Source: SAR324 cluster bacterium (GTDB taxonomy: Bacteria; SAR324; XYD2-FULL-50-16). From it: a stretch of DNA of 64,000 nt. The notes under the pieces were generated by a model, which made no database searches, was not told the origin of the DNA, and saw only the letters and a list, made by a program, of their open reading frames with translations. Positions 1-64,000 of the stretch are shown here, piece after piece; within the stretch, counting starts at the first letter, position 1; the number at the start of each line of letters is the position of its first letter. Location of the stretch: positions 91,956 to 155,955 of the forward strand of contig JANQGX010000006.1 in the NCBI GenBank assembly GCA_028282885.1, read 5' to 3'. Both the position numbers and the translations under genes were made by a program.

Positions 1-36
1 TCCAATTGGATAAAAATTAAGGTTTAGTGACGAAAC

Positions 37-113
37 GGGCCAGTAGCTCAGCAGGTTAGAGTACATCCCTGATAAGGATGGGGTCGGTGGTTCGAGTCCA
101 CCCTGGCCCACCA
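37..113 (+). tRNA. tRNA-Ile (anticodon GAU)
   Basis: The cloverleaf was read by eye. Acceptor is GGGCCAG/CTGGCCC, followed by TAGCTCAG. Anticodon arm is CATCC-CTGATAA-GGATG and T arm is GGTGG-TTCGAGT-CCACC. The 3' CCA is encoded. Confidence 0.9.
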
Positions 114-156
114 GCCAGTCACTAACGGTTACAATCATTGATAGAAGGTGTACATC

Positions 157-233
157 GGGGGATTAGCTCAGTTGGCTAGAGCGCCTGCCTTGCAAGCAGG
201 AGGTCAGCGGTTCGACTCCGCTATCCTCCACCA
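157..233 (+). tRNA. tRNA-Ala (anticodon UGC)
   Basis: Acceptor is GGGGGAT/ATCCTCC and includes the G3:U70 alanine identity pair. Anticodon arm is CCTGC-CTTGCAA-GCAGG and T arm is AGCGG-TTCGACT-CCGCT. CCA is encoded. Confidence 0.9.
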
Positions 234-258
234 GAGTCGCCTCGGCAGCGGGAACCAT

Positions 259-330
259 AGGCGCGTAGCTCAGTGGGAGAGCACTACCTCGACACGGTAG
301 TGGTCGACGGTTCAATCCCGTCCGCGCCTA
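259..330 (+). tRNA. tRNA-Val (anticodon GAC), atypical details
   Basis: Acceptor is AGGCGCG/CGCGCCT, giving an A1:U72 pair. D arm is GCTC-AGTGGGA-GAGC. Anticodon arm is CTACC-TCGACAC-GGTAG, which places C rather than U at position 33. T arm is GACGG-TTCAATC-CCGTC, the discriminator is A, and no CCA is encoded. Confidence 0.75.
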
Positions 331-364
331 TATCAGATTTAACCAGAGAAAAGGGGGAAAAAAG

Positions 365-910
365 ATAGCTCAACAAAAAAGAAGGAAGCTTGAAAGAGAC
401 GAGAAGACGCGGGTTAATGAGGCGATTCTCGCTAAAACTGTCCGGGCTATTGATGAAAACGGCAACCAATTGGGGATCATAGATATTGAAGAGGCTTTGG
501 AACTGGCCGATGACAAAGGATTAGACCTAGTTGAGGTTAGCGGCAAATCCGATCCCCCGGTGTGCAGGATCATGGACTATGGGAAGTTCAAGTACCAGCA
601 GAGCAAGAAACTGCATGATGCCAAAAAGAAACAGGCGGTTATCCGAATCAAGGAGATCAAGCTTCGGCCCAAAACAGAAGAGCACGATTTTCAATTCAAG
701 TTGAAACATGCTTTAGGGTTTCTGAAGGATGGGAATAAGGTTAAAGTGACGCTTCAATACCGGGGGCGCGAGATGGCTTTTTCCCATATGGGCGTTGAGC
801 TATTACAACGGTTTGCGGAAGAGGCGGATGAAGTTGGGGAAGTTGAAACCAAGCCTCGTGCCGAAGGGCGAACTACTTTTATGATATTGGCACCTAAGAA
901 AGAGAAATAG
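365..910 (+). CDS. infC: translation initiation factor IF-3, probable ATA start
   Basis: The ORF-track protein 470..910 is the IF-3 C-terminal part (LDLVEVS..PPVCRIMDYGKFKYQQSKK). The same frame stays open upstream and encodes the conserved N-terminal segment TRVNEAILAKTVRAIDENGNQLGII, with no ATG, GTG or TTG in that stretch. ATA at 365 lies 7 nt after GGGGG (353-357) and gives 181 aa. Gene confidence is high; start-codon confidence is about 0.5. Confidence 0.9.
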   Translation: MAQQKRRKLERDEKTRVNEAILAKTVRAIDENGNQLGIIDIEEALELADDKGLDLVEVSGKSDPPVCRIMDYGKFKYQQSKKLHDAKKKQAVIRIKEIKLRPKTEEHDFQFKLKHALGFLKDGNKVKVTLQYRGREMAFSHMGVELLQRFAEEADEVGEVETKPRAEGRTTFMILAPKKEK

Positions 911-912
911 AA

Positions 913-1119
913 ATGGCCGGATACAAGATCAAGACAAAGAGCTCGGCGAAGAAACGGTTCAAATTCACAAATTCGGGAAAGATCAAAAGAAGTAAGGCGA
1001 AAACAAATCATATCCTGACCAAGAAAGATCCCAAAACGAAGAGAAATCTGCGGACCAGCGGAACCATCGCTAAAGCGGATGTTCCTTCGGTCAAACGTAT
1101 GCTTCCCTACGGCAAATAG
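913..1119 (+). CDS. rpmI: 50S ribosomal protein L35
   Basis: 68-aa basic protein (MAGYKIKTKSSAKKRFKFT..GKIKR) in the canonical infC-rpmI-rplT position. Confidence 0.95.
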   Translation: MAGYKIKTKSSAKKRFKFTNSGKIKRSKAKTNHILTKKDPKTKRNLRTSGTIAKADVPSVKRMLPYGK

Positions 1120-1185
1120 GAGTTATCTTCTGCGACGCATTTAGCAGACATCCAGAAACCAACTCAGATCCAGAGATAGAAAGAA

Positions 1186-1539
1186 ATGGCAAGAATCAAA
1201 CGAGCTGTACATGCCAGAAAGAAAAAGAAGGCATATATCAAGGCGGCAAAAGGATATCGTGGAGGTCGAAGCCGGCTTCTGAGAACAGTAAAAGAGGCTG
1301 TTGATAGAGCAAGATGTTACGCTTACAGGGACAGGAAAGTGAAGAAGAGAGATTTCAGGTCTTTGTGGATTATTCGGATCAATGCTGCTGCTAGGATTTG
1401 CGGATTGACGTACAGCAAACTGATGCACGGTCTGAAACTTGCTGAAGTAGATATCGATCGGAAATCACTGGCCGATCTGGCGATATTCGATTTTGATGCT
1501 TTTAAGAGTGTAGCGGAAACCGCTAAAGCCAAACTTTAG
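1186..1539 (+). CDS. rplT: 50S ribosomal protein L20
   Basis: [31 protein letters not shown] is a typical L20 sequence, and the operon context fits. Confidence 0.95.
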
Positions 1540-1558
1540 CAATACCCGGTTGAACGAG

Positions 1559-1589
1559 AAAAAGGTGGTCACGAACCACCTTTTTTTTT
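1559..1589. terminator. intrinsic terminator, bidirectional in form
   Basis: GGTGGT (1564-1569) pairs with ACCACC (1575-1580) across a 5-nt loop. An A-run precedes it and a 9-T run (1581-1589) follows. It begins 20 nt after the rplT stop. Confidence 0.8.
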
Positions 1590-1868
1590 GCCCTCTTTAC
1601 CCACTTCCTGTGCCATCTTCTTTTCCCTGTTTTTAATCATCTCATTCACCAGCTTTAGCTGTGCTTTCAAAAACAGGATACCAATTCGTTTTCCCTGTTT
1701 TTTTAAGACGGGCTTATAGTCATTCAGAGCCTTGGTGAGATTACGACCCGATTCGTCGAGATATGGGCTGAGACGCTGATAAATCTGGCGAGTATTGCAG
1801 ACCTGGCGATCGATAAAGGCTGCCAGTTTTCCTATTTCCTCACCGATCTCTTTTTGGGTAACGGTCAT
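1569..1868 (-). CDS. hypothetical small Lys-rich protein (about 99 aa)
   Basis: Only the ORF supports this. The start was moved to the internal ATG (MTVTQKEIGEEIGKL...). I recognise no family. Confidence 0.4.
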   Translation of the reverse strand: MTVTQKEIGEEIGKLAAFIDRQVCNTRQIYQRLSPYLDESGRNLTKALNDYKPVLKKQGKRIGILFLKAQLKLVNEMIKNREKKMAQEVGKEGKKKGGS

Positions 1869-2126
1869 CTGTTTTCGCTTAACAAGTACAATCCTGAGAA
1901 ATATTGAAGTCCTGGTCTCAGTATCGCATCGCAAACCTGAAGCTGACAAGGGGTTATGGAAGATTGCATCTATCAAGGCAAGCAGAATTCCACTTGTAAG
2001 ACAGAGGATAAATCGATAATCTTTTCAGAACGTGTGAATCTCCGCCATGGGTAAACTATTGGCCAAGGTAAGGATCTCATTGACAGTTGATCAGTTGAAG
2101 ATAAGACAATAACGGGATTGTGGTTT

Positions 2127-3119
2127 ATGTACGAGCATATCAAGGAGCTGGAAGAGCGAATTCGCGTAGAAAGCGGTAAAATAAAGGAAGTTAAAACCGA
2201 AATCGCCAAAACGGTGATTGGTCAGGAATATATGATTGAGCGGATGATTATCGGTCTGTTGACCGGTGGTCACATACTGCTGGAAGGTTTGCCCGGCCTG
2301 GCAAAGACACTATCTGTTAACTCCCTGGCCAAGACAATGAATGCCAGATTTTGCAGGATTCAGTTTACTCCTGACATGCTTCCTGCAGATTTAGTCGGCA
2401 CCAACGTCTTTAATCCCAAAGAGGGTACCTTTTCTCCGAAAAAAGGACCGATCTTTGCGAATATCATCCTCGCGGATGAAATAAACAGGGCGCCAGCCAA
2501 AGTTCAGAGCGCACTACTGGAGGTGATGCAGGAAAAACAGGTATCCCTGGCCGGAGAAACCTATCCTTTGGATCGACCTTTTTTAGTATTGGCTACGCAG
2601 AACCCAATAGAGCAAGAGGGGACTTATCCTTTACCGGAAGCTCAAGTGGATCGGTTTATGATGAAATTGAAAGTTTCATATCCAACCAAGTCTGAAGAGC
2701 GTGAGATACTCAACCAGGTAACCTCGTTTGATCAGCAGGTAGATCTAAAGCAGATTTTGGCTCCGGAAGAGGTTCTTGCCATGAGGCAGATGATCGGGGA
2801 TGTCTATCTGGATGAGAAGATCAAAGATTATATCGTCGATCTGGTGGACGCCTCCCGTAATCCTTCTGAATACGGGCTCTCCGAATTGAAGCCCTTGATT
2901 GACATTGGAGCATCTCCGAGAGCGACGATTACCTTGGCGATTGCAGCTCGGGCATTTGCGTTTTTACAAGGAAAGGGGTTTGTTTCGCCACAGGATATCA
3001 AAGTTATAGCCCCCGATGTAATGAGGCATCGGATTATGATATCTTACGAGGCGGAAGCGGAAGAGAAGAGTTCTGACGATGTGATTCAGGCCCTGCTTTC
3101 GGAAATTCCGGTTCCATGA
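2127..3119 (+). CDS. MoxR-family AAA+ ATPase
   Basis: Walker A is GLPGLAKT and Walker B is ILADEINRA. The tail GASPRATI..L.AARA.A is typical of the MoxR/AAA_3 family. I prefer the ATG at 2127 over the TTG at 2118. Confidence 0.85.
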   Translation: MYEHIKELEERIRVESGKIKEVKTEIAKTVIGQEYMIERMIIGLLTGGHILLEGLPGLAKTLSVNSLAKTMNARFCRIQFTPDMLPADLVGTNVFNPKEGTFSPKKGPIFANIILADEINRAPAKVQSALLEVMQEKQVSLAGETYPLDRPFLVLATQNPIEQEGTYPLPEAQVDRFMMKLKVSYPTKSEEREILNQVTSFDQQVDLKQILAPEEVLAMRQMIGDVYLDEKIKDYIVDLVDASRNPSEYGLSELKPLIDIGASPRATITLAIAARAFAFLQGKGFVSPQDIKVIAPDVMRHRIMISYEAEAEEKSSDDVIQALLSEIPVP

Positions 3120-3206
3120 TAGCATAGTGCCCCGTTACGTATGACTGATAATCTGGATTATCAGTTGACTAACCATAAGGACTCAATTCCAAAAACAGGC
3201 AACAAC

Positions 3207-3797
3207 ATGATAAGATATCTTGTTTTCAGCTTTATCCTGGTGGTATTAATTAGTCTGAATGGCTATGCGGAGAAACGTGAGGTAATCGAAGCGGAGAACG
3301 AGTATGGCGGCCAGACCGTATCTACCCGATACTTGCCGGAGGATGGTGAATTCAAGCTGGCGCAGAAAACAGAATTTTTCGACCACAAGGGAATGTTAAA
3401 GAAGGTGGTGGGAACTCGTCTGGTGAATCAATATAACAAATTGAAGATCGACAAGGTCACAGAAATCTATACTGATGCCGGAACGCTTTTTAGTAGCGAA
3501 ATCATCCTTCGAAAAGAGAAAGCCAGGGAGTTAGGATACGAACGGGTCACCACAATTTTCGGACAATCCGGTGTTAAAACCAAACGGATTATCTACTACA
3601 TCGAAAGTGACTTTGATGCAAAGATTTATCAGAAAACGGTTGAATACTATTCCGCGATAGGGGAGAAAGTCAGAGCGGAAACTTATCTGACAGAACAGGA
3701 AGCCAAAAAGACGGGGTATTACAAACTGGTCACACACTACAGGGATGGTGAGATCGTTAAACAGGAGTTGTTTGACAAAGAGGGCGTGGTTTTCTGA
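3207..3797 (+). CDS. secreted repeat protein (MORN-variant/YwqK-like repeats)
   Basis: Signal-peptide-like N-terminus (MIRYLVFSFILVVLISLNGYA), followed by about five degenerate repeats of the form T-x-hydrophobic-Y/F-x3-G-x-hydrophobic. Confidence 0.5.
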   Translation: MIRYLVFSFILVVLISLNGYAEKREVIEAENEYGGQTVSTRYLPEDGEFKLAQKTEFFDHKGMLKKVVGTRLVNQYNKLKIDKVTEIYTDAGTLFSSEIILRKEKARELGYERVTTIFGQSGVKTKRIIYYIESDFDAKIYQKTVEYYSAIGEKVRAETYLTEQEAKKTGYYKLVTHYRDGEIVKQELFDKEGVVF

Positions 3798-3807
3798 AAG
3801 GAATCAA

Positions 3808-4665
3808 ATGGGTGATGAAAAGAGTTATAATGAAATTGAAATAAAAACAGCGCATTTTCGATATGGTGCAAAAAGATGGGGCGATGATAATGGAACACAA
3901 GTTTTAGCGCTTCATGGTTGGCTGGACAATGCCGCAACTTTTGATTTTTTGGCGCCGCAACTTCCCGGTCTGCAAATTGTCGCCTTGGACTTTCCCGGTC
4001 ATGGTTTTTCCGGGCACCGTCCCAAAGGCTATCGATACCACTACCTGGATTATGTGGCGGATGTTGTTGATGTCGCTGATGCCCTGCAGTGGGACAAATT
4101 CGTACTAATGGGGCATTCACTGGGAGCCGGTATTGCCAGTATCACGGCCGGAGTTTTGACAGAACGGATATCAAGTTTGATTTTGCTGGAAGGGCTTGGA
4201 GCAATGACCCGTAATCCTGAAGAGTCCGCAGAGTATTTATCCAGATCAATAAAGCAGATGAAGATCCTGGCAAAAAAAATGCCGCCTCTGTATCAAAATC
4301 TGGAAGAGATGGTTGAAGCGCGTGTCAAGGTGGGTGATATGGAGAAGAAATCTGTGGAAGCTCTTATTGACAGAAGTTATATACAATTCGAAGAAGGTGT
4401 TACCTGGCGCAGTGATCCCCGCCTCAGAATCTCATCGCCTGTTTACCTGACAGATGAGCAAGTATCTTCCTATCTCAGGAGTATTCAGGCGCCGGCCTTG
4501 TTGGTAACTGCTGAAAATGGCATATTCAGTGATCCGGAATATCTGGATAAGAGATGCGATCAGGTTGCCAACCTGACCAGGAAAGCCCTGCCGGGAGGCC
4601 ACCATCTCCATCTCGATGACCCGATACCTGTTGCGAAAACTATCCTGGAATTTATCAACGCGTAA
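3808..4665 (+). CDS. alpha/beta-fold hydrolase
   Basis: HG oxyanion motif (LALHGWLDNA) and nucleophile elbow (GHSLGAG). The start was set to ATG 3808, which avoids overlap with the upstream gene. Confidence 0.8.
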   Translation: MGDEKSYNEIEIKTAHFRYGAKRWGDDNGTQVLALHGWLDNAATFDFLAPQLPGLQIVALDFPGHGFSGHRPKGYRYHYLDYVADVVDVADALQWDKFVLMGHSLGAGIASITAGVLTERISSLILLEGLGAMTRNPEESAEYLSRSIKQMKILAKKMPPLYQNLEEMVEARVKVGDMEKKSVEALIDRSYIQFEEGVTWRSDPRLRISSPVYLTDEQVSSYLRSIQAPALLVTAENGIFSDPEYLDKRCDQVANLTRKALPGGHHLHLDDPIPVAKTILEFINA

Positions 4666-4777
4666 TGACCGGTGCGGGCCGTGGTTCTTGTTTCAACCGG
4701 ACCACCGGAGATCGCAGCTAATGTCAACACTGCATGTTCGGATTTGATTTGGAGAGATCGATGTCCAAAGAAGCCGG

Positions 4778-5065
4778 TTAGGGGTGGTTTTTATTTTTAA
4801 TGACCTGCTCAATGGAGTTTTCGACCACATCGCGGTAGTCCTCATCTTTCAGCTCTTTTCTGAGAACGATGGTTCCGGCTTGGATATACCTGGGACTTAG
4901 TTGGTTAAGGCTCAGGGCATAAACATCCTGAATGCAGATCGTGCAGTAATCGAACTCCGGAAACTGGGGGATCAATTCGCGCATGAATTGAATTACTTTG
5001 GCTTCGTTTTTGTTCTTTACTGTTTCAACGGAAACCCCAAAGACATCAAAATCTTCTTTCTTCAT
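4778..5065 (-). CDS. ComFB-like protein
   Basis: The pattern C-x-I-C-x2-D-x2-A-L-x-LN-x-L-x-P-x-Y (YCTICIQDVYALSLNQLSPRY) is characteristic of the ComFB family. The start was set to the internal ATG (MKKEDFDVFG). Confidence 0.6.
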   Translation of the reverse strand: MKKEDFDVFGVSVETVKNKNEAKVIQFMRELIPQFPEFDYCTICIQDVYALSLNQLSPRYIQAGTIVLRKELKDEDYRDVVENSIEQVIKNKNHP

Positions 5066-5381
5066 GTTTTCGCCCGTTTCATTTAATATTGGTTGCCCTT
5101 TCTGAAAAGGATCTGTCTGCCAATGGTTCAGATTCACCGAGAAACTTGGACAAAACTGCCGGCCAGAATGCATTTTCCTTTTATGATCTGAAGGTCGTTT
5201 TAGAGAGACACCTAATAGGTATCACTATCAATGCAGTATTACAACAATTTTTCCCAATCAACAGGACTTGAGACACATTGTCGCTTTTGGGGCTGATGGC
5301 TGTCTAAACTCCTTTTCATAAGGGTGAAAATAGAGTAAAAGGATAAGAAACAAGGGTTTGAAACTGAAATTCGACTTGATT

Positions 5382-6386
5382 ATGATTGAACTATTAATGG
5401 AGTATGGTCTTTTTCTCGCAAAGACGATCACCATAGTTGCCGCCTGCCTGTTTGTCGTTAGCGGATTTATGTCCCTGATGGTTAAAAGCAGATCTTTGAG
5501 AAAGGAACAGATTCAGATTTTAAGTCTGAATGAGAAGTACAAGGAGTTTGCCAGGGTGCTGGAGCAGGGGACACTTTCCAAACAGATTCTCAAGACAAAA
5601 AAGAAAAGCGAAAAAACAAAACGAAAAAGAGATAAAAGGAAGGCAAAGCAAAAGGAACCGGATGAGAACCGTCTGTTCGTTCTTGACTTTGCGGGTGATG
5701 TCAAGGCCTCTGCGGTTGAGGGACTAAAGGAAGAGATCACGGCGCTTTTGACAGTGGCAAAACCGGGTGATGAAGTCCTGCTGCGGTTGGAAAGCGCCGG
5801 AGGAATGGTCCACACTTACGGCCTTGCCGCATCACAGCTAATGCGAATCAGGAAAAGAGAGATCCCCTTGACAGTGGCGGTGGATAAGGTAGCTGCAAGT
5901 GGCGGCTATCTGATGGCTTGTGTTGCCAACAAAATCATCGCGGCTCCTTTTGCCATAATAGGGTCAATAGGAGTTATCGCCCAACTGCCCAACTTCAACC
6001 GATTGTTAAAGCGTCATGATATCGATTATGAACAGGTAACGGCCGGTGAGCACAAACGTACGTTGACTCTCTTCGGGGAAAACACCGATGAAAGCCGGAA
6101 AAAGCTAAGGCAGGAGTTGGATGAGACACATGAGCTATTCAAGGATTTTGTTGTCGAAGGAAGAAAAAATCTGGACATCGACAAGATCTCTACCGGTGAA
6201 CATTGGTACGGAAGCAAAGCGTTGGAGATGAATCTGGTGGATGAAATCATCACCAGCGATGATTATTTGCTGACAAAAAGCGCAACCCTTGGCATATTCT
6301 CAGTGAAGTATAATATCAGGAAGTCATTTCCTGATCGATTGACTTCAGGATTGAACGATGTTTACACAAGGTGGTTGTTCAATTGA
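5382..6386 (+). CDS. sohB: SohB-type S49 peptidase
   Basis: The N-terminus (LLMEYGLFLAKTITIV) resembles E. coli SohB. It is followed by a basic KKKSEKTKRKRDKRK linker and an S49 core (AASGGYLMA). Confidence 0.8.
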   Translation: MIELLMEYGLFLAKTITIVAACLFVVSGFMSLMVKSRSLRKEQIQILSLNEKYKEFARVLEQGTLSKQILKTKKKSEKTKRKRDKRKAKQKEPDENRLFVLDFAGDVKASAVEGLKEEITALLTVAKPGDEVLLRLESAGGMVHTYGLAASQLMRIRKREIPLTVAVDKVAASGGYLMACVANKIIAAPFAIIGSIGVIAQLPNFNRLLKRHDIDYEQVTAGEHKRTLTLFGENTDESRKKLRQELDETHELFKDFVVEGRKNLDIDKISTGEHWYGSKALEMNLVDEIITSDDYLLTKSATLGIFSVKYNIRKSFPDRLTSGLNDVYTRWLFN

Positions 6387-6444
6387 ATGACAGGTGTATT
6401 TATAGATATTCAGATCACAAACAATTTTCCGATCCAGGATAAAG

Positions 6445-7929
6445 ATGATGGTTAAAGATCCCATATTAGTGGTTGATGATGAAGTTGAAATGAGAATCGC
6501 CATGCAGGCAGCACTAAAACGTTGTGGCTATCCCGTCGAGCTTTCACACAACGCCATTGATGGATTTAATAAGTTCAAGAAGAACAAATACAGCCTTGTC
6601 ATCACCGATATGACCATGCCAAAACGCAGCGGTCTGGAGCTTCTGAAAGACATCAAGGCACTGGATCCTGAAATACCGGTGATCCTGATTACGGCGTATG
6701 GCACGATTGACACCGCCATCTCGGCTATGAAGCATGGAGCGTTTGACTATGTGCAAAAGCCATTTGATTTCGATACTTTCATCTTTCTGATTGAACGGGC
6801 TTTGACCTTCAAAAAAGAATCGTCCCAGCAGCAAGTCAAACCTGAACAGGCCGGCAAAAAAAGTACTGTCAAAAAACAGGAGGAGACCACCCTGGAAGTG
6901 GCCTCCTCCAAAGATATAATTACCGAAGATCCCGGCATGCAAAAGCTGTTGGAAATTGCCCGCAATGTTGCTCCGAGCAAAGCCTGCGTTCTGATTCAAT
7001 CGGAAAGCGGGACAGGTAAGGAACTGCTTGCCAGGTATATTCACAAACATTCGGATCGGGCGGAAAATCCTTTTGTTGCCATCAATTGCGCGGCATTACC
7101 GGAAAACCTGTTGGAAAGCGAGCTTTTCGGACATAAAAAAGGAGCCTTTACCGGAGCTATCAATGAGCACAGGGGTAAGTTCGAGCAGGCCAATACAGGT
7201 ACCATTCTACTTGACGAAATCAGCGAAATGCCCCTGTCGCTACAAGCCAAACTGTTGAGGGTATTGCAGGAGTATACCGTTGACAGAGTCGGCGGATCAG
7301 AAACGATTCCGGTAGATGTCAGGGTGATAGCCACTACAAATAGGGTTTTGCTGGAGTGTGTGGAAAAAGAGACTTTTCGGGAAGATCTCTATTTCAGGCT
7401 GAATGTGATTCCCATGGAACTACCGGCATTGCGCGACCGCAAGGAGGATATCAAGGTCCTGGCTGATTATTTTGTCGACAAGTATGCCAAAATCAACAAC
7501 AAGTCGATTCCTAAAACTTCTGACGAGGTTTATAAACTTTTGATGAGTTATAATTGGCGGGGGAACGTCAGAGAGTTGGAAAACATTATCGAAAGAGCAG
7601 TATTGCTTTGTGACGGTAAACTAATTCAGGTCGCAAACCTGTTGATGAATCCTGTGTCCATCAATAAGGCTGCCACTGTAGCCGAAGATAATGGCGATAC
7701 AGAAGCTGCTGAACAGGAAGCTGTTTCATCGGGTGATGCAAACGCAGATACAGTGAAGTTAAAGATTGGTATTTCAATGGCAGAAGCTGAAAAGCAGATG
7801 ATCTTTGAAACCCTGAAACATACCAAAGGAAATCGGACAAAAGCTGCTGAAATCCTTGGAATCAGTATCAGAACCTTGAGAAATAAATTAAACGAGTATA
7901 AGGATTCAGGGGATATGATCGACATTTAG
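6445..7929 (+). CDS. sigma-54-dependent response regulator (NtrC family)
   Basis: Receiver domain (ILVVDDE...ITDMTMP), AAA+ domain with Walker A GESGTGKE and the GAFTGA motif, and a C-terminal Fis-type HTH (AAEILGISIRTLRNKL). There is no adjacent histidine kinase. Confidence 0.9.
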   Translation: MMVKDPILVVDDEVEMRIAMQAALKRCGYPVELSHNAIDGFNKFKKNKYSLVITDMTMPKRSGLELLKDIKALDPEIPVILITAYGTIDTAISAMKHGAFDYVQKPFDFDTFIFLIERALTFKKESSQQQVKPEQAGKKSTVKKQEETTLEVASSKDIITEDPGMQKLLEIARNVAPSKACVLIQSESGTGKELLARYIHKHSDRAENPFVAINCAALPENLLESELFGHKKGAFTGAINEHRGKFEQANTGTILLDEISEMPLSLQAKLLRVLQEYTVDRVGGSETIPVDVRVIATTNRVLLECVEKETFREDLYFRLNVIPMELPALRDRKEDIKVLADYFVDKYAKINNKSIPKTSDEVYKLLMSYNWRGNVRELENIIERAVLLCDGKLIQVANLLMNPVSINKAATVAEDNGDTEAAEQEAVSSGDANADTVKLKIGISMAEAEKQMIFETLKHTKGNRTKAAEILGISIRTLRNKLNEYKDSGDMIDI

Positions 7930-7990
7930 GCGGAACAGAATTGCAATTGTTAATTTCAGGCCCTTGGAAGCCGGGCCTGTGATACCTGGC

Positions 7991-8950
7991 TTAGGATCTT
8001 CTTAACCCCTTGAGAAAGGTGGCCATTACCCTTTCGAATTTCTCAATCTCTTTTTTACTCATCCCCTTCAATTCCGGAAAGGAGAATGCCTGACTGTTTT
8101 CAAGCATGGCATTTTGAGATTTCAACGCATCTATGGCTTTTTTCTGTGCTTCAACGGTGCTGCTGAGGGCTTTGATTATCTGGACTGCGGATTGAACAGT
8201 GATTTTGTTTTCATCAATGTTCAATGCTTTTGTATCCAGGTTTAACCGATTCCTGAAGGCTGCCTTATGGGTGATCCCTTCCCGTCCGCTTTTCCATAGA
8301 GAATGGTAGGCGCCGATGGAGGAGGGGTTGATATTTGAAAACACCTTTTTGAGCTCCTTCAACGTTGACTGAGGGTGCTTGTCCAGATACTCATTAATTC
8401 TCTGCTTGGTGCTTATCTTTTTGGCTTTCTTGGTTTTCTCCTTTCGCCACTGGTCCAGATAATTGCTTACCGTCTTCTTGTTCTCAGATTTAAAAGCTCC
8501 CTCCAGTTTGCTCAAAGTCGTCTCCGGATTCTCACTCAAATAATTAAAGACTTGTTGGCGCAGACTCCCGGCGGCATCTTTTTTGGAAGGTCTTCCGGGT
8601 CTTTTTGCTTTGATGGGTTTTTTCTCCTTTTTCCAGGTTTTATATGTTTCATCAACGAATTTCTTATCCTGATTTGAGAATTTCCTGGTTAATTCTTCCA
8701 AGCTTGATTTTGGATTCTCATCCAGGAATTTGATCATTTTCTTTTTAATATTTAAGGCGGCTTTGGATTTGCCCTTGAGCAGGTCTTTATGCTCATTCTT
8801 GTATTCAGTGCGGCCCCGTTTTAGTGTTCTCTCACTGAATTCTTTCAGCTCATCCAAGTTAACAAGGTAGCTGGGGGTCAACTCAAAAAAATCAACTCCT
8901 TGTTTGATATATTTCTCAATAACTTCTTTGACCCTATCCTTTTTATGCAT
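7991..8950 (-). CDS. Lys-rich protein with three tandem about 45-aa repeats, an AT-hook-like motif and a C-terminal coiled coil
   Basis: The three repeats are FLDENPKSSLEELTRKF..TYKTWKKEKK, YLSENPETTLSKLEGAF..NYLDQWRKEKTKK and YLDKHPQSTLKELKKVF..AYHSLWKSGREG. The AT-hook-like motif is KRPGRPSKK. I recognise no family. Confidence 0.6.
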   Translation of the reverse strand: MHKKDRVKEVIEKYIKQGVDFFELTPSYLVNLDELKEFSERTLKRGRTEYKNEHKDLLKGKSKAALNIKKKMIKFLDENPKSSLEELTRKFSNQDKKFVDETYKTWKKEKKPIKAKRPGRPSKKDAAGSLRQQVFNYLSENPETTLSKLEGAFKSENKKTVSNYLDQWRKEKTKKAKKISTKQRINEYLDKHPQSTLKELKKVFSNINPSSIGAYHSLWKSGREGITHKAAFRNRLNLDTKALNIDENKITVQSAVQIIKALSSTVEAQKKAIDALKSQNAMLENSQAFSFPELKGMSKKEIEKFERVMATFLKGLRRS

Positions 8951-9456
8951 TCAAATTTACTCCGTATTTACCGGTTACTGCATTATCTGCCCTTACAATT
9001 TAATGCCGGCCTGATTTGAAAAAACAGGCAGATTTACTTAATTTTTACGTACCTCTATCCAACCATGAAAATAACTTTATCAATCTTTGTCAATAAAGAA
9101 AACCAGGTATTTTAAGATAATAGTGGCCTTGATCGAACTTAAGATTAAAAAAAGCGAGACGATGATTCACCATGTCTATTCTTTAGAGGTTCAGTAATGA
9201 AATGTTCACTGCTGCAGTGAGGTATTAGAATTCCTCTATGTTTCTTCTGATTTATTTTCCTCTAGTGAATAGAGCGTTGTTAATCAAAAGGGTCAACTCG
9301 CTATCGACAATCTTTGGATATACTCTTATGATATTCCGAAGAACAGCAGGGAATCTGTTCCGGGCAGAGAGAAGATATGCCTGGCAGTGGCTACACGATT
9401 GGTCGTAGTGGCCAAATGTTTGCTTTAATCCGGATTACAGGAATGAGAGATCAAAA

Positions 9457-10506
9457 ATGCGTCAAACGAAACATCGTGTTGCTGTTGCAATGAGTGGCGG
9501 TGTTGACAGCTCTGTTACTGCCCTTATGCTGAAACAGCAGGGCTATGAAGTCTTTGGAATCACTCTGCTGCTTTCCGATACCGGTTTGAGTCCCGAAACA
9601 TTCCTCGCCTCTGTGGAAGGAGTGGCAAAACAGTTGGAGTTGAAACTTCATGTTTACGATCTTCGTAAACAGTTCAAAAAGGATGTGATCGATTATTTTG
9701 TCAACTCATACGAAAAGGGCCTTACTCCCAATCCTTGTGTGGTCTGCAATCAGACAATTAAGTTTGGCGCCATGTTGGAGAAAGCTCGGGGCCTGGGTGC
9801 AGACTACCTGGCCACGGGTCACTACTGCCGAATTGAGCGGAAAGGAGACTCGATCTGTTTGTTGAAAGGTGTAGATAAAACCAAAGACCAGAGCTATTTT
9901 TTGTACCGATTAAACCAGATCCAGTTGAAGAGTCTCCTTTTTCCGTTGGGAGATCTCGTGAAGTCCCGTGTAAGAGAAATTGCAAGAAAAAATGATTTGC
10001 TTCCCGCAGACAAGAAAGAGAGTCAGGATTTGTGTTTTGTCAGCAAAGGCGATTACCGGGAATTATATAGAAAGGAGAGCAGCGAGGAATCCTCGCCCGG
10101 TCCCATCGTAGATGTTTCAGGCAAGAGAGTGGGGACCCATAAAGGGCTCTGGAATTATACCATTGGTCAACGAAGGGGATTGGGTGTTCCGGCCGGGGAG
10201 CCCATGTACGTCTATCAAATCGATGTAACCAATAACACATTGGTAATTGCCACAAATGCCCAAAGAGGGTTAGATACATTTGATGTGGTTGATTTGAATT
10301 ACATAAGTGATATAACGCCGAGTGAACCATTTTCGGCTGATGTCAAGATACGATACACCGCAAAAGAGACAGGTGCCACCATTACACCTGGTAAGGAAAA
10401 AAGAGTGATGGTATCGCTGTCTGAAATGCTTCCTGATGTAACCCCGGGACAATCCGCTGTCTTCTACCAGGGAGAAGAGGTCTTGGGCGGGGGAGTCATT
10501 CGGTGA
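9457..10506 (+). CDS. mnmA: tRNA 2-thiouridylase
   Basis: PP-loop VAVAMSGGVDSSV, the conserved NPCVVCN motif, and a length (349 aa) typical of MnmA. Confidence 0.9.
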   Translation: MRQTKHRVAVAMSGGVDSSVTALMLKQQGYEVFGITLLLSDTGLSPETFLASVEGVAKQLELKLHVYDLRKQFKKDVIDYFVNSYEKGLTPNPCVVCNQTIKFGAMLEKARGLGADYLATGHYCRIERKGDSICLLKGVDKTKDQSYFLYRLNQIQLKSLLFPLGDLVKSRVREIARKNDLLPADKKESQDLCFVSKGDYRELYRKESSEESSPGPIVDVSGKRVGTHKGLWNYTIGQRRGLGVPAGEPMYVYQIDVTNNTLVIATNAQRGLDTFDVVDLNYISDITPSEPFSADVKIRYTAKETGATITPGKEKRVMVSLSEMLPDVTPGQSAVFYQGEEVLGGGVIR

Positions 10507-10606
10507 CATGTCCATCACATCATAAAGAGTTTTATTCAAAATGGTGCTCTGATGGCTGAAAGGTATTGTTTCATGATCAGGGAACAGGAATGTTCAGGGT
10601 GACGAT

Positions 10607-11443
10607 ATGAAAACAGTAGAAAAGCAGGAAAAGCTTGTTGATGGAAAGGGTCGACAGATCCCGATTACGTCCTGGATTCCATCTAAATCCGTCAGCCAGT
10701 TGATTATAATTCATGGCTTTTGTGAGCATACGGGATGCTATCGCCATGTTGCCGAAAACCTCGCCAATCGGGGTGTAGCGGTGCATACCATGGATCTGCC
10801 GGGTCATGGTAATGCGGATGGCATTCGTGGACACATAGACCATTTCGAAGAGTATCTGGACAATGTCTCTCTTCTTGTCAACGAAAACCCGTTCCTGCTT
10901 AAAACGAAATCTGTTTTTCTTCTGGGCCATTCCCTGGGGGGATTGATTTCTCTGCTGTTTTGTATTCGCAGAAATAATCGGTTCAAAGGACTCGTACTAA
11001 CATCCCCTTTGACCGGATTCCCGCCCATGGGGTCATTGATAACCGGTGCTTTGGCTCGGTTTTTAACCAGGAATCATCGCGATGAACCTTTTCCCAAGCC
11101 CAACGGTCCCGGATCACTTTCCCGTATTCCTGGTCAATGGAAGATCTATAACAGTGATCCCCTGCGGGGACGACTGATAACCCCTAATCTGTATCTGCAG
11201 ATGGAGGCAATGATCAAGCAGCTAACCAGTTCCGCTGCCTCCTTGAGCATTCCTTATCTGATGTTTATCAGCAGCAAAGACAGTGTTGTGTCCCCCCAGG
11301 CCGCTCAACGGCTTTTTTCGCAGTCAGGGAGTACCGATAAATCGTTAATTGTATTTACAGAGGCGATGCACGAGCTTCTACAGGAGCCTGAGTGCGACCA
11401 GATTCTGGACAAGCTTCACGACTGGATGGCCGAACGAAGTTGA
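10607..11443 (+). CDS. alpha/beta hydrolase, lysophospholipase / monoacylglycerol-lipase-like
   Basis: IIHGFCEHTGCY..DLPGHG..GHSLGG pattern, as in the PldB/Hydrolase_4 family. Confidence 0.75.
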   Translation: MKTVEKQEKLVDGKGRQIPITSWIPSKSVSQLIIIHGFCEHTGCYRHVAENLANRGVAVHTMDLPGHGNADGIRGHIDHFEEYLDNVSLLVNENPFLLKTKSVFLLGHSLGGLISLLFCIRRNNRFKGLVLTSPLTGFPPMGSLITGALARFLTRNHRDEPFPKPNGPGSLSRIPGQWKIYNSDPLRGRLITPNLYLQMEAMIKQLTSSAASLSIPYLMFISSKDSVVSPQAAQRLFSQSGSTDKSLIVFTEAMHELLQEPECDQILDKLHDWMAERS

Positions 11444-11444
11444 T

Positions 11445-12521
11445 ATGACACACTGTCTTGCCTATTTTGTTACACCACATGGTTTCGGACATGCTGCCAG
11501 AGCATGTGGTGTGATGGATTCTCTTTATGCTTTGGATTCAACTGTCAGGTTTGTCATTTTCTCGACCGTCCCCAAATGGTTTTTTACCAGTTCATTGCGG
11601 GCACCGTTTGACTATGTCGAACTTGAAACTGATATAGGACTGGTCCAAAACGGTCCCTTGCACGAGAATATTCCGTCAACCGTGGAGAGGCTGAACGCTT
11701 TTTTCCCTCCGGAGAAGCGGATAATTCGGGAAACAATTAAACTAATTGAGCGTTATTCCTGTGGTCTGATCATTAATGATATCTCGCCATTGGGAATTGT
11801 TATCGGCAAAGAGATGGGGATCACCACGTTGCTGATCGAGAATTTTACCTGGGACTGGATTTATGATGGTTACGGCGAAGCGGGATTTATCCGGCATATA
11901 CACTACCTCGAAGAGATCTATGCTGCGGTGGATTACCATCTTCTCGCGGAGCCTTTTTGCTGCAAATCGGAAGCCGATATGATTTGCAGTCCTATCAGCC
12001 GTAAAAGTCGAACTAAAGGCCAGGAAATCAGGAACAGGCTGGAACTGAAGGAGGGTGAACGATGTGTCTTGCTAACCATGGGAGGAATTCGGGAGGAGTT
12101 TGGGAATGTTAGCCAGTTGAAAGATCTGCCGAACATCGTGTTCGTTATTCCCGGATCTCGGGATAGATTCATCCGCGAGGATGGCATTATCTATCTGCCA
12201 TTCCAATCCGATTTCTTTCATCCGGACCTCATTGAAGCCAGCGATGTTGTAGTGGGCAAAGTTGGGTACAGCACATTGGCAGAGGTCTATCAATCCGGAA
12301 AGCCTTTTGGATACATCCCCAGATCAGGTTTTCGCGAATCCGATATTCTGGAAGCGTTTATCAAGGATCGAATGCAGGGATTAGCAATATCTGAGAAGGA
12401 CTTTTATAACGGGCGCTGGCTGGAACGATTGGATTCACTTCTTAAGTTGCCCACTATGCGCAGAAAAGGGTCAACAGGTGCCGAGGAAGCCGCGGGATTC
12501 ATACGGAATCTTCTCTTATAA
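11445..12521 (+). CDS. GT-B-fold glycosyltransferase-like protein (MurG/GT28-like)
   Basis: N-terminal motif FVTPHGFGHAAR and C-terminal motif VVGKVGYSTLAEV..GKP. ATG 11445 follows the upstream stop codon by 1 nt. Confidence 0.5.
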   Translation: MTHCLAYFVTPHGFGHAARACGVMDSLYALDSTVRFVIFSTVPKWFFTSSLRAPFDYVELETDIGLVQNGPLHENIPSTVERLNAFFPPEKRIIRETIKLIERYSCGLIINDISPLGIVIGKEMGITTLLIENFTWDWIYDGYGEAGFIRHIHYLEEIYAAVDYHLLAEPFCCKSEADMICSPISRKSRTKGQEIRNRLELKEGERCVLLTMGGIREEFGNVSQLKDLPNIVFVIPGSRDRFIREDGIIYLPFQSDFFHPDLIEASDVVVGKVGYSTLAEVYQSGKPFGYIPRSGFRESDILEAFIKDRMQGLAISEKDFYNGRWLERLDSLLKLPTMRRKGSTGAEEAAGFIRNLLL

Positions 12522-12605
12522 AAGTCAGTTGAAATTGTCCCGACTCCTTTGAAAGCCACCGGACCTATTGTGGTTCTTTTATTTTGATCACGGCACCAGA
12601 TCGAT

Positions 12606-14177
12606 ATGTGTACCATTGCAAAACATCATCCGGCAGTTTCAACTCATTTGCGGATTATTCTGGCCGTGAGTTCAGGTGTTTTGCTGGCCCTCTCTTTCCC
12701 CAATTTTGACCTGGCGTTGACAGGCTGGTTCTGTTTTGTGCCATTGCTTATTTCTTTGGAAAACACGGGATACCGCTTTGCATATAGTCTGGGCTTGATT
12801 ACCGGAATAGCAGGTATGTCTGTCGGATTCTACTGGATATCCGAATGGGCATTGAACGCGTTGAAGGTCCCCTTTGCCTGGAACTGGTTATTTGTCTTGA
12901 TATACGCCTTCTGCTTTGGCCAGGTGTTCGGCCTGATAGCGATAATCTACAAATGGTTATGCGACGCCACCAGGATCAGTCCCGTTTTTCTCTTTCCTCT
13001 AGTCTGGGTTTCACTATTCTCAGTTTTTCCCATGATCTTTCATTTTCATCTGGGGGATGGCCAGTGGAGGTTCTTAACTGCAATTCAGCCCGTTGAATAT
13101 ACCGGAGTATATGGTCTGGATTTCCTGATGGCAATGACAAGCGCCCTGGTTTTCTGCATCATATCGTCAAATGGTGTCAAAACCGGTCGTATAGCTGTTA
13201 TCAATGCACTATTGCTGGTTGTGGTGTGGTTTGTCGTCGGTTATCACCTGCTACAGAACTGGCAGCAGGACCTTGGGGGATGGTCGGTCCGTATGGTAGG
13301 CATTGTACAACCCAATCGACAAGTTACCCTTTCCCGTCCCATGCCGGAAAAAGGATTCAGCAGATCCCGGCCGCTGGAAATGATGTTGACCGAAAAGCTG
13401 GTTGATCAAGGAGCCGAGTTGGTGGTTTGGCCTGAAGGTCATTTTTACGGATTCAGTTTCTGGGAGTCGGTACGTGAATCCTTTCGTGAACAGGTTGCTT
13501 CATTGCAGGTGCCATTAGTATTTCACGACACAACCCACCGCATAATCGACGGTAAAAAGCACTACTTCAATTCGATCCTGTATCTGGATCGAAATGGGAA
13601 CCCGGTTTCGGTTTATGATAAAATCAAGCTGGTTCCCTTCAGTGAGTACCTTCCGTTTTTTGAATCAACTCCCCCATTTGACTGGATTCTGGGGGATTAT
13701 CTTGATAACCTGACTCCCGGAAAGGAAATTAAAACATTTGAAGCGGATGGTCTGACAATTATTCCAAAGATCTGCTACGAGCCGCTTTATCCGGAGTTTG
13801 TCGCAGAGTCTGTGGGTAGCGATGGCAGAGGCAAGCTGATAGTAGTACAATCACAGGATGGTTGGTTTGGTGAAAGCAGCCAACCTTTTCAGCACATGGC
13901 AGCTACAACAATCAGAGCTGTTGAAAACCGGGTGCCTTTGCTTCACGTGATCCAGAACGGTCCATCTGCTGTCATTCAACCCAGCGGAGATATCAGTTTT
14001 ATGTCAGAGGCCTTTACACGCGGAGCCTGGGTAGTCCCCGTAAGCTATCATGATAGAGAAGGGGGAAGTTTTTTTTCCGGCCACCCGCATCTTTTTCTCA
14101 ATTCTATTCGGGGACTGCTTCTATTGGCTTTAATCTATGGCTGGTCCAGACGAAAAAAAGCACATCCCAAACAGTGA
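12606..14177 (+). CDS. lnt: apolipoprotein N-acyltransferase
   Basis: A polytopic N-terminal half is followed by a CN-hydrolase domain (VVWPE, KIKLVPFSEYLP, ICYE). Confidence 0.85.
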   Translation: MCTIAKHHPAVSTHLRIILAVSSGVLLALSFPNFDLALTGWFCFVPLLISLENTGYRFAYSLGLITGIAGMSVGFYWISEWALNALKVPFAWNWLFVLIYAFCFGQVFGLIAIIYKWLCDATRISPVFLFPLVWVSLFSVFPMIFHFHLGDGQWRFLTAIQPVEYTGVYGLDFLMAMTSALVFCIISSNGVKTGRIAVINALLLVVVWFVVGYHLLQNWQQDLGGWSVRMVGIVQPNRQVTLSRPMPEKGFSRSRPLEMMLTEKLVDQGAELVVWPEGHFYGFSFWESVRESFREQVASLQVPLVFHDTTHRIIDGKKHYFNSILYLDRNGNPVSVYDKIKLVPFSEYLPFFESTPPFDWILGDYLDNLTPGKEIKTFEADGLTIIPKICYEPLYPEFVAESVGSDGRGKLIVVQSQDGWFGESSQPFQHMAATTIRAVENRVPLLHVIQNGPSAVIQPSGDISFMSEAFTRGAWVVPVSYHDREGGSFFSGHPHLFLNSIRGLLLLALIYGWSRRKKAHPKQ

Positions 14178-15550
14178 GTCGCACCATGCAGCAAACACAA
14201 TACATATTTTCCAAGATACCTTCAATTCAGGAAATCGATCACTACCTGGAATCCCAGGGTTTGAAATTCGGCAGGGAGATCAGAAACGCAGTTCAGAAGC
14301 TGCTGTTCGATATCAGACAGGATGTTGACTGGCTCTCCGACTCAAAAACAACTCGACAGTCGATTCTGGAAAGGATTAAATCCGATCTTGAACAGCAAAA
14401 GAGAGAGCTGACACCGGTAATTAACGGTACCGGGGCAATTATTCACACCAATCTGGGGAGGTCGGTGTTTTCCAGGGAACTCCTTGATGAGATTTCCGAA
14501 ATTGCCACGTCTTATACCAACCTGGAGTTTTCTCTGGAAACAGGTAAACGGGGTATGAGGCTGAGTAATGTAGGGGGATTGCTGAAAACCCTGACCGGGG
14601 CCGAAGAGGCGGTTGTGGTCAATAATAATGCTGCAGGGGTATTGCTGTGTTTAATCACTCTCGCCAAGGAGCAGGAAGTTGTTATCTCCCGCGGAGAGTT
14701 GGTTGAGATCGGAGGCTCTTTCAGGATCCCCGAGATCATCGAAGTATCGGGGGCAATCCTTAAGGAGATCGGAACAACAAATCGCACGCGGCTGAAGGAT
14801 TACGAAAGGGCCATCACTGAAAACACCGCAGTGATTCTGAAAGTTCACACTTCGAACTACCAGATTGTTGGATTCACCGAGTCGGTACATACCGCTGATC
14901 TGTCACAACTGGTCAGAAGAACTGGCAAGATCCTGATTGAGGATTTGGGAAGTGGCGCCCTGGTTAACTTTGATGATTCCAGGTTGAATACAGAACCGCT
15001 TGTTCCACAGGTTCTCAAGGACGGTGTTGACATCGTCACGATCAGCGGTGATAAACTCCTGGGGGGGCCCCAGGCCGGAATTATTCTGGGCAAAAAGAAA
15101 TACCTGGATCTGATCAGAAATCATCCCCTTTATAGAGCGCTGCGCTGTGATAAACTTACGATGCTGCTATTGGAGAAAACCCTGGTTAGCTATGCCAAAA
15201 ACAGACAATCAGAGGTGGTTCCGACCCAACGAATGCTCAATGAACCGGAAGACTCAGTTCGGCAAAGGACGGAGAATCTGTTAAGAGGGTTGGATTCCGG
15301 CTCTTTTTCCCTCATCCAGTGTAACTCTACACCCGGGGGGGGATCCCTCCCCGGTAAGTCCATTCCTTCCTGGGGTGTCAAGCTCTCTTCAAAGGAGTGG
15401 ACCGAGGATCAGCTACTAGCGAGGCTTCGTCGAACGGACCCACCTGTCATTGGAAGGATTGTTGATGGTGATGCGGTGATAGATTGTCGTACTGTGCTTC
15501 CCCATCAAATCGAAGTTCTTAAAAAGTGTTTAAAAGAAGTTCTTGGGTAG
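14174..15550 (+). CDS. selA: L-seryl-tRNA(Sec) selenium transferase
   Basis: VINGTGAIIHTNLGRS, the PLP-lysine region ISGDKLLGGPQAGII, and a C-terminal GGGSLP. GTG 14174 overlaps the lnt stop codon; ATG 14186 is an alternative start. Confidence 0.9.
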   Translation: MSRTMQQTQYIFSKIPSIQEIDHYLESQGLKFGREIRNAVQKLLFDIRQDVDWLSDSKTTRQSILERIKSDLEQQKRELTPVINGTGAIIHTNLGRSVFSRELLDEISEIATSYTNLEFSLETGKRGMRLSNVGGLLKTLTGAEEAVVVNNNAAGVLLCLITLAKEQEVVISRGELVEIGGSFRIPEIIEVSGAILKEIGTTNRTRLKDYERAITENTAVILKVHTSNYQIVGFTESVHTADLSQLVRRTGKILIEDLGSGALVNFDDSRLNTEPLVPQVLKDGVDIVTISGDKLLGGPQAGIILGKKKYLDLIRNHPLYRALRCDKLTMLLLEKTLVSYAKNRQSEVVPTQRMLNEPEDSVRQRTENLLRGLDSGSFSLIQCNSTPGGGSLPGKSIPSWGVKLSSKEWTEDQLLARLRRTDPPVIGRIVDGDAVIDCRTVLPHQIEVLKKCLKEVLG

Positions 15551-15616
15551 GAGACGCAATCCACACCAGCACTACTTAAAACAAAGATACAGGTCCGCAC
15601 AGTGCTCACCTGCAGC

Positions 15617-17155
15617 TCAGAGGGGTATACAACCGTGTTTGTGCGATTTGTGCGCCGGAGCCTTGGTTTTGGCCACTTCAAAAGCCTGAATCAATTTTTC
15701 CCTGGTTTCGTCGGGATGGATAATGGCGTCTATATAGCCTTTGGAAGCCGGATTGTAAGGATTGGAAAACTTCTCTTTGTACTCCTCGATTTTCTGTTGC
15801 CGCATTAACTCCGGATTTTCCGCCTCCCTGATCTCTTTGGCGAATATTATATTACAGGCGCTTTCAGGACCCATCACCGCGACTTCTGCTGTGGGCAGGG
15901 CAAAGACAAAGTCTGTTTTCAGATGCTTGGATGACATGGCAATGTAGCCTCCGCCAAAAGCCTTACGAAGAATCAGACTGATCTTGGGAACAGAAGCTTC
16001 CGCGTAGGCATATATCATTTTCGCACCGTGACGAATGATTCCCGAGTGTTCCTGTTCAACGCCGGGCAGGTATCCGGGCAGATCTACCAGCGTCAATAGC
16101 GGGATTCCGAATGCATCGCAGAAGCGAACGAAGCGGGCTGCTTTGTCGGATGAATCAACATCAAGACATCCGGCCTTGACCTTGGGTTGATTGGCGATGA
16201 TGCCGATGGATTCACCATTTAAACGGGCGAAGCCGATCACGACATTCCGTGCGTACAATTCCTGAACTTCAAAAAACTCTGATGCATCAACCAGTGAGGC
16301 GATGACCTCTTTGACATCATACGATTTCCGCGAGTTATCAGGAATAATACCCGCCAGTTTTACCTTTTTTTTGGGTGGAAGAGGTTTGGTCGATGGTACC
16401 TCGGTGTTCCACGAGGAGGGGAGAAAACTCAGCAACTTGCGGATCTGGATGAAGGTATCGTATTCGCTTTTGGAGTAAAAATGTGCATTTCCCGCTTTTT
16501 GATTGTGAATCTTGGCCCCGCCTAATTCATCCGATGATACTTTTTCACTGAGTACCGACTCGATCACCTTGGGACCGGTGACAAACATATGGGATAGCTG
16601 GTCCACCATAAACACAAAATCGGTGAGAGCTGGTGAATATACCGCACCACCGGCGCAAGGTCCCAGGATAACCGATAACTGTGGTATCTTTCCGCTGTTG
16701 AGTGTGTTTCTGATAAAGATCTCACCGTAGCCGGCCAGGGAATCCACGCCTTCCTGAATGCGAGCTCCTCCCGAATCATTGATACCGATAATCGGCATTC
16801 CCATCTCGGAAGCCATGTCCATGATTTTGATGATTTTCGCAGCGTGCATACGCCCCAGCGAACCACCCTGTACTGTGAAATCCTGGGCGTAAACGGCAAC
16901 CGGTCGGTTTTCGATTTTCCCAAAACCTGTAACCACCCCGTCACCAGCCAGTTTTTGCTTATCCAGTCCAAAATCTTTGCCGCTTTGTTCAACAAATAGA
17001 TCCATTTCGTTGAAGGAATCCTTGTCTAACAAACTGTTGATCCGTTCCCTTGCCGTAAGCAGGCCGCTTTTCTTTCTTAGGGCAATCTTCTCGTCACCAC
17101 CACCTTTGATTAAAACACTAACCTTTTCTAAAAATGTACTGATTTTCGCAAACAT
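15617..17155 (-). CDS. acyl-CoA carboxyltransferase (propionyl-CoA carboxylase beta / methylmalonyl-CoA carboxyltransferase 12S type)
   Basis: 512 aa with two carboxyltransferase halves (FTVQGGSLG..., GPCAGGAVYSPALTDF, GIIANQP). No biotin-carrier or biotin-carboxylase gene is adjacent. Confidence 0.85.
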   Translation of the reverse strand: MFAKISTFLEKVSVLIKGGGDEKIALRKKSGLLTARERINSLLDKDSFNEMDLFVEQSGKDFGLDKQKLAGDGVVTGFGKIENRPVAVYAQDFTVQGGSLGRMHAAKIIKIMDMASEMGMPIIGINDSGGARIQEGVDSLAGYGEIFIRNTLNSGKIPQLSVILGPCAGGAVYSPALTDFVFMVDQLSHMFVTGPKVIESVLSEKVSSDELGGAKIHNQKAGNAHFYSKSEYDTFIQIRKLLSFLPSSWNTEVPSTKPLPPKKKVKLAGIIPDNSRKSYDVKEVIASLVDASEFFEVQELYARNVVIGFARLNGESIGIIANQPKVKAGCLDVDSSDKAARFVRFCDAFGIPLLTLVDLPGYLPGVEQEHSGIIRHGAKMIYAYAEASVPKISLILRKAFGGGYIAMSSKHLKTDFVFALPTAEVAVMGPESACNIIFAKEIREAENPELMRQQKIEEYKEKFSNPYNPASKGYIDAIIHPDETREKLIQAFEVAKTKAPAHKSHKHGCIPL

Positions 17156-17199
17156 AAACCTCTCCAGACGATTTGATTGCAGGTTGACTCTAAGATAGG

Positions 17200-17280
17200 A
17201 GGGAGGGATCTTTTCCGATTAAAATAGTGTTTGGAAAGAAAGGGAGTAAAAAAGTGATAATCGGTGAAAGATCCCTCCCT
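17200..17280 (-). other. long imperfect hairpin upstream of the carboxyltransferase gene
   Basis: 17200-17221 (AGGGAGGGATCTTTTCCGATTA) is complementary to 17258-17280 (TAATCGGTGAAAGATCCCTCCCT). This gives 14-bp and 7-bp helices split by a small internal loop, with a 36-nt apical loop. The structure ends 45 nt upstream of the start codon at 17155. Confidence 0.5.
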
Positions 17281-17573
17281 GCAACTGAATGATCCGGGTC
17301 TTGCCTGTTTTTGTTCCTGATCCGACAGGACCGGATATATGGGAAAATACCGTATTTAGGCTTGAATGGCAACTGATTACAAATTTATTACAAAAGCTGT
17401 GCCTTGAATTATCCTGGTGTGTAGTTCTTTGTAATCAAAGTTTTTTCAGACGATAGCCAAGATGAAGTCTCGGATCTGAATATGGACGAATGTCCAATTT
17501 AGGTATAAGCTATATGCAGATAATGTATATCAACTACGGATGGTAATCGTCCATTTCCAATCAAAGCCAAGCC

Positions 17574-19055
17574 ATGAATCGAAAAAAGCAGTTAACAGCG
17601 GAAAACAGGGAGTTTTTCACCCTGGTAAGACAAGCTATCACTACCAATCCTTTTAGTGATGAAAGGCTGAAGCTGGATAAAAGGATCGCCGATTTCCCGG
17701 GACAGGGGGCTGGCAGCCACAATATTGACCGAACCATTAGCGCAATAGAGGCCAAAATCAGGGAACTGGAAAAGCCGAGAAAGGATATCGCCACAATCTA
17801 CACCGGAGTCGACCGGAACCTGATCGAGACTGCTATTCTATTCTGGCTCTTTTACCGGTTTCGCAAGAACTTTGATGCCTTCATTCAAAAACAGATTGAA
17901 GCAGGGGAGACCCCAATTAAACTGGACTTTTTCGATGAGATATTTGCGTTTCTCAAACTTCGGGGATTTGAAGATGAAGAGATCCAGCGCACCATCGAAC
18001 ACTCCTACCAGTTCAGACGGGCTTTTCATTTCATTAACAGAAACCTGATCGGAAGAAGCCCGGTGATGAAAACCCTGCGCCATAATTTATGGAACAATAT
18101 TTTCACCCATAACCTTGAGCTTTACAGGCTTTTCCTTTTGAACCGAATGGAGGACTTCTCCACCCTGATTTTGGGGGAGACGGGTACCGGAAAAGGGACA
18201 GTGGCCTCGGCTATCGGCAGATCCGGGTATATTCCTTTTGAAATGAGTAAAAAAAGTTTTGTTGAAAGCTTTATGCAATCATTTCGTTCCATCAATCTTT
18301 CCCAGTTTCCGGAAACACTGATTGAGTCGGAGTTGTTCGGCCATAAAAAGGGAGCCTTTACAGGCGCAATAGAGGATTATATGGGAATCTTCGGACGTTG
18401 CAGTTTCTATGGTGCCATTTTTCTCGATGAGATCGGGGAAACCTCCCATCCCATTCAGATCAAGTTGCTTCAGGTGTTGCAGGACCGTGTGTTTCATCCC
18501 GTTGGCAGCAGACAGCAGGAACGATTCCAGGGCAGGGTTATCACCGCGACCAATCGTCCCTTGCAGGAGCTTCGATATAATAAAGTGTTTCGGGATGATT
18601 TTTACTACCGCATGTGTTCTGATATTATCAGTGTACCTTCCCTGCGGCAGAGAATCAGGGAGGATCCTTCCGAGCTGGATGACCTGCTTGATTTCATTGT
18701 AGCCCGTTTGGTTGGTGACGATGCGGGTGAGCTGATTCAGCTTGTCAAGGATACTATCAGAAAACAACCCGGATCAGGATATCCGTGGTATGGAAATGTC
18801 AGGGAACTGGAGCAGTGTGTACGACGCGTAATTCTGAAAAAGGAGTACGAAGGTGATATCCCTGATTTAAATGAGAGCCTTGAAAAGCAAATCTCTTCGA
18901 GAATGGAATCCGGTGAGATAACAGCCAGTCAACTTATGTCTGGTTATTGTTCAATGCTTTACGATCGCCACGGAACATATGAAGAGGTTTCCAAAATAAC
19001 AGGGTTGGACAGGAGAACGGTAACCAAACACATCAAAGCCTGGTCCGGTTTTTAG
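17574..19055 (+). CDS. sigma-54-dependent transcriptional activator with unrecognised N-terminal domain
   Basis: AAA+ core (Walker A GETGTGKG, the GAFTGA motif, and VRELE) and a C-terminal HTH (VSKITGLDRRTVTKHIK). The first 190 aa or so are helical and are not a receiver, GAF or PAS domain that I can recognise. Confidence 0.85.
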   Translation: MNRKKQLTAENREFFTLVRQAITTNPFSDERLKLDKRIADFPGQGAGSHNIDRTISAIEAKIRELEKPRKDIATIYTGVDRNLIETAILFWLFYRFRKNFDAFIQKQIEAGETPIKLDFFDEIFAFLKLRGFEDEEIQRTIEHSYQFRRAFHFINRNLIGRSPVMKTLRHNLWNNIFTHNLELYRLFLLNRMEDFSTLILGETGTGKGTVASAIGRSGYIPFEMSKKSFVESFMQSFRSINLSQFPETLIESELFGHKKGAFTGAIEDYMGIFGRCSFYGAIFLDEIGETSHPIQIKLLQVLQDRVFHPVGSRQQERFQGRVITATNRPLQELRYNKVFRDDFYYRMCSDIISVPSLRQRIREDPSELDDLLDFIVARLVGDDAGELIQLVKDTIRKQPGSGYPWYGNVRELEQCVRRVILKKEYEGDIPDLNESLEKQISSRMESGEITASQLMSGYCSMLYDRHGTYEEVSKITGLDRRTVTKHIKAWSGF

Positions 19056-19104
19056 CACTGTCAGTACACTGGGAAACCGGACTCTATCGCACTGATGCCG
19101 ATTT

Positions 19105-19302
19105 TCAGCTTTGGCTTTCCTTAACTTTGCAGGTACTGATCCCTAAAAGCGCGTATGGCGGGCACCATCCAATCCCTGCGGTCAATAACGGAACGACACC
19201 AATCACCCCCCACCAGCTTTGATATAACACACCCAGACCTATAATCACCAATCCAAGAATCAAGCGCACAGCCCGGTCCAGTGCCCCAACGTTTTTATTC
19301 AT
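19105..19302 (-). CDS. DUF2892 (YgaP-like) small membrane protein
   Basis: 65 aa: N.G..DR..R...G......L......W..IG..PL.TA..GWCP.Y.L.G..TC. This pattern is typical of the family. Confidence 0.7.
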   Translation of the reverse strand: MNKNVGALDRAVRLILGLVIIGLGVLYQSWWGVIGVVPLLTAGIGWCPPYALLGISTCKVKESQS

Positions 19303-19510
19303 GACGGTCTCCTTATTCAGGTTAACAACGAGATCAATTAGGCCCGGCTTAGAATGATGTATTCGAAGTTTCCAGCCGGACCGTTTACCTATACTTCTAT
19401 TTTATTTCGCAGGTTTGAAGGAAGCAAGAATTAACAACAACGAAGACTCACTGAACCCGAAGTATTGCGACAGACCAGGAAAAGCGGCCCGGAATCCCTG
19501 ATCTGATAAA

Positions 19511-19557
19511 ATTTATCTTGACAATCAAGATAAATGAGCATAAAGTTTGATTATCAA
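19511..19557. promoter_or_regulatory. two palindromic operator candidates overlapping a TTGACA -35 box, upstream of the MarR gene
   Basis: ATTTATCTTGA (19511-19521) and TCAAGATAAAT (19525-19535) form perfect 11-bp arms around CAA. A second, smaller palindrome is TTGAT-T-ATCAA (19547-19557). Confidence 0.55.
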
Positions 19558-19576
19558 GCTAAATTTGGGAGGGATT

Positions 19577-19999
19577 ATGTGTCCGGAAGATTTGCATCGG
19601 TTGAGTGATGCGATAATTCAGTTTTATGAAAAGCTCTTCTCCTGGGAGAGTGCCATTGCCAAAAGTTCGGGGCTTTCTCCACAACAAAATCACACGATTG
19701 AAATTGTTGGGAATGAGGGACCGATTCGAATGAAACCCCTGTCCGATAAACTGGGGGTTACAACAGGAACCCTGACGGTGATGATCGATCGATTGGAAAA
19801 AGCCGGTTACGTGGAGCGACAGAATGATCCGATGGACGGGCGAGCCTACAATGTCGTGTTAACAAACCGTGGAAAAGAGATCCACAAAGAACATCACGCC
19901 TATCATCATAAACTGGCTGAAGATATCTCCAGTGATCTTGATCCATCCGAGGTCAAGGGTTTTATTGTGACATTGGAAAAGGTTAACTGCAAACTATGA
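19577..19999 (+). CDS. MarR-family transcriptional regulator
   Basis: Winged-helix core (LSPQQNHTIEIV...MKPLSDKLGVTTGTLTVMIDRLEKAGYVERQNDPMDGRAYNVVLT). ATG 19577 follows a GGGAGGG Shine-Dalgarno sequence. Confidence 0.8.
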   Translation: MCPEDLHRLSDAIIQFYEKLFSWESAIAKSSGLSPQQNHTIEIVGNEGPIRMKPLSDKLGVTTGTLTVMIDRLEKAGYVERQNDPMDGRAYNVVLTNRGKEIHKEHHAYHHKLAEDISSDLDPSEVKGFIVTLEKVNCKL

Positions 20000-20074
20000 C
20001 TGTTTATAACTGAAATTTAATGTCTTTACAGTATAAGATAGAGTCTTCAAAAATCGAAACAATGGGCGAGTAGA

Positions 20075-21046
20075 ATGAAAACAAATTGCTGTTTAAACCA
20101 GGAGAAGTCCGAAACCCTATCCAATGAGAAGGTTACCCTGGTGGTGGTTATTATTACTCTGATAATGATGATCGCTGAAATTGCCGGAGGAATATTGAGC
20201 GGATCCATGGCACTGCTTTCTGACGGAATTCATATGGGAACTCATGCCATGGCCCTTTTTATCACTTTGGCTGCCTATATTGTTGCCAGACGACACAGTC
20301 GGAACCCCTCATTTTCATTTGGTACTGGCAAAGTCGGAGTACTGGGAGGGTACACCAACGCCATCCTGTTAATCATTGCCGGATTAGTGATGGCATACGA
20401 GTCGGTCGAACGTCTAATCGATCCGGTAAACATACTTTTTAATGAGGCAATTGTCGTAGCCATTATCGGGCTGGTGGTCAACGTCATCTGCGCGTTTATT
20501 CTGGGAAGGGGGAACGGCCATCATCACTCTGATGCTCATGCACATTCACAGGATCACTCTCAATCCCATGATACCCGAGATGGACATCAGCATACGGATC
20601 ACAACTTGCGAGCGGCATATCTACATGTGTTGACCGATGCCTTCACGTCAATTCTAGCAATTCTGGCACTTTTTATGGGAAAATGGCTTAACCAGGTTTG
20701 GGCAGATCCCCTGGTGGGAATTTTGGGAGCGATAGTCGTTATTAAGTGGGCAGTAGGTCTGATCCGTCAAACCGGATCCATTTTGCTGGACCTTGGAGAT
20801 TTTTCCGAGGAGATTGGCCGGATTAAACAAGTCCTGGAAGACGATGCTGCCATTGTCAGGGATATCCACATCTGGCAGATTTCAGAAAATGAACGCTCAT
20901 TGATCATTAGTCTGGAGACTGATAGCACCAGGAGTCCCCGCCAATATCACAGAATGATCTCCGAACTGTCCAGTTTTGATCATATTACTATTGAGGTTCA
21001 ATCTCCCGGGATCAGGAGCGACGAACAACCGGCTCCTGCTGTCTAA
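20075..21046 (+). CDS. cation diffusion facilitator (CzcD/ZitB-like metal exporter)
   Basis: Six-TM layout with the LLSDGIHMGTH and HVLTDAFTS motifs, plus a His-rich loop (GNGHHHSDAHAHSQDHSQSHDTRDGHQHTDHN). Confidence 0.85.
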   Translation: MKTNCCLNQEKSETLSNEKVTLVVVIITLIMMIAEIAGGILSGSMALLSDGIHMGTHAMALFITLAAYIVARRHSRNPSFSFGTGKVGVLGGYTNAILLIIAGLVMAYESVERLIDPVNILFNEAIVVAIIGLVVNVICAFILGRGNGHHHSDAHAHSQDHSQSHDTRDGHQHTDHNLRAAYLHVLTDAFTSILAILALFMGKWLNQVWADPLVGILGAIVVIKWAVGLIRQTGSILLDLGDFSEEIGRIKQVLEDDAAIVRDIHIWQISENERSLIISLETDSTRSPRQYHRMISELSSFDHITIEVQSPGIRSDEQPAPAV

Positions 21047-21148
21047 ACCGTCTGCCAGAATCTTCCGGTGAATTGATTTGACAGGCAGCATCGCCTTGGA
21101 TAGCTTATGGTGTGTCTGTAGTCAGCTAATCCCTTGCCGGAAGATATC

Positions 21149-22255
21149 ATGCCTAATCCAGCCATACATGATTTTGCAGAGATTTGTACCCAGGGACTGA
21201 GAAATGAGCTTGAGGATACTCAGTCTGCAGTTGTCGGATATTTTTGCTCTTACACTCCAATTGAACTGATAGAAGCCGCCGGGCTTAAACCGGTGAGGTT
21301 AATCGCCGGGCCGGGACCTGTGGAGGCAGCGTATTCGCTTGTTCCCGATTTTGTCTGTCCGTTTATGAAACGAAATCTTGAGGAAGCACTCGGGGGAGGC
21401 TATCCGGGACTTAAAGGCATCGTACAGGGTTACACATGTGATGTTGCCTGTGGCTTGGTTAATATCTGGGAAAGCAATATCCCCGGCATTAAGGCACACC
21501 TCCTGCCATTACCCTATTTGGATAATCGGGATTCGAGACGCTATTTCAGGGAAGAACTGAATCGTCTATTCGATCAATTAAAGATGATGGGCGGTCACGC
21601 CCGGGATAACGAGAAACTCAATTCAGCTATTAACAGAACTTATCGTATAGAAAGCCTTCTCAAGGATCTTTATACAATCAATGCTGAGAAACACCTGCTT
21701 TCGGCTTCCGACCTGTATTATATTAAACGGGCTGCTTCCATTAATCGAACGGATCGATATCTGGACCTTCTGGATAAACTGATGGGAGATCTGAATGATC
21801 AGGAGGTATCAGCAAAGAGCGGAACTCCCCTTCTGCTTTCGGGCAGCGTTATTGAGAGCGTGGAAATGTACACTGCCATGGAAGCTTACGGTGCAAATAT
21901 CATTGTTGACGATACCTGCAGCGGGGAGAGAGACCTTAATCCGCTTCCGCTGACAGGCGAAGACCCTTTTAACTGGATTTTAGATCGACATTTTCAAAGA
22001 CAACCCTGTCCCTCAAGAAGTCGAAGTGAAGAAAGATTGCCAATTCTCATGGAAAAAATCGAAGAGAGAGGCGTGCGAGGTGTTGTCTTTCTGATCCAGA
22101 AATTCTGTACTCCTCATCTTTCCGATATTCCGTTTCTGACAGACGCCCTAAAGAAACAGGGAATACCTTCCCTTGTTGTTGAAATCGACGAAGCCTGGAA
22201 TGTCACAGGTCAATGTAAAACAAGGCTGGAGGGCTTTCTGGAGACCATGGATTAA
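21149..22255 (+). CDS. 2-hydroxyacyl-CoA dehydratase / benzoyl-CoA reductase B/C-family protein, subunit 1
   Basis: N-terminal motif VVGYFCSYTPIELIEAAGLKPVRL and conserved Cys residues (FVCPF, YTCDVACG, DDTCSGE, KFCTPH), which are typical of this family. I prefer ATG 21149 to TTG 21134. Confidence 0.7.
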   Translation: MPNPAIHDFAEICTQGLRNELEDTQSAVVGYFCSYTPIELIEAAGLKPVRLIAGPGPVEAAYSLVPDFVCPFMKRNLEEALGGGYPGLKGIVQGYTCDVACGLVNIWESNIPGIKAHLLPLPYLDNRDSRRYFREELNRLFDQLKMMGGHARDNEKLNSAINRTYRIESLLKDLYTINAEKHLLSASDLYYIKRAASINRTDRYLDLLDKLMGDLNDQEVSAKSGTPLLLSGSVIESVEMYTAMEAYGANIIVDDTCSGERDLNPLPLTGEDPFNWILDRHFQRQPCPSRSRSEERLPILMEKIEERGVRGVVFLIQKFCTPHLSDIPFLTDALKKQGIPSLVVEIDEAWNVTGQCKTRLEGFLETMD

Positions 22256-22256
22256 T

Positions 22257-23507
22257 ATGGAACGAACACAAAAGTCTACCAAACGTTTGAATGCTGCGAA
22301 GGAGCTTTCACGGGTTGTGGGAGAATACTATCTGGAGTGTGTCCAGGCCAAGGAAGAGGGTAAGCCGGTGGGATGGATGCCCCCAATGAACGGAGCGATT
22401 GAGATCTTCTATGCCATGGATCTGCAACCGGTTTTTCCAGAAAACTGGTCGCCGGTTTGCGCAGCTTTCGGATTGACCCCGGCTAATTTTGAAGTGTCCG
22501 AATCCATGGGCTATTCCAGGGATCTCTGTGGTTATTTGAGAAATATTATCGGATATGTTCACGGCCCCATGAATCAAAACGATCTCCCGCTGGCGGCCTT
22601 ACCTGAACCGGATTTGATTCTCTCTCCCAATGGTGGCTGTATACCGGTAATGAAAATATTTCATGCGCTGGAAAGACGTTTTCACGAAGCCAAAACGATC
22701 AGGCTGGACCTGCCCCAGGTGGCGGTTGAAAATATCGCTCCCCATCACATTCAATACGCTGTCAGCGAAGTCAAACGATTAATCGGGTTTCTGGAAAAAG
22801 AGACCCGAAGAACAATGGATTACGACAGGCTGCAGGAAGTAGTTTCCCTGTCAGACAGGGCATGCGCCTTATGGGATGAGATCATGACTTATCGGAGCTA
22901 TATCCCTACGCCGTTTTCTGCAGCAGAAATGGGGATAATGTTCGTCATGGTAACCCGACAGGGAACCCAAGTGGCGGTCGATTTCCTGGAATCAGTGCTG
23001 AAAGAGGTCAAGCAACGGGCGGCAGAAGGCACTGGGGTTATCGAAAAGGAGCAGGTCAGGCTTTTCTGGGACAATATTCCACTGTGGTACAACATGGGGA
23101 TCTTCAACTATTTTGAAAAGCACAATGGGGTGGTTGTTGCGGAGACCTATTCCGCAGCCTGGTCGTTGAGGTTGGATACAAATCATCCCCTTGAAGCTTT
23201 GGCATTAAAATCTCTTAAATCCTATCCTTTGGTCTCCTGCGTTTCCATTAATCAACGCAAGGACATGGTCTTCAAAGCTTGCAGGGATTATGCTATCGAT
23301 GGCGTTATTCTGCATAGGAACAAGTCATGCGTTCCTATTACCTTGGGGCAGATGGATATCAAAAAAGAGTTGGACAAAGAATTGGGAATACCGTCGGTAA
23401 TAATCGATGCAGATCATATGGATGAGCGCAACTTCTCACCTGCCCAATTCCAGACCAGGGCAGACGCCTTTCTGGAAATGCTGAGGGAGAAGAAAGCCAT
23501 AAATTGA
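22257..23507 (+). CDS. 2-hydroxyacyl-CoA dehydratase-family protein, subunit 2
   Basis: The ATG lies 1 nt after the upstream stop. The protein looks like a paralogue of subunit 1 (KPVGWMPPMNGAIEIFYAMDL, DLCGYLRN, VILHRNKSCVP). Confidence 0.7.
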   Translation: MERTQKSTKRLNAAKELSRVVGEYYLECVQAKEEGKPVGWMPPMNGAIEIFYAMDLQPVFPENWSPVCAAFGLTPANFEVSESMGYSRDLCGYLRNIIGYVHGPMNQNDLPLAALPEPDLILSPNGGCIPVMKIFHALERRFHEAKTIRLDLPQVAVENIAPHHIQYAVSEVKRLIGFLEKETRRTMDYDRLQEVVSLSDRACALWDEIMTYRSYIPTPFSAAEMGIMFVMVTRQGTQVAVDFLESVLKEVKQRAAEGTGVIEKEQVRLFWDNIPLWYNMGIFNYFEKHNGVVVAETYSAAWSLRLDTNHPLEALALKSLKSYPLVSCVSINQRKDMVFKACRDYAIDGVILHRNKSCVPITLGQMDIKKELDKELGIPSVIIDADHMDERNFSPAQFQTRADAFLEMLREKKAIN

Positions 23508-23857
23508 CTTTATGCTCTACTGCTGCATGCAATTGGCGCTCACTTCCGTTCTTCATGCCGAATTATAAAGTGTATACGCCAGGATCCGCGATTTGCTCGA
23601 TAGTCCGAAACCGTCGTCAGTTCCAATACTTCAAGAAAAGATACCGAATCGACTTATCCTCACGGCATTACGGGAATCCTTCAAAGTCTCCAACAAGATC
23701 AATATGCATCAGGCACCGCCCAACCAATGTAAATCATTATCTGTGGGGTGGGAGGAATTCAATTCAATACTAATGCATAATTTCCGAAAATTGAGGAAAA
23801 AGTTCAAGACAGCTATTTTTAAACAGGATAATATATAAACTTGCCAAATCTATTTTT

Positions 23858-23872
23858 TTAACTCATAGTTAA
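23858..23872. promoter_or_regulatory. perfect palindrome TTAAC-N5-GTTAA overlapping a candidate -10 upstream of the MATE gene
   Basis: The site is TTAACTCATAGTTAA. The candidate promoter is TTGCCA (23841-23846), a 17-nt spacer, then CATAGT (23864-23869). Confidence 0.4.
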
Positions 23873-24008
23873 TTTTTATGAATTTGGCTAATTCCGAAAT
23901 ACGAAAAAAAATGTGGTTGATTTGACGTATCATTGTGAAAAAGCAAAAGCAAAGTGTATATTTGACAAAATATCACAAAATCAAAATCAGTCATATTCCC
24001 TGTTTAAT

Positions 24009-24023
24009 TTAACTCACAGTTAC
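24009..24023. promoter_or_regulatory. second, imperfect copy of the TTAAC-N5-GTTA site, 15 nt before the MATE start codon
   Basis: TTAACTCACAGTTAC, compared with TTAACTCATAGTTAA at 23858. Confidence 0.35.
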
Positions 24024-24037
24024 TAGTTTTAATCAAA

Positions 24038-25471
24038 ATGATATTCAGAAAAATAATAAACCGTTGGGGAATCAAAGGGGGTTACCGTGAGGTGCTGGTT
24101 ATCGCGGTACCTTTGATTTTCAGCACAGGTGCTTTGTCGATTCAGCAGTTTGTCGATCGAATGTTCCTGACCTGGTATTCTCCGGAATCCATTGCAGCGG
24201 CTGTTCCGGCAGGTATTTTGAATTTTACGATCCTGAGTCTTTTTATCGGAACTGCCTCATATGTCGGTACTTTTGTTGCCCAATATTGCGGTTCGGGACA
24301 ATACCACAAAATCGGTGAAATTGTCTGGCAAGGCGTCTTCTTTTCTTTGTGCGTCATTCCTATCATGCTGGCATTTATCCCCTTATCCGGATTGATATTT
24401 GGTTCAATCGGGCATGAACCCGACATCATGGAGTTGGAAATCCGGTATTTTATGATCTTGTGCCTGGGTGGTGTGTTTCCGGTTGTGTCGGCTGCACTTG
24501 GCGGCATGTTTAGCGGCCTGGGTTCAACCTGGATTGTGATGTGGGTAAACCTGACCGGAACATTGATCAATATTGTTTTGGACTACTTTCTTATATTCGG
24601 GAACTTTGGTTTTCCTGAACTAGGTATGTCAGGTGCCGCTATTGCTACAGTCATAGCAGGGATTGCCGCCATGTTGCTCTATTTTGTGGTGATCTTTTCC
24701 AAAAACTATCGAAGGAAATACAATATAGTGGGTGGATTGCGTTTCAGGCGTTTGCTTTTGTACCGCCTGGTCAAGTTTGGGCTGCCCAACGGGGTTCAAT
24801 TCTTCCTGGACATGTTGGGATTTACTATCTTCATTCTCCTGGTAGGGCGGTATGGAAAAATAGAATTAGCAGCCACAAATATAGCTTTTAATATCAACAT
24901 GTTGGCTTTCATGCCGATGATCGGATTTGGAATCGCCACCTCCGTGCTGGTGGGCCAGAATCTTGGGAATGGCAAACCGGAGCAAGCAGAGTTTGCCACC
25001 TGGTCAGCGACCCAGATGACCTTTGTCTATATGATATCCATTTCGATCTGCTACCTGGTGATTCCAAGGTTCTTCCTGATGCCCTTCGGTATCGAAGGTG
25101 ATCCGGAAGTCTATGACCAGATTATAGATTATGGAATCGTATTGCTCCGGTTTATCGCATTTTATTCGCTGTTTGATACCTTCACCATTATCTTCGCTTC
25201 AGCGATAAAAGGAGCAGGAGATACGAGGTTTGTAATGAAGGCGATTGTGATCTATTCCTGGGGTGTTTTGGTGATTCCCACCTATCTGGTTGTGGTGGTG
25301 TTTGAATGGCATCTGTACGTCGCCTGGATCTTTGCGACTGCTTATGTCACCTTGCTGGCGTTTATCTTCCTGTTTCGTTTTTTACAGGGTAAATGGAAAA
25401 CCATGCTGGTGATAGAAAGGCGGGATGAAGAGAATCTATCCGGTATCTCTGGTGTGGCTGTTTCCAACTAG
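24038..25471 (+). CDS. MATE-family efflux transporter
   Basis: 477 aa with a 12-TM appearance. The N-terminus (GYREVLVIAVPLIFSTGALSIQQFVDRMF) and the mid-protein repeat (LVKFGLPNGVQFFLDM) are typical of the NorM/MATE family. Confidence 0.85.
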   Translation: MIFRKIINRWGIKGGYREVLVIAVPLIFSTGALSIQQFVDRMFLTWYSPESIAAAVPAGILNFTILSLFIGTASYVGTFVAQYCGSGQYHKIGEIVWQGVFFSLCVIPIMLAFIPLSGLIFGSIGHEPDIMELEIRYFMILCLGGVFPVVSAALGGMFSGLGSTWIVMWVNLTGTLINIVLDYFLIFGNFGFPELGMSGAAIATVIAGIAAMLLYFVVIFSKNYRRKYNIVGGLRFRRLLLYRLVKFGLPNGVQFFLDMLGFTIFILLVGRYGKIELAATNIAFNINMLAFMPMIGFGIATSVLVGQNLGNGKPEQAEFATWSATQMTFVYMISISICYLVIPRFFLMPFGIEGDPEVYDQIIDYGIVLLRFIAFYSLFDTFTIIFASAIKGAGDTRFVMKAIVIYSWGVLVIPTYLVVVVFEWHLYVAWIFATAYVTLLAFIFLFRFLQGKWKTMLVIERRDEENLSGISGVAVSN

Positions 25472-25474
25472 AAC

Positions 25475-25861
25475 TCAGTTTTTATTGTCCAGCAGCAGAT
25501 AGATCTGCTCAACAAGCAGGTTCATGTCTTCCAGGGGTTTGTAAAAGACATGCTCCTGGGTAATATTCATCTCCTTGAACTCCGGTGGAAGCATATATTC
25601 CACAGAACCGGTGTGAATCAGAAACCGGAGGTCGGGATTGATCTCCCTCGCTTTCACGACAAAAGCATTTCCGTCCATACCGGGTAATCGCATATCAACA
25701 ATAACAACATCAAAGGGCTGTGATAAGATCATTTCCAGTGCGTTTTCCCCACTCTCCGCAACTTCAACCGAAAATCCTTCATCCTCAATAAAATCAGAAA
25801 TATTCCAACGGTACATCTCTTCGTCATCGACAATCAGCACTCTTCTTTCGCTATTTCCCAT
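25475..25861 (-). CDS. stand-alone response-regulator receiver protein (CheY-like)
   Basis: 128 aa with RVLIVDDEE, DVVIVDMRLPGMDG, and a T/K pair in HTGS..YKP. There is no output domain. Confidence 0.85.
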   Translation of the reverse strand: MGNSERRVLIVDDEEMYRWNISDFIEDEGFSVEVAESGENALEMILSQPFDVVIVDMRLPGMDGNAFVVKAREINPDLRFLIHTGSVEYMLPPEFKEMNITQEHVFYKPLEDMNLLVEQIYLLLDNKN

Positions 25862-25882
25862 ATCCGTTTTTTATCAATTCCC

Positions 25883-25989
25883 AATCCGAATAGAAGTCTT
25901 CGGATTCAGACGAGACAAGGTTGTTTTTGTGAAAATCTCCGATTTGATACTCCACGAATCCGAAGTAACTGATTCTATGCGATCCGAAT
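25883..25989. repeat. four copies of the octamer AATCCGAA between pfaD and the receiver gene
   Basis: AATCCGAA at 25883-25890; inverted copy TTCGGATT at 25899-25906, which forms an 8-bp hairpin with the first; AATCCGAA at 25957-25964; ATCCGAAT at 25982-25989. Confidence 0.6.
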
Positions 25990-26050
25990 CTATTCAGTAT
26001 TTCGAAATAATGCTACTGACAACGACAACGAAATTCAAGAAGAGAAATTC

Positions 26051-27670
26051 CTATGGCCTCGGGATAAATCGATCGAAAACAGCAGGAAAGACGATTCCCT
26101 TAAGCTTCAACTGCTGCAACCGGTATAAATAGGCGGTTCCGTTTAGAATGTTTCTCGTCACTGCAACCACTCCACGGTTTTCTGCTTTTTCCAGAAATGA
26201 CCCCCTGACCCAATCATTAAATGCGCCCATCGCAGGTCCGCAGAAGATCTGATAGTCCATTTCCCGTCCTTTCAGGCCGGAGTTCGCCCAATGTGATGCC
26301 AATCCAAGATACCATCGGAAAACCAGGGCCATTTTCTTTTTAGGATTGCTGTCTGCCTTGGCAATCTGTTCGGGATCTCTTTCCTTGAAATAGTCAATGG
26401 TCTCTTGCCAAACCTGATCGAGGGATTTTTGAAATACTTGTTTCTCGAGCTTGTCGCGTTCGATAGCGGGGATATCGTCAATGGAGCTGCAATTCCTGTA
26501 CAACTCACCCAGTTTCTGGGCTCGCATTGCAAAGAGGGTTCCCCGCCTCAGTACTTGCAGTTTCCCGCCCATTTCAAACATATCGAATGCGGGTGCCATG
26601 GCAACATCAGCCATCTGAGCCTGTGCAAGAAGGCTCCTGACATGATCCGATGTACCTGCTTCGATACAGCCCTGGTTCACAGATCCGGTAACAACATAAG
26701 CGGCTCCCATCATATAGGCTGCAAGTGCGGACTCTGGAGTTGCAATTCCCCCGGCAGCGCCAACTCGCGCAGGTAGTTGATATCCATATTTATCTTGAAT
26801 TTCGTTTCTGAGCGCAATCATCGATGGAAGAAGCGAAACCAACGGGCGGTTGTCCGTATGTCCCCCGGAATCGGCTTCAACGGTTATATCATCTGCCATT
26901 GGAACCTTTCCGGCCATATTGGCTTGATCCTGTGTGATCAATTGCTGCTCAACCAACCGTGATAAAAACTTCTCCGGAGCTGGTTCCATGAATTTGGTTG
27001 CCACCTCCCGGCGCGAGATTTTGGCAATAATCCTGTTATTGATCCGGATATTTCCATTTTGTCCCTGTTCCAGACCTGCTGCACGGTAATAGACTACATA
27101 GGGGGTTAATTCCATATAAGCAGAGGCTTCAACAGTTCTGATCCGATGTTTTAGATAGAGATCAACAGCGTTTTTTTCCAGAGCTTCAAAAAAGGGATTG
27201 TGGATCAGGTTAAAAGCATAGGGGCCAGCCGGAAGTTCTTTCTGAAGATACTGAATTGTCTCTTCAAGCTGGGCGGGGATGACTCCACCGGCACCATAGG
27301 AGGCTAGATAACCGTTTTTGCCAAGCGTGACTACCATCTCCGGTGATGAGATACCATGCGCCATTGATCCCGCGTAACTTGCATACCTGGATTGGTAATC
27401 CTGTTTAAAATGCGGATCTCCCAATTTGTCGGCGGTCAGCGGATTGGCGACCCCCAGGAGGGGAGTATCGCCATTGGGATCTATCTTACCGCTATTGCTG
27501 GCTCCGATCCGATTATCATATTGGAGCAGGAAGACAGGTTGTTCCAGGTCCAGAAGCATCTCCTGAATGGCAGATTCATCATAAACGATTGACGAAGTTG
27601 AACCGCTCCAGCTTAGTCCTTCGGATTGAACGGCTGAAATCAATTCAATATTGTTTGGCTTGGATGTCAT
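26051..27670 (-). CDS. pfaD: PfaD-type enoyl reductase of PUFA / trans-AT PKS systems (FMN, nitronate-monooxygenase fold)
   Basis: 539 aa. Motifs MAHGISSPEMV, GAGG, EADSGGHTDNRP and GAAGGI are typical of PfaD-type ER. The start codon overlaps the upstream stop as ATGA (27667-27670). Confidence 0.85.
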   Translation of the reverse strand: MTSKPNNIELISAVQSEGLSWSGSTSSIVYDESAIQEMLLDLEQPVFLLQYDNRIGASNSGKIDPNGDTPLLGVANPLTADKLGDPHFKQDYQSRYASYAGSMAHGISSPEMVVTLGKNGYLASYGAGGVIPAQLEETIQYLQKELPAGPYAFNLIHNPFFEALEKNAVDLYLKHRIRTVEASAYMELTPYVVYYRAAGLEQGQNGNIRINNRIIAKISRREVATKFMEPAPEKFLSRLVEQQLITQDQANMAGKVPMADDITVEADSGGHTDNRPLVSLLPSMIALRNEIQDKYGYQLPARVGAAGGIATPESALAAYMMGAAYVVTGSVNQGCIEAGTSDHVRSLLAQAQMADVAMAPAFDMFEMGGKLQVLRRGTLFAMRAQKLGELYRNCSSIDDIPAIERDKLEKQVFQKSLDQVWQETIDYFKERDPEQIAKADSNPKKKMALVFRWYLGLASHWANSGLKGREMDYQIFCGPAMGAFNDWVRGSFLEKAENRGVVAVTRNILNGTAYLYRLQQLKLKGIVFPAVFDRFIPRP

Positions 27671-30600
27671 GTGGTTTCTCCAATCAGTGCGATTGCTGCG
27701 TCCTTGATTTCATAAATACGAAGGCCATTTTTCCATAAATTGGCATCGGCATGTATCTGGATTCTGTCTGTTGCTTTTACAATGAATTTTAAATGGACCT
27801 CAAGATCCATCGATTCATTGTCCGGGGTTACCTGACCTCTGTATAGCCATTGGGTTTTACCGGCGACATGTGTAAAATAGGGTCGTTTCAAACCGGCTCC
27901 CAGGTCTTCCGCTAAAGCAAAAATCTTCATAGCCTGAAGAATCGCTTCCACTCCGAGTGAACCCGGCATTACAGGATCATTATAAAAATGGCAGGGATAA
28001 AACCAGTCGTTGGGATCAACTGTTTTGTGGGCGAAGACATAACCGTTGCCATATTTGCCGCTGTTTCTGAACAGATAGGCCTCGTCAAGAAATTCTAGCT
28101 GATCTCCGGCCAGGCGATAAAATGGTTTATCCGCTTCTGAGTCGAAGAATCTCTTTCTGGTCTTATCGGATTTAAGCGGTACCCTCTCAGATGAATCCAG
28201 CGACAGTTTGTTTAATTCATACCAGGGTGGGATCTTCTCCCCACGATCCAGACCTCTTTGCATGGAGAGGGCTTTGGGGGTGGAGTATCCAAATTGGGTT
28301 TTCCCTTCGTAAAACCTGGTTCCATCTGTTGTCAGACAATAGTCAAAATTGATTACTACAGTTTCTGCCGCTTTTGAAACGGAAGTCATCAGGATATCTA
28401 TAGTTACCGTTTTCCCCCTCAAGTCCGGAATGGAGATCAGGTTGGCGTCGGAGCCCAGGTTTCGAAAACACATCTCTGCTTCCGGGTAGACCAGGGTCGT
28501 TCCCATGTAAGCACTCAAAAAGGCGCAGGGTTGCAGTGCAATTTCCATGATAATGGAATAAGGCGTTACCGGGTATGGGTTTTGCCGGATAAACCATGCA
28601 TCCTCCGGGACATCATACTCCGCTTTAAGAGCAGAAGGCTGGGAAAAATCAAATCGTTTTCCCTGAATATCCATAATTCGGCTAACCAGCTTGAGATCAC
28701 CATTTGGCATTCGCGGACCTTTCCGGCCATTATAAATTTTATACTCAGGGCCAAAACATTTCTCCAGTGAGCCCGTGGCGAACTCTTCTATCACATCCGG
28801 TCCAAAAAGAGCGGGTTTTGCTTGAGATTTTCCGGTTATGCCCTGTTCTATTTTCGCAGGATCGCCACCGGTTTTTTCCATCAGCTCAACCCCGAGATCC
28901 CGGAAATCGACCAGAATTTTATCATCCATTATGATATAGAAGTTGGCCCTTGCGAATGGTCGGGGGTGCAGTCCGATTTCAATGATCTCCATCTTGTAAG
29001 TGTACCTGGTATCGCTCGGAACAATTTGGCCTCGAGCCCGGATTCCATATGGACGGTTCTTAACCGGCTGGAATCTCGCATCGCGGGTTTTGACTTGAAG
29101 ACCCAGGAAAAGCATATAGAATCCCAGTAATTGAACGCAACCTTCGGTCACCAGGGTTCCTGCCAGGACGTTGTCATCCTTGAAATGGCAGGGGAAATAC
29201 CAGTGATCAGGGGCAAGATCCTTTTCGGCAATCACTTCTCCCAATCCCCAGGGTCCCCCTGTTCGATCAATAGAAGTGATGCGATCCAGCATCATGATTT
29301 CTGAAGATGCGAACCGCAGGGATGGATTCAAGCCTTGTTGATCATATGTGGCTCCAAAACAGGCAGCGATATTGCCCTTGGTAATATTGAGCAGTTGCTC
29401 CCTTGTAAAAGATGTCCTGTGGCAATGGAGCAGCGGATCAAATCGCCGTTTTTCAACGCGGGCCCGCTGGTCGAGTTCGGCTTTGGAGAAGACAATCCCT
29501 TTGCCTTGTGCCAACTCTTCATCGGATACAAAACCGGCTCTTCCGCCGGTCATTTTATAAACGAGCTTGTCCCTGACATAGCAGTCATAGCCGAAATTGA
29601 AGAAGAGCGCCTCCCCGGATTTGAGAAAGGATTCGATTTTTATGTCATAACGAAGTGTTTCTCCTTCTTTGGGAAGTTCGTCAAAGAAGGTCATGGTATA
29701 ATCGGTGAGTCGATAATAGCGTTCCCCTTTGCTATCGAAATCGATCCCCAGGTAACTGATCAACAGAAGATCGCATTGACCTGCTTCACTGGCAATGGCC
29801 CAGGGAATCTGGCTGTCAATGCTGTACCAGGCTCCGTGCGGGATGTCATACTCGGTGGTGAGTGAAGAGGATTCAAATTCCCCTCTTTTGGCGTTGAGCC
29901 GGGTGACCCGGTTTACCAGTAAATAAGGCGGTAGTGGCAGACGTACTCTGTACTTATAGGTATCAATGATAGCATACTCGTTTCCAAAAACCTTGGCGAT
30001 ACTGCCTCCGGCAAATTCCAACAGATCAGGTTCGTTCCAGATATTATTGGCAGGGGCTGTTTGTTTTCCGGATTCGGGATAAAAATAAGGATCTCCGGCA
30101 AACGGTTTTTCGGTTATGGTGGATTGCGGAGTCGGTTTCTGCCCTGGGGAATGCATCAGTTTCAGCTTTATCATTTCTCTCAGATGCTTCAGGGCCGAAT
30201 CACGAGCGGTCAAAAATGCTGAATGGCTGCGATTGATCTGGGCTTGATGCAAGCGCATACTTCTATTCGCATTAGCCAGCAACTCCTCCGATCCGGTCAG
30301 TTCGAGAGACCCTTCTTCATATAAAGTTGATGGCGCCTGTGGCTGGGGGGTAATTGCTTCCCCCGGTTTTACTGTTGTAGAAAAAGTTGTCTGCTGTTGG
30401 CCAGTCCTTGCGTCATCAACCGCAATTCGTGCTGAAAGATCCGGAAGGGTTATTTGATCGTTAATGCGATCTCCACCAAGAACAATTGATTTCACCCCCT
30501 GCATTGAAGACTGGAGACCGGATTCGAGAGGATAAATACAGGTAAAGTCCGGACTTGTTCGATGGCTGTATAGTGCGGCCATGGCTTTCATCAGGGATTG

Positions 30601-33600
30601 ATGTTCACTACATCCCTTGTTGTCGACAGATATCGCCAGATGGGGTCTGTTTTCCAGTATTTCATTGATCCAGCGGGAGCAATTGGCTCTGGGACCCAGT
30701 TCAAGGAAAATTCTGTTTCCATCCTCGTATACCTTGTTGACGAGGTCCGGAAAATTCAGAGTCTGGCAATATATCCCAGCAATATTGTCGGCAAGCTGCG
30801 TGCTGGTTTGTTCAGTCGGTCCATTGTTGAAAGCGGAATAAAACTGGATATCCTCCCTTGTTGTCACCTCGGAATTATGTAAGTCATGAAGAGCGTTATA
30901 CTCTGCTTTAACCAGCTCGCAATGAATGATATCGTTCAGTCCACCCGGACTGACTGCCCCCTTGAAGTTTTGAATGAATTTCCGGCATGCGGATTCTTCA
31001 CCTCCTATCACCACTTCCCCGGGTGTATTGACCAGCAGCAGAAAAACCCTCTCCTCACCTGCAATCAATCCTGCGACTTCATCCACGGGTGCTTGAATAG
31101 CGTAGGTATTCCAGATTCCCGGTTGTTGGCCTTTATCATTTTCAGGATAGTTCCAGGCTTTGCGGGCTGTAATCATCGGCCCCGCCAATTGTTCGCGGAA
31201 AAGCGGACTGGTCTGCAGGAGCCGGCTCAATCGGTCTGTATTCTGCCAGAGTCCCAGGGCAAAGCACATGGAAACCTCACCCATGCTGTAACCGAAGGCC
31301 GAATCAGGTTGAATTCCAAATGCACCGTTAAGTATTGCGGTCTTTAAGATGGTAAAATTGATACCTGATTCAAATACCGGTATGACATCACTGTCCAGGG
31401 TTTTCTGGAATCGGGCGATATCTTTATCGGATAGTGATGTGAGCGAACGGGGACTGATCAACCGGTCATGAAACAATCTATCTGGATTACCGGAATAGGT
31501 TTCGGGCATATCAGCCAGATCAGGGAACATCCGGAAAGTATCCTTTCCCATACCAATATAGGAATTGAAGGCCCCGGGATAGACAAAGCTCAATTTCCCT
31601 TCCACTCCCAGCGGATCGCCTGTAAAATAGCTGCCCATGGGAGATGACCAGGTGCTTTTCTCGGATAACGCGGATGGTATTCCCTTCAGGGCCGCTTCTA
31701 ATTCAGCTTTAAGACTTTCCTTATTTCCGGCGAGAATGGCGACAGCGTTTTTTTGGTTTTCAGTATTTCCGTTTTGCCGGTGACGTTCGCAAGCGGCCAA
31801 ATACAAATCATCCACCCGGTCAACGTCTTCCAGATAGCTTTTCAGATCCTTCAGAAGTTTTGACACATCATTGGCTGCAAAGGGAAACAGTTGCACGGGG
31901 GTCTGTTTGAAAAAATCATTGCTTCTCTTTTCCGGATTTTGGTTTTCTGAAAGGATCAGCACGGCTGTGGAATCATCAGCATTGGTTCCTGCGATAGCGG
32001 CAAATCTCTTCGGATGTTCTGCCTTAAGCCAATGTGTGGATTGGGTAGCTGCATAAAACGGGCTTTTTTCTATTGTTTCAGGTAATTTGGGGCGCTTCCA
32101 TCCAGGTAAAGCCGGGATGTAGCGATGGTGAAGGCAGAGTGCGGTTTTAATCAGCGATGCCATTCCCGATGCGGTATAAGTATGCCCGACATTTGTGGCA
32201 GCACTACTTAAGGCACAGGATAGTCGTGATGTGGAACCAAAACCTCCGGCCAGCCCCCTTATCATCTCCTCTTCACATCCAACTCCGGAGATCTCAATGA
32301 GTCCTATGTTTTCCGGCTGAATATCGGTTTTATCAAAGGTTGCCAGGCAACCGGATTTTACGGAATGCTCGTCCGATCCTGGGGTTATCTCGATGGAATC
32401 GATCATTGCATAGCAGCGATGATGATCCTTTTCACCTTTTTTTGCAGTTTTTACCACGATCGCTCCCGCGCCTTCCCCGGCTTTCCAACCTGTGGTTTCT
32501 GCGTCGAATCCCATGGATCCGTTTTTGGTGGAAAATGGTTCATGGAATCGATTCCTGATCAGCATATCCTCCAGATTCCCTGCCAAATCCACTGCTCCCA
32601 CAACGGCTGCATCCACTTCATTATTGCTCAACATCATCTGAGCCACCTGCAAGGCTTTGTATGCGGAGTTATCATCAGCGGACAAAGTAAACGCCGGACC
32701 TGAAAAATCCCAGAAGGCAGAGATACGGCTGGCCATGATGTTGCCGATGAAGCTGGTGAATTCGTTTACCCTTACCGGTTTGCGAATAGTGTTTTGCATC
32801 CGGCTTTTCAGATCTTTCTGCTCATCCCCGGACAGATTGATTTTGTTATTCTCTAGAAACCTGTCCAGCATCCAGTCCAGATCGATTCTGGCTTTGAACT
32901 GGTGAAGAGACTTATCCGATTCCATGGCAATAATCACCGCAACATTCGACCCTTTGCGGATACCGGCGTCTAGGATGGCATTGTCGGCGATTTTCAGCAT
33001 CAGCAGCTGCTGGGGAATCATGGTTTCGATTTCATTGGGTGGAATTCGGTACCGTAACGCATCAAAATCAAAGGATTCAAGGTAGCCCCCTTTGGGTATA
33101 CCTTCACTTCCGAATCCGAATGTTTCAAGGAGGGAAGGGTTATCATCAATTCCTTTCCAACGGTTGCGGGGCAGGGGTATAAATCCCTGCTCACCGGCAT
33201 AAACAGCCTGGTCATAGGCGGCCAATCCGGAAAAGGGACCAAAGCTGGCATCCATACCGATAATGGAAAGAGCTTCCTGTTGCGAAGGTTTGGATGGACG
33301 AAGGTTTTTAGCAGACTGCTTGTTTTGTTCCGCCGATTGTTCAAAAACCAGGTGCGCATCCGTTCCGCCAAATCCAAAAGCATTCACTGCACAACAACGG
33401 GGATGAGAATGCTCCGGCCAGGGGCGTGACTTGTCCACTACCTGTTGGCTGGAAATTACATTCCCCGGTGAAGAGACAGGCTCCTCTATGTGAATAGTGG
33501 CGGGAATCATTCCCTGTTCCATACTGAGAATCACCTTGATCATACTTGCCATACCTGCACAGGTCAGCAGATGACCGAAGTTTGCCTTCACCGAGCCAAT

Positions 33601-34683
33601 TAGAGGGGAGCCACCGTTCTTCCCGAAAAACATCTCCAGGGACTCCAGTTCAACCTTGTCTCCTACAGGAGTTCCTGTGGCATGGCATTCGATATAGTCA
33701 ATCTTTCCGGGTGATATTCCGGAGTCATGATAGGCTCGTTCGTATGCCAGAAGCTGCCCCCTGGAGTTCGGACTGAGAACTGACCGTCCCTTTCCGTCAT
33801 TTGACAAGCCAATCCCGGAGATGACGGCATGAATTCTATCTTTGTCCCGAAGAGCGTCATCCAGTCTTTTCAGGAGAAACATTCCCGCCCCTTCACCGGA
33901 CACCAGTCCATCAGACCGCTTATCTAGTGGACAGTGGATGTCCTTGTCGGAGTATGCTGTGAAAGTGGAAAAACCCTGGTTGATGAAAAAGGGATCACCG
34001 GCACTGACTGCACCGGCAAGCATCAGATCCACCTGCCCCGATTCAAGATAATCGCAGGCCAGTTTTACTGAATAGAGTGAGGAGGCACAGGCAGCATCCA
34101 AAGCAAATGAGACTCCCGAAAGTCCCAATGCTTTGGAGATAATCTCAGCCGGTTGACCTGAAATACGGCTATTGGAAATGACCTGATTCTGCAGGCTTTC
34201 GTGTTCAATGAAATCCAGATTCTCTTTTCCCAGCGACTTCTTGAGGCTGTCCTCGAATAGTTTATGGTAAATCGGCAAAAAGATTTGATTGGACGATTTT
34301 GTTGGAAAGGAGAGATTGCCAAGAATCACTCCGCAGGGTTCCGGATGCTTTCCGGTTTGATAATACCCTCCATTTTGCAAGGCTTCCCTGGCAACATAGA
34401 GGGACCACTGGTAGATGTCGTCTAACTGTTGCAGGTAAGATTCATCAAGTTTGTAGCCGGTAGCATCGAATTCAAAGTCGGTGATATAGCCTCCCCGCAG
34501 GCTGTAGTATTTGTCCGGTTCTCCCTTTTTCCTGCTGAAGTAGACTGAGGGATCAATTCCCATTTGTTTGGCCGTATGAAAAGAAGTAGAGTCGATTCCC
34601 CGGTTCAGATTTTGTATAAACTGTTCCGGTGTCCTGGCACCGGGAAAAAGGCACGACATTCCGATTACGGCGATTTTCTGCAT
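27667..34683 (-). CDS. pfaC: PfaC-like PUFA-synthase subunit with embedded acyltransferase: KS - CLF - AT - (pseudo-DH + FabA-type DH) x2
   Basis: KS spans aa 3-447 (nt 33343-34677): DAAC199ASS (Cys codon at 34087-34089), ECHATGT, NFGHLL. The KS-like CLF spans aa 472-915 (nt 31939-33270): the Cys position reads SADDNS and the first His motif is lost. AT spans about aa 1030-1345 (nt 30649-31596): GYS1133MGE. A Pro/Gln/Thr-rich linker covers aa 1400-1545. Two FabA-type DH cores are present, DHWYFPCHFKDD (aa 1826-1837) and NDWFYPCHFYNDPVMPG (aa 2225-2241). I saw no ACP (LGxDS) or KR motif. Confidence 0.85.
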   Translation of the reverse strand: MQKIAVIGMSCLFPGARTPEQFIQNLNRGIDSTSFHTAKQMGIDPSVYFSRKKGEPDKYYSLRGGYITDFEFDATGYKLDESYLQQLDDIYQWSLYVAREALQNGGYYQTGKHPEPCGVILGNLSFPTKSSNQIFLPIYHKLFEDSLKKSLGKENLDFIEHESLQNQVISNSRISGQPAEIISKALGLSGVSFALDAACASSLYSVKLACDYLESGQVDLMLAGAVSAGDPFFINQGFSTFTAYSDKDIHCPLDKRSDGLVSGEGAGMFLLKRLDDALRDKDRIHAVISGIGLSNDGKGRSVLSPNSRGQLLAYERAYHDSGISPGKIDYIECHATGTPVGDKVELESLEMFFGKNGGSPLIGSVKANFGHLLTCAGMASMIKVILSMEQGMIPATIHIEEPVSSPGNVISSQQVVDKSRPWPEHSHPRCCAVNAFGFGGTDAHLVFEQSAEQNKQSAKNLRPSKPSQQEALSIIGMDASFGPFSGLAAYDQAVYAGEQGFIPLPRNRWKGIDDNPSLLETFGFGSEGIPKGGYLESFDFDALRYRIPPNEIETMIPQQLLMLKIADNAILDAGIRKGSNVAVIIAMESDKSLHQFKARIDLDWMLDRFLENNKINLSGDEQKDLKSRMQNTIRKPVRVNEFTSFIGNIMASRISAFWDFSGPAFTLSADDNSAYKALQVAQMMLSNNEVDAAVVGAVDLAGNLEDMLIRNRFHEPFSTKNGSMGFDAETTGWKAGEGAGAIVVKTAKKGEKDHHRCYAMIDSIEITPGSDEHSVKSGCLATFDKTDIQPENIGLIEISGVGCEEEMIRGLAGGFGSTSRLSCALSSAATNVGHTYTASGMASLIKTALCLHHRYIPALPGWKRPKLPETIEKSPFYAATQSTHWLKAEHPKRFAAIAGTNADDSTAVLILSENQNPEKRSNDFFKQTPVQLFPFAANDVSKLLKDLKSYLEDVDRVDDLYLAACERHRQNGNTENQKNAVAILAGNKESLKAELEAALKGIPSALSEKSTWSSPMGSYFTGDPLGVEGKLSFVYPGAFNSYIGMGKDTFRMFPDLADMPETYSGNPDRLFHDRLISPRSLTSLSDKDIARFQKTLDSDVIPVFESGINFTILKTAILNGAFGIQPDSAFGYSMGEVSMCFALGLWQNTDRLSRLLQTSPLFREQLAGPMITARKAWNYPENDKGQQPGIWNTYAIQAPVDEVAGLIAGEERVFLLLVNTPGEVVIGGEESACRKFIQNFKGAVSPGGLNDIIHCELVKAEYNALHDLHNSEVTTREDIQFYSAFNNGPTEQTSTQLADNIAGIYCQTLNFPDLVNKVYEDGNRIFLELGPRANCSRWINEILENRPHLAISVDNKGCSEHQSLMKAMAALYSHRTSPDFTCIYPLESGLQSSMQGVKSIVLGGDRINDQITLPDLSARIAVDDARTGQQQTTFSTTVKPGEAITPQPQAPSTLYEEGSLELTGSEELLANANRSMRLHQAQINRSHSAFLTARDSALKHLREMIKLKLMHSPGQKPTPQSTITEKPFAGDPYFYPESGKQTAPANNIWNEPDLLEFAGGSIAKVFGNEYAIIDTYKYRVRLPLPPYLLVNRVTRLNAKRGEFESSSLTTEYDIPHGAWYSIDSQIPWAIASEAGQCDLLLISYLGIDFDSKGERYYRLTDYTMTFFDELPKEGETLRYDIKIESFLKSGEALFFNFGYDCYVRDKLVYKMTGGRAGFVSDEELAQGKGIVFSKAELDQRARVEKRRFDPLLHCHRTSFTREQLLNITKGNIAACFGATYDQQGLNPSLRFASSEIMMLDRITSIDRTGGPWGLGEVIAEKDLAPDHWYFPCHFKDDNVLAGTLVTEGCVQLLGFYMLFLGLQVKTRDARFQPVKNRPYGIRARGQIVPSDTRYTYKMEIIEIGLHPRPFARANFYIIMDDKILVDFRDLGVELMEKTGGDPAKIEQGITGKSQAKPALFGPDVIEEFATGSLEKCFGPEYKIYNGRKGPRMPNGDLKLVSRIMDIQGKRFDFSQPSALKAEYDVPEDAWFIRQNPYPVTPYSIIMEIALQPCAFLSAYMGTTLVYPEAEMCFRNLGSDANLISIPDLRGKTVTIDILMTSVSKAAETVVINFDYCLTTDGTRFYEGKTQFGYSTPKALSMQRGLDRGEKIPPWYELNKLSLDSSERVPLKSDKTRKRFFDSEADKPFYRLAGDQLEFLDEAYLFRNSGKYGNGYVFAHKTVDPNDWFYPCHFYNDPVMPGSLGVEAILQAMKIFALAEDLGAGLKRPYFTHVAGKTQWLYRGQVTPDNESMDLEVHLKFIVKATDRIQIHADANLWKNGLRIYEIKDAAIALIGETT

Positions 34684-34753
34684 GGAAGAACCTGTTGGTA
34701 GTTGTCAGGGAAAAGCTGGAGCTATCTTTTTTTACTGATTTTTTGTAATTCCA

Positions 34754-34786
34754 AATCAATATTGATTCATCTGCCGGTGCAGTCAA
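34754..34786 (-). promoter_or_regulatory. candidate sigma-70 promoter of pfaC with an overlapping perfect 14-bp palindrome
   Basis: On the minus strand the promoter reads TTGACT (34781-34786), a 17-nt spacer, then AATATT (34758-34763). The palindrome AATCAATATTGATT (34754-34767) covers the -10 element. Confidence 0.5.
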
Positions 34787-34891
34787 CGCCTTGTCAGGCG
34801 CAGGGATGACCTCAACCGCAATGCTTTGTGTATCAGTAGAATATTGTGCGTTATCGTACCCTTGGTTGTAAAGGGCTCAGTAGAAGGCCCT

Positions 34892-37800
34892 TCAGATGGC
34901 TGTCTGAAGCGAATCAGTGTCGATGGAATTGAAGTCCACGGAGACGATTTTGGAGATGCCGGGCTCTTCCATCGTGATACCAAACAGGGCATCTCCGATC
35001 TCCATGGTTTTTTTGTTGTGGGTGATGATGATGAACTGAGAGTTCTCGGTCAGGACTGTTACATGCTTATTGAACCGGACGTTGTTTGCATCATCAAGTG
35101 GTGCATCCACCTCGTCCAGCAGGCAGAAAGGACTTGGTTTGATCATGAAGACCGCGAAAATGAGCGCGATAGCTGTTAAAGCCTTCTCACCACCGCTCAG
35201 GAGTGTCATGTTCTGCAGCTTTTTTCCCGGAGGTTGTGCGATGATATCCACCCCCGATTCAAGCAGATCCGCTTCATTAGTCAGTCTTAGATAGGCCTCC
35301 CCACCTCCAAAAAGCTGGGGAAATAGTTTGCTGAATTCTTCATTGACCCTGATAAATGTTGATTTGAAGCGTTTTCTGGACTCCTGGTTGATCTTGGTAA
35401 TAGAAGCTTCCAGGGCTTCCATACTTTGAATCAAATCCGATGATTGCGTATCCAGGAAGTTCAGCCTTTCTTTCAGGGTTTCATATTCGGCTTTTGCGGC
35501 AAGATTAATATCCTCCATGCCACCGATTTTCTTTTTGAGTTGATTAATATTTTCAGTCTCTTCTTCAATGTTGAACTCCTTGACATTGAAGGTTCTGATC
35601 AGATCTTCTGGTTTCAGGGAGTCTTCAGCAAAGAGGTTGTCTTCTATATTTTTAGCTTCCTGGAGGAGCTGGGCCAGTCTGATTTCCAGTTTATGATCTT
35701 TCTCTTTTAGACCGGAAGAGGTCTGAATCTCCTTTTTAATGGATTCTGCCAGCTCCATCTGCTGGTTGCGGCTGGCTTCAATCCGATCAGACATGGAATT
35801 CTGCTCTTTTTCCATCTCGCTCAATTCTTCCAGCATTCGGGGAAGTCTGGATTCAGCTTCTTTGAGCGAGGAATGGGTTGCTTCTCTTCTGCCGTCTGTT
35901 TCAAGAGATCTTTTTACGATCTCCTCTTTTTGGGTTTTTCGATCCAGGATATCCTGATTCAGTCTTTTCAAACTGCTGTTGTTACTTTGTTGTTTCTCCT
36001 TCAATCCGGCCAGAACCACTTGCAGGTGCTGGAGTTCATTGGAACTCTCCTCCAGACTGGATTCCGTTTTTTCGATTTGGCCCTGAAGGTCCCGGCGAAC
36101 CCTTCGAATCGTTTCACTTGTCTGCTCATTTTCAGTGATGGACTGGGAAAGGCTTTTGATTTTCTCTTCGAATTGCGTTCTTTGCTGAATCAATTGGATC
36201 TGCTCGTTTGACATATTTTCACGAGCCTTTTCAATCCTCTGCTTCTCTTCCGACTTGTTATCAAACTCCTTCTCCAGGGAGACCAGTTCGAGATCCAGAT
36301 CAACCAGATCCTGTTTCGAAATCATCAGTAATCTTGAAACCTCGTCCGCGGTATCTGACACTTCCTGTAGTTGATCATTCAGGGTTCTCATCTGCTTGGT
36401 CAGATCCGAATTTGTCTGGTTCAGTGTTGCTATCTCATTGCGTCTGTTAATCAGGGTTTCCGCCAGATTCGCACTGCCAGGTTTCCCGACAAGGAATATG
36501 CCGGCCCTGGTCATCACTGTTGCTTCCGAGTCGATTAATCCGTCTGCTTTTGAGAGGGCGTTCTTTGACAATTTGTAAATGGGGCCGTCCAGTGTTTCGA
36601 AATGATCAATGAACGGGAAGGATCCGTTTTTTTCGGAATTAATTGAAATCAGGGAATTGAGACTGGAGTCTGCCGAATTTGCCCCTTGCTTTTGCAGGTC
36701 GAGGAAGGCCAGTTGAAATTGTTCAAAACTCTCCTCGCCGGCCAGATTAATGATATCTTCCAGTTTAGAGACCGATTGAAACACCAGCAGGTTGAAATAG
36801 CGGTTTAAAAACGCCGCTGCAGTGGGAGGGATCTCTTCGGGGAGCATTGCCAACTCAACCAGTGAACCCAAAAATCCCAGTTTATCCGCCTGTTTTTCGT
36901 TCTCTTTGAAAAAGTCCAGGATACTCCTGGTGGCGTTATCGTATTCCTCATGACTTAGAATGATCTCCTCAAGGGACCTGACCCTGTTTTCATTTCGATT
37001 GATCTCCTCTTTGGCGGAAGCAGTTTTCCTTTTGAGTTCATTCAACAGCTCATCTTTTTCATCTTTCTGATCCGAATAGCTTTCAATGGTCTCCGTAAGC
37101 TTTTCCTTCTTTTTTCTTTTTTTCTCAAGTTCTGCGGAGAGTTTTTCCCAGGTTGCCAACGACTCTTCCTCTTCCAGGGTGAGATCGTTCTGATTTTCGG
37201 ATAGTTGGGCTGTTTTCTCTTTTACTTCCTTTAATCGCTCCTGCAACTGATCCAGTTGAGTTTTGTCTCCAACCGCTGTTTTTACGGCTTCAACCTCTTT
37301 ATCCTGCAGGTTTTTTAATCGAACCTGCTGGTTGCTCAGCTCCGATTGTCCGGATTGCACAACTTCATTAAGTTGATCCAGGAGCCGGCTCTTCTCATCG
37401 ATCTCGCCGTTCAGTGATTTGTTTTCCGTTTGGTACGTCTGCAACTGATATTCAACGGTTTTGATCTGCTTATCGATGAGATCGATCTCTTCGCTGTTTT
37501 TCTTCTCCCATTCATCCAGGTTTTCAAGGGTGATCTTATCGGATTCCAACTTGCTCTCCAGCTTGATCACCTCCTCTTTTTTTTCCTGGATCGACCTTTT
37601 ATACTCTTCCAGCTCGGCCCTGTCTTTCGTGATTTCGAGATTTAAAGCAGATTCCTTTGCCTCCAGACTCGAAATTTGTACCTTTAGATCATTTCTCTGG
37701 CGGGTAGCGTCATCTCTTTTTTTAGTAACCCTGTCTGCTTGCTCTTTCAGTTTGTGCCACTTTTTGGCAGAAATACAGTTTTGCAGTCTTTCCAGTCTGG

Positions 37801-38470
37801 ATTTGGCCGTCAGATATTCCTCCGCTCTTTCCACCTGCACCACCAGAGTCTCTTCCTGCCGCTTTAGTTCCGCCAGTACATCTTCAACCCTGAGCAAATT
37901 CTGTTTGGTCGCCTCAAACTTTCTTTCCGCTTCTTTTCTTTTGGTTTTGAATTTGACAATTCCTGCAGCCTCATCGATGATCATCCTCCTGTCTTCCGCC
38001 CGGCTTGTGATGATCTGGTCAATCTTTCCCTGTTCGATGATGGAGTACCCCTTACCGCCAATACCCGTATCCATGAAGAGTTCCCGGATATCTGTCAGGC
38101 GACAGGGTGTTTTGTTGATCAGATATTGGCTTTCTCCACTGCGGTAAAGTCTCCTGGTCACCGAAATCTCGGTGAACTCGGCATACCGGGGAATGGTATC
38201 GCTTTCAGGATTGGTAAAGACAAGGGTGACCTGGGCTACGCTCACCGGTTGACGGGTACTGCTACCGCTGAATATCACATCCTCCATGCTTCCGCCGCGG
38301 AGATGTTTCGCACTTTGCTCTCCAAGGGTCCAGCGAATGGCATCCACGATATTGCTTTTGCCGCAACCGTTCGGTCCAACAACAATGGAGATCCCGTTTT
38401 GGACAAAATTGATAATCGTTTTATCGCAAAACGACTTAAAACCAGATGCTTCTAATCGAAGGAGTCGCAT
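34892..38470 (-). CDS. smc: chromosome partition protein SMC
   Basis: 1192 aa. N-terminal head FKSF..GPNGCGKSNIVDAIRWTLGEQS, long Glu/Lys coiled coils with a hinge, and a C-terminal LSGGEK..LLDEVDAPLD. Confidence 0.95.
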   Translation of the reverse strand: MRLLRLEASGFKSFCDKTIINFVQNGISIVVGPNGCGKSNIVDAIRWTLGEQSAKHLRGGSMEDVIFSGSSTRQPVSVAQVTLVFTNPESDTIPRYAEFTEISVTRRLYRSGESQYLINKTPCRLTDIRELFMDTGIGGKGYSIIEQGKIDQIITSRAEDRRMIIDEAAGIVKFKTKRKEAERKFEATKQNLLRVEDVLAELKRQEETLVVQVERAEEYLTAKSRLERLQNCISAKKWHKLKEQADRVTKKRDDATRQRNDLKVQISSLEAKESALNLEITKDRAELEEYKRSIQEKKEEVIKLESKLESDKITLENLDEWEKKNSEEIDLIDKQIKTVEYQLQTYQTENKSLNGEIDEKSRLLDQLNEVVQSGQSELSNQQVRLKNLQDKEVEAVKTAVGDKTQLDQLQERLKEVKEKTAQLSENQNDLTLEEEESLATWEKLSAELEKKRKKKEKLTETIESYSDQKDEKDELLNELKRKTASAKEEINRNENRVRSLEEIILSHEEYDNATRSILDFFKENEKQADKLGFLGSLVELAMLPEEIPPTAAAFLNRYFNLLVFQSVSKLEDIINLAGEESFEQFQLAFLDLQKQGANSADSSLNSLISINSEKNGSFPFIDHFETLDGPIYKLSKNALSKADGLIDSEATVMTRAGIFLVGKPGSANLAETLINRRNEIATLNQTNSDLTKQMRTLNDQLQEVSDTADEVSRLLMISKQDLVDLDLELVSLEKEFDNKSEEKQRIEKARENMSNEQIQLIQQRTQFEEKIKSLSQSITENEQTSETIRRVRRDLQGQIEKTESSLEESSNELQHLQVVLAGLKEKQQSNNSSLKRLNQDILDRKTQKEEIVKRSLETDGRREATHSSLKEAESRLPRMLEELSEMEKEQNSMSDRIEASRNQQMELAESIKKEIQTSSGLKEKDHKLEIRLAQLLQEAKNIEDNLFAEDSLKPEDLIRTFNVKEFNIEEETENINQLKKKIGGMEDINLAAKAEYETLKERLNFLDTQSSDLIQSMEALEASITKINQESRKRFKSTFIRVNEEFSKLFPQLFGGGEAYLRLTNEADLLESGVDIIAQPPGKKLQNMTLLSGGEKALTAIALIFAVFMIKPSPFCLLDEVDAPLDDANNVRFNKHVTVLTENSQFIIITHNKKTMEIGDALFGITMEEPGISKIVSVDFNSIDTDSLQTAI

Positions 38471-38488
38471 GGATGGTGGGTCGCAATC

Positions 38489-39208
38489 TTAGAGTGTGAA
38501 ATTTTCTCCCAGGTAAACCTTCCTGGCGAGTTCGTTGTTGACGATATATTCGGGAGTCCCGTCAACCAGGATTTCTCCCTCGTTCATAATATAGGCTCGA
38601 TCGGTAATGCCAAGGGTTTCCCGAACATTGTGGTCGGTGATTAATATACCAATGTTGCGACCGGCCAATTCACTGATGACTTCCTGAATGTCGATAACCG
38701 CAATAGGATCGACTCCTGCAAAGGGTTCATCCAGCAGCATAAAGTTGGGTTCGGTTGCCAGGGCCCGTGCAATTTCAACCCTTCTCCTTTCTCCTCCGGA
38801 TAGAGAGAATCCTTTATTTTTTCTCAAATGCTTGATTCTTAAGTCATCCAACAGGCTGTCCACTTTTCTGGATTGCTCAGTTTTTGACATTTTCAGGGTT
38901 TGGAGAACCGATAGCAAGTTCTCTTCAACCGTCATTTTTCGAAACACCGAAGCCTCCTGTGGCAAATATCCGATTCCTTTCCTTGCTCTCTGATACATGG
39001 GGAGTGATGTAATATCCAGCTCATCCACATGGATGCGTCCGGAATTGGGTCGGATGATTCCCACAACCATATAGAAACTGGTGGTTTTACCCGCTCCATT
39101 CGCCCCCAGCAATCCCACAACTTCCCCCCTGGAGATGTGAAAGGAGACATCATTAACCACGGTGCGGTTGTTATATATTTTGACCAGCTTTTCTGTTTTC
39201 AATTCCAT
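38489..39208 (-). CDS. lptB: LPS export ABC transporter ATP-binding protein
   Basis: 239 aa: GLLGANGAGKTT, YLPQEASVFRKMTVEEN, LSGGERRRVEIARAL. Confidence 0.85.
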   Translation of the reverse strand: MELKTEKLVKIYNNRTVVNDVSFHISRGEVVGLLGANGAGKTTSFYMVVGIIRPNSGRIHVDELDITSLPMYQRARKGIGYLPQEASVFRKMTVEENLLSVLQTLKMSKTEQSRKVDSLLDDLRIKHLRKNKGFSLSGGERRRVEIARALATEPNFMLLDEPFAGVDPIAVIDIQEVISELAGRNIGILITDHNVRETLGITDRAYIMNEGEILVDGTPEYIVNNELARKVYLGENFTL

Positions 39209-39434
39209 GGGGAAACATCAACAAGGTTGAGTGCTGCCGTGTATGCAAATCTATCTTGATATCTCCTATTCAGACGGTGACGTCAACCAAAATTCCGGAG
39301 ACGATTCAAAAATCAGTTACCTGAAACAGCGTTGTCAGTAGACCATGGTCTGGCAGTTCAATAGTGGGAAAGCAACAAGAGAAATGGCGTTAATCGACCC
39401 GTAGAAAACCGAAAAAAGCGGGTTCAGGCAGGAT

Positions 39435-39501
39435 GAGGTGGAGATGGTATATCTTCACCTCGTTATCCGGTACCGTCTCCCCGATTTGGATCAGGGAGAC
39501 G
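39435..39501 (-). terminator. two tandem hairpins after the isocitrate dehydrogenase gene
   Basis: CGTCTCCC (39474-39481) pairs with GGGAGACG (39494-39501). GAGGTGGAGAT (39435-39445) pairs with ATCTTCACCTC (39451-39461), with one G:U pair. Neither hairpin has a classical U-tract. Confidence 0.4.
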
Positions 39502-39524
39502 AAATTATTGAACATCCAAAAATT

Positions 39525-41780
<2,256 letters not shown>

Positions 41781-42034
41781 TTATTAGATTAAAAACCATG
41801 AATATAAGCTTGAAAACTGGTTACTTCACTTCATTCGGAATAGGGCTTCCCTGTCCCGAATACCAACTGCAAACTCATCATTATTCACACTCCGGGGACG
41901 GATTTTTCAAGGTAAGTCCTCCAGTTTCTTACCTCCCGAAAAGTGGCCCTGGAAATGTTTATAGTAAGACTCAGTATCTATTATCCGCTGGGCGTTGGCT
42001 TTGAGTTAAATCAATATTTCCAGCCAAATGAAGG

Positions 42035-42739
42035 TCAGTCGCCCCAGACCAGGTAGGGTTTATGTTGAAGAAAATCAGTAGCGATCAGCCTGAAGTCGAT
42101 ACCGTCTATTTTTCCCTGGGGAACGCACTCCCATTCATGCGCCAGATGAAAATGACCGAAGGTACAGGTGCTGACGGGATACCTGGTGATAAGTTCGAAA
42201 AAGGGGGTTTCGAGACCTGTTGTAGTGAAGGGGGGGAAATGGAGAAGCAGGTGAAGTCCGTTTTTCGGATCAAGCTGTTCTGCTGCCTGCAAGGCTTCAT
42301 CCAAAAGAGCCAGTTCCTTCCGGAAGAAGTTCATATCCAGGCTGTCGAATGAGGGGTCATTCGGAGCGAGCCATCCCATCGTACCGCAAATAACATGCCC
42401 ATCGGTTTCAATGGCATTTCCGGAGAGGGGAATCATCGATTGAGGCATCGCTTTGTTGACGTCATTAAGGGTTTTCCACCAGACGTCATGATTTCCTTTT
42501 ACGATGAACTTCTGTTTTCCCGGCAAGTCATTGAGAAGGTTTATATCGATCATGGCCCTGGAGAGATCGGTTGCCCAGGTTGTGTCGCCCCCGATCAGAA
42601 CAGTGTCCTGGTTACTCACGGTGGAATGCCAGTTTTCGATAATCTTCTCCCGATGCTTTTCCCAGACAGAACCGTAACAGGCCATGGTATTGACCCTGTT
42701 TTCAGCCAGGTGTGTGTCTGCAATCCCCCAAATCTTCAT
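42035..42739 (-). CDS. metallophosphoesterase
   Basis: WGIADTHL, GGDTTWA and KGNHD motifs. The start was set to the internal ATG (MKIWGIADTHL), which leaves a 20-nt gap to asnS. Confidence 0.75.
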   Translation of the reverse strand: MKIWGIADTHLAENRVNTMACYGSVWEKHREKIIENWHSTVSNQDTVLIGGDTTWATDLSRAMIDINLLNDLPGKQKFIVKGNHDVWWKTLNDVNKAMPQSMIPLSGNAIETDGHVICGTMGWLAPNDPSFDSLDMNFFRKELALLDEALQAAEQLDPKNGLHLLLHFPPFTTTGLETPFFELITRYPVSTCTFGHFHLAHEWECVPQGKIDGIDFRLIATDFLQHKPYLVWGD

Positions 42740-42759
42740 CGGTTCTCCGCTTGTATGTG

Positions 42760-44064
42760 CTAAGGTGTTAACCTTTCCATTAATCTCGGGAAAGGAATGG
42801 TCTCTCTTACATGAGGAACGCCGCAGATCCAGCCGACCAGCCTTTCCACACCCAGGCCGAATCCTGAATGAATGACCGTTCCGAATTTTCGCAGATCCAG
42901 GTACCACTCATAATTTTCCACCGGGAGCTGCTCTTCCTTGATTCGGGCCAGCAGTTTGTCATGAGAATCTTCTCTTTGGCTTCCCCCGATAATCTCTCCA
43001 AAACCTTCGGGGGCCAACAAGTCGGAACATTTTACTGTTCTCGGATCCTCTTCATTTTCCTTCATGTAGAATGCCTTCACCTGTTTCGGATAATCGTAGA
43101 CAAAGGCAGGCACGGTTGAATCTTCGGTGAGCAGAGTTTCTTCTCCGGCTCCCAGGTCTTCACCCCATTCAATGTTGCTTCCTTTTGCCTTCAGAAAATC
43201 GATGGCTTCTGAGTAACTGTAGCGTTTGAAGGGCGACAGGATTTTCCTTAAAACATCGGGATCTCTTTCCAGTTGTTGCAGATACCACTCACAATGATTA
43301 AGAACTTCCTCTACGACGAATCGGATCAGATCCTCTTGAAAATCCATATTGTCATCATTGTCGAAAAAAGCCATTTCCGCTTCCATCATCCAGAATTCAG
43401 TGAGATGTCTGCGGGTTTTGGACTTCTCAGCCCGGAATGTGGGACCAAAGCAGAAAACATTGGCATGAGCGGCAATACTGGCTTCCAGGTAAAGTTGACC
43501 CGTTTGCGCCAGGTAGGCTGTTCCCATGTCAAAGTAATCAACTCCAAAAAGACCTGCCGGATCTTCCCCCACACTGCGGGTCAGGATAGGAGAATCCATC
43601 TGAATAAAATGATGCTTGAATAGAAAATCGCGAATGGCCTGAATAATCCTGCTACGAATTTGAAACAAGGCAACCTGTTTTTTTGACCTCAGCCAGAGAT
43701 GGCGATTTGATAAGAGATAGTCAATTCCGTGCTCTTTGGGCGTGATGGGATATTGATCCGATTTTCCCAGGATTTCCACAGATTTAATCAATAGCTCTAT
43801 TTTGTATTGAGATTGTTTGCTTTCCTGTACCACTCCGGTGATCCGAACACTGCATTCCTGTCTCAAATCCTTGAACAGCTCGAAAGCAGCTTCTTCGGTT
43901 TCCCCTTTTACCATGACCCCCTGGATGATGCTTGATCCATCTCTGATTCCCAGGAAGCGGATTTTACCCGATTTTCGGGTAAACTGAATCCAGCCGCAGA
44001 TGGTGTGAGTTTCACCTGTTTTACCGACAAGATCCCTGATGTACATTCGTTCATTCCAGCGCAT
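42760..44064 (-). CDS. asnS: asparagine--tRNA ligase
   Basis: Class II motifs, including FRAEKSKTRRHLTEFWMMEAE and GFGLGVERL. The start is uncertain: ATG 44064 is chosen, with alternatives at 44046 and 44172. Confidence 0.85.
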   Translation of the reverse strand: MRWNERMYIRDLVGKTGETHTICGWIQFTRKSGKIRFLGIRDGSSIIQGVMVKGETEEAAFELFKDLRQECSVRITGVVQESKQSQYKIELLIKSVEILGKSDQYPITPKEHGIDYLLSNRHLWLRSKKQVALFQIRSRIIQAIRDFLFKHHFIQMDSPILTRSVGEDPAGLFGVDYFDMGTAYLAQTGQLYLEASIAAHANVFCFGPTFRAEKSKTRRHLTEFWMMEAEMAFFDNDDNMDFQEDLIRFVVEEVLNHCEWYLQQLERDPDVLRKILSPFKRYSYSEAIDFLKAKGSNIEWGEDLGAGEETLLTEDSTVPAFVYDYPKQVKAFYMKENEEDPRTVKCSDLLAPEGFGEIIGGSQREDSHDKLLARIKEEQLPVENYEWYLDLRKFGTVIHSGFGLGVERLVGWICGVPHVRETIPFPRLMERLTP

Positions 44065-44614
44065 AGTATTTCCCGCAAGGTTTTCAATATGTGCTCTATC
44101 TGCACTAAATTTATAGATCTGTTTGCCCCATCCAAGATGTGTCATCATTAAAGGGCATTCGGCTTCGAACACAGATTTTGTATTCCTTATTGTTCAAACT
44201 TTAAATCTAGAGTTTATGACGTCAAAAGTAAAATCAAAACTCGGCGATAACACCAGAACTCATCATGATTCCTCCTCCTTAGAGAAGAGAATCGCTATTT
44301 TTTAACCTATAGTTACGCCAAGATTTTATGAAATCCCGGGAAGACTGTAATCCGATTCCGGTTGACCAGTTTCCACCGGAAAAGCAACCAGTAGTGATTT
44401 GTGGGGTTTTAACAGCTTGTGGGGCTGTGCAGGCAAGGAAAACAAAAAATAAAAACAAATGCCCTCAGCTTAAACTTCATGCGCCAGACCTGAATCAGAT
44501 TTAAAGGAAGCACCAAATATGCGACCGGATATGAAACAGGTGCTGAAACGACTATGGGAGAACGGTTGACAGGATTGGAGGTTGGTTTGCTCCCTGTAAG
44601 CTGGCATGTTGAAG

Positions 44615-45286
44615 TTACCAGGCTACCTGGAGGTGTTCCAGGACATCAATGGTTGCCGACTCAATGCGACTGTCGTCGTCCAGATTTTGATTCAGCCGGA
44701 TAATATCCTGGTCTGGTCCGGAAACATAAAATACCGTGTTGATGTGGGAAAACTTTCTATTTATCGCAAGATTGAATTCTTTCGCGATATTATCTGCTTC
44801 ATTGATGTCAATTAGCTTTACCGCCAGCAATCCTGTGACAATAGCCAGATTTCCCGTGCGGTTGTTTAGAACAACGGGATAAAGGGTTTCTGCAAAAAGA
44901 TTCTGGCTGGACATTGTCAGGTTTTCGACTGTCAATCCGGATTGGTAAATCTTAAAAGGCCCTTTCTCTTTTACCAGGATTGCGGCTTTTTCGTTACTTA
45001 TTGAGCCAAGCAGTCCGGTTGAGGATCGAGATGAAAGTTTCTTAGCGTTCACCGAGTAAAGCTCGGGAAGAAACTGATAGGTCTCAGATCCGGATTGAAA
45101 TGAAACGCCTTTCTTAAACGCAGAATAATCGGTTTTGGCTGCATTGGACTCAAGCTCAGTCTTCGAAACACCTGTGTCCGATTTGCGGGGTGAGTTCCCG
45201 ATAAGGTCGGGTTTACCAGCCATAACACTTTGATGAGGAACTGCAATCAGTAAAAGTATCACTATTAAGGGGATCTGTATTTTCAT
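44615..45286 (-). CDS. secreted hypothetical protein; the C-terminal 75 aa or so resemble a subtilase I9 prodomain pattern
   Basis: Signal peptide MKIQIPLIVILLLIAVPHQSVMA. The C-terminal segment is LLAVKLIDINEADNIAKEFNLAINRKFSHINTVFYVSGPDQDIIRLNQNLDDDSRIESATIDV. It lies 61 nt downstream of the protease gene on the same strand. Confidence 0.55.
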   Translation of the reverse strand: MKIQIPLIVILLLIAVPHQSVMAGKPDLIGNSPRKSDTGVSKTELESNAAKTDYSAFKKGVSFQSGSETYQFLPELYSVNAKKLSSRSSTGLLGSISNEKAAILVKEKGPFKIYQSGLTVENLTMSSQNLFAETLYPVVLNNRTGNLAIVTGLLAVKLIDINEADNIAKEFNLAINRKFSHINTVFYVSGPDQDIIRLNQNLDDDSRIESATIDVLEHLQVAW

Positions 45287-45347
45287 AAGTTTCTCTTCTC
45301 AGGGCTGTTGTTCAGTGAGATATTCTAAGCAATAAATTGCTAAATAT

Positions 45348-47105
45348 TTAATGACCATAGATGAACAGCTTCCAGCCGGTAAGGGTGCCTGTAGATAATT
45401 CGCTGCCATCTACCACTTTCAGAGTCCATGTTCCGGCGCTGCTTTCTCCGTAAAAGGCGTTGGTGAGTAAAGCCATATCAGCCAGGTTGTCCGAACCCGA
45501 GAATCCGTTTCTGATGGTGAACAGAATACTGTCGGTTCCGTCGGGAGAAGTCAGTTCAATGCCCAGATCGCCTGAAAAGGGATGTGTAATGGTAACCTTT
45601 ATCTGTACGGCTTCAATAGTCAGGTTATCGGTAATATCAAGGGTAGTGGTCACCCCATCCTTGTCATTGTCAGGAATCGCAAGACTAAGACCACTTTCGC
45701 TATTGGCAGTTGAGGCCCAGGTTTCCAGGGCAGAGGTGTATGATTTTGCCATGGCAACAGCCGCATCCACATCCAGGGCGCCAAAACCGTACCAATTATG
45801 GAATTTGTAACCTGCCGAATTTGTAACCCAGCCCTGGTTTGCTTGATAATCTCCGTTGCCAAGTGTAACCGTGATGCCGGACTGCGACGAATCAACCTGT
45901 CGAGCAGTGGCAGCGAGAATATGTTTTACATCCCTCCAGGACAACTCCGGATTTGCTTCCAGCATCAGGGCAATGCCTCCCACCACTACAGGTGCGGCTG
46001 ATGAGGTCCCGTTGAAGGTTGCCGTGTAGTCACAATTTTCGTTCAATCCGTTGTCATTATGTTCAAAGGAGTTGGCAGCGGTAATATTGGTATTGGCGTA
46101 ACCTTTGCTGCAACCCGACTGGTCGGTGGTAATCAAAGCCGGCTCATATGCTTCGGGAATGAGATTGGGAATCACGGTTTCATCATAGCCGTATTCTCCG
46201 CCCGGGGCGCTGATCCAGATAGCAGACCCTGCAGTCGAGTAGCTCGACCGAACACCTGTTGCATCAATAGCGGCAATATTCAGAATCCACGGGGTTGCAC
46301 CGGTGGGATCCATACTGACATTCTGACAGCTTACACCGGCATTATTGGCTGACGTACAATTGGAATCCGAATCACCAAGACTTTTAAATCCGTTGCCTGC
46401 CGCCTTGACGAATATCGCACCCTTTCCCGAACGTAAATTGGTGACAGCGTCGGACAGATGCGCTTCGAAAGTGGAGTAAATTGAGAAATCATCGGTATTG
46501 ACGGTTCCGTAACTCATGTTGAAAATGTGAACATCCGCAGAGTGGGGATTGGATTCCGATCCGCCGAGAGCAGCTATATGATCACTGAGAGACTGACTGG
46601 ATTCATCATGAATAAAATTGAATCCCTTGAGGGATGCCGAGGGCGCAACACCCCTACCGCCAAAGGAGTTGTCACTGGCCGCAATCAAACCTGCAACACT
46701 GGTCCCGTGATCACCATCCGTCAAATTGTTGGTAGGATTATTATCATCGTTCACAAAATCCCAGGATTCCCCGCTGACCACATTTTCGGTCAGATCATCA
46801 TGGGCGATTTCCAGTCCGCTGTCCACAACAGCGACAATTACTCCTGATCCTTTCAGACCGCTATTGTATGTTACCTCCTGGTTAATGTCTTCATCTGCGG
46901 TTCCAGTTGTGCTGGTGAAGGCGCTCTGGCCTGTATTGCTTAGATGCCACTGGTAACTGTTTAACAGTGTACCCGATCCGCTGCTGTTGCCTTCATCGGA
47001 ATCTCCGTCGTCGCTTTCAGAAGGGCAGCCTGAAAGTATCATCAGTATTCCCAAACCCATTATCATTAACAGCAGTTTTCTTGCTATGGTTTGCTCCATT
47101 GTCAT
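45348..47105 (-). CDS. kexin/furin-like subtilase (S8) lipoprotein with C-terminal P-domain
   Basis: Lipobox LSGC, then an acidic linker. Catalytic triad residues lie in VAVVDSG (Asp), GDHGTSVAG (His) and NGTSSAAPVV (Ser). The C-terminal P-domain signature is THPFSGDLGIELTSPDGT. Confidence 0.85.
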   Translation of the reverse strand: MTMEQTIARKLLLMIMGLGILMILSGCPSESDDGDSDEGNSSGSGTLLNSYQWHLSNTGQSAFTSTTGTADEDINQEVTYNSGLKGSGVIVAVVDSGLEIAHDDLTENVVSGESWDFVNDDNNPTNNLTDGDHGTSVAGLIAASDNSFGGRGVAPSASLKGFNFIHDESSQSLSDHIAALGGSESNPHSADVHIFNMSYGTVNTDDFSIYSTFEAHLSDAVTNLRSGKGAIFVKAAGNGFKSLGDSDSNCTSANNAGVSCQNVSMDPTGATPWILNIAAIDATGVRSSYSTAGSAIWISAPGGEYGYDETVIPNLIPEAYEPALITTDQSGCSKGYANTNITAANSFEHNDNGLNENCDYTATFNGTSSAAPVVVGGIALMLEANPELSWRDVKHILAATARQVDSSQSGITVTLGNGDYQANQGWVTNSAGYKFHNWYGFGALDVDAAVAMAKSYTSALETWASTANSESGLSLAIPDNDKDGVTTTLDITDNLTIEAVQIKVTITHPFSGDLGIELTSPDGTDSILFTIRNGFSGSDNLADMALLTNAFYGESSAGTWTLKVVDGSELSTGTLTGWKLFIYGH

Positions 47106-47388
47106 ACAGTCTTTCCATGAAAGGGCTTCAAATCATCTATCGCCATTACCAATAGGCGGCCATAGTATTTGAAGTAAGATATGTTCGTAGGTGTAATAGC
47201 AAATGCTATGATACAACATTAAATCGATAAAAGGAATAAGTTATAAGAGGTGGGATTGGTAAACACGAAGTAAATATCCCGGGGAGCGCCGGACAGCAAG
47301 TGGAAATATTTCAGGGTATTGTTGCAGTGCGCTAACAGCAAAATCCTTCAATATTCGGACCCGGTTTTTATAACCGAGCATAGCTGAT

Positions 47389-48084
47389 TTAATGACTGTA
47401 GTGTCGGCTTCCAAAGATTGCACTACCGATCCGAACGTATGTTGCTCCTTCTTTCAGTGCCATTTCGAAATCACCGGACATTCCTGTGGATAATTCGACC
47501 ATCTGGTCTTGAAGTCCGAGGCGCCGAGCTTCGTCTTGATTGATTTCCCGCAAGCGGGCAAATACCTGTTGATTTTCCGTATCCGATGCCCAGGGGTCTC
47601 CCATAGTCATTAAGCCGGTTAATCGAAGCCGGTCGCAGTTCAGGATCTCGTCTTCAAGTCTGCGCAGGTCATCAATAGTTGTTACACCGGACTTGGTATC
47701 CTCTTCGGTCAGGTTCATTTGAATCAATATATCCAAAAATCGATCGGCCGCCTGACAACGATTGTTCAGTTCGATGGCAATATCAGAGCGATGAATGGTG
47801 TGAATAGTGGAGAATATGGCGGGGCAGTATTTGGCTTTGTTTTTCTGCAAGGGGCCTATCAGATGCCAGTCTATTTCAGTGGGAAGTTGGGGAGCTTTGT
47901 CCCTGGCTTCCTGTACGCGATTTTCACCGAAAGTGACCTGTCCTGCGTTAAATGCATCCAGAATCATTTCCACAGGTTTTGTTTTTGATACAGCGATAAG
48001 CTTGACGTTATTTCTCCCGCCCGATGCCTCTTTGATTCTGTCAAGTACCTCTTCAAGGCGTTCCTTGATACTGTCCATTGTCAT
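47389..48084 (-). CDS. yggS: YggS-family pyridoxal-phosphate homeostasis protein
   Basis: LIAVSKTKP (PLP-binding Lys), WHLIGPLQKNK, GLMTMG and LSTGMSGD. The start was set to ATG 48084. Confidence 0.85.
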   Translation of the reverse strand: MTMDSIKERLEEVLDRIKEASGGRNNVKLIAVSKTKPVEMILDAFNAGQVTFGENRVQEARDKAPQLPTEIDWHLIGPLQKNKAKYCPAIFSTIHTIHRSDIAIELNNRCQAADRFLDILIQMNLTEEDTKSGVTTIDDLRRLEDEILNCDRLRLTGLMTMGDPWASDTENQQVFARLREINQDEARRLGLQDQMVELSTGMSGDFEMALKEGATYVRIGSAIFGSRHYSH

Positions 48085-48182
48085 TATTTGGGTAGATGTT
48101 TCGGAGTGATGCCCTCCCAAAAAGTCTATTGAACGATGGGTTGAGGTCCGATCGATAAAGGAATAACGATCGGATCCGTTGG

Positions 48183-49421
48183 TCAGACTTTCTTGAAGAC
48201 CAGGGTGGCATTGGTGCCGCCAAAACCAAAAGAGTTGCTCAAAGCAACGTCGATGTTTCTTTCCTTGGCCTTGTTGGGTGTAATATCCAGATCACATTCG
48301 GGATCGAGATTTTCCACATTGATGGTGGGCGGTGCAAGATTATTGAGCATGGCCATCACCGTTATCGCTGATTCGAGTCCTCCTGATCCCCCCAGAAGGT
48401 GCCCGGTCATCGACTTGGATGAGCTGATCGAAACCTTCTTGGCCTCCTGCTCGCCGAGAGCCAGTTTGATGGCATTCAACTCGTTAATATCACCGGTCGG
48501 TGTTCCGGTACCGTGTGCATTGATATAATCCACCTCGGCACCGCTTATGTCGGCATCAGCGATCGCTTTTTTGATTGCCAGGGTGGGTCCTTCAACCGAA
48601 GGAGCCGTAATATGATAAGCGTCGGAGCTGACACCGTAGCCCGCGATTTCAACCAAAGGTTTTGCGCCTCTGGACAGGGCAAACTCATACTCTTCCAGAA
48701 TTAAAATTCCGCAACCTTCACTAAGCACAAATCCGTCCCGGTCTTTGTCATAAGGCCGGGAAGCTTTTTCCGGTTCATCGTTGCGACGGGAAAGGGCCTT
48801 CATGGATCCAAATCCGGCAATGGCCAGCGAAGTGATGGTGGATTCCGCGCCTCCCGCAATCATTACCTTGGCATCCCCACGTTCGATGATACGGGCGGCA
48901 TCACCAATGGAGTGGTTGGCAGATGAACATGCAGAAGTTGTGGTTGCGCTGTAGCCCTTGGCGCCATGCAGTATCGAGAGATACCCCGATGCCATGTTGC
49001 TGATGCACATGGGGATAAAAAAGGGAGAAATCTTGGAAGGACCTCTCTCCTCAACGATCATGCTACTTTTTTGAATCCCGGGTAATCCTCCGATACCGAC
49101 ACCAACACAAACACCGACATCCGGACCAAGCTCTTCACTGATTTCCAGGTTGGCATGTTGAAGCGCTTCCTGGCAGGCTGCGATGGCATATTGAATGAAT
49201 ATGTCCATCTTTTTGACCTCTTTCTTGTGAATAAAATCCAAGGGTTCGAAGTCTTTTACCTCGCCGGCGATTTGAGTGGAAAATCCGGAAGCATCAAATC
49301 GGGTAATTCTTGTGATGCCACTTTGCCCGTGCCTGACCTTTTCCCAGGTGGATTCAAGGTCATTACCCAAAGGGTTGACAGTGCCAATTCCAGTTACGAC
49401 AACACGTTTTTTCATCTCCAA
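48183..49421 (-). CDS. fabF: 3-oxoacyl-ACP synthase II
   Basis: 412 aa: TSACSSANH (active-site Cys), NAHGTGT, GHLLGGSG, and the acpP-fabF gene order. Confidence 0.9.
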   Translation of the reverse strand: MEMKKRVVVTGIGTVNPLGNDLESTWEKVRHGQSGITRITRFDASGFSTQIAGEVKDFEPLDFIHKKEVKKMDIFIQYAIAACQEALQHANLEISEELGPDVGVCVGVGIGGLPGIQKSSMIVEERGPSKISPFFIPMCISNMASGYLSILHGAKGYSATTTSACSSANHSIGDAARIIERGDAKVMIAGGAESTITSLAIAGFGSMKALSRRNDEPEKASRPYDKDRDGFVLSEGCGILILEEYEFALSRGAKPLVEIAGYGVSSDAYHITAPSVEGPTLAIKKAIADADISGAEVDYINAHGTGTPTGDINELNAIKLALGEQEAKKVSISSSKSMTGHLLGGSGGLESAITVMAMLNNLAPPTINVENLDPECDLDITPNKAKERNIDVALSNSFGFGGTNATLVFKKV

Positions 49422-49493
49422 TCCAAGATTTCCGGGTTAGGACGTTTCGTAAGGGAACCGATTCTGTTTGTAACAAAACCGGGAAGGTTTGTT

Positions 49494-49745
49494 TTATGCA
49501 TTCAATGCTGCAGTAACATGATCGATAGCTTCTTTTACTGTGGTGATCTTCTCGGCTTCTTCATCCGGTATTTCCAGATCAAATTCCTCTTCAAAGGCCA
49601 TTACAAGTTCCACTGTATCAAGAGAGTCCGCACCAAGGTCATCTATAAAATTGGACTCCTCTTTGATGTCAGATTCTTCTATACCCAATTGCTCGACGAT
49701 GATAGCAATAACTTTGCTTTGAATTTCACTACGTTCAGTACCCAT
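49494..49745 (-). CDS. acpP: acyl carrier protein
   Basis: [20 protein letters not shown], which contains the phosphopantetheinylated Ser. Confidence 0.95.
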
Positions 49746-49903
49746 TGAAAATCTCCAAATTAATTGTTTATTCAGATTCTACAATCAATTCGCTGCTATC
49801 TACTGGTGTCCAACCATCGATCCTGTTCGAATCTGAAGAGTCGGCCATCGATTGTTTCAATCCTTCAAAACGACTTGGTTTAATGCTTCATAACAACAAA
49901 TCG

Positions 49904-49932
49904 AGTATTTTCGTTAATTAATTGAAAATACT
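49904..49932 (-). terminator. hairpin between fabG and acpP (terminator or attenuator candidate)
   Basis: AGTATTTTC (49904-49912) pairs with GAAAATACT (49924-49932) as a perfect 9-bp stem. It lies 22 nt after the fabG stop and is followed on the minus strand by the T-rich CGATTTGTTGTT. Confidence 0.45.
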
Positions 49933-49954
49933 ATGACTTACTCCCTTTCAAGTT

Positions 49955-50695
49955 TCAGACCATACCACCGTTTATATGCAGGGTTGTACCTGTAATATAA
50001 TCGGCCATTGGTGAGGCCAGAAACAACACCCCATTGGCAACATCCGCATCGGTACCCATTCGTTTCATGGGAATGGTTGCCAGAAGCGCTTTCTGTTGAC
50101 CTTCGTCTAATTTCTCCGTCATGTCAGATTTGATAAATCCCGGTGCTATGGCATTTACGGAAATATTCCTGGAGGCCACCTCTTTGGCCAGTGATTTGGT
50201 AAATCCAAGGATTCCCGCCTTTGCCGATGCATAATTAACCTGTCCCGGATTGCCGGTTACAGCCACAACCGAACTCAGGTTGATAATACGTCCGAACTTA
50301 TTTTTCATCATGGGTTTCAGGGCGACCTTGCACATATTGAAAATGCCGGTCAGGTTGATATCGATAACCCGATCCCAGTTCTCTTTTTTCATTCGCAGGA
50401 TCAGGTTGTCATCGGTAATTCCGGCGTTGTTGACCAGAATATCCAGTTTACCGTACTTAGCCATAAATTCGTCAACAACCCGACCACACTGCTCGAAGTC
50501 GGATATATCTGCTTGAAAAAATGAGCATTCACCTCCGGACGATCTGATCTCCTCTTCCAATCTGGCAGACAATTCCTTGTTACGCGCCACAAAACCTACC
50601 GAGCATCCGGCCTGGATCAAGCTTTCTACGATGCGTTTTCCGATTCCTTTTGAGCCTCCGGTAACCAGAGCTGTTTTTCCTGCCAAATCAATCAT
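49955..50695 (-). CDS. fabG: 3-oxoacyl-ACP reductase
   Basis: TGGSKGIGK, NNAGI and YASAKAG motifs. 246 aa, in the fab operon. Confidence 0.9.
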   Translation of the reverse strand: MIDLAGKTALVTGGSKGIGKRIVESLIQAGCSVGFVARNKELSARLEEEIRSSGGECSFFQADISDFEQCGRVVDEFMAKYGKLDILVNNAGITDDNLILRMKKENWDRVIDINLTGIFNMCKVALKPMMKNKFGRIINLSSVVAVTGNPGQVNYASAKAGILGFTKSLAKEVASRNISVNAIAPGFIKSDMTEKLDEGQQKALLATIPMKRMGTDADVANGVLFLASPMADYITGTTLHINGGMV

Positions 50696-51213
50696 GAAGT
50701 ATTATCCAATGAGTGGTATTTTTGATACAGCCGCCGGATTCAAGCTGACAGTAACGTCGAAGATCTGATCAAAAACCCGTTAATTTAATTATCGCCTGTT
50801 AACCTAACTGCAATAGTGATTCTGTGGTAATGAGTCAATACAAATCTAGATAAAAATCCTGGTTCGAAAAGCTCCCGATTTTTAATTGGCTGAAAATATG
50901 AGATTTATCTGAATGTTTTAACCAAACCAACTGTGGTATATTTGACACGGTTTAATGGTTGGAAGATACGTCCTTTTTGTTGTCCCATCTTCTCATTATG
51001 AAACTCCCTAAGGTGGGTTGATGATGCATATCAGGAAGGTTGGAGTGCACATGCTGGTTGACGGGAGATTTCCTAGATTTCGATCCCCGGACTCACAGGC
51101 AGCCTTTCGGAAAACCGGGTAAGCAATGCGTCAATATCTGCAATACCTGTCCTGCCGATCAAGCCGGATAAGGTTTTCCAGTCAGTTGCACTCAATTTTG
51201 GCAACCCTGTTTG

Positions 51214-51393
51214 CTACTCTTCAACCTCAATAACCTGCTGGCCATGAAAATGACCGCATTTGGGACAAACCTGATGAGGAATAATCAATTCCTGGCAGTT
51301 TGAGCAGGTGACAAGGTTAACCTGTGTCAGTTTTTTGTGCGTTCTTCTTTTCCTGGTGACGCATCTGGATGTCTTTCTGGTAGGTACAGCCAC
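51214..51393 (-). CDS. rpmF: 50S ribosomal protein L32 (absent from the ORF track because it is 59 aa)
   Basis: I translated the minus strand by hand: (GTG)MAVPTRKTSRCVTRKRRTHKKLTQVNLVTCSNCQELIIPHQVCPKCGHFHGQQVIEVEE*. GGAG lies 5 nt upstream of the start, and the gene sits directly after yceD as usual. Confidence 0.9.
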   Translation of the reverse strand: MAVPTRKTSRCVTRKRRTHKKLTQVNLVTCSNCQELIIPHQVCPKCGHFHGQQVIEVEE

Positions 51394-51511
51394 TTTAACT
51401 CCAAAGACTAAAGGTTATTAAATCGATTTGTCTCTTCGGATGAGTATCCGAAATCTAATTCAGCAGCCCTGCTAAGTGGTTTGCTGCATTCAATTCAGTT
51501 ATAATTGCAGG

Positions 51512-52039
51512 TTATGAATCGGTATCCGGTTTCAGATCTTTCAGAATGGCGAAAGGGTTGCTTCCTTCTGTTTCCCGGCATTTGCAGGTATCATAGTTCA
51601 GATTAACGCCACAGCTTGAACACAAGCCCTTGCAATTCTCCTTGCAGGTGAATGAGTATGGCAGATCGAGAATCAATTGATCTTCGAAATAGTGATCAAG
51701 GATTAACTCTTCACCGCTGTAGAAATCGAGCTCCGGAGAGTCCATTGTGATTTCCACATCACCGGCGGGCAAGGGCAGATTCCCCTCCGAAACCAGATCC
51801 AGCCTGAAATCACTATTCATATCCAAAGAAACCTTATCCAGGCACAAGTCGCATGGAATATTCAAAACGGTACGGTAACTGCCATTGAGTTCAATGAATT
51901 CATGACTCCTGTGTAGTTCTGCTTCACAGTCCATGTATTCAAATCCAAATCGCTCTTCCAGTTTCTGTAGATCCCTCCGTTCAATCCGAAAATTGAATCG
52001 TACAGGGCTTTCTGTGATTTCATTCAGTCTGACTTTCAT
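51512..52039 (-). CDS. yceD: YceD/DUF177 family protein
   Basis: C-terminal Cys-rich CKENCKGLCSSCGVNLN..C.C and a position upstream of rpmF. I prefer ATG 52039. A possible promoter on the minus strand is TTGACA (52078-52083), a 17-nt spacer, then TATTTT (52055-52060). Confidence 0.8.
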   Translation of the reverse strand: MKVRLNEITESPVRFNFRIERRDLQKLEERFGFEYMDCEAELHRSHEFIELNGSYRTVLNIPCDLCLDKVSLDMNSDFRLDLVSEGNLPLPAGDVEITMDSPELDFYSGEELILDHYFEDQLILDLPYSFTCKENCKGLCSSCGVNLNYDTCKCRETEGSNPFAILKDLKPDTDS

Positions 52040-52270
52040 AACCTTAAACAATAAAAAATAACTAAAGATAAAAAAACTGTCAACAAAAGCTTTATGAGTT
52101 GTGAGTAAAAAGTTCTATAATACCAGGTATTAAAAATGAAAAAACAGTTTTATCAAAAGGACTGGTTTTACCAAATCCCATGATAGTGTTTTTATCACAA
52201 ACTGTCCGATTTGATCTAATGAATGCGGAATATTGTCTGTTAATTCAAGCGAGATTTACGGTCTCAAAAA

Positions 52271-53104
52271 TCAGGAAGCATTTGGAATTTGCTCTCTGTA
52301 ACGGGGGATATACTCGCCGATATTCGGATTGGGTTTGCAATGCACAGGACCGAACTCCTGCATCTGATGGATTTGCAGAAGCATCAGCTTTGCCAGTTCC
52401 AGAATGGCGATAAACGCTATGATCACTTCCGAGCGGGTGGGATTTCTCGGGCAAAGATTAATAAACAACTGAACATTGCCTGATTTAAAGATCTTTAACA
52501 ATTCAAGTATTTTACGATCGATAGAAAATTCGTCCTGTTTGACTTCGTGCGGCTTGAGATAAGATCGTTTTTTCAAGACTTCATGATAGGCTTTCAGCAA
52601 TCCATAAATTGAAAGCTCATCCATGGGGTGGTCCAAAAGGTCCTGTTCCTCTTCCTTCATTTCCGGACGTGGGAAGACATCACGGCCAAGAATCTCTCGC
52701 TGGTTCAGCTCTTCGGCTAGCTGCTTGTATTTTTGATACTCTATCAGCTTTCGGCGTAATTGCTCTTCGGTATCAAACTCCTCTTCGCCCTCCTCCAACT
52801 CATCGGATTTCCTCGGCAGAAGGGTTTTTGATTTAATGAGAATAAGGGTTGAGGCAATATCCAGGAATTCGATGGCGATATCCATGTTGAACTCTTCCAT
52901 CAATTCCAGGTATTCAAGGTAGGGCTCACAGATCTCTGCCAGTGGAATATCCTTGATATCCATTTTCTTCTTGCGAATCAAGTCCAGCAGAAGATCTAAA
53001 GGGCCTTCAAATTCGGGAAGGCTTACGTTCAGCAGATCGAATATCTCAAGCTGTTGGTTTTCACCGTCCATGGGTTCCAGCAGGCAGGTCAGCACATTTT
53101 TCAT
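52271..53104 (-). CDS. scpA: segregation and condensation protein A
   Basis: FEGPLDLLLDLIRKKKMDIKDIPLAEI is typical of ScpA. No scpB follows it. Confidence 0.85.
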   Translation of the reverse strand: MKNVLTCLLEPMDGENQQLEIFDLLNVSLPEFEGPLDLLLDLIRKKKMDIKDIPLAEICEPYLEYLELMEEFNMDIAIEFLDIASTLILIKSKTLLPRKSDELEEGEEEFDTEEQLRRKLIEYQKYKQLAEELNQREILGRDVFPRPEMKEEEQDLLDHPMDELSIYGLLKAYHEVLKKRSYLKPHEVKQDEFSIDRKILELLKIFKSGNVQLFINLCPRNPTRSEVIIAFIAILELAKLMLLQIHQMQEFGPVHCKPNPNIGEYIPRYREQIPNAS

Positions 53105-53581
53105 CAGGCTACTCGTTTAATCCTCTGGCCGGGATTCCTTTAAATAGCCGCTTTATCCAGGTTGGTTAAAGGGTAACTTTTTTTGGTCAATCAAACAAGC
53201 GTGAAATTGGGCATTCAGCCCAATAGTATTAAACGTCCTCTGGGTTGGAGTGAGTATCCCCGACAGTCGAAAAATCCAAACATCCCCCGGCGTTTGAATT
53301 AACTCAAATGTCCCGTTGGCAATCTGCGGAGCAAATCAATCGGGTGGAATATTTTTTGATTTGGCTGGGGATTGGTTAGTTTTTAGAGGGGGGAGATTGG
53401 TAAAACTTCGAAATTCGTAGGATGCTTTGAGAATAAAAGGGATACTTCAGTTTTTGACAGTTGAACAAGAGTTTACTTTTGGATTGAATCCGTGTAAGCT
53501 TTTTCATTCCGGGTGACCAAAACGTATCCTAGACAGAGACGATCCTATATCATTCACTAGCAACCCGGTTCATCTCATCAA

Positions 53582-53721
53582 ATTTCGCAGGCAAACATAA
53601 ACCACTAAACTCTCGTTAAGGCAAAACGGAAGTGTCGGGAGTGGGGACTATCGGGGCATGAGTCCGCCGAGGCTGCCCGTCTGATTCTATAACTGTCACA
53701 ACTTACCTGAACCTGCGAAAT
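53582..53721 (+). ncRNA. candidate structured RNA element upstream of gltB (unclassified)
   Basis: ATTTCGCAGG (53582-53591) is perfectly complementary to CCTGCGAAAT (53712-53721). The pair encloses 120 nt whose core is much more G+C-rich than the AT-rich spacer around it. A nested stem is GGACT (53645-53649) / AGTCC (53661-53665). Confidence 0.3.
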
Positions 53722-53806
53722 CCTAATTCATTCAGTTTGTTTAGCTTGCCTGTAAAGCAGAGCTATACAGTTATGCCTGATTATATAGATAACAGCAGAC
53801 CTAACT

Positions 53807-56800
53807 ATGACTAGAATTTATGATGGTATAGATAACCGTACGGCTGGTGCTGGATTATATCACCGGTCAATGGATAAGGATTCCTGTGGTGTGGGATCAA
53901 TTACTAATATTTATGGCGAAAAATCGCACAAAATCCTGGAAGAAGGGATTTCCATTCTTAAAAATCTCGAGCATCGGGGTGCCACCGGATCTGATCCCAA
54001 AGCAGGTGATGGTGCAGGGATTCTTCTGCAGTTGTCGCACGAATTCTTCCAGGAAATCTCTACGGAGTTTCCTTTTGATCTGCCCGATGAGGGGGAGTAT
54101 GGGGTCGGTATGGTGTTTTTGCCGAAAGACATGGAATCGCTTGGCCAATGCCAGGAGATTTTCAACCAGGTTATCACGGATGAACGTCAGGAAGTCCTCG
54201 GATGGCGACAGGTGCCGACGGACAATACCTGCCTGTCTGATTTAATGCTGGATCAGGAACCCGCAATATACCAGGTGTTTATTAAGCGCAAGACCTATTA
54301 TCTGGATGCTTTTGAAAGACGATTGTATGTCATTCGCAGAAGAGTCGAGAAGGCAATTGAAGACTCGGAGATTAAGGGTAAGGAGTTCTTCTATGTTTGC
54401 AGCTTGTCTGGTTCAACAATTGTTTATAAGGGAATGTTCCTGGCCAATCAACTGGAGCAATACTATCAGGATCTAACAGATGAACGATTTGAGAGCGCGA
54501 TTGCCCTGGTGCACCAGCGATACTCCACTAACACCTATCCAACCTGGGGATTGGCCCAACCCTTCAGGTATATCGCTCATAATGGCGAGATCAACACCCT
54601 GCGCGGGAATATCAACTGGACCCGATCCAGGGAGGCCCTGTTCGAATCGGATTATTTCGGGGCTGATATCAAGAAGCTGTTGCCTATCATTGTCCCCGAT
54701 CAAAGTGATTCCGCAACTTTTGATAACTTTTTTGAGCTCCTGGTTTCTGCCGGTCGGGGTCTTGAACACGCCTTTATGATGATGGTTCCTGAGGCGTGGG
54801 AGAACCACAAACATATGAGCGAGGAACTCAAGGGATTTTATCAATACCATTCGGCGCTGAGCGAACCCTGGGACGGTCCGGCTGCGATCATGTTCACCGA
54901 CGGTACAAAAATAGGTGGCGGCCTGGATCGAAACGGCCTAAGACCGGTGCGGTACGTGGAGACAATTGACGGTATGTTTATTATGGCCTCCGAGGTCGGG
55001 GTTATCGATGTTCCGGTCGAGCATGTGAGGCGCAAGGGAAGATTGGGACCCGGTAAGATCGTTGTTGTCGATACGGATGAAGGCCAGGTTTTCCATAACG
55101 ACGAGATTAAGGAGCGGATTGCCAAACGAAAACCATACGCGAACTGGGTTAAAGAGAACGTTATCAAGCTCGATGATCTGCCCGCTCCGCCGACCTATAC
55201 GCAACCGGATTATTACAAACTGAGATTGTTGCAACGCGTTTTTGGTTATACTTACGAAGAGCTTTACAGAATCGTTAAACCGATGGCTGTCAATTCACAG
55301 GAGCCTACCAGTTCCATGGGAAATGATGAGCCTCTGGCTGTTCTATCCGCCGAGACCAAACTCCTCTACAACTATTTTAAACAGAATTTTGCCCAGGTAA
55401 CGAATCCTGCCATCGATTCCATCAGGGAAGAGATGGTGATGTCTATTTCCTCGGCTATTGGCGGGAGTTACAATATTCTTGATGAAACACCCGGTCTCTG
55501 CAGAATGCTGGAAATTCAGCACCCCATTCTTACCAATTCCGAGTTGGAACAGCTTCGGCACTGCGAGATAGCGGCTTTTCGCTCAAGCACCGTGGATATC
55601 GGTTTTCCCTTCCAGGAAAAAAGCCTGAACCAGGCACTGGATGATCTTTGCAGGGAAGTTGAAGAGGCTGTTGACCAGGGACATCGTGTCATCGTACTGA
55701 GCGACCGTTGTGTTAAGAATGAAATTGCACCCATTCCGGCTTTGCTGGCAGTTTCAGCGGTGCACCATTACCTGATTCGACAGCAGAAAAGAGGCAAGAT
55801 CGGTCTGATTGTAGAGAGTGGGGAGGTTCGGGAGGTGCATCATTTTGCACTTTTGATCGGCTATGGTGCGGGGGCTGTCAATCCTTACCTGGCATTTGAA
55901 TCGATTCGACAGATGGCGATCAGTGAGGAGTTGCCTGACGGACTGGTCTCCCTGGAAGCCTTCCAACGTTATATCAAGGCCGTCAACAAGGGATTGAAAA
56001 AGGTCTTCTCAAAAATGGGGATATCAACCCTCGCCAGTTACCAGGGAGCCCAGATATTTGAGGCCATTGGATTGAACTCCGAGCTGATTAACCAGTATTT
56101 TACCGGGACAAGTTCAGTGATAGAAGGAATCGGTCTCCGGGAAATTGAGGAGGAAATCCGCAAACGTCACTTAAGGGCATATGCCTATGAAGGAAGAGCG
56201 TTTCATAAACTGTTGACAACCGGAACCTATACCTGGCGATCCCAGGGTGAATATCATGCCTACAATCCGGATACCATTTCAAAGCTTCAATGGGCGACTC
56301 GAAAGAATGACTATAAGACGTACAAAGAGTTTGCAAAAATGGTCAATGACCTGGATGAGCAGTGCCATACCTTGAGGGGGCTTCTGGACTTTAATCGGGA
56401 AATGGCTTCGCCGGTTTCCATTGAGGAAGTCGAATCCGTTGATTCCATATTTAAGCGGTTTGTTTCCGGCGCCATGTCGATCGGCTCTATTTCCAGGGAA
56501 GCTCATGAAACCCTGGCGATTGCCATGAATCGAATCGGAGCCAGGAGTAATTCCGGTGAAGGAGGTGAAGATCCCGCCAGATTTGAACCCGATGCCGATG
56601 GTAATTTTAGAAGAAGTGCCATAAAACAGGTGGCATCGGGACGTTTTGGTGTGACCAGCAATTACCTGGTTAATTGCGATGAAATGCAGATAAAAATCGC
56701 CCAGGGAGCAAAACCCGGGGAGGGTGGGCAACTTCCCGGGTTCAAGGTGACCGACTATATTGCCAAAATCCGACACACCACCCCGGGGGTATCCCTGATA

Positions 56801-58327
56801 TCTCCCCCGCCACATCACGATATCTATTCAATTGAGGATATCGCTCAATTGATTTTTGATTTGAAAAACGCCAATCCGCAGGCGGATGTCAACGTCAAAC
56901 TCGTGGCTCAAACCGGAGTCGGAGTGGTGGCTGCAGGTGTCAGCAAGGCCAGGGCGGACAGCATAACCATTTCAGGACACGACGGAGGAACCGGGGCTTC
57001 TCCCGCATCATCCATCAAGCATACGGGTGGACCTTGGGAGATCGGGCTGGCTGAAACTCAACAGGCCCTGGTAACCAATTGCCTGAGAGGTCAGGTTCGC
57101 GTCCAGGTGGATGGTCAGTTAAAGACAGGGCGGGATATTGTGGTAGCGGCTCTGTTGGGGGCTGATGAATTCGGATTCGCTACATCCTGTCTGATTGTAA
57201 TGGGATGTATTATGATGAGAAAATGTCATCTCAATACTTGTCCTCTCGGGGTTGCCACACAGGATCCGGAATTGCGACAGCGTTTTATCGGAAAAGCGGA
57301 TTACCTGGTCAATTTTTTCAATTTTCTGGCCCGGGACGTCAGGGAAACAATGGCTGAATTGGGATTTCGAACCTTTGACGAAATGATCGGCCAGGTCGAA
57401 TACCTGAAAACCCGTGATGATGTGGGACACTGGAAAACCAAGGGGATCGATCTCTCCAGATTGTTGGTAAAGGCCGTTTCGCGTGAAGCGGCGTACTCCA
57501 ATATCGGCAAAGCCAAGCATCGCATTGCCAATGTGCTGGATAGAGAGTTGATTATCCGGTGTAAACCGGCATTGGAAGAAGGCAAGAAAATCGAGTTTTC
57601 CCAAGTGATTAGAAATCGCAACAGAACCACCGGGACCATGCTGGGAAGTGAAATTTCCAGGCTTCACGGGGAAGCAGGCTTACCCGAAGACACCATTAAA
57701 ATCAACTTTCACGGTACGGCAGGTCAAAGCTTCGGAGCGTTTGCCCCCAAGGGGCTGACACTGAATCTTACCGGTGATGCCAATGATTACACGGGCAAAG
57801 GACTGTCAGGCGGCAAAGTCGTTGTCGCACCTCCACTCAATGCCAAATGGAACGCGTCCAATAATATGATAATAGGAAATGTGGCATTATATGGTGCAAC
57901 ATCGGGAGAATCCTATTTCGCGGGTTTGGCCGGGGAACGATTTGCTATCCGCAACAGTGGTGCAACTGCAGTGGTTGAAGGCGTCGGGGATCACGGGTGC
58001 GAGTATATGACCGGAGGAATTGTTGTTGTGCTTGGCGAAACGGGGAACAATTTTGCCGCCGGGATGAGTGGAGGAATCGCCTTTGTTTATGATCGTCACA
58101 AGGATTTTAAGCGTAGGTGTAATCTCGATATGGTGGACCTGGAACAGGTTGCCATTGAAGAACAGGCCAGGGAACTCTACGCACTGGTGGAAAAACATTA
58201 TAAATACACTAACAGCAGGCGAGCCAGGAAACTGCTGAACAATTGGAAAAAAGTGGTTCTTGATTTTGTCATGGTGATGCCGATCGAGTACCGGCGCATT
58301 CTTGCCAAACGGTTTATGCCCGAGTAA
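53807..58327 (+). CDS. gltB: glutamate synthase large subunit
   Basis: 1506 aa. The Ntn amidotransferase Cys lies in DSCGVGS. FMN/Fe-S central domains and the C-terminal GXGXG-type domain are present. Confidence 0.95.
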   Translation: MTRIYDGIDNRTAGAGLYHRSMDKDSCGVGSITNIYGEKSHKILEEGISILKNLEHRGATGSDPKAGDGAGILLQLSHEFFQEISTEFPFDLPDEGEYGVGMVFLPKDMESLGQCQEIFNQVITDERQEVLGWRQVPTDNTCLSDLMLDQEPAIYQVFIKRKTYYLDAFERRLYVIRRRVEKAIEDSEIKGKEFFYVCSLSGSTIVYKGMFLANQLEQYYQDLTDERFESAIALVHQRYSTNTYPTWGLAQPFRYIAHNGEINTLRGNINWTRSREALFESDYFGADIKKLLPIIVPDQSDSATFDNFFELLVSAGRGLEHAFMMMVPEAWENHKHMSEELKGFYQYHSALSEPWDGPAAIMFTDGTKIGGGLDRNGLRPVRYVETIDGMFIMASEVGVIDVPVEHVRRKGRLGPGKIVVVDTDEGQVFHNDEIKERIAKRKPYANWVKENVIKLDDLPAPPTYTQPDYYKLRLLQRVFGYTYEELYRIVKPMAVNSQEPTSSMGNDEPLAVLSAETKLLYNYFKQNFAQVTNPAIDSIREEMVMSISSAIGGSYNILDETPGLCRMLEIQHPILTNSELEQLRHCEIAAFRSSTVDIGFPFQEKSLNQALDDLCREVEEAVDQGHRVIVLSDRCVKNEIAPIPALLAVSAVHHYLIRQQKRGKIGLIVESGEVREVHHFALLIGYGAGAVNPYLAFESIRQMAISEELPDGLVSLEAFQRYIKAVNKGLKKVFSKMGISTLASYQGAQIFEAIGLNSELINQYFTGTSSVIEGIGLREIEEEIRKRHLRAYAYEGRAFHKLLTTGTYTWRSQGEYHAYNPDTISKLQWATRKNDYKTYKEFAKMVNDLDEQCHTLRGLLDFNREMASPVSIEEVESVDSIFKRFVSGAMSIGSISREAHETLAIAMNRIGARSNSGEGGEDPARFEPDADGNFRRSAIKQVASGRFGVTSNYLVNCDEMQIKIAQGAKPGEGGQLPGFKVTDYIAKIRHTTPGVSLISPPPHHDIYSIEDIAQLIFDLKNANPQADVNVKLVAQTGVGVVAAGVSKARADSITISGHDGGTGASPASSIKHTGGPWEIGLAETQQALVTNCLRGQVRVQVDGQLKTGRDIVVAALLGADEFGFATSCLIVMGCIMMRKCHLNTCPLGVATQDPELRQRFIGKADYLVNFFNFLARDVRETMAELGFRTFDEMIGQVEYLKTRDDVGHWKTKGIDLSRLLVKAVSREAAYSNIGKAKHRIANVLDRELIIRCKPALEEGKKIEFSQVIRNRNRTTGTMLGSEISRLHGEAGLPEDTIKINFHGTAGQSFGAFAPKGLTLNLTGDANDYTGKGLSGGKVVVAPPLNAKWNASNNMIIGNVALYGATSGESYFAGLAGERFAIRNSGATAVVEGVGDHGCEYMTGGIVVVLGETGNNFAAGMSGGIAFVYDRHKDFKRRCNLDMVDLEQVAIEEQARELYALVEKHYKYTNSRRARKLLNNWKKVVLDFVMVMPIEYRRILAKRFMPE

Positions 58328-58622
58328 TCGATTTGATCATCTTCTGTTTTTTTTAGCATGTTGCGGGTTCAGGTAGCCTGATTCCTGCCTGTAACCAGAA
58401 TAGTTAACTCAACCATAAAATCAGGTAGTAAAGAGCATTTGCTTTCAAAGGGATGGTTTTGCTGAACAGTAAAACGGCTTGATCCCGGAAAGTGAAGATG
58501 CAAAATCAACAGCAACCATTCATTCGGGCAACTGACATCAGGATAGGAAACATCCGTTGTGGTTAGTCATGGTGGTTTCTCCGAATGGAACCATTAAGAA
58601 CAAATAGACTTTCGGGTAAAAA

Positions 58623-60053
58623 ATGGGAAAAGCGACAGGTTTTTTAGAATACTTAAGGGAAGATCCAAATAAACAACCGGTGGAGAAGAGAATCAAACAC
58701 TTCTATGAGTTTGAAACACTACCCAGCTCGAGGAAGCTTAAGACCCAGGCAGCCCGTTGCATGGATTGTGGGGTTCCCTTCTGCAATTGGGGATGTCCGG
58801 TAAATAACCTGATCCCTGAGTTTAATGAGTATCTTTACCAGGGACAATGGAGGGCTGCTTATGGGGCATTGCAGGCGACCAACAACTTTCCTGAGTTTAC
58901 AGGCAGGGTTTGTCCTGCGCCGTGTGAAGCCTCCTGTTGTTCCGGATTGGTGGAAGAACCGGTTTCGATTAAGATGCTGGAGAAGGCGATTATCGAGAAG
59001 GCTTTCGAGTCAGGTTGGGTACATGCCCAGGATACTGCCCCTCCCACGGATATCAAAATTGCCATTGTCGGATCCGGCCCGTCAGGGCTGGCGGCAGCGC
59101 AACAATTGAATCTGGCCGGACACGATGTCACCGTTTTTGAGAAAAATGAAGTAATAGGCGGTCTTTTGGCCCTGGGTATCCCCGATTTTAAACTGGAAAA
59201 GGGAATCATCGAACGAAGGGTCAGGCTATTGGAAGAGGAAGGAATAAAATTTAAGGTCAACAGTCATGTCGGTAAGGATCTGGCGGTGGTAGATATTGTA
59301 AATGCTTACGACTATATCTGCCTGACCGGAGGAGCGGAAAAACCGAGAAACCTGCCCATCGAAGGTCGGGATCTGGCTGGGATTCATTTTGCGATGGATT
59401 TTCTAAAACAGCAGAATAGAAGAGTCCAGAGCAGAGAGATTAAAAGTGAAGCGATAACTGCCGAAGGAAAGGATGTGGTGGTCATTGGCGGTGGAGATAC
59501 GGGTTCGGATTGTGTTGGAACTTCCATTCGCCAGGGAGCCAAGTCAGTTACGCAGATCGAAATTCTGCCCGAATTTCCGCATAACAGACCGGAAGATAAT
59601 CCCTGGCCCCAATGGCCGCAGGTTATGAGGACGTCATCTTCTCAGGAGGAGGGATGTATTCGGGATTTTGCTGTTTTGAGCAAATCTTTTGAAGGCAATG
59701 GCAGGGTTGAACGAATCAATTGTGTTCAGGTCAACTGGTCCAAATCGGAAGAGACGGGAAGGATGGAAATGCAGGAAATTCCGGGATCGGACTTTGTTAT
59801 CAAGGCAGACCTGGTTCTGCTGGCCATGGGATTTGTTCATCCTGAACATGATGGTTTGATAACCGATCTCGGTGTGAAATTGGATGAGCGTGGCAATGTT
59901 GCAACCAGCAACTTCAAAACCTCGGTGGACAAGGTTTTTGCTGCAGGGGATATGGCAACCGGACAATCGCTCGTGGTCAAAGCGATCAAAAGTGGCAGGG
60001 ATATGGCGAAAGTGATCGACGAGGAGATCAAAGGCTTTTCCCATCTTTCCTGA
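58623..60053 (+). CDS. gltD: glutamate synthase small subunit (NADPH-dependent)
   Basis: Cys clusters (CMDCGVPFC, CPAPCEASC) and two dinucleotide folds (IVGSGPSGLAAA, VIGGGDTGSD). Confidence 0.9.
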   Translation: MGKATGFLEYLREDPNKQPVEKRIKHFYEFETLPSSRKLKTQAARCMDCGVPFCNWGCPVNNLIPEFNEYLYQGQWRAAYGALQATNNFPEFTGRVCPAPCEASCCSGLVEEPVSIKMLEKAIIEKAFESGWVHAQDTAPPTDIKIAIVGSGPSGLAAAQQLNLAGHDVTVFEKNEVIGGLLALGIPDFKLEKGIIERRVRLLEEEGIKFKVNSHVGKDLAVVDIVNAYDYICLTGGAEKPRNLPIEGRDLAGIHFAMDFLKQQNRRVQSREIKSEAITAEGKDVVVIGGGDTGSDCVGTSIRQGAKSVTQIEILPEFPHNRPEDNPWPQWPQVMRTSSSQEEGCIRDFAVLSKSFEGNGRVERINCVQVNWSKSEETGRMEMQEIPGSDFVIKADLVLLAMGFVHPEHDGLITDLGVKLDERGNVATSNFKTSVDKVFAAGDMATGQSLVVKAIKSGRDMAKVIDEEIKGFSHLS

Positions 60054-60122
60054 TCCGGAATAATCGAGTATGATCTGAATTCAGATATCTGCCAAATCAT
60101 ATCCAAATCGTAAAGGAGCATC

Positions 60123-61109
60123 ATGAACCTATCCCTTCCCATCCGACCGAGACGTAATCGTGTTTCTGAAAATGTGCGCAGTATGGTTCGGGAAAATAGC
60201 CTTAGCCTGTCCGACCTGATCATGCCTCTTTTCGTTATCGATGGTGAAAACAATAAACAACCGGTCGAATCCATGCCGGGTATCGATCGGCTTTCACCTG
60301 ATCTGATCGTGGAAAAGTGCCGGGAACTGGCTGAACTATCCATACCAGCCGTTGTACTGTTTCCGGCTCTGGAAGACAGTAAAAAAGATCCGCTGGCCAC
60401 TGAGTCCACTAACGAGAACGGGCTCTACCAAAGAACCCTGCGTTCTGTAAAAGAAGCGGTTCCGAACCTGACCCTGATTACGGATGTAGCCATGGATCCA
60501 TACAGTTCCGATGGTCACGATGGTGTGGTCAATGAAAAGGGCGAAATTGTCAATGATGAAACCTTGCCTATTCTTGCTGCCATGGCCGTCTCCCAGGCGA
60601 AAGCCGGTGCGGATATTATTGCACCATCAGATATGATGGATGGCCGTGTCGGCGTTATCAGGGAAGCGCTGGACGCAGAAGGATTTACCCACGTGGGCAT
60701 CATGGCCTACAGCGCCAAATATGCATCCGCATATTACGGTCCTTTTCGGGATGCGCTTGATAGTGCCCCAAAACACGGGGACAAAAAGACGTACCAGATG
60801 GATCCTGCCAATGTTCGGGAAGCGGTTCGGGAAGCTCTGCTGGATATTGACGAGGGAGCCGATATGGTGATGGTAAAGCCCGGTCTGCCGTATCTTGATG
60901 TTATCCGTGCAGTCAGCGAAGTGTCCGATGTTCCGGTGGCTGTTTACAATGTCTCCGGTGAGTATGCCATGGCAAAAGCAGCCGGACTGAAAGGTTGGAT
61001 TGACTACCAAAAGGTTGTGCTGGAAACGATGTTGGGATTTAAGAGAGCCGGAGCCGACATGATTCTAACCTATCACGCCCAGGAGGTGGCAACCTGGTTG
61101 AATTCCTGA
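60123..61109 (+). CDS. hemB: porphobilinogen synthase (Asp-rich, non-zinc type active site)
   Basis: PRRNR at the N-terminus, DVAMDPYSSDGHDG in place of the Cys-rich zinc motif, and VKPG containing the Schiff-base Lys. Confidence 0.9.
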   Translation: MNLSLPIRPRRNRVSENVRSMVRENSLSLSDLIMPLFVIDGENNKQPVESMPGIDRLSPDLIVEKCRELAELSIPAVVLFPALEDSKKDPLATESTNENGLYQRTLRSVKEAVPNLTLITDVAMDPYSSDGHDGVVNEKGEIVNDETLPILAAMAVSQAKAGADIIAPSDMMDGRVGVIREALDAEGFTHVGIMAYSAKYASAYYGPFRDALDSAPKHGDKKTYQMDPANVREAVREALLDIDEGADMVMVKPGLPYLDVIRAVSEVSDVPVAVYNVSGEYAMAKAAGLKGWIDYQKVVLETMLGFKRAGADMILTYHAQEVATWLNS

Positions 61110-61160
61110 TCAGTATTCTGCAATCCTCAAAAATCACAGTTAGTTGTGTTTGTTTTAAAG

Positions 61161-61184
61161 CTGAAGCAGCGGGCACTGCTTCAG
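61161..61184 (+). terminator. hairpin after hemB
   Basis: CTGAAGCAG (61161-61169) pairs with CTGCTTCAG (61176-61184) across a 6-nt loop. The downstream T-tract is weak. Confidence 0.4.
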
Positions 61185-61507
61185 TTCCTCAATATGCTGC
61201 ATCCTGCCAAACAACTTCTTGAAAATTCAAAAAAGTATTGCTAAGAATTACCCAACCATAAAAAACCCAACATTTTGCTTTTTTTTTAAAAATTTATCGG
61301 TTAATTTAAAATCATAATAGGTTTGCTGAGCGGGCAAACAGTTAACCTGTCAATTGTGGGGGAGCTGAAACAGGGGCTCGAAAGGGTGATGTCTCTTGCG
61401 GACACATTAGGATAACCTGTTCAGATGAATGTTATTCTCAGTTGTCTATTTGCTTGATAATTCAAAATTTCAGATAGATGCATGTCTGATCAATTTTACG
61501 AGGAGAT

Positions 61508-61903
61508 ATGGAAGTAAGGGCTGATTTGCAGTATTCGGAAGACCATGAATGGGTTAAGGCTGACGGGGGCTCCGTAACCATTGGGATTACAGATTATGCC
61601 CAGGACAGTCTCAGCGATATTGTCTATGTTGAGCTGCCGGAGGTTGGTACCATAGTAGAAGCAGGCGAAACCGTTGGTAATATTGAGTCTGTCAAAGCGG
61701 TTGCTGAATTGATTTCACCTGTTTCCGGTGAAGTTGTGGAAGTAAACAAGGATTTGGAAGACCAGCCTGACCTGGTCAATACTGATCCGTTTGATGATGG
61801 CTGGATGTTGAAGATTCAGGTTGATGATCTGGTTTCAGCCGAATCCGGATTGATGAGAGACGAAGAATACGAAGAGTATATCGGCAAATTGAACGACAAA
61901 TAG
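61508..61903 (+). CDS. gcvH: glycine cleavage system H protein
   Basis: The lipoyl-lysine lies in IESVKAV and the size (131 aa) fits. No gcvT or gcvP is adjacent. Confidence 0.9.
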   Translation: MEVRADLQYSEDHEWVKADGGSVTIGITDYAQDSLSDIVYVELPEVGTIVEAGETVGNIESVKAVAELISPVSGEVVEVNKDLEDQPDLVNTDPFDDGWMLKIQVDDLVSAESGLMRDEEYEEYIGKLNDK

Positions 61904-62006
61904 AATCATCCCCACGTCTGTCAGCGACGAACTGAGTTGGGAAAGGTGCGTCCTGCTCCTTTCTTATACTCGCCATCGACCGTCACCTCAAGTGCACATT
62001 AATGCA

Positions 62007-62837
62007 TCAGTCTGCCGATTCTATTTTGAACTGGGACGAATTGTGTTTGATCAGAGAACGTACCAGTCCGGTAAAAGGCATGTTCAGTTTCCCTTCCAGA
62101 ATTCGCGATCGTTGTTTGAGCAGGTGAAGAGGAGATACTTTGCAGCGGTCCTCCAGACCTAATATGATCTGGTTTGTTCTTTCAGAGACCGGTATACGAA
62201 GCAGTTTCCTGCCAAAGGCAGATTGGAGCATACGAATCGCGTCCTTGTATACCTTGCGAGGTTCACTCCAGAGATTGATACAGAAAACACCATTTGCATT
62301 GAGGCGTTCCTTGCAGCAACTGAAGAAGACCGGGTCTATCACCGACTCAACCATCCCGTGCTTGTCATATACGTCGACAAAAATCATATCATATTCCAGT
62401 TCCCTGGGTTTTGATATGAAGTCACTACCTGCCTCATGAAAAACTCGATGATGTTTGTCAGAAGGGAGATAAAAATAATCTCTTGCAATATCAATTACTT
62501 TCCTGCGGATTTCCACCATGTCAATCAGGCATTCGGGGATATGATGGAACAGAAAGCGAGGGATCGATGCACCCCCAAGCCCGATGCAGAGGAAGGAAGA
62601 AGCATCCGGTGTCAATAGAAATCCTGTCATCATTGAAACAGTGTAGGAGAGAACCAGAGACTCGGGTTTCTGCAGATCCATTGAACTCTGCTTTTCAATA
62701 GAATCAAAATGCAGGGAGCGAATCATACCCTCCTCAATAACCTGGATTCGACCGCTTCGGTCCCTGTCTTGAAAGATCGCTTTGCCGAGATATTTTTTTT
62801 TGAACACCTGGTCTAATGTTGGTTTACGGATGCCCAT
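62007..62837 (-). CDS. spermidine-synthase-like (SpeE-fold) methyltransferase-family protein
   Basis: LCIGLGGASIP, VEIRRKVI and DMIFVDVYD follow the pattern of the SpeE/PABS fold. Confidence 0.55.
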   Translation of the reverse strand: MGIRKPTLDQVFKKKYLGKAIFQDRDRSGRIQVIEEGMIRSLHFDSIEKQSSMDLQKPESLVLSYTVSMMTGFLLTPDASSFLCIGLGGASIPRFLFHHIPECLIDMVEIRRKVIDIARDYFYLPSDKHHRVFHEAGSDFISKPRELEYDMIFVDVYDKHGMVESVIDPVFFSCCKERLNANGVFCINLWSEPRKVYKDAIRMLQSAFGRKLLRIPVSERTNQIILGLEDRCKVSPLHLLKQRSRILEGKLNMPFTGLVRSLIKHNSSQFKIESAD

Positions 62838-62869
62838 GAATCAATTGAATTGACGGCAGATCGGTTGTA

Positions 62870-63142
62870 CTATGTCTCCTTCTTTGTCTTTTTCTCCAGG
62901 TAGAGTCGCTTGAATTCCAGCGACAGGGACTCGAAATCATCTTTTGACAGCTTTCCCATTTTAAAATCGGATTCCAGCTCGTCAATGGTTTCCAAAAGGG
63001 ATATCGATTCGTCAAACTCCTCCTCTTCAGCAACGGGTTGAAAATAAGCTGCTTGCTGATCCAAAAACAGGGGTTTGAACATAGCAAAATACGCTACTCC
63101 CAAAGACAAGGCGGAACAAATGAAGAGTGCAAAATTTAACAT
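62870..63142 (-). CDS. small membrane-anchored acidic protein downstream of ccmH
   Basis: One N-terminal TM segment followed by an acidic and then a charged helix. I recognise no family. Confidence 0.4.
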   Translation of the reverse strand: MLNFALFICSALSLGVAYFAMFKPLFLDQQAAYFQPVAEEEEFDESISLLETIDELESDFKMGKLSKDDFESLSLEFKRLYLEKKTKKET

Positions 63143-63159
63143 AGCGGCAGGTCCTGGTA

Positions 63160-63651
63160 TTAGTCCGATTGAAAGCGGTTAAGATCCTTTTCGATTTTTG
63201 TTTGTTCTTCCGCGGTTAGCGGAGTAACGGGCGGTGTTTTTTGTGTCCGGGTTTTCCTCAACAGTGTTCGGATAACGATGAATCCAATTACGAGTATCAA
63301 TATCAGTGGAGCCAGCCATAAAACCAGGTTAAATCCTTTCTTAGGCGGTTCCCTTAGAATCCATTCGCCATAACGCTCGACGAAGAACTCCAGAATCTCC
63401 TCCTCGGACGAGCCAGCTTCCAGCATCTCCCGGACTTTGTTTTTCATATTGAGAGACAGACCAGCTTCCGATTCCTTCACAGACATCGCCTGACAAGTAG
63501 GGCAACGCAGCTTGTGGGATATATCACGCACCTGGTCTTCCAAATCTTCTCCCAAAAGGATAGATGAAGTCGGAAGAAAGATTGTCAGGGTCAGCAAAGC
63601 GAGAATGATCCTCACTGCATTCATTCTTAATCGATTGGGGGCAGCAAACAT
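63160..63651 (-). CDS. ccmH: cytochrome c maturation protein CcmH/NrfF family
   Basis: Signal peptide, the LRCPTCQ motif, and a C-terminal TM segment. Confidence 0.8.
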   Translation of the reverse strand: MFAAPNRLRMNAVRIILALLTLTIFLPTSSILLGEDLEDQVRDISHKLRCPTCQAMSVKESEAGLSLNMKNKVREMLEAGSSEEEILEFFVERYGEWILREPPKKGFNLVLWLAPLILILVIGFIVIRTLLRKTRTQKTPPVTPLTAEEQTKIEKDLNRFQSD

Positions 63652-63657
63652 AATCAG

Positions 63658-64000
63658 CTATAATTGAGCGTTTAAAAAATCTTCAATCGTAGGTCTGTCA
63701 ACAGCTCCCAGCACTTTTTTCACGATAAATCCCTGTTTGTCTATCAAAAAGGTTTCAGGAACTGCGGTCACACCGTAATCGAGTGAGATGGAACCGGTTT
63801 TGTCATCCGGAGCCAGCAGATAAGTTTTGCCAAATCGTCTGATAAAGGCGAGTGAAGCTTCACGGGTATCATTGATAGCAATTCCGATGAAGACAGCGCC
63901 TTGCGGAGTATATCGCTGATGAGCTCTTTCAAGAATGTGGGCTTCCTGTCTGCAGGCAACACACCAGGAAGCCCAGAAATTCAAAATCACCGGTTTTCCC
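63658..64000 (-). CDS. thioredoxin-fold thiol:disulfide oxidoreductase (CcmG/TlpA-like), 5' end outside the window
   Basis: GKPVILNFWASWCVACRQE contains the CxxC motif. The frame remains open to the window edge. Confidence 0.8.
   Translation of the reverse strand, partial: GKPVILNFWASWCVACRQEAHILERAHQRYTPQGAVFIGIAINDTREASLAFIRRFGKTYLLAPDDKTGSISLDYGVTAVPETFLIDKQGFIVKKVLGAVDRPTIEDFLNAQL

What the first reader, a model, noticed from the sequence alone, without database searches (positions are those of the whole stretch)
26051..34786. PUFA-synthase half-cluster: KS-CLF-AT-DH-DH megasynthase plus PfaD enoyl reductase, with no ACP/KR (PfaA-type) partner in 64 kb
What the sequence shows:
- A 2338-aa ORF carries an active KS, a Cys-less KS-like CLF, an embedded GYSMGE acyltransferase and two FabA-type DH cores.
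- It is translationally coupled (ATGA overlap at 27667-27670) to a PfaD-type ER.
- I found no ACP (LGxDS) or KR motif in either protein.
- No multi-ACP megasynthase or PPTase gene lies anywhere in the window. On the same strand the upstream neighbours are lptB-smc and the downstream neighbour is a lone receiver protein.

What is established: canonical pfa clusters (pfaA-D, pfaE) keep the ACP/KR subunit adjacent. The KS-CLF-AT-DH-DH order resembles myxobacterial Pfa3-type subunits rather than Shewanella PfaC.

What I infer: either the system is split across the genome, or this pair works with discrete carriers such as the type II AcpP/FabG at 49.5-50.7 kb. The second option would be an undescribed hybrid architecture.
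Basis: partly seen in the sequence, partly recalled or inferred. Interest (0 to 1): 0.7.

Follow-up and report, generated by a model that had tools for sequence, protein, structure and literature searches.

The report
PUFA-synthase gene pair without its carrier subunit
Two intact genes of a polyunsaturated-fatty-acid-type lipid synthase (a fused PfaBC subunit and the PfaD reductase) sit next to the chromosome-segregation gene smc without the carrier-protein subunit PfaA; this layout is conserved across an uncultured bacterial lineage, and the missing subunit is most likely encoded elsewhere in the genome.

Summary
Window 27667-34683 (-) encodes a 2338-aa KS-CLF-AT-DH-DH protein. Window 26051-27670 (-) encodes a 539-aa PfaD enoyl reductase, joined to it by an ATGA overlap. 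Neither protein has an ACP or KR domain. The 64 kb holds no PfaA-type gene and no PPTase.

The protein architecture is not new. It is the widespread "pfaBC fusion" of Shulse & Allen (2011) cluster types C, D, H and I.

What is unusual is the gene arrangement. In relatives outside this lineage, 77 of 79 loci with at least 8 kb of upstream sequence carry pfaA directly upstream of pfaBC. In the window's own lineage (PfaBC 53-60% identical) 0 of 8 do. In 10 lineage loci the pair lies directly downstream of smc, and SMC and PfaBC diverge in step. All catalytic residues are invariant across 21 lineage proteins.

The AT domain is PfaB-type (GYSMGE), not a malonyl loader. The pair therefore lacks loading, carrier, ketoreductase and PKS-type dehydratase functions and must work with partners supplied in trans.

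- **Best reading (about 0.7):** a split pfa system with pfaA and the PPTase elsewhere. The SAR324-type clade near this lineage in the tree likewise has pfaD unlinked.
- **Alternative (about 0.12):** a hybrid with type II AcpP/FabG. This is not excluded.

No tool here could search a whole genome, so the choice between the two stays open.

The parts
27667..34683 (-). pfaBC fusion gene, 2338 aa: KS-CLF-AT(PfaB-type)-DH'-DH-DH'-DH
   Evidence: ORF; Pfam and NCBIfam domains; more than 7000 homologues with E <= 1e-50, and nearly all of the 120 listed are full-length proteins of about 2300-2400 aa; PDB 6RIW (Moritella marina PfaC KS-CLF) 807 bits over aa 1-852
33304..34680 (-). Active ketosynthase domain (aa 2-460): Cys199 in DAACASS, His334 in CHATGT, His371 in FGHL
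   Evidence: Pfam PF00109/PF02801; residues invariant in 21 lineage proteins; motifs read
31924..33282 (-). Chain-length-factor domain: KS-like fold with no active-site Cys ('AFTLSADDNS')
   Evidence: Second ketoacyl-synt stretch; tblastn second KS-like hit; motif read
30559..31869 (-). PfaB-type acyltransferase domain (aa 939-1375): GYSMGE with Ser1133, His1254
   Evidence: TIGR02816 pfaB_fam E 1.5e-34, but 119.7 bits is below the 144.3 cutoff; Pfam AT only 18.6 bits; Ser and His invariant, no conserved Arg after the Ser; motif criteria from PMC12895367
28870..29421 (-). First FabA-type dehydratase/isomerase core (aa 1755-1938), His1833 in FPCHF
   Evidence: NF003509/TIGR01749 FabA stretch; Pfam FabA matched in 2 stretches, 263.9 bits in all; His invariant
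27703..28107 (-). Second FabA-type dehydratase core (aa 2193-2327), His2232 in YPCHF
   Evidence: Pfam FabA best stretch; His invariant
26051..27670 (-). pfaD, 539-aa FMN-dependent (FabK-like) enoyl reductase
   Evidence: TIGR02814 649 bits against cutoff 449; PfaD_N, NMO and FabD_helical_ins domains; PDB 4YX6 PfaD 626 bits
27667..27670 (-). ATGA overlap: pfaBC stop codon and pfaD start codon share bases (translational coupling)
   Evidence: Sequence read
34684..34891 (-). 208-bp smc-pfaBC intergenic region with two weak sigma-70-like hexamer pairs
   Evidence: the number of promoter-like matches in the region is no higher than in shuffled sequence, so this is not evidence of a promoter
34892..38470 (-). 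smc, the conserved upstream neighbour of the pair across the lineage
   Evidence: TIGR02168 912 bits; smc lies directly upstream of pfaBC in 10 lineage loci
38489..39208 (-). lptB, part of the conserved asnS-(metallophosphoesterase)-IDH-lptB-smc block
   Evidence: TIGR04406 375 bits; synteny
25475..25861 (-). Stand-alone receiver-domain protein downstream of pfaD; not conserved in relatives
   Evidence: Pfam Response_reg; no tblastn hit in any other locus searched at that point
48183..50695 (-). Type II FAS genes fabG-acpP-fabF, 13.5 kb upstream; they belong to the system only under the rival 'hybrid' explanation
   Evidence: NCBIfam equivalogs above cutoff: fabF 596 bits, fabG 333 bits, acyl carrier protein 120 bits

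Best explanation
This is the pfaBC-pfaD half of a split PUFA-synthase-type ('secondary lipid') synthase.

Shown:
- The two genes form a translationally coupled operon.
- Together they supply the late-elongation KS-CLF pair, a PfaB-type long-chain acyltransferase, two FabA-type dehydratase/isomerases and the enoyl reductase.
- They cannot work alone. They lack malonyl loading (MAT), acyl carrier domains, the ketoreductase and the PKS-type dehydratase.

Inferred:
- Those functions come in trans from a PfaA-type subunit (KS-MAT-ACPn-KR-DH) encoded elsewhere in the chromosome.
- That subunit is activated by an Sfp-type PPTase that is also unlinked.
- Pfa subunits are separate polypeptides in any case, so separating the genes does not change the chemistry.
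- The product would be a long-chain, probably unsaturated, fatty acyl chain for membrane or specialised lipids.
- In an ancestor of this uncultured lineage the pair became fixed downstream of smc and has been inherited vertically since.
For: (1) Domain content and intact catalytic residues: KS C199/H334/H371, AT S1133/H1254, DH H1833/H2232, all invariant in 21 lineage proteins.

(2) The AT is PfaB-type (GYSMGE, no conserved Arg), so there is no malonyl loader in the pair.

(3) In relatives outside the lineage, pfaA lies immediately upstream of pfaBC in 77 of 79 loci with at least 8 kb of upstream sequence. This architecture therefore normally works with PfaA.

(4) The lineage forms one clade nested among pfaA-linked clusters in a neighbour-joining tree, so the unlinking is derived.

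(5) Dispersal of pfa genes is common in this part of the tree. All 7 SAR324-type loci, the clade next to (L083 + lineage), have pfaA-pfaBC but no pfaD within the 4-10 kb of downstream sequence held. L082 (Gammaproteobacteria) independently has an isolated pfaBC-pfaD pair and L054 an isolated pfaBC.

(6) smc-pfaBC-pfaD recurs in 10 lineage loci. SMC identity to the window (63/52/50/53/53%) tracks PfaBC identity (59/55/53/55/55%), which indicates long vertical inheritance under constraint.

Against: - No pfaA was found for any lineage member. There is none in the window (29 kb upstream and 26 kb downstream of the pair) and none within 10 kb in 7 other independent loci.
- A protein search with the PfaA of L083 (the lineage's sister in the NJ tree) listed no hit on a contig of the same length as a known lineage contig. 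The two unnamed candidates checked were ordinary contiguous clusters.
- An accession-block comparison found no second pfa locus in lineage MAGs.
- These negatives are weak. Only the best 120 of about 8000 hits are listed, and no whole genome could be searched.
Confidence: 0.7

Rival explanations
1. Hybrid type I/type II system with no PfaA in the genome. PfaBC (KS-CLF, AT, DH-DH) and PfaD (ER) would act on acyl chains carried by the discrete AcpP. FabD would load malonate and FabG would do the ketoreduction. The pair could, for example, elongate and desaturate FAS II products.
For: - pfaA is absent from all 8 lineage loci with long flanks, against 77 of 79 outside the lineage (Fisher p = 8e-10).
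- The pair sits in a conserved housekeeping block (asnS-IDH-lptB-smc) rather than an accessory island.
- It has relocated as a two-gene unit in L007, L095 and L082.
- acpP, fabG and fabF lie 13.5 kb away in the window.
- PfaC KS-CLF is reported to perform the late elongation steps (cited in PMC12895367).
Against: - There is no operon-level link to acpP or fabG.
- No lineage locus has a discrete ACP or KR gene adjacent to the pair, except a non-conserved SDR about 3 kb downstream of pfaD in L006.
- Every characterised Pfa synthase uses the tandem ACPs and KR of PfaA.
- Absence of pfaA from the genome is not shown.
- Unlinked pfa genes occur in neighbouring clades without any need for a new mechanism.
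Confidence: 0.12
2. The pair serves a different carrier-bearing assembly line (a PKS or NRPS-PKS hybrid elsewhere) and makes the lipid tail of a specialised metabolite, as in zeamine-type or chitinimine-type pathways.
For: - In the 59%-identical relative (P0003, GCA_018829445.1) a 2857-aa NRPS-PKS gene (C, A, PP-binding, KS and more) starts about 10 kb downstream of pfaD.
- Hybrid PKS-NRPS-PUFA-synthase pathways are documented (PMC13291983).
Against: - No NRPS or PKS gene lies in the 64-kb window or in the other lineage loci.
- The described hybrid pathways still contain a PfaA homologue.
Confidence: 0.08
3. The pair is an evolutionary remnant of a degraded pfa cluster and makes nothing.
For: Only the missing partner genes. 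Shulse & Allen interpreted the type J partial cluster as a partial transfer (PMC3098273).
Against: - Both reading frames are intact, 7.0 kb and 1.6 kb.
- All catalytic residues are invariant across 21 proteins, with 66% mean column identity.
- The pair is conserved with its synteny across organisms whose SMC is only 50-63% identical.
- The translational coupling is retained.
Confidence: 0.03

Closest known systems
Type C secondary-lipid synthase cluster of Desulfatibacillum alkenivorans (pfaA - pfaBC[KS-CLF-AT-DH2] - pfaD; Shulse & Allen 2011, PMC3098273)
   Same: Same PfaBC domain order and length (2337 aa in L080) and the same pfaBC-then-pfaD gene order. PfaBC is about 45% identical and PfaD about 55%.
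   Different: In D. alkenivorans a 2324-aa PfaA (KS-AT-3xACP-KR-DH) ends at the start codon of pfaBC. In the window smc occupies that position, and no pfaA lies within 29 kb.
SAR324-type pfa loci (L013, L014, L022, L025, L045, L050, L053)
   Same: The next clade to (L083 + lineage) in the PfaBC neighbour-joining tree. One lineage MAG is itself labelled SAR324 cluster bacterium (L009). These loci are also dispersed.
   Different: The unlinked gene differs. SAR324-type loci keep pfaA-pfaBC and lack pfaD within the 4-10 kb of downstream sequence held. The window lineage keeps pfaBC-pfaD and lacks pfaA.
Type J partial cluster of Planctomyces limnophilus (pfaD - pfaA only; PMC3098273)
   Same: A two-gene 'half' of a pfa system that includes the ER gene.
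   Different: It is the complementary half: PfaA with ACPs and KR is present, and KS-CLF/DH2 is absent. It was reported from a single genome, not as a trait conserved across a lineage.
Gammaproteobacterial PfaB + PfaC + PfaD (Shewanella, Moritella, Photobacterium)
   Same: The catalytic domains are homologous. KS-CLF matches M. marina PfaC (PDB 6RIW, 807 bits). PfaD matches PDB 4YX6 (626 bits). The AT motif GYSMG is identical to that of S. baltica PfaB.
   Different: PfaB and PfaC are separate proteins there and fused here. The genes lie in a contiguous pfaA-D operon.
Myxobacterial Pfa3 (KS-CLF-AT-DH-DH'-AGPAT; PMC8436480)
   Same: The order KS-CLF-AT-DH on one polypeptide, and an unlinked PPTase gene.
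   Different: There is no AGPAT domain here; the protein ends 11 residues after the second FabA domain. The myxobacterial genes pfa1-pfa2-pfa3 are contiguous, with the ER gene first.

Membership tests
PfaBC fusion subunit of Pfa (PUFA/secondary-lipid) synthases | N-terminal active KS with a Cys-His-His triad | tested here: met
   PF00109/PF02801. C199, H334 and H371 are present and invariant in 21 relatives.
PfaBC fusion subunit of Pfa (PUFA/secondary-lipid) synthases | Adjacent KS-like chain-length factor lacking the catalytic Cys | tested here: met
   Second ketoacyl-synt region. The site reads AFTLSADDNS. PDB 6RIW (PfaC KS-CLF) aligns over aa 1-852, 807 bits.
PfaBC fusion subunit of Pfa (PUFA/secondary-lipid) synthases | PfaB-type AT: GYSxG with Tyr before the catalytic Ser, a Ser-His dyad, and no Gln/Arg malonyl-binding pair | tested here: met
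   GYSMGE with S1133 and H1254 invariant; no conserved Arg in the 30 residues after the Ser; 'PGAFN' in place of PGQxQ. Criteria are from PMC12895367. Caveat: TIGR02816 scores 119.7 bits, below its 144.3 cutoff.
PfaBC fusion subunit of Pfa (PUFA/secondary-lipid) synthases | Two FabA-like DH/isomerase domains with a catalytic His | tested here: met
   Pfam FabA 263.9 bits in two stretches. H1833 (FPCHF) and H2232 (YPCHF) are invariant.
PfaD enoyl reductase | Full-length match to the PfaD family model above its curated cutoff | tested here: met
   TIGR02814 649.4 bits against 449.25. PDB 4YX6 and 6LKC PfaD, 626 and 618 bits.
Complete Pfa synthase gene cluster (pfaA-D plus pfaE) | PfaA-type subunit (KS-MAT-tandem ACP-KR-PS-DH) encoded next to pfaBC/pfaC | tested here: not met
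   No PP-binding, KR or PS-DH signal in the 64-kb window or in 7 other lineage loci with at least 8 kb upstream. It is present in 77 of 79 loci outside the lineage.
Complete Pfa synthase gene cluster (pfaA-D plus pfaE) | PfaA-type subunit present anywhere in the same genome | not testable with these tools
   No tool searches a named genome. Indirect hunts found nothing but were not exhaustive.
Complete Pfa synthase gene cluster (pfaA-D plus pfaE) | Sfp-type PPTase (pfaE) | tested here: inconclusive
   None among the 56 further window ORFs of at least 120 aa scanned with Pfam. pfaE is often unlinked in known systems (PMC8436480, PMC13291983), so its absence from the window says little.
Myxobacterial Pfa3 | C-terminal AGPAT (1-acylglycerol-3-phosphate O-acyltransferase) domain | tested here: not met
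   No acyltransferase family follows the second FabA domain, which ends at aa 2327 of 2338.
Dissociated type I/type II hybrid (hypothetical) | PfaBC/PfaD acting on AcpP-bound substrates with FabG as the ketoreductase | not testable with these tools
   acpP and fabG exist 13.5 kb away, but they are ordinary FAS II genes. No sequence test distinguishes which carrier is used.

The most novel reading that the evidence does not exclude
Genomes of this lineage contain no PfaA at all. The conserved smc-linked pfaBC-pfaD operon would then be a self-standing elongation/desaturation module working on the discrete type II carrier AcpP, with FabD and FabG. That would be a dissociated type I/type II hybrid fatty-acid synthase, which has not been described.
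Probability: 0.12. Interest if true: 0.75.

Novelty: new member of a known kind. Interest (0 to 1): 0.4.

Why it matters
PUFA-synthase-type clusters are usually recognised and mined as contiguous pfaA-D operons. This case shows a deep, uncultured lineage (labelled Deltaproteobacteria, SAR324 cluster or simply 'bacterium' in public MAGs) in which the KS-CLF/AT/DH/ER half has stayed fixed in a housekeeping neighbourhood, apart from any carrier subunit, through long divergence. Cluster-based genome mining would either miss these systems or call them incomplete.

If pfaA is elsewhere, the lineage is a natural example of a Pfa synthase assembled entirely in trans. It would be useful for studying how the subunits recognise each other. 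If pfaA is truly absent, the pair would show that Pfa catalytic modules can use type II carrier proteins. That would be new biochemistry and useful for engineering.

Tried and rejected
- **Exact look-up of the window's PfaD** failed, probably because I gave the reference without its stop codon. The PfaBC look-up returned only a 20.8-kb Logan contig, shorter than the window.
- **Hunt for the lineage's pfaA by protein search.** I used the PfaA of L083, the lineage's sister in the NJ tree, as the query. The best 120 hits were mostly gammaproteobacterial PfaA. None sat on a contig of the same length as a known lineage contig. The two unnamed candidates I checked, P0146 and P0148, are ordinary contiguous clusters.
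- **'Complementary halves' idea.** SAR324-type pfaA-pfaBC loci and window-type pfaBC-pfaD loci might sit in the same genome. I compared NCBI accession blocks of lineage MAG proteins with members of 10 PfaBC clusters outside the lineage and found no shared block. A coincidence of contig length (20,965 bp for both P0121 and P0069) turned out to be a different, cyanobacterial-type contig. The idea remains untested rather than refuted.
- **Conserved non-Pfa partner next to the pair.** Candidates were an AMP-ligase plus SDR in L006, 896-aa and 339-aa proteins in L007, the window's receiver protein, and MatE. None is shared across lineage loci, apart from MatE in the window and L002.
- **Hidden ACP in the 1376-1560 linker of PfaBC.** The stretch is a Q/P/T-rich, poorly conserved linker with no DSL-type motif and no Pfam hit.
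- **Not attempted:** walking along contigs with the remaining look-ups (10 kb per step against a genome of several Mb gives a negligible chance), and a third large protein search (expected yield too low for its cost).

Full report
**1. What is in the sequence**

The two reading frames are exactly as reported: 27667..34683 (-) of 2338 aa and 26051..27670 (-) of 539 aa. On the coding strand the junction reads CAC-ATGA-CAT, so the pfaD start codon overlaps the stop codon of the large gene.

Pfam and NCBIfam place these domains on the large protein:
- an active ketosynthase at aa 2-460;
- a second KS-like region;
- a PfaB-family acyltransferase at aa 939-1375 (TIGR02816, E 1.5e-34, though its 119.7 bits fall below the 144.3 cutoff);
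- two FabA-type dehydratases at aa 1755-1938 and 2193-2327.

The small protein is a PfaD-family enoyl reductase, at 649 bits against a cutoff of 449.

Reading the motifs directly:
- the KS has Cys199, His334 and His371;
- the second KS-like domain has 'AFTLSADDNS' where the catalytic Cys would be, so it is a chain-length factor;
- the AT has GYSMGE;
- the two dehydratases have FPCHF and YPCHF.

The closest solved structures are the Moritella marina PfaC KS-CLF didomain (6RIW, 807 bits over aa 1-852) and Shewanella PfaD (4YX6, 626 bits).

No PP-binding or KR family matched either protein. The stretch between the AT and the first dehydratase region is a poorly conserved Q/P/T-rich linker, not a hidden ACP.

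**2. The rest of the window**

I scanned 56 further ORFs of at least 120 aa, covering every non-nested ORF of that size. This is ordinary chromosome.
- Upstream of the pair on the same strand lie asnS, a metallophosphoesterase, monomeric IDH, lptB and smc.
- Downstream lie a lone receiver protein and a MatE exporter.
- Further away are fabG-acpP-fabF, scpA, gltBD, hemB, selA, lnt and mnmA.

There is no multi-ACP synthase, no KR other than fabG, no carrier other than acpP, and no PPTase. tblastn with the ACP and KR-DH parts of a bona fide PfaA (Desulfatibacillum alkenivorans, L080:3015-9989, KS-AT-3xACP-KR-DH) found nothing in the 64 kb.

**3. The architecture is known**

The protein has more than 7000 homologues with E <= 1e-50. 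Nearly all of the 120 listed are full-length proteins of about 2300-2400 aa, from cyanobacteria, Bacteroidota, Chloroflexota, Desulfobacterota, SAR324 and others, and many are annotated 'PfaB family protein'.

That domain is absent here.

The AT deserves a comment. PfaB-type ATs have Tyr before the catalytic Ser (GYSMG), lack the Gln/Arg pair that binds malonate, and act as terminal long-chain acyltransferases (PMC12895367). The window's AT has exactly these features, and no Arg is conserved after the Ser in 21 relatives. The pair therefore lacks a malonyl loader as well as ACP, KR and the PKS-type dehydratase.

**4. The gene arrangement is unusual, and it is a lineage trait**

Twenty-one proteins are 53-60% identical to the window's PfaBC; the next hits fall to 49% or below. 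In a neighbour-joining tree of 95 PfaBC sequences these 21 form one clade. Its sister is L083, a MAG with a complete pfaA-pfaBC-pfaD cluster, and next to those comes the SAR324-type clade. The tree is distance-based with no support values, so the topology is tentative.

I collected the genomic context of lineage members from four sources. I scored every locus by tblastn for PfaA (ACP or KR-DH segments), PfaD and SMC.

| Loci | pfaA directly upstream of pfaBC (loci with at least 8 kb upstream) |
|---|---|
| Outside the lineage | 53 of 55 from reference genomes and 24 of 24 from metagenomes: 77 of 79 |
| Window lineage | 0 of 8 (window, L002/L096, L006, L007, L088, L093, L107 by tblastn; the P0015 locus by its precomputed Pfam listing) |

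Fisher's exact test gives p = 8e-10.

Every lineage locus with enough downstream sequence has pfaD directly after pfaBC.

In 10 lineage loci smc is the immediate upstream neighbour, usually preceded by asnS, IDH and lptB. In L010 and L097 only the last 69 or so codons of smc are on the contig, but they match at 84-86%. Two members (L007, L095) have the pair in a different context. L007 is flanked by a toxin-antitoxin pair and an integrase fragment, so the two genes can move as a unit.

SMC identity to the window (63, 52, 50, 53, 53%) tracks PfaBC identity (59, 55, 53, 55, 55%). The arrangement is therefore old and vertically inherited. All catalytic residues are invariant in the 21 proteins, so the genes are under selection and not decaying.

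Public labels for lineage MAGs are 'bacterium', 'Proteobacteria bacterium', 'Deltaproteobacteria bacterium' and 'SAR324 cluster bacterium'.

**5. What that means mechanistically**

The pair needs substrates bound to a carrier, plus a ketoreductase, from elsewhere.

The simplest source is a PfaA subunit encoded at another locus. PfaA and PfaC are separate polypeptides even in canonical systems, so unlinking the genes changes nothing in the chemistry. Several observations make this the best-supported reading:
- The architecture is coupled to pfaA in 97% of other loci.
- The lineage is nested among pfaA-linked clusters.
- Dispersal of pfa genes is demonstrably tolerated nearby. All seven SAR324-type loci have pfaA-pfaBC but no pfaD within the 4-10 kb of downstream sequence held. 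L082 (a gammaproteobacterial MAG) independently has an isolated pfaBC-pfaD. L054 has pfaBC alone.
- The literature records unlinked pfaE and a partial pfaD-pfaA cluster (PMC8436480, PMC3098273).

I put this explanation at about 0.7.

**6. What I could not do**

No tool searches a named genome, so I could not show whether pfaA and a PPTase exist elsewhere in these organisms. Indirect attempts failed:
- A search with the PfaA of L083, the lineage's sister in the NJ tree, was swamped by gammaproteobacterial sequences.
- Two candidates from that search were ordinary clusters.
- An accession-block comparison found no second pfa locus in lineage MAGs.

These negatives carry little weight.

**7. Rival explanations**

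It is not excluded.
- In its favour: the complete, lineage-wide absence of a linked pfaA; the housekeeping location; the mobility of the pair as a unit; and the published finding that a Pfa domain (the PfaA MAT) can service the type II ACP in vivo (PMC8174602).
- Against it: there is no operon link to acpP or fabG; no discrete carrier gene lies beside the pair in any member; and no characterised Pfa system works that way.

I give it about 0.12.

A role in an NRPS-PKS specialised-lipid pathway is suggested only by a 2857-aa NRPS-PKS gene about 10 kb downstream of pfaD in one relative. That gene is not conserved, so I give this about 0.08. A dead remnant is very unlikely, about 0.03.

**8. Verdict**

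What is new is modest but real. This is a deep uncultured lineage in which the pfaBC-pfaD half of a Pfa synthase is fixed next to smc and consistently separated from any carrier subunit. I rate it a new member of a known kind with an unusual, conserved gene organisation, interest 0.4. One whole-genome HMM search would settle whether it is merely split or something more novel.

Noticed in passing
window 48183-51393: The type II FAS cluster reads rpmF - 520-bp gap - fabG - acpP - fabF. The plsX, fabH and fabD genes that usually sit between rpmF and fabG are missing from this locus. Whether they are elsewhere bears on the hybrid hypothesis.
   Followed up: partly
window 15617-26050 compared with L088:18798-24955: In relative L088, pfaD is followed directly by selA, lnt, a 392-aa protein, a hydrolase and mnmA. 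The same genes lie at window 9457-15550. The window therefore carries about 10 kb extra between selA and pfaD: an mmdA-like carboxyltransferase, a sigma-54 activator, MarR, a cation-efflux gene, two HGD-D (2-hydroxyacyl-CoA dehydratase-type) genes, MatE and the receiver protein.
   Followed up: partly
L013, L014, L022, L025, L045, L050, L053 (SAR324-type loci): All seven have pfaA-pfaBC but no pfaD within the 4-10 kb of downstream sequence held, the mirror image of the window's arrangement. L009, a window-type locus, is also labelled SAR324. Whether both kinds of half-cluster occur in one genome is untested.
   Followed up: partly
L002:26891 onward (GCA_018829445.1, JAHJTV010000063.1): A 2857-aa NRPS-PKS gene (Condensation, AMP-binding, PP-binding, KS, CurL-like and more) starts about 10 kb downstream of pfaD in the 59%-identical relative. 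It has no counterpart in the window.
   Followed up: no
L054:17662-20163 (Cytophagales bacterium UBA2561): pfaBC stands alone, with neither pfaA nor pfaD. It is followed by genes of an ABC-3C (ABC-three component) system: CTD12, MC8/MC6 and DUF2326.
   Followed up: no
L007:8507-9081 and 27028-27191 (GCA_041556995.1): Here the pfaBC-pfaD pair is not next to smc. It lies between a PemK/MazE toxin-antitoxin pair and an rve_3 integrase fragment, with a caspase-family gene nearby. This suggests the pair was relocated as a unit.
   Followed up: no
window 37-331: tRNA-Ile(GAT), tRNA-Ala(TGC) and tRNA-Val(GAC) lie in tandem at the left edge, followed by infC. The Ile-Ala pair is the kind usually found in rRNA spacers, but no rRNA is in the window.
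   Followed up: no
window 7991-8950 (-) and 8001-10000: A 319-aa ORF has only sub-threshold transposase-HTH similarity. It sits in the lowest-GC stretch of the window (0.414 against about 0.46), so it may be a small mobile-element remnant.
   Followed up: no
L108 (Ga0209052_1000040; P0022/P0138 cluster): A PfaBC variant of 2879-2883 aa, about 540 aa longer than usual, scores as high as lineage members against the window. It has pfaA upstream and no pfaD within 10 kb. The nature of the extra segment was not examined.
   Followed up: no
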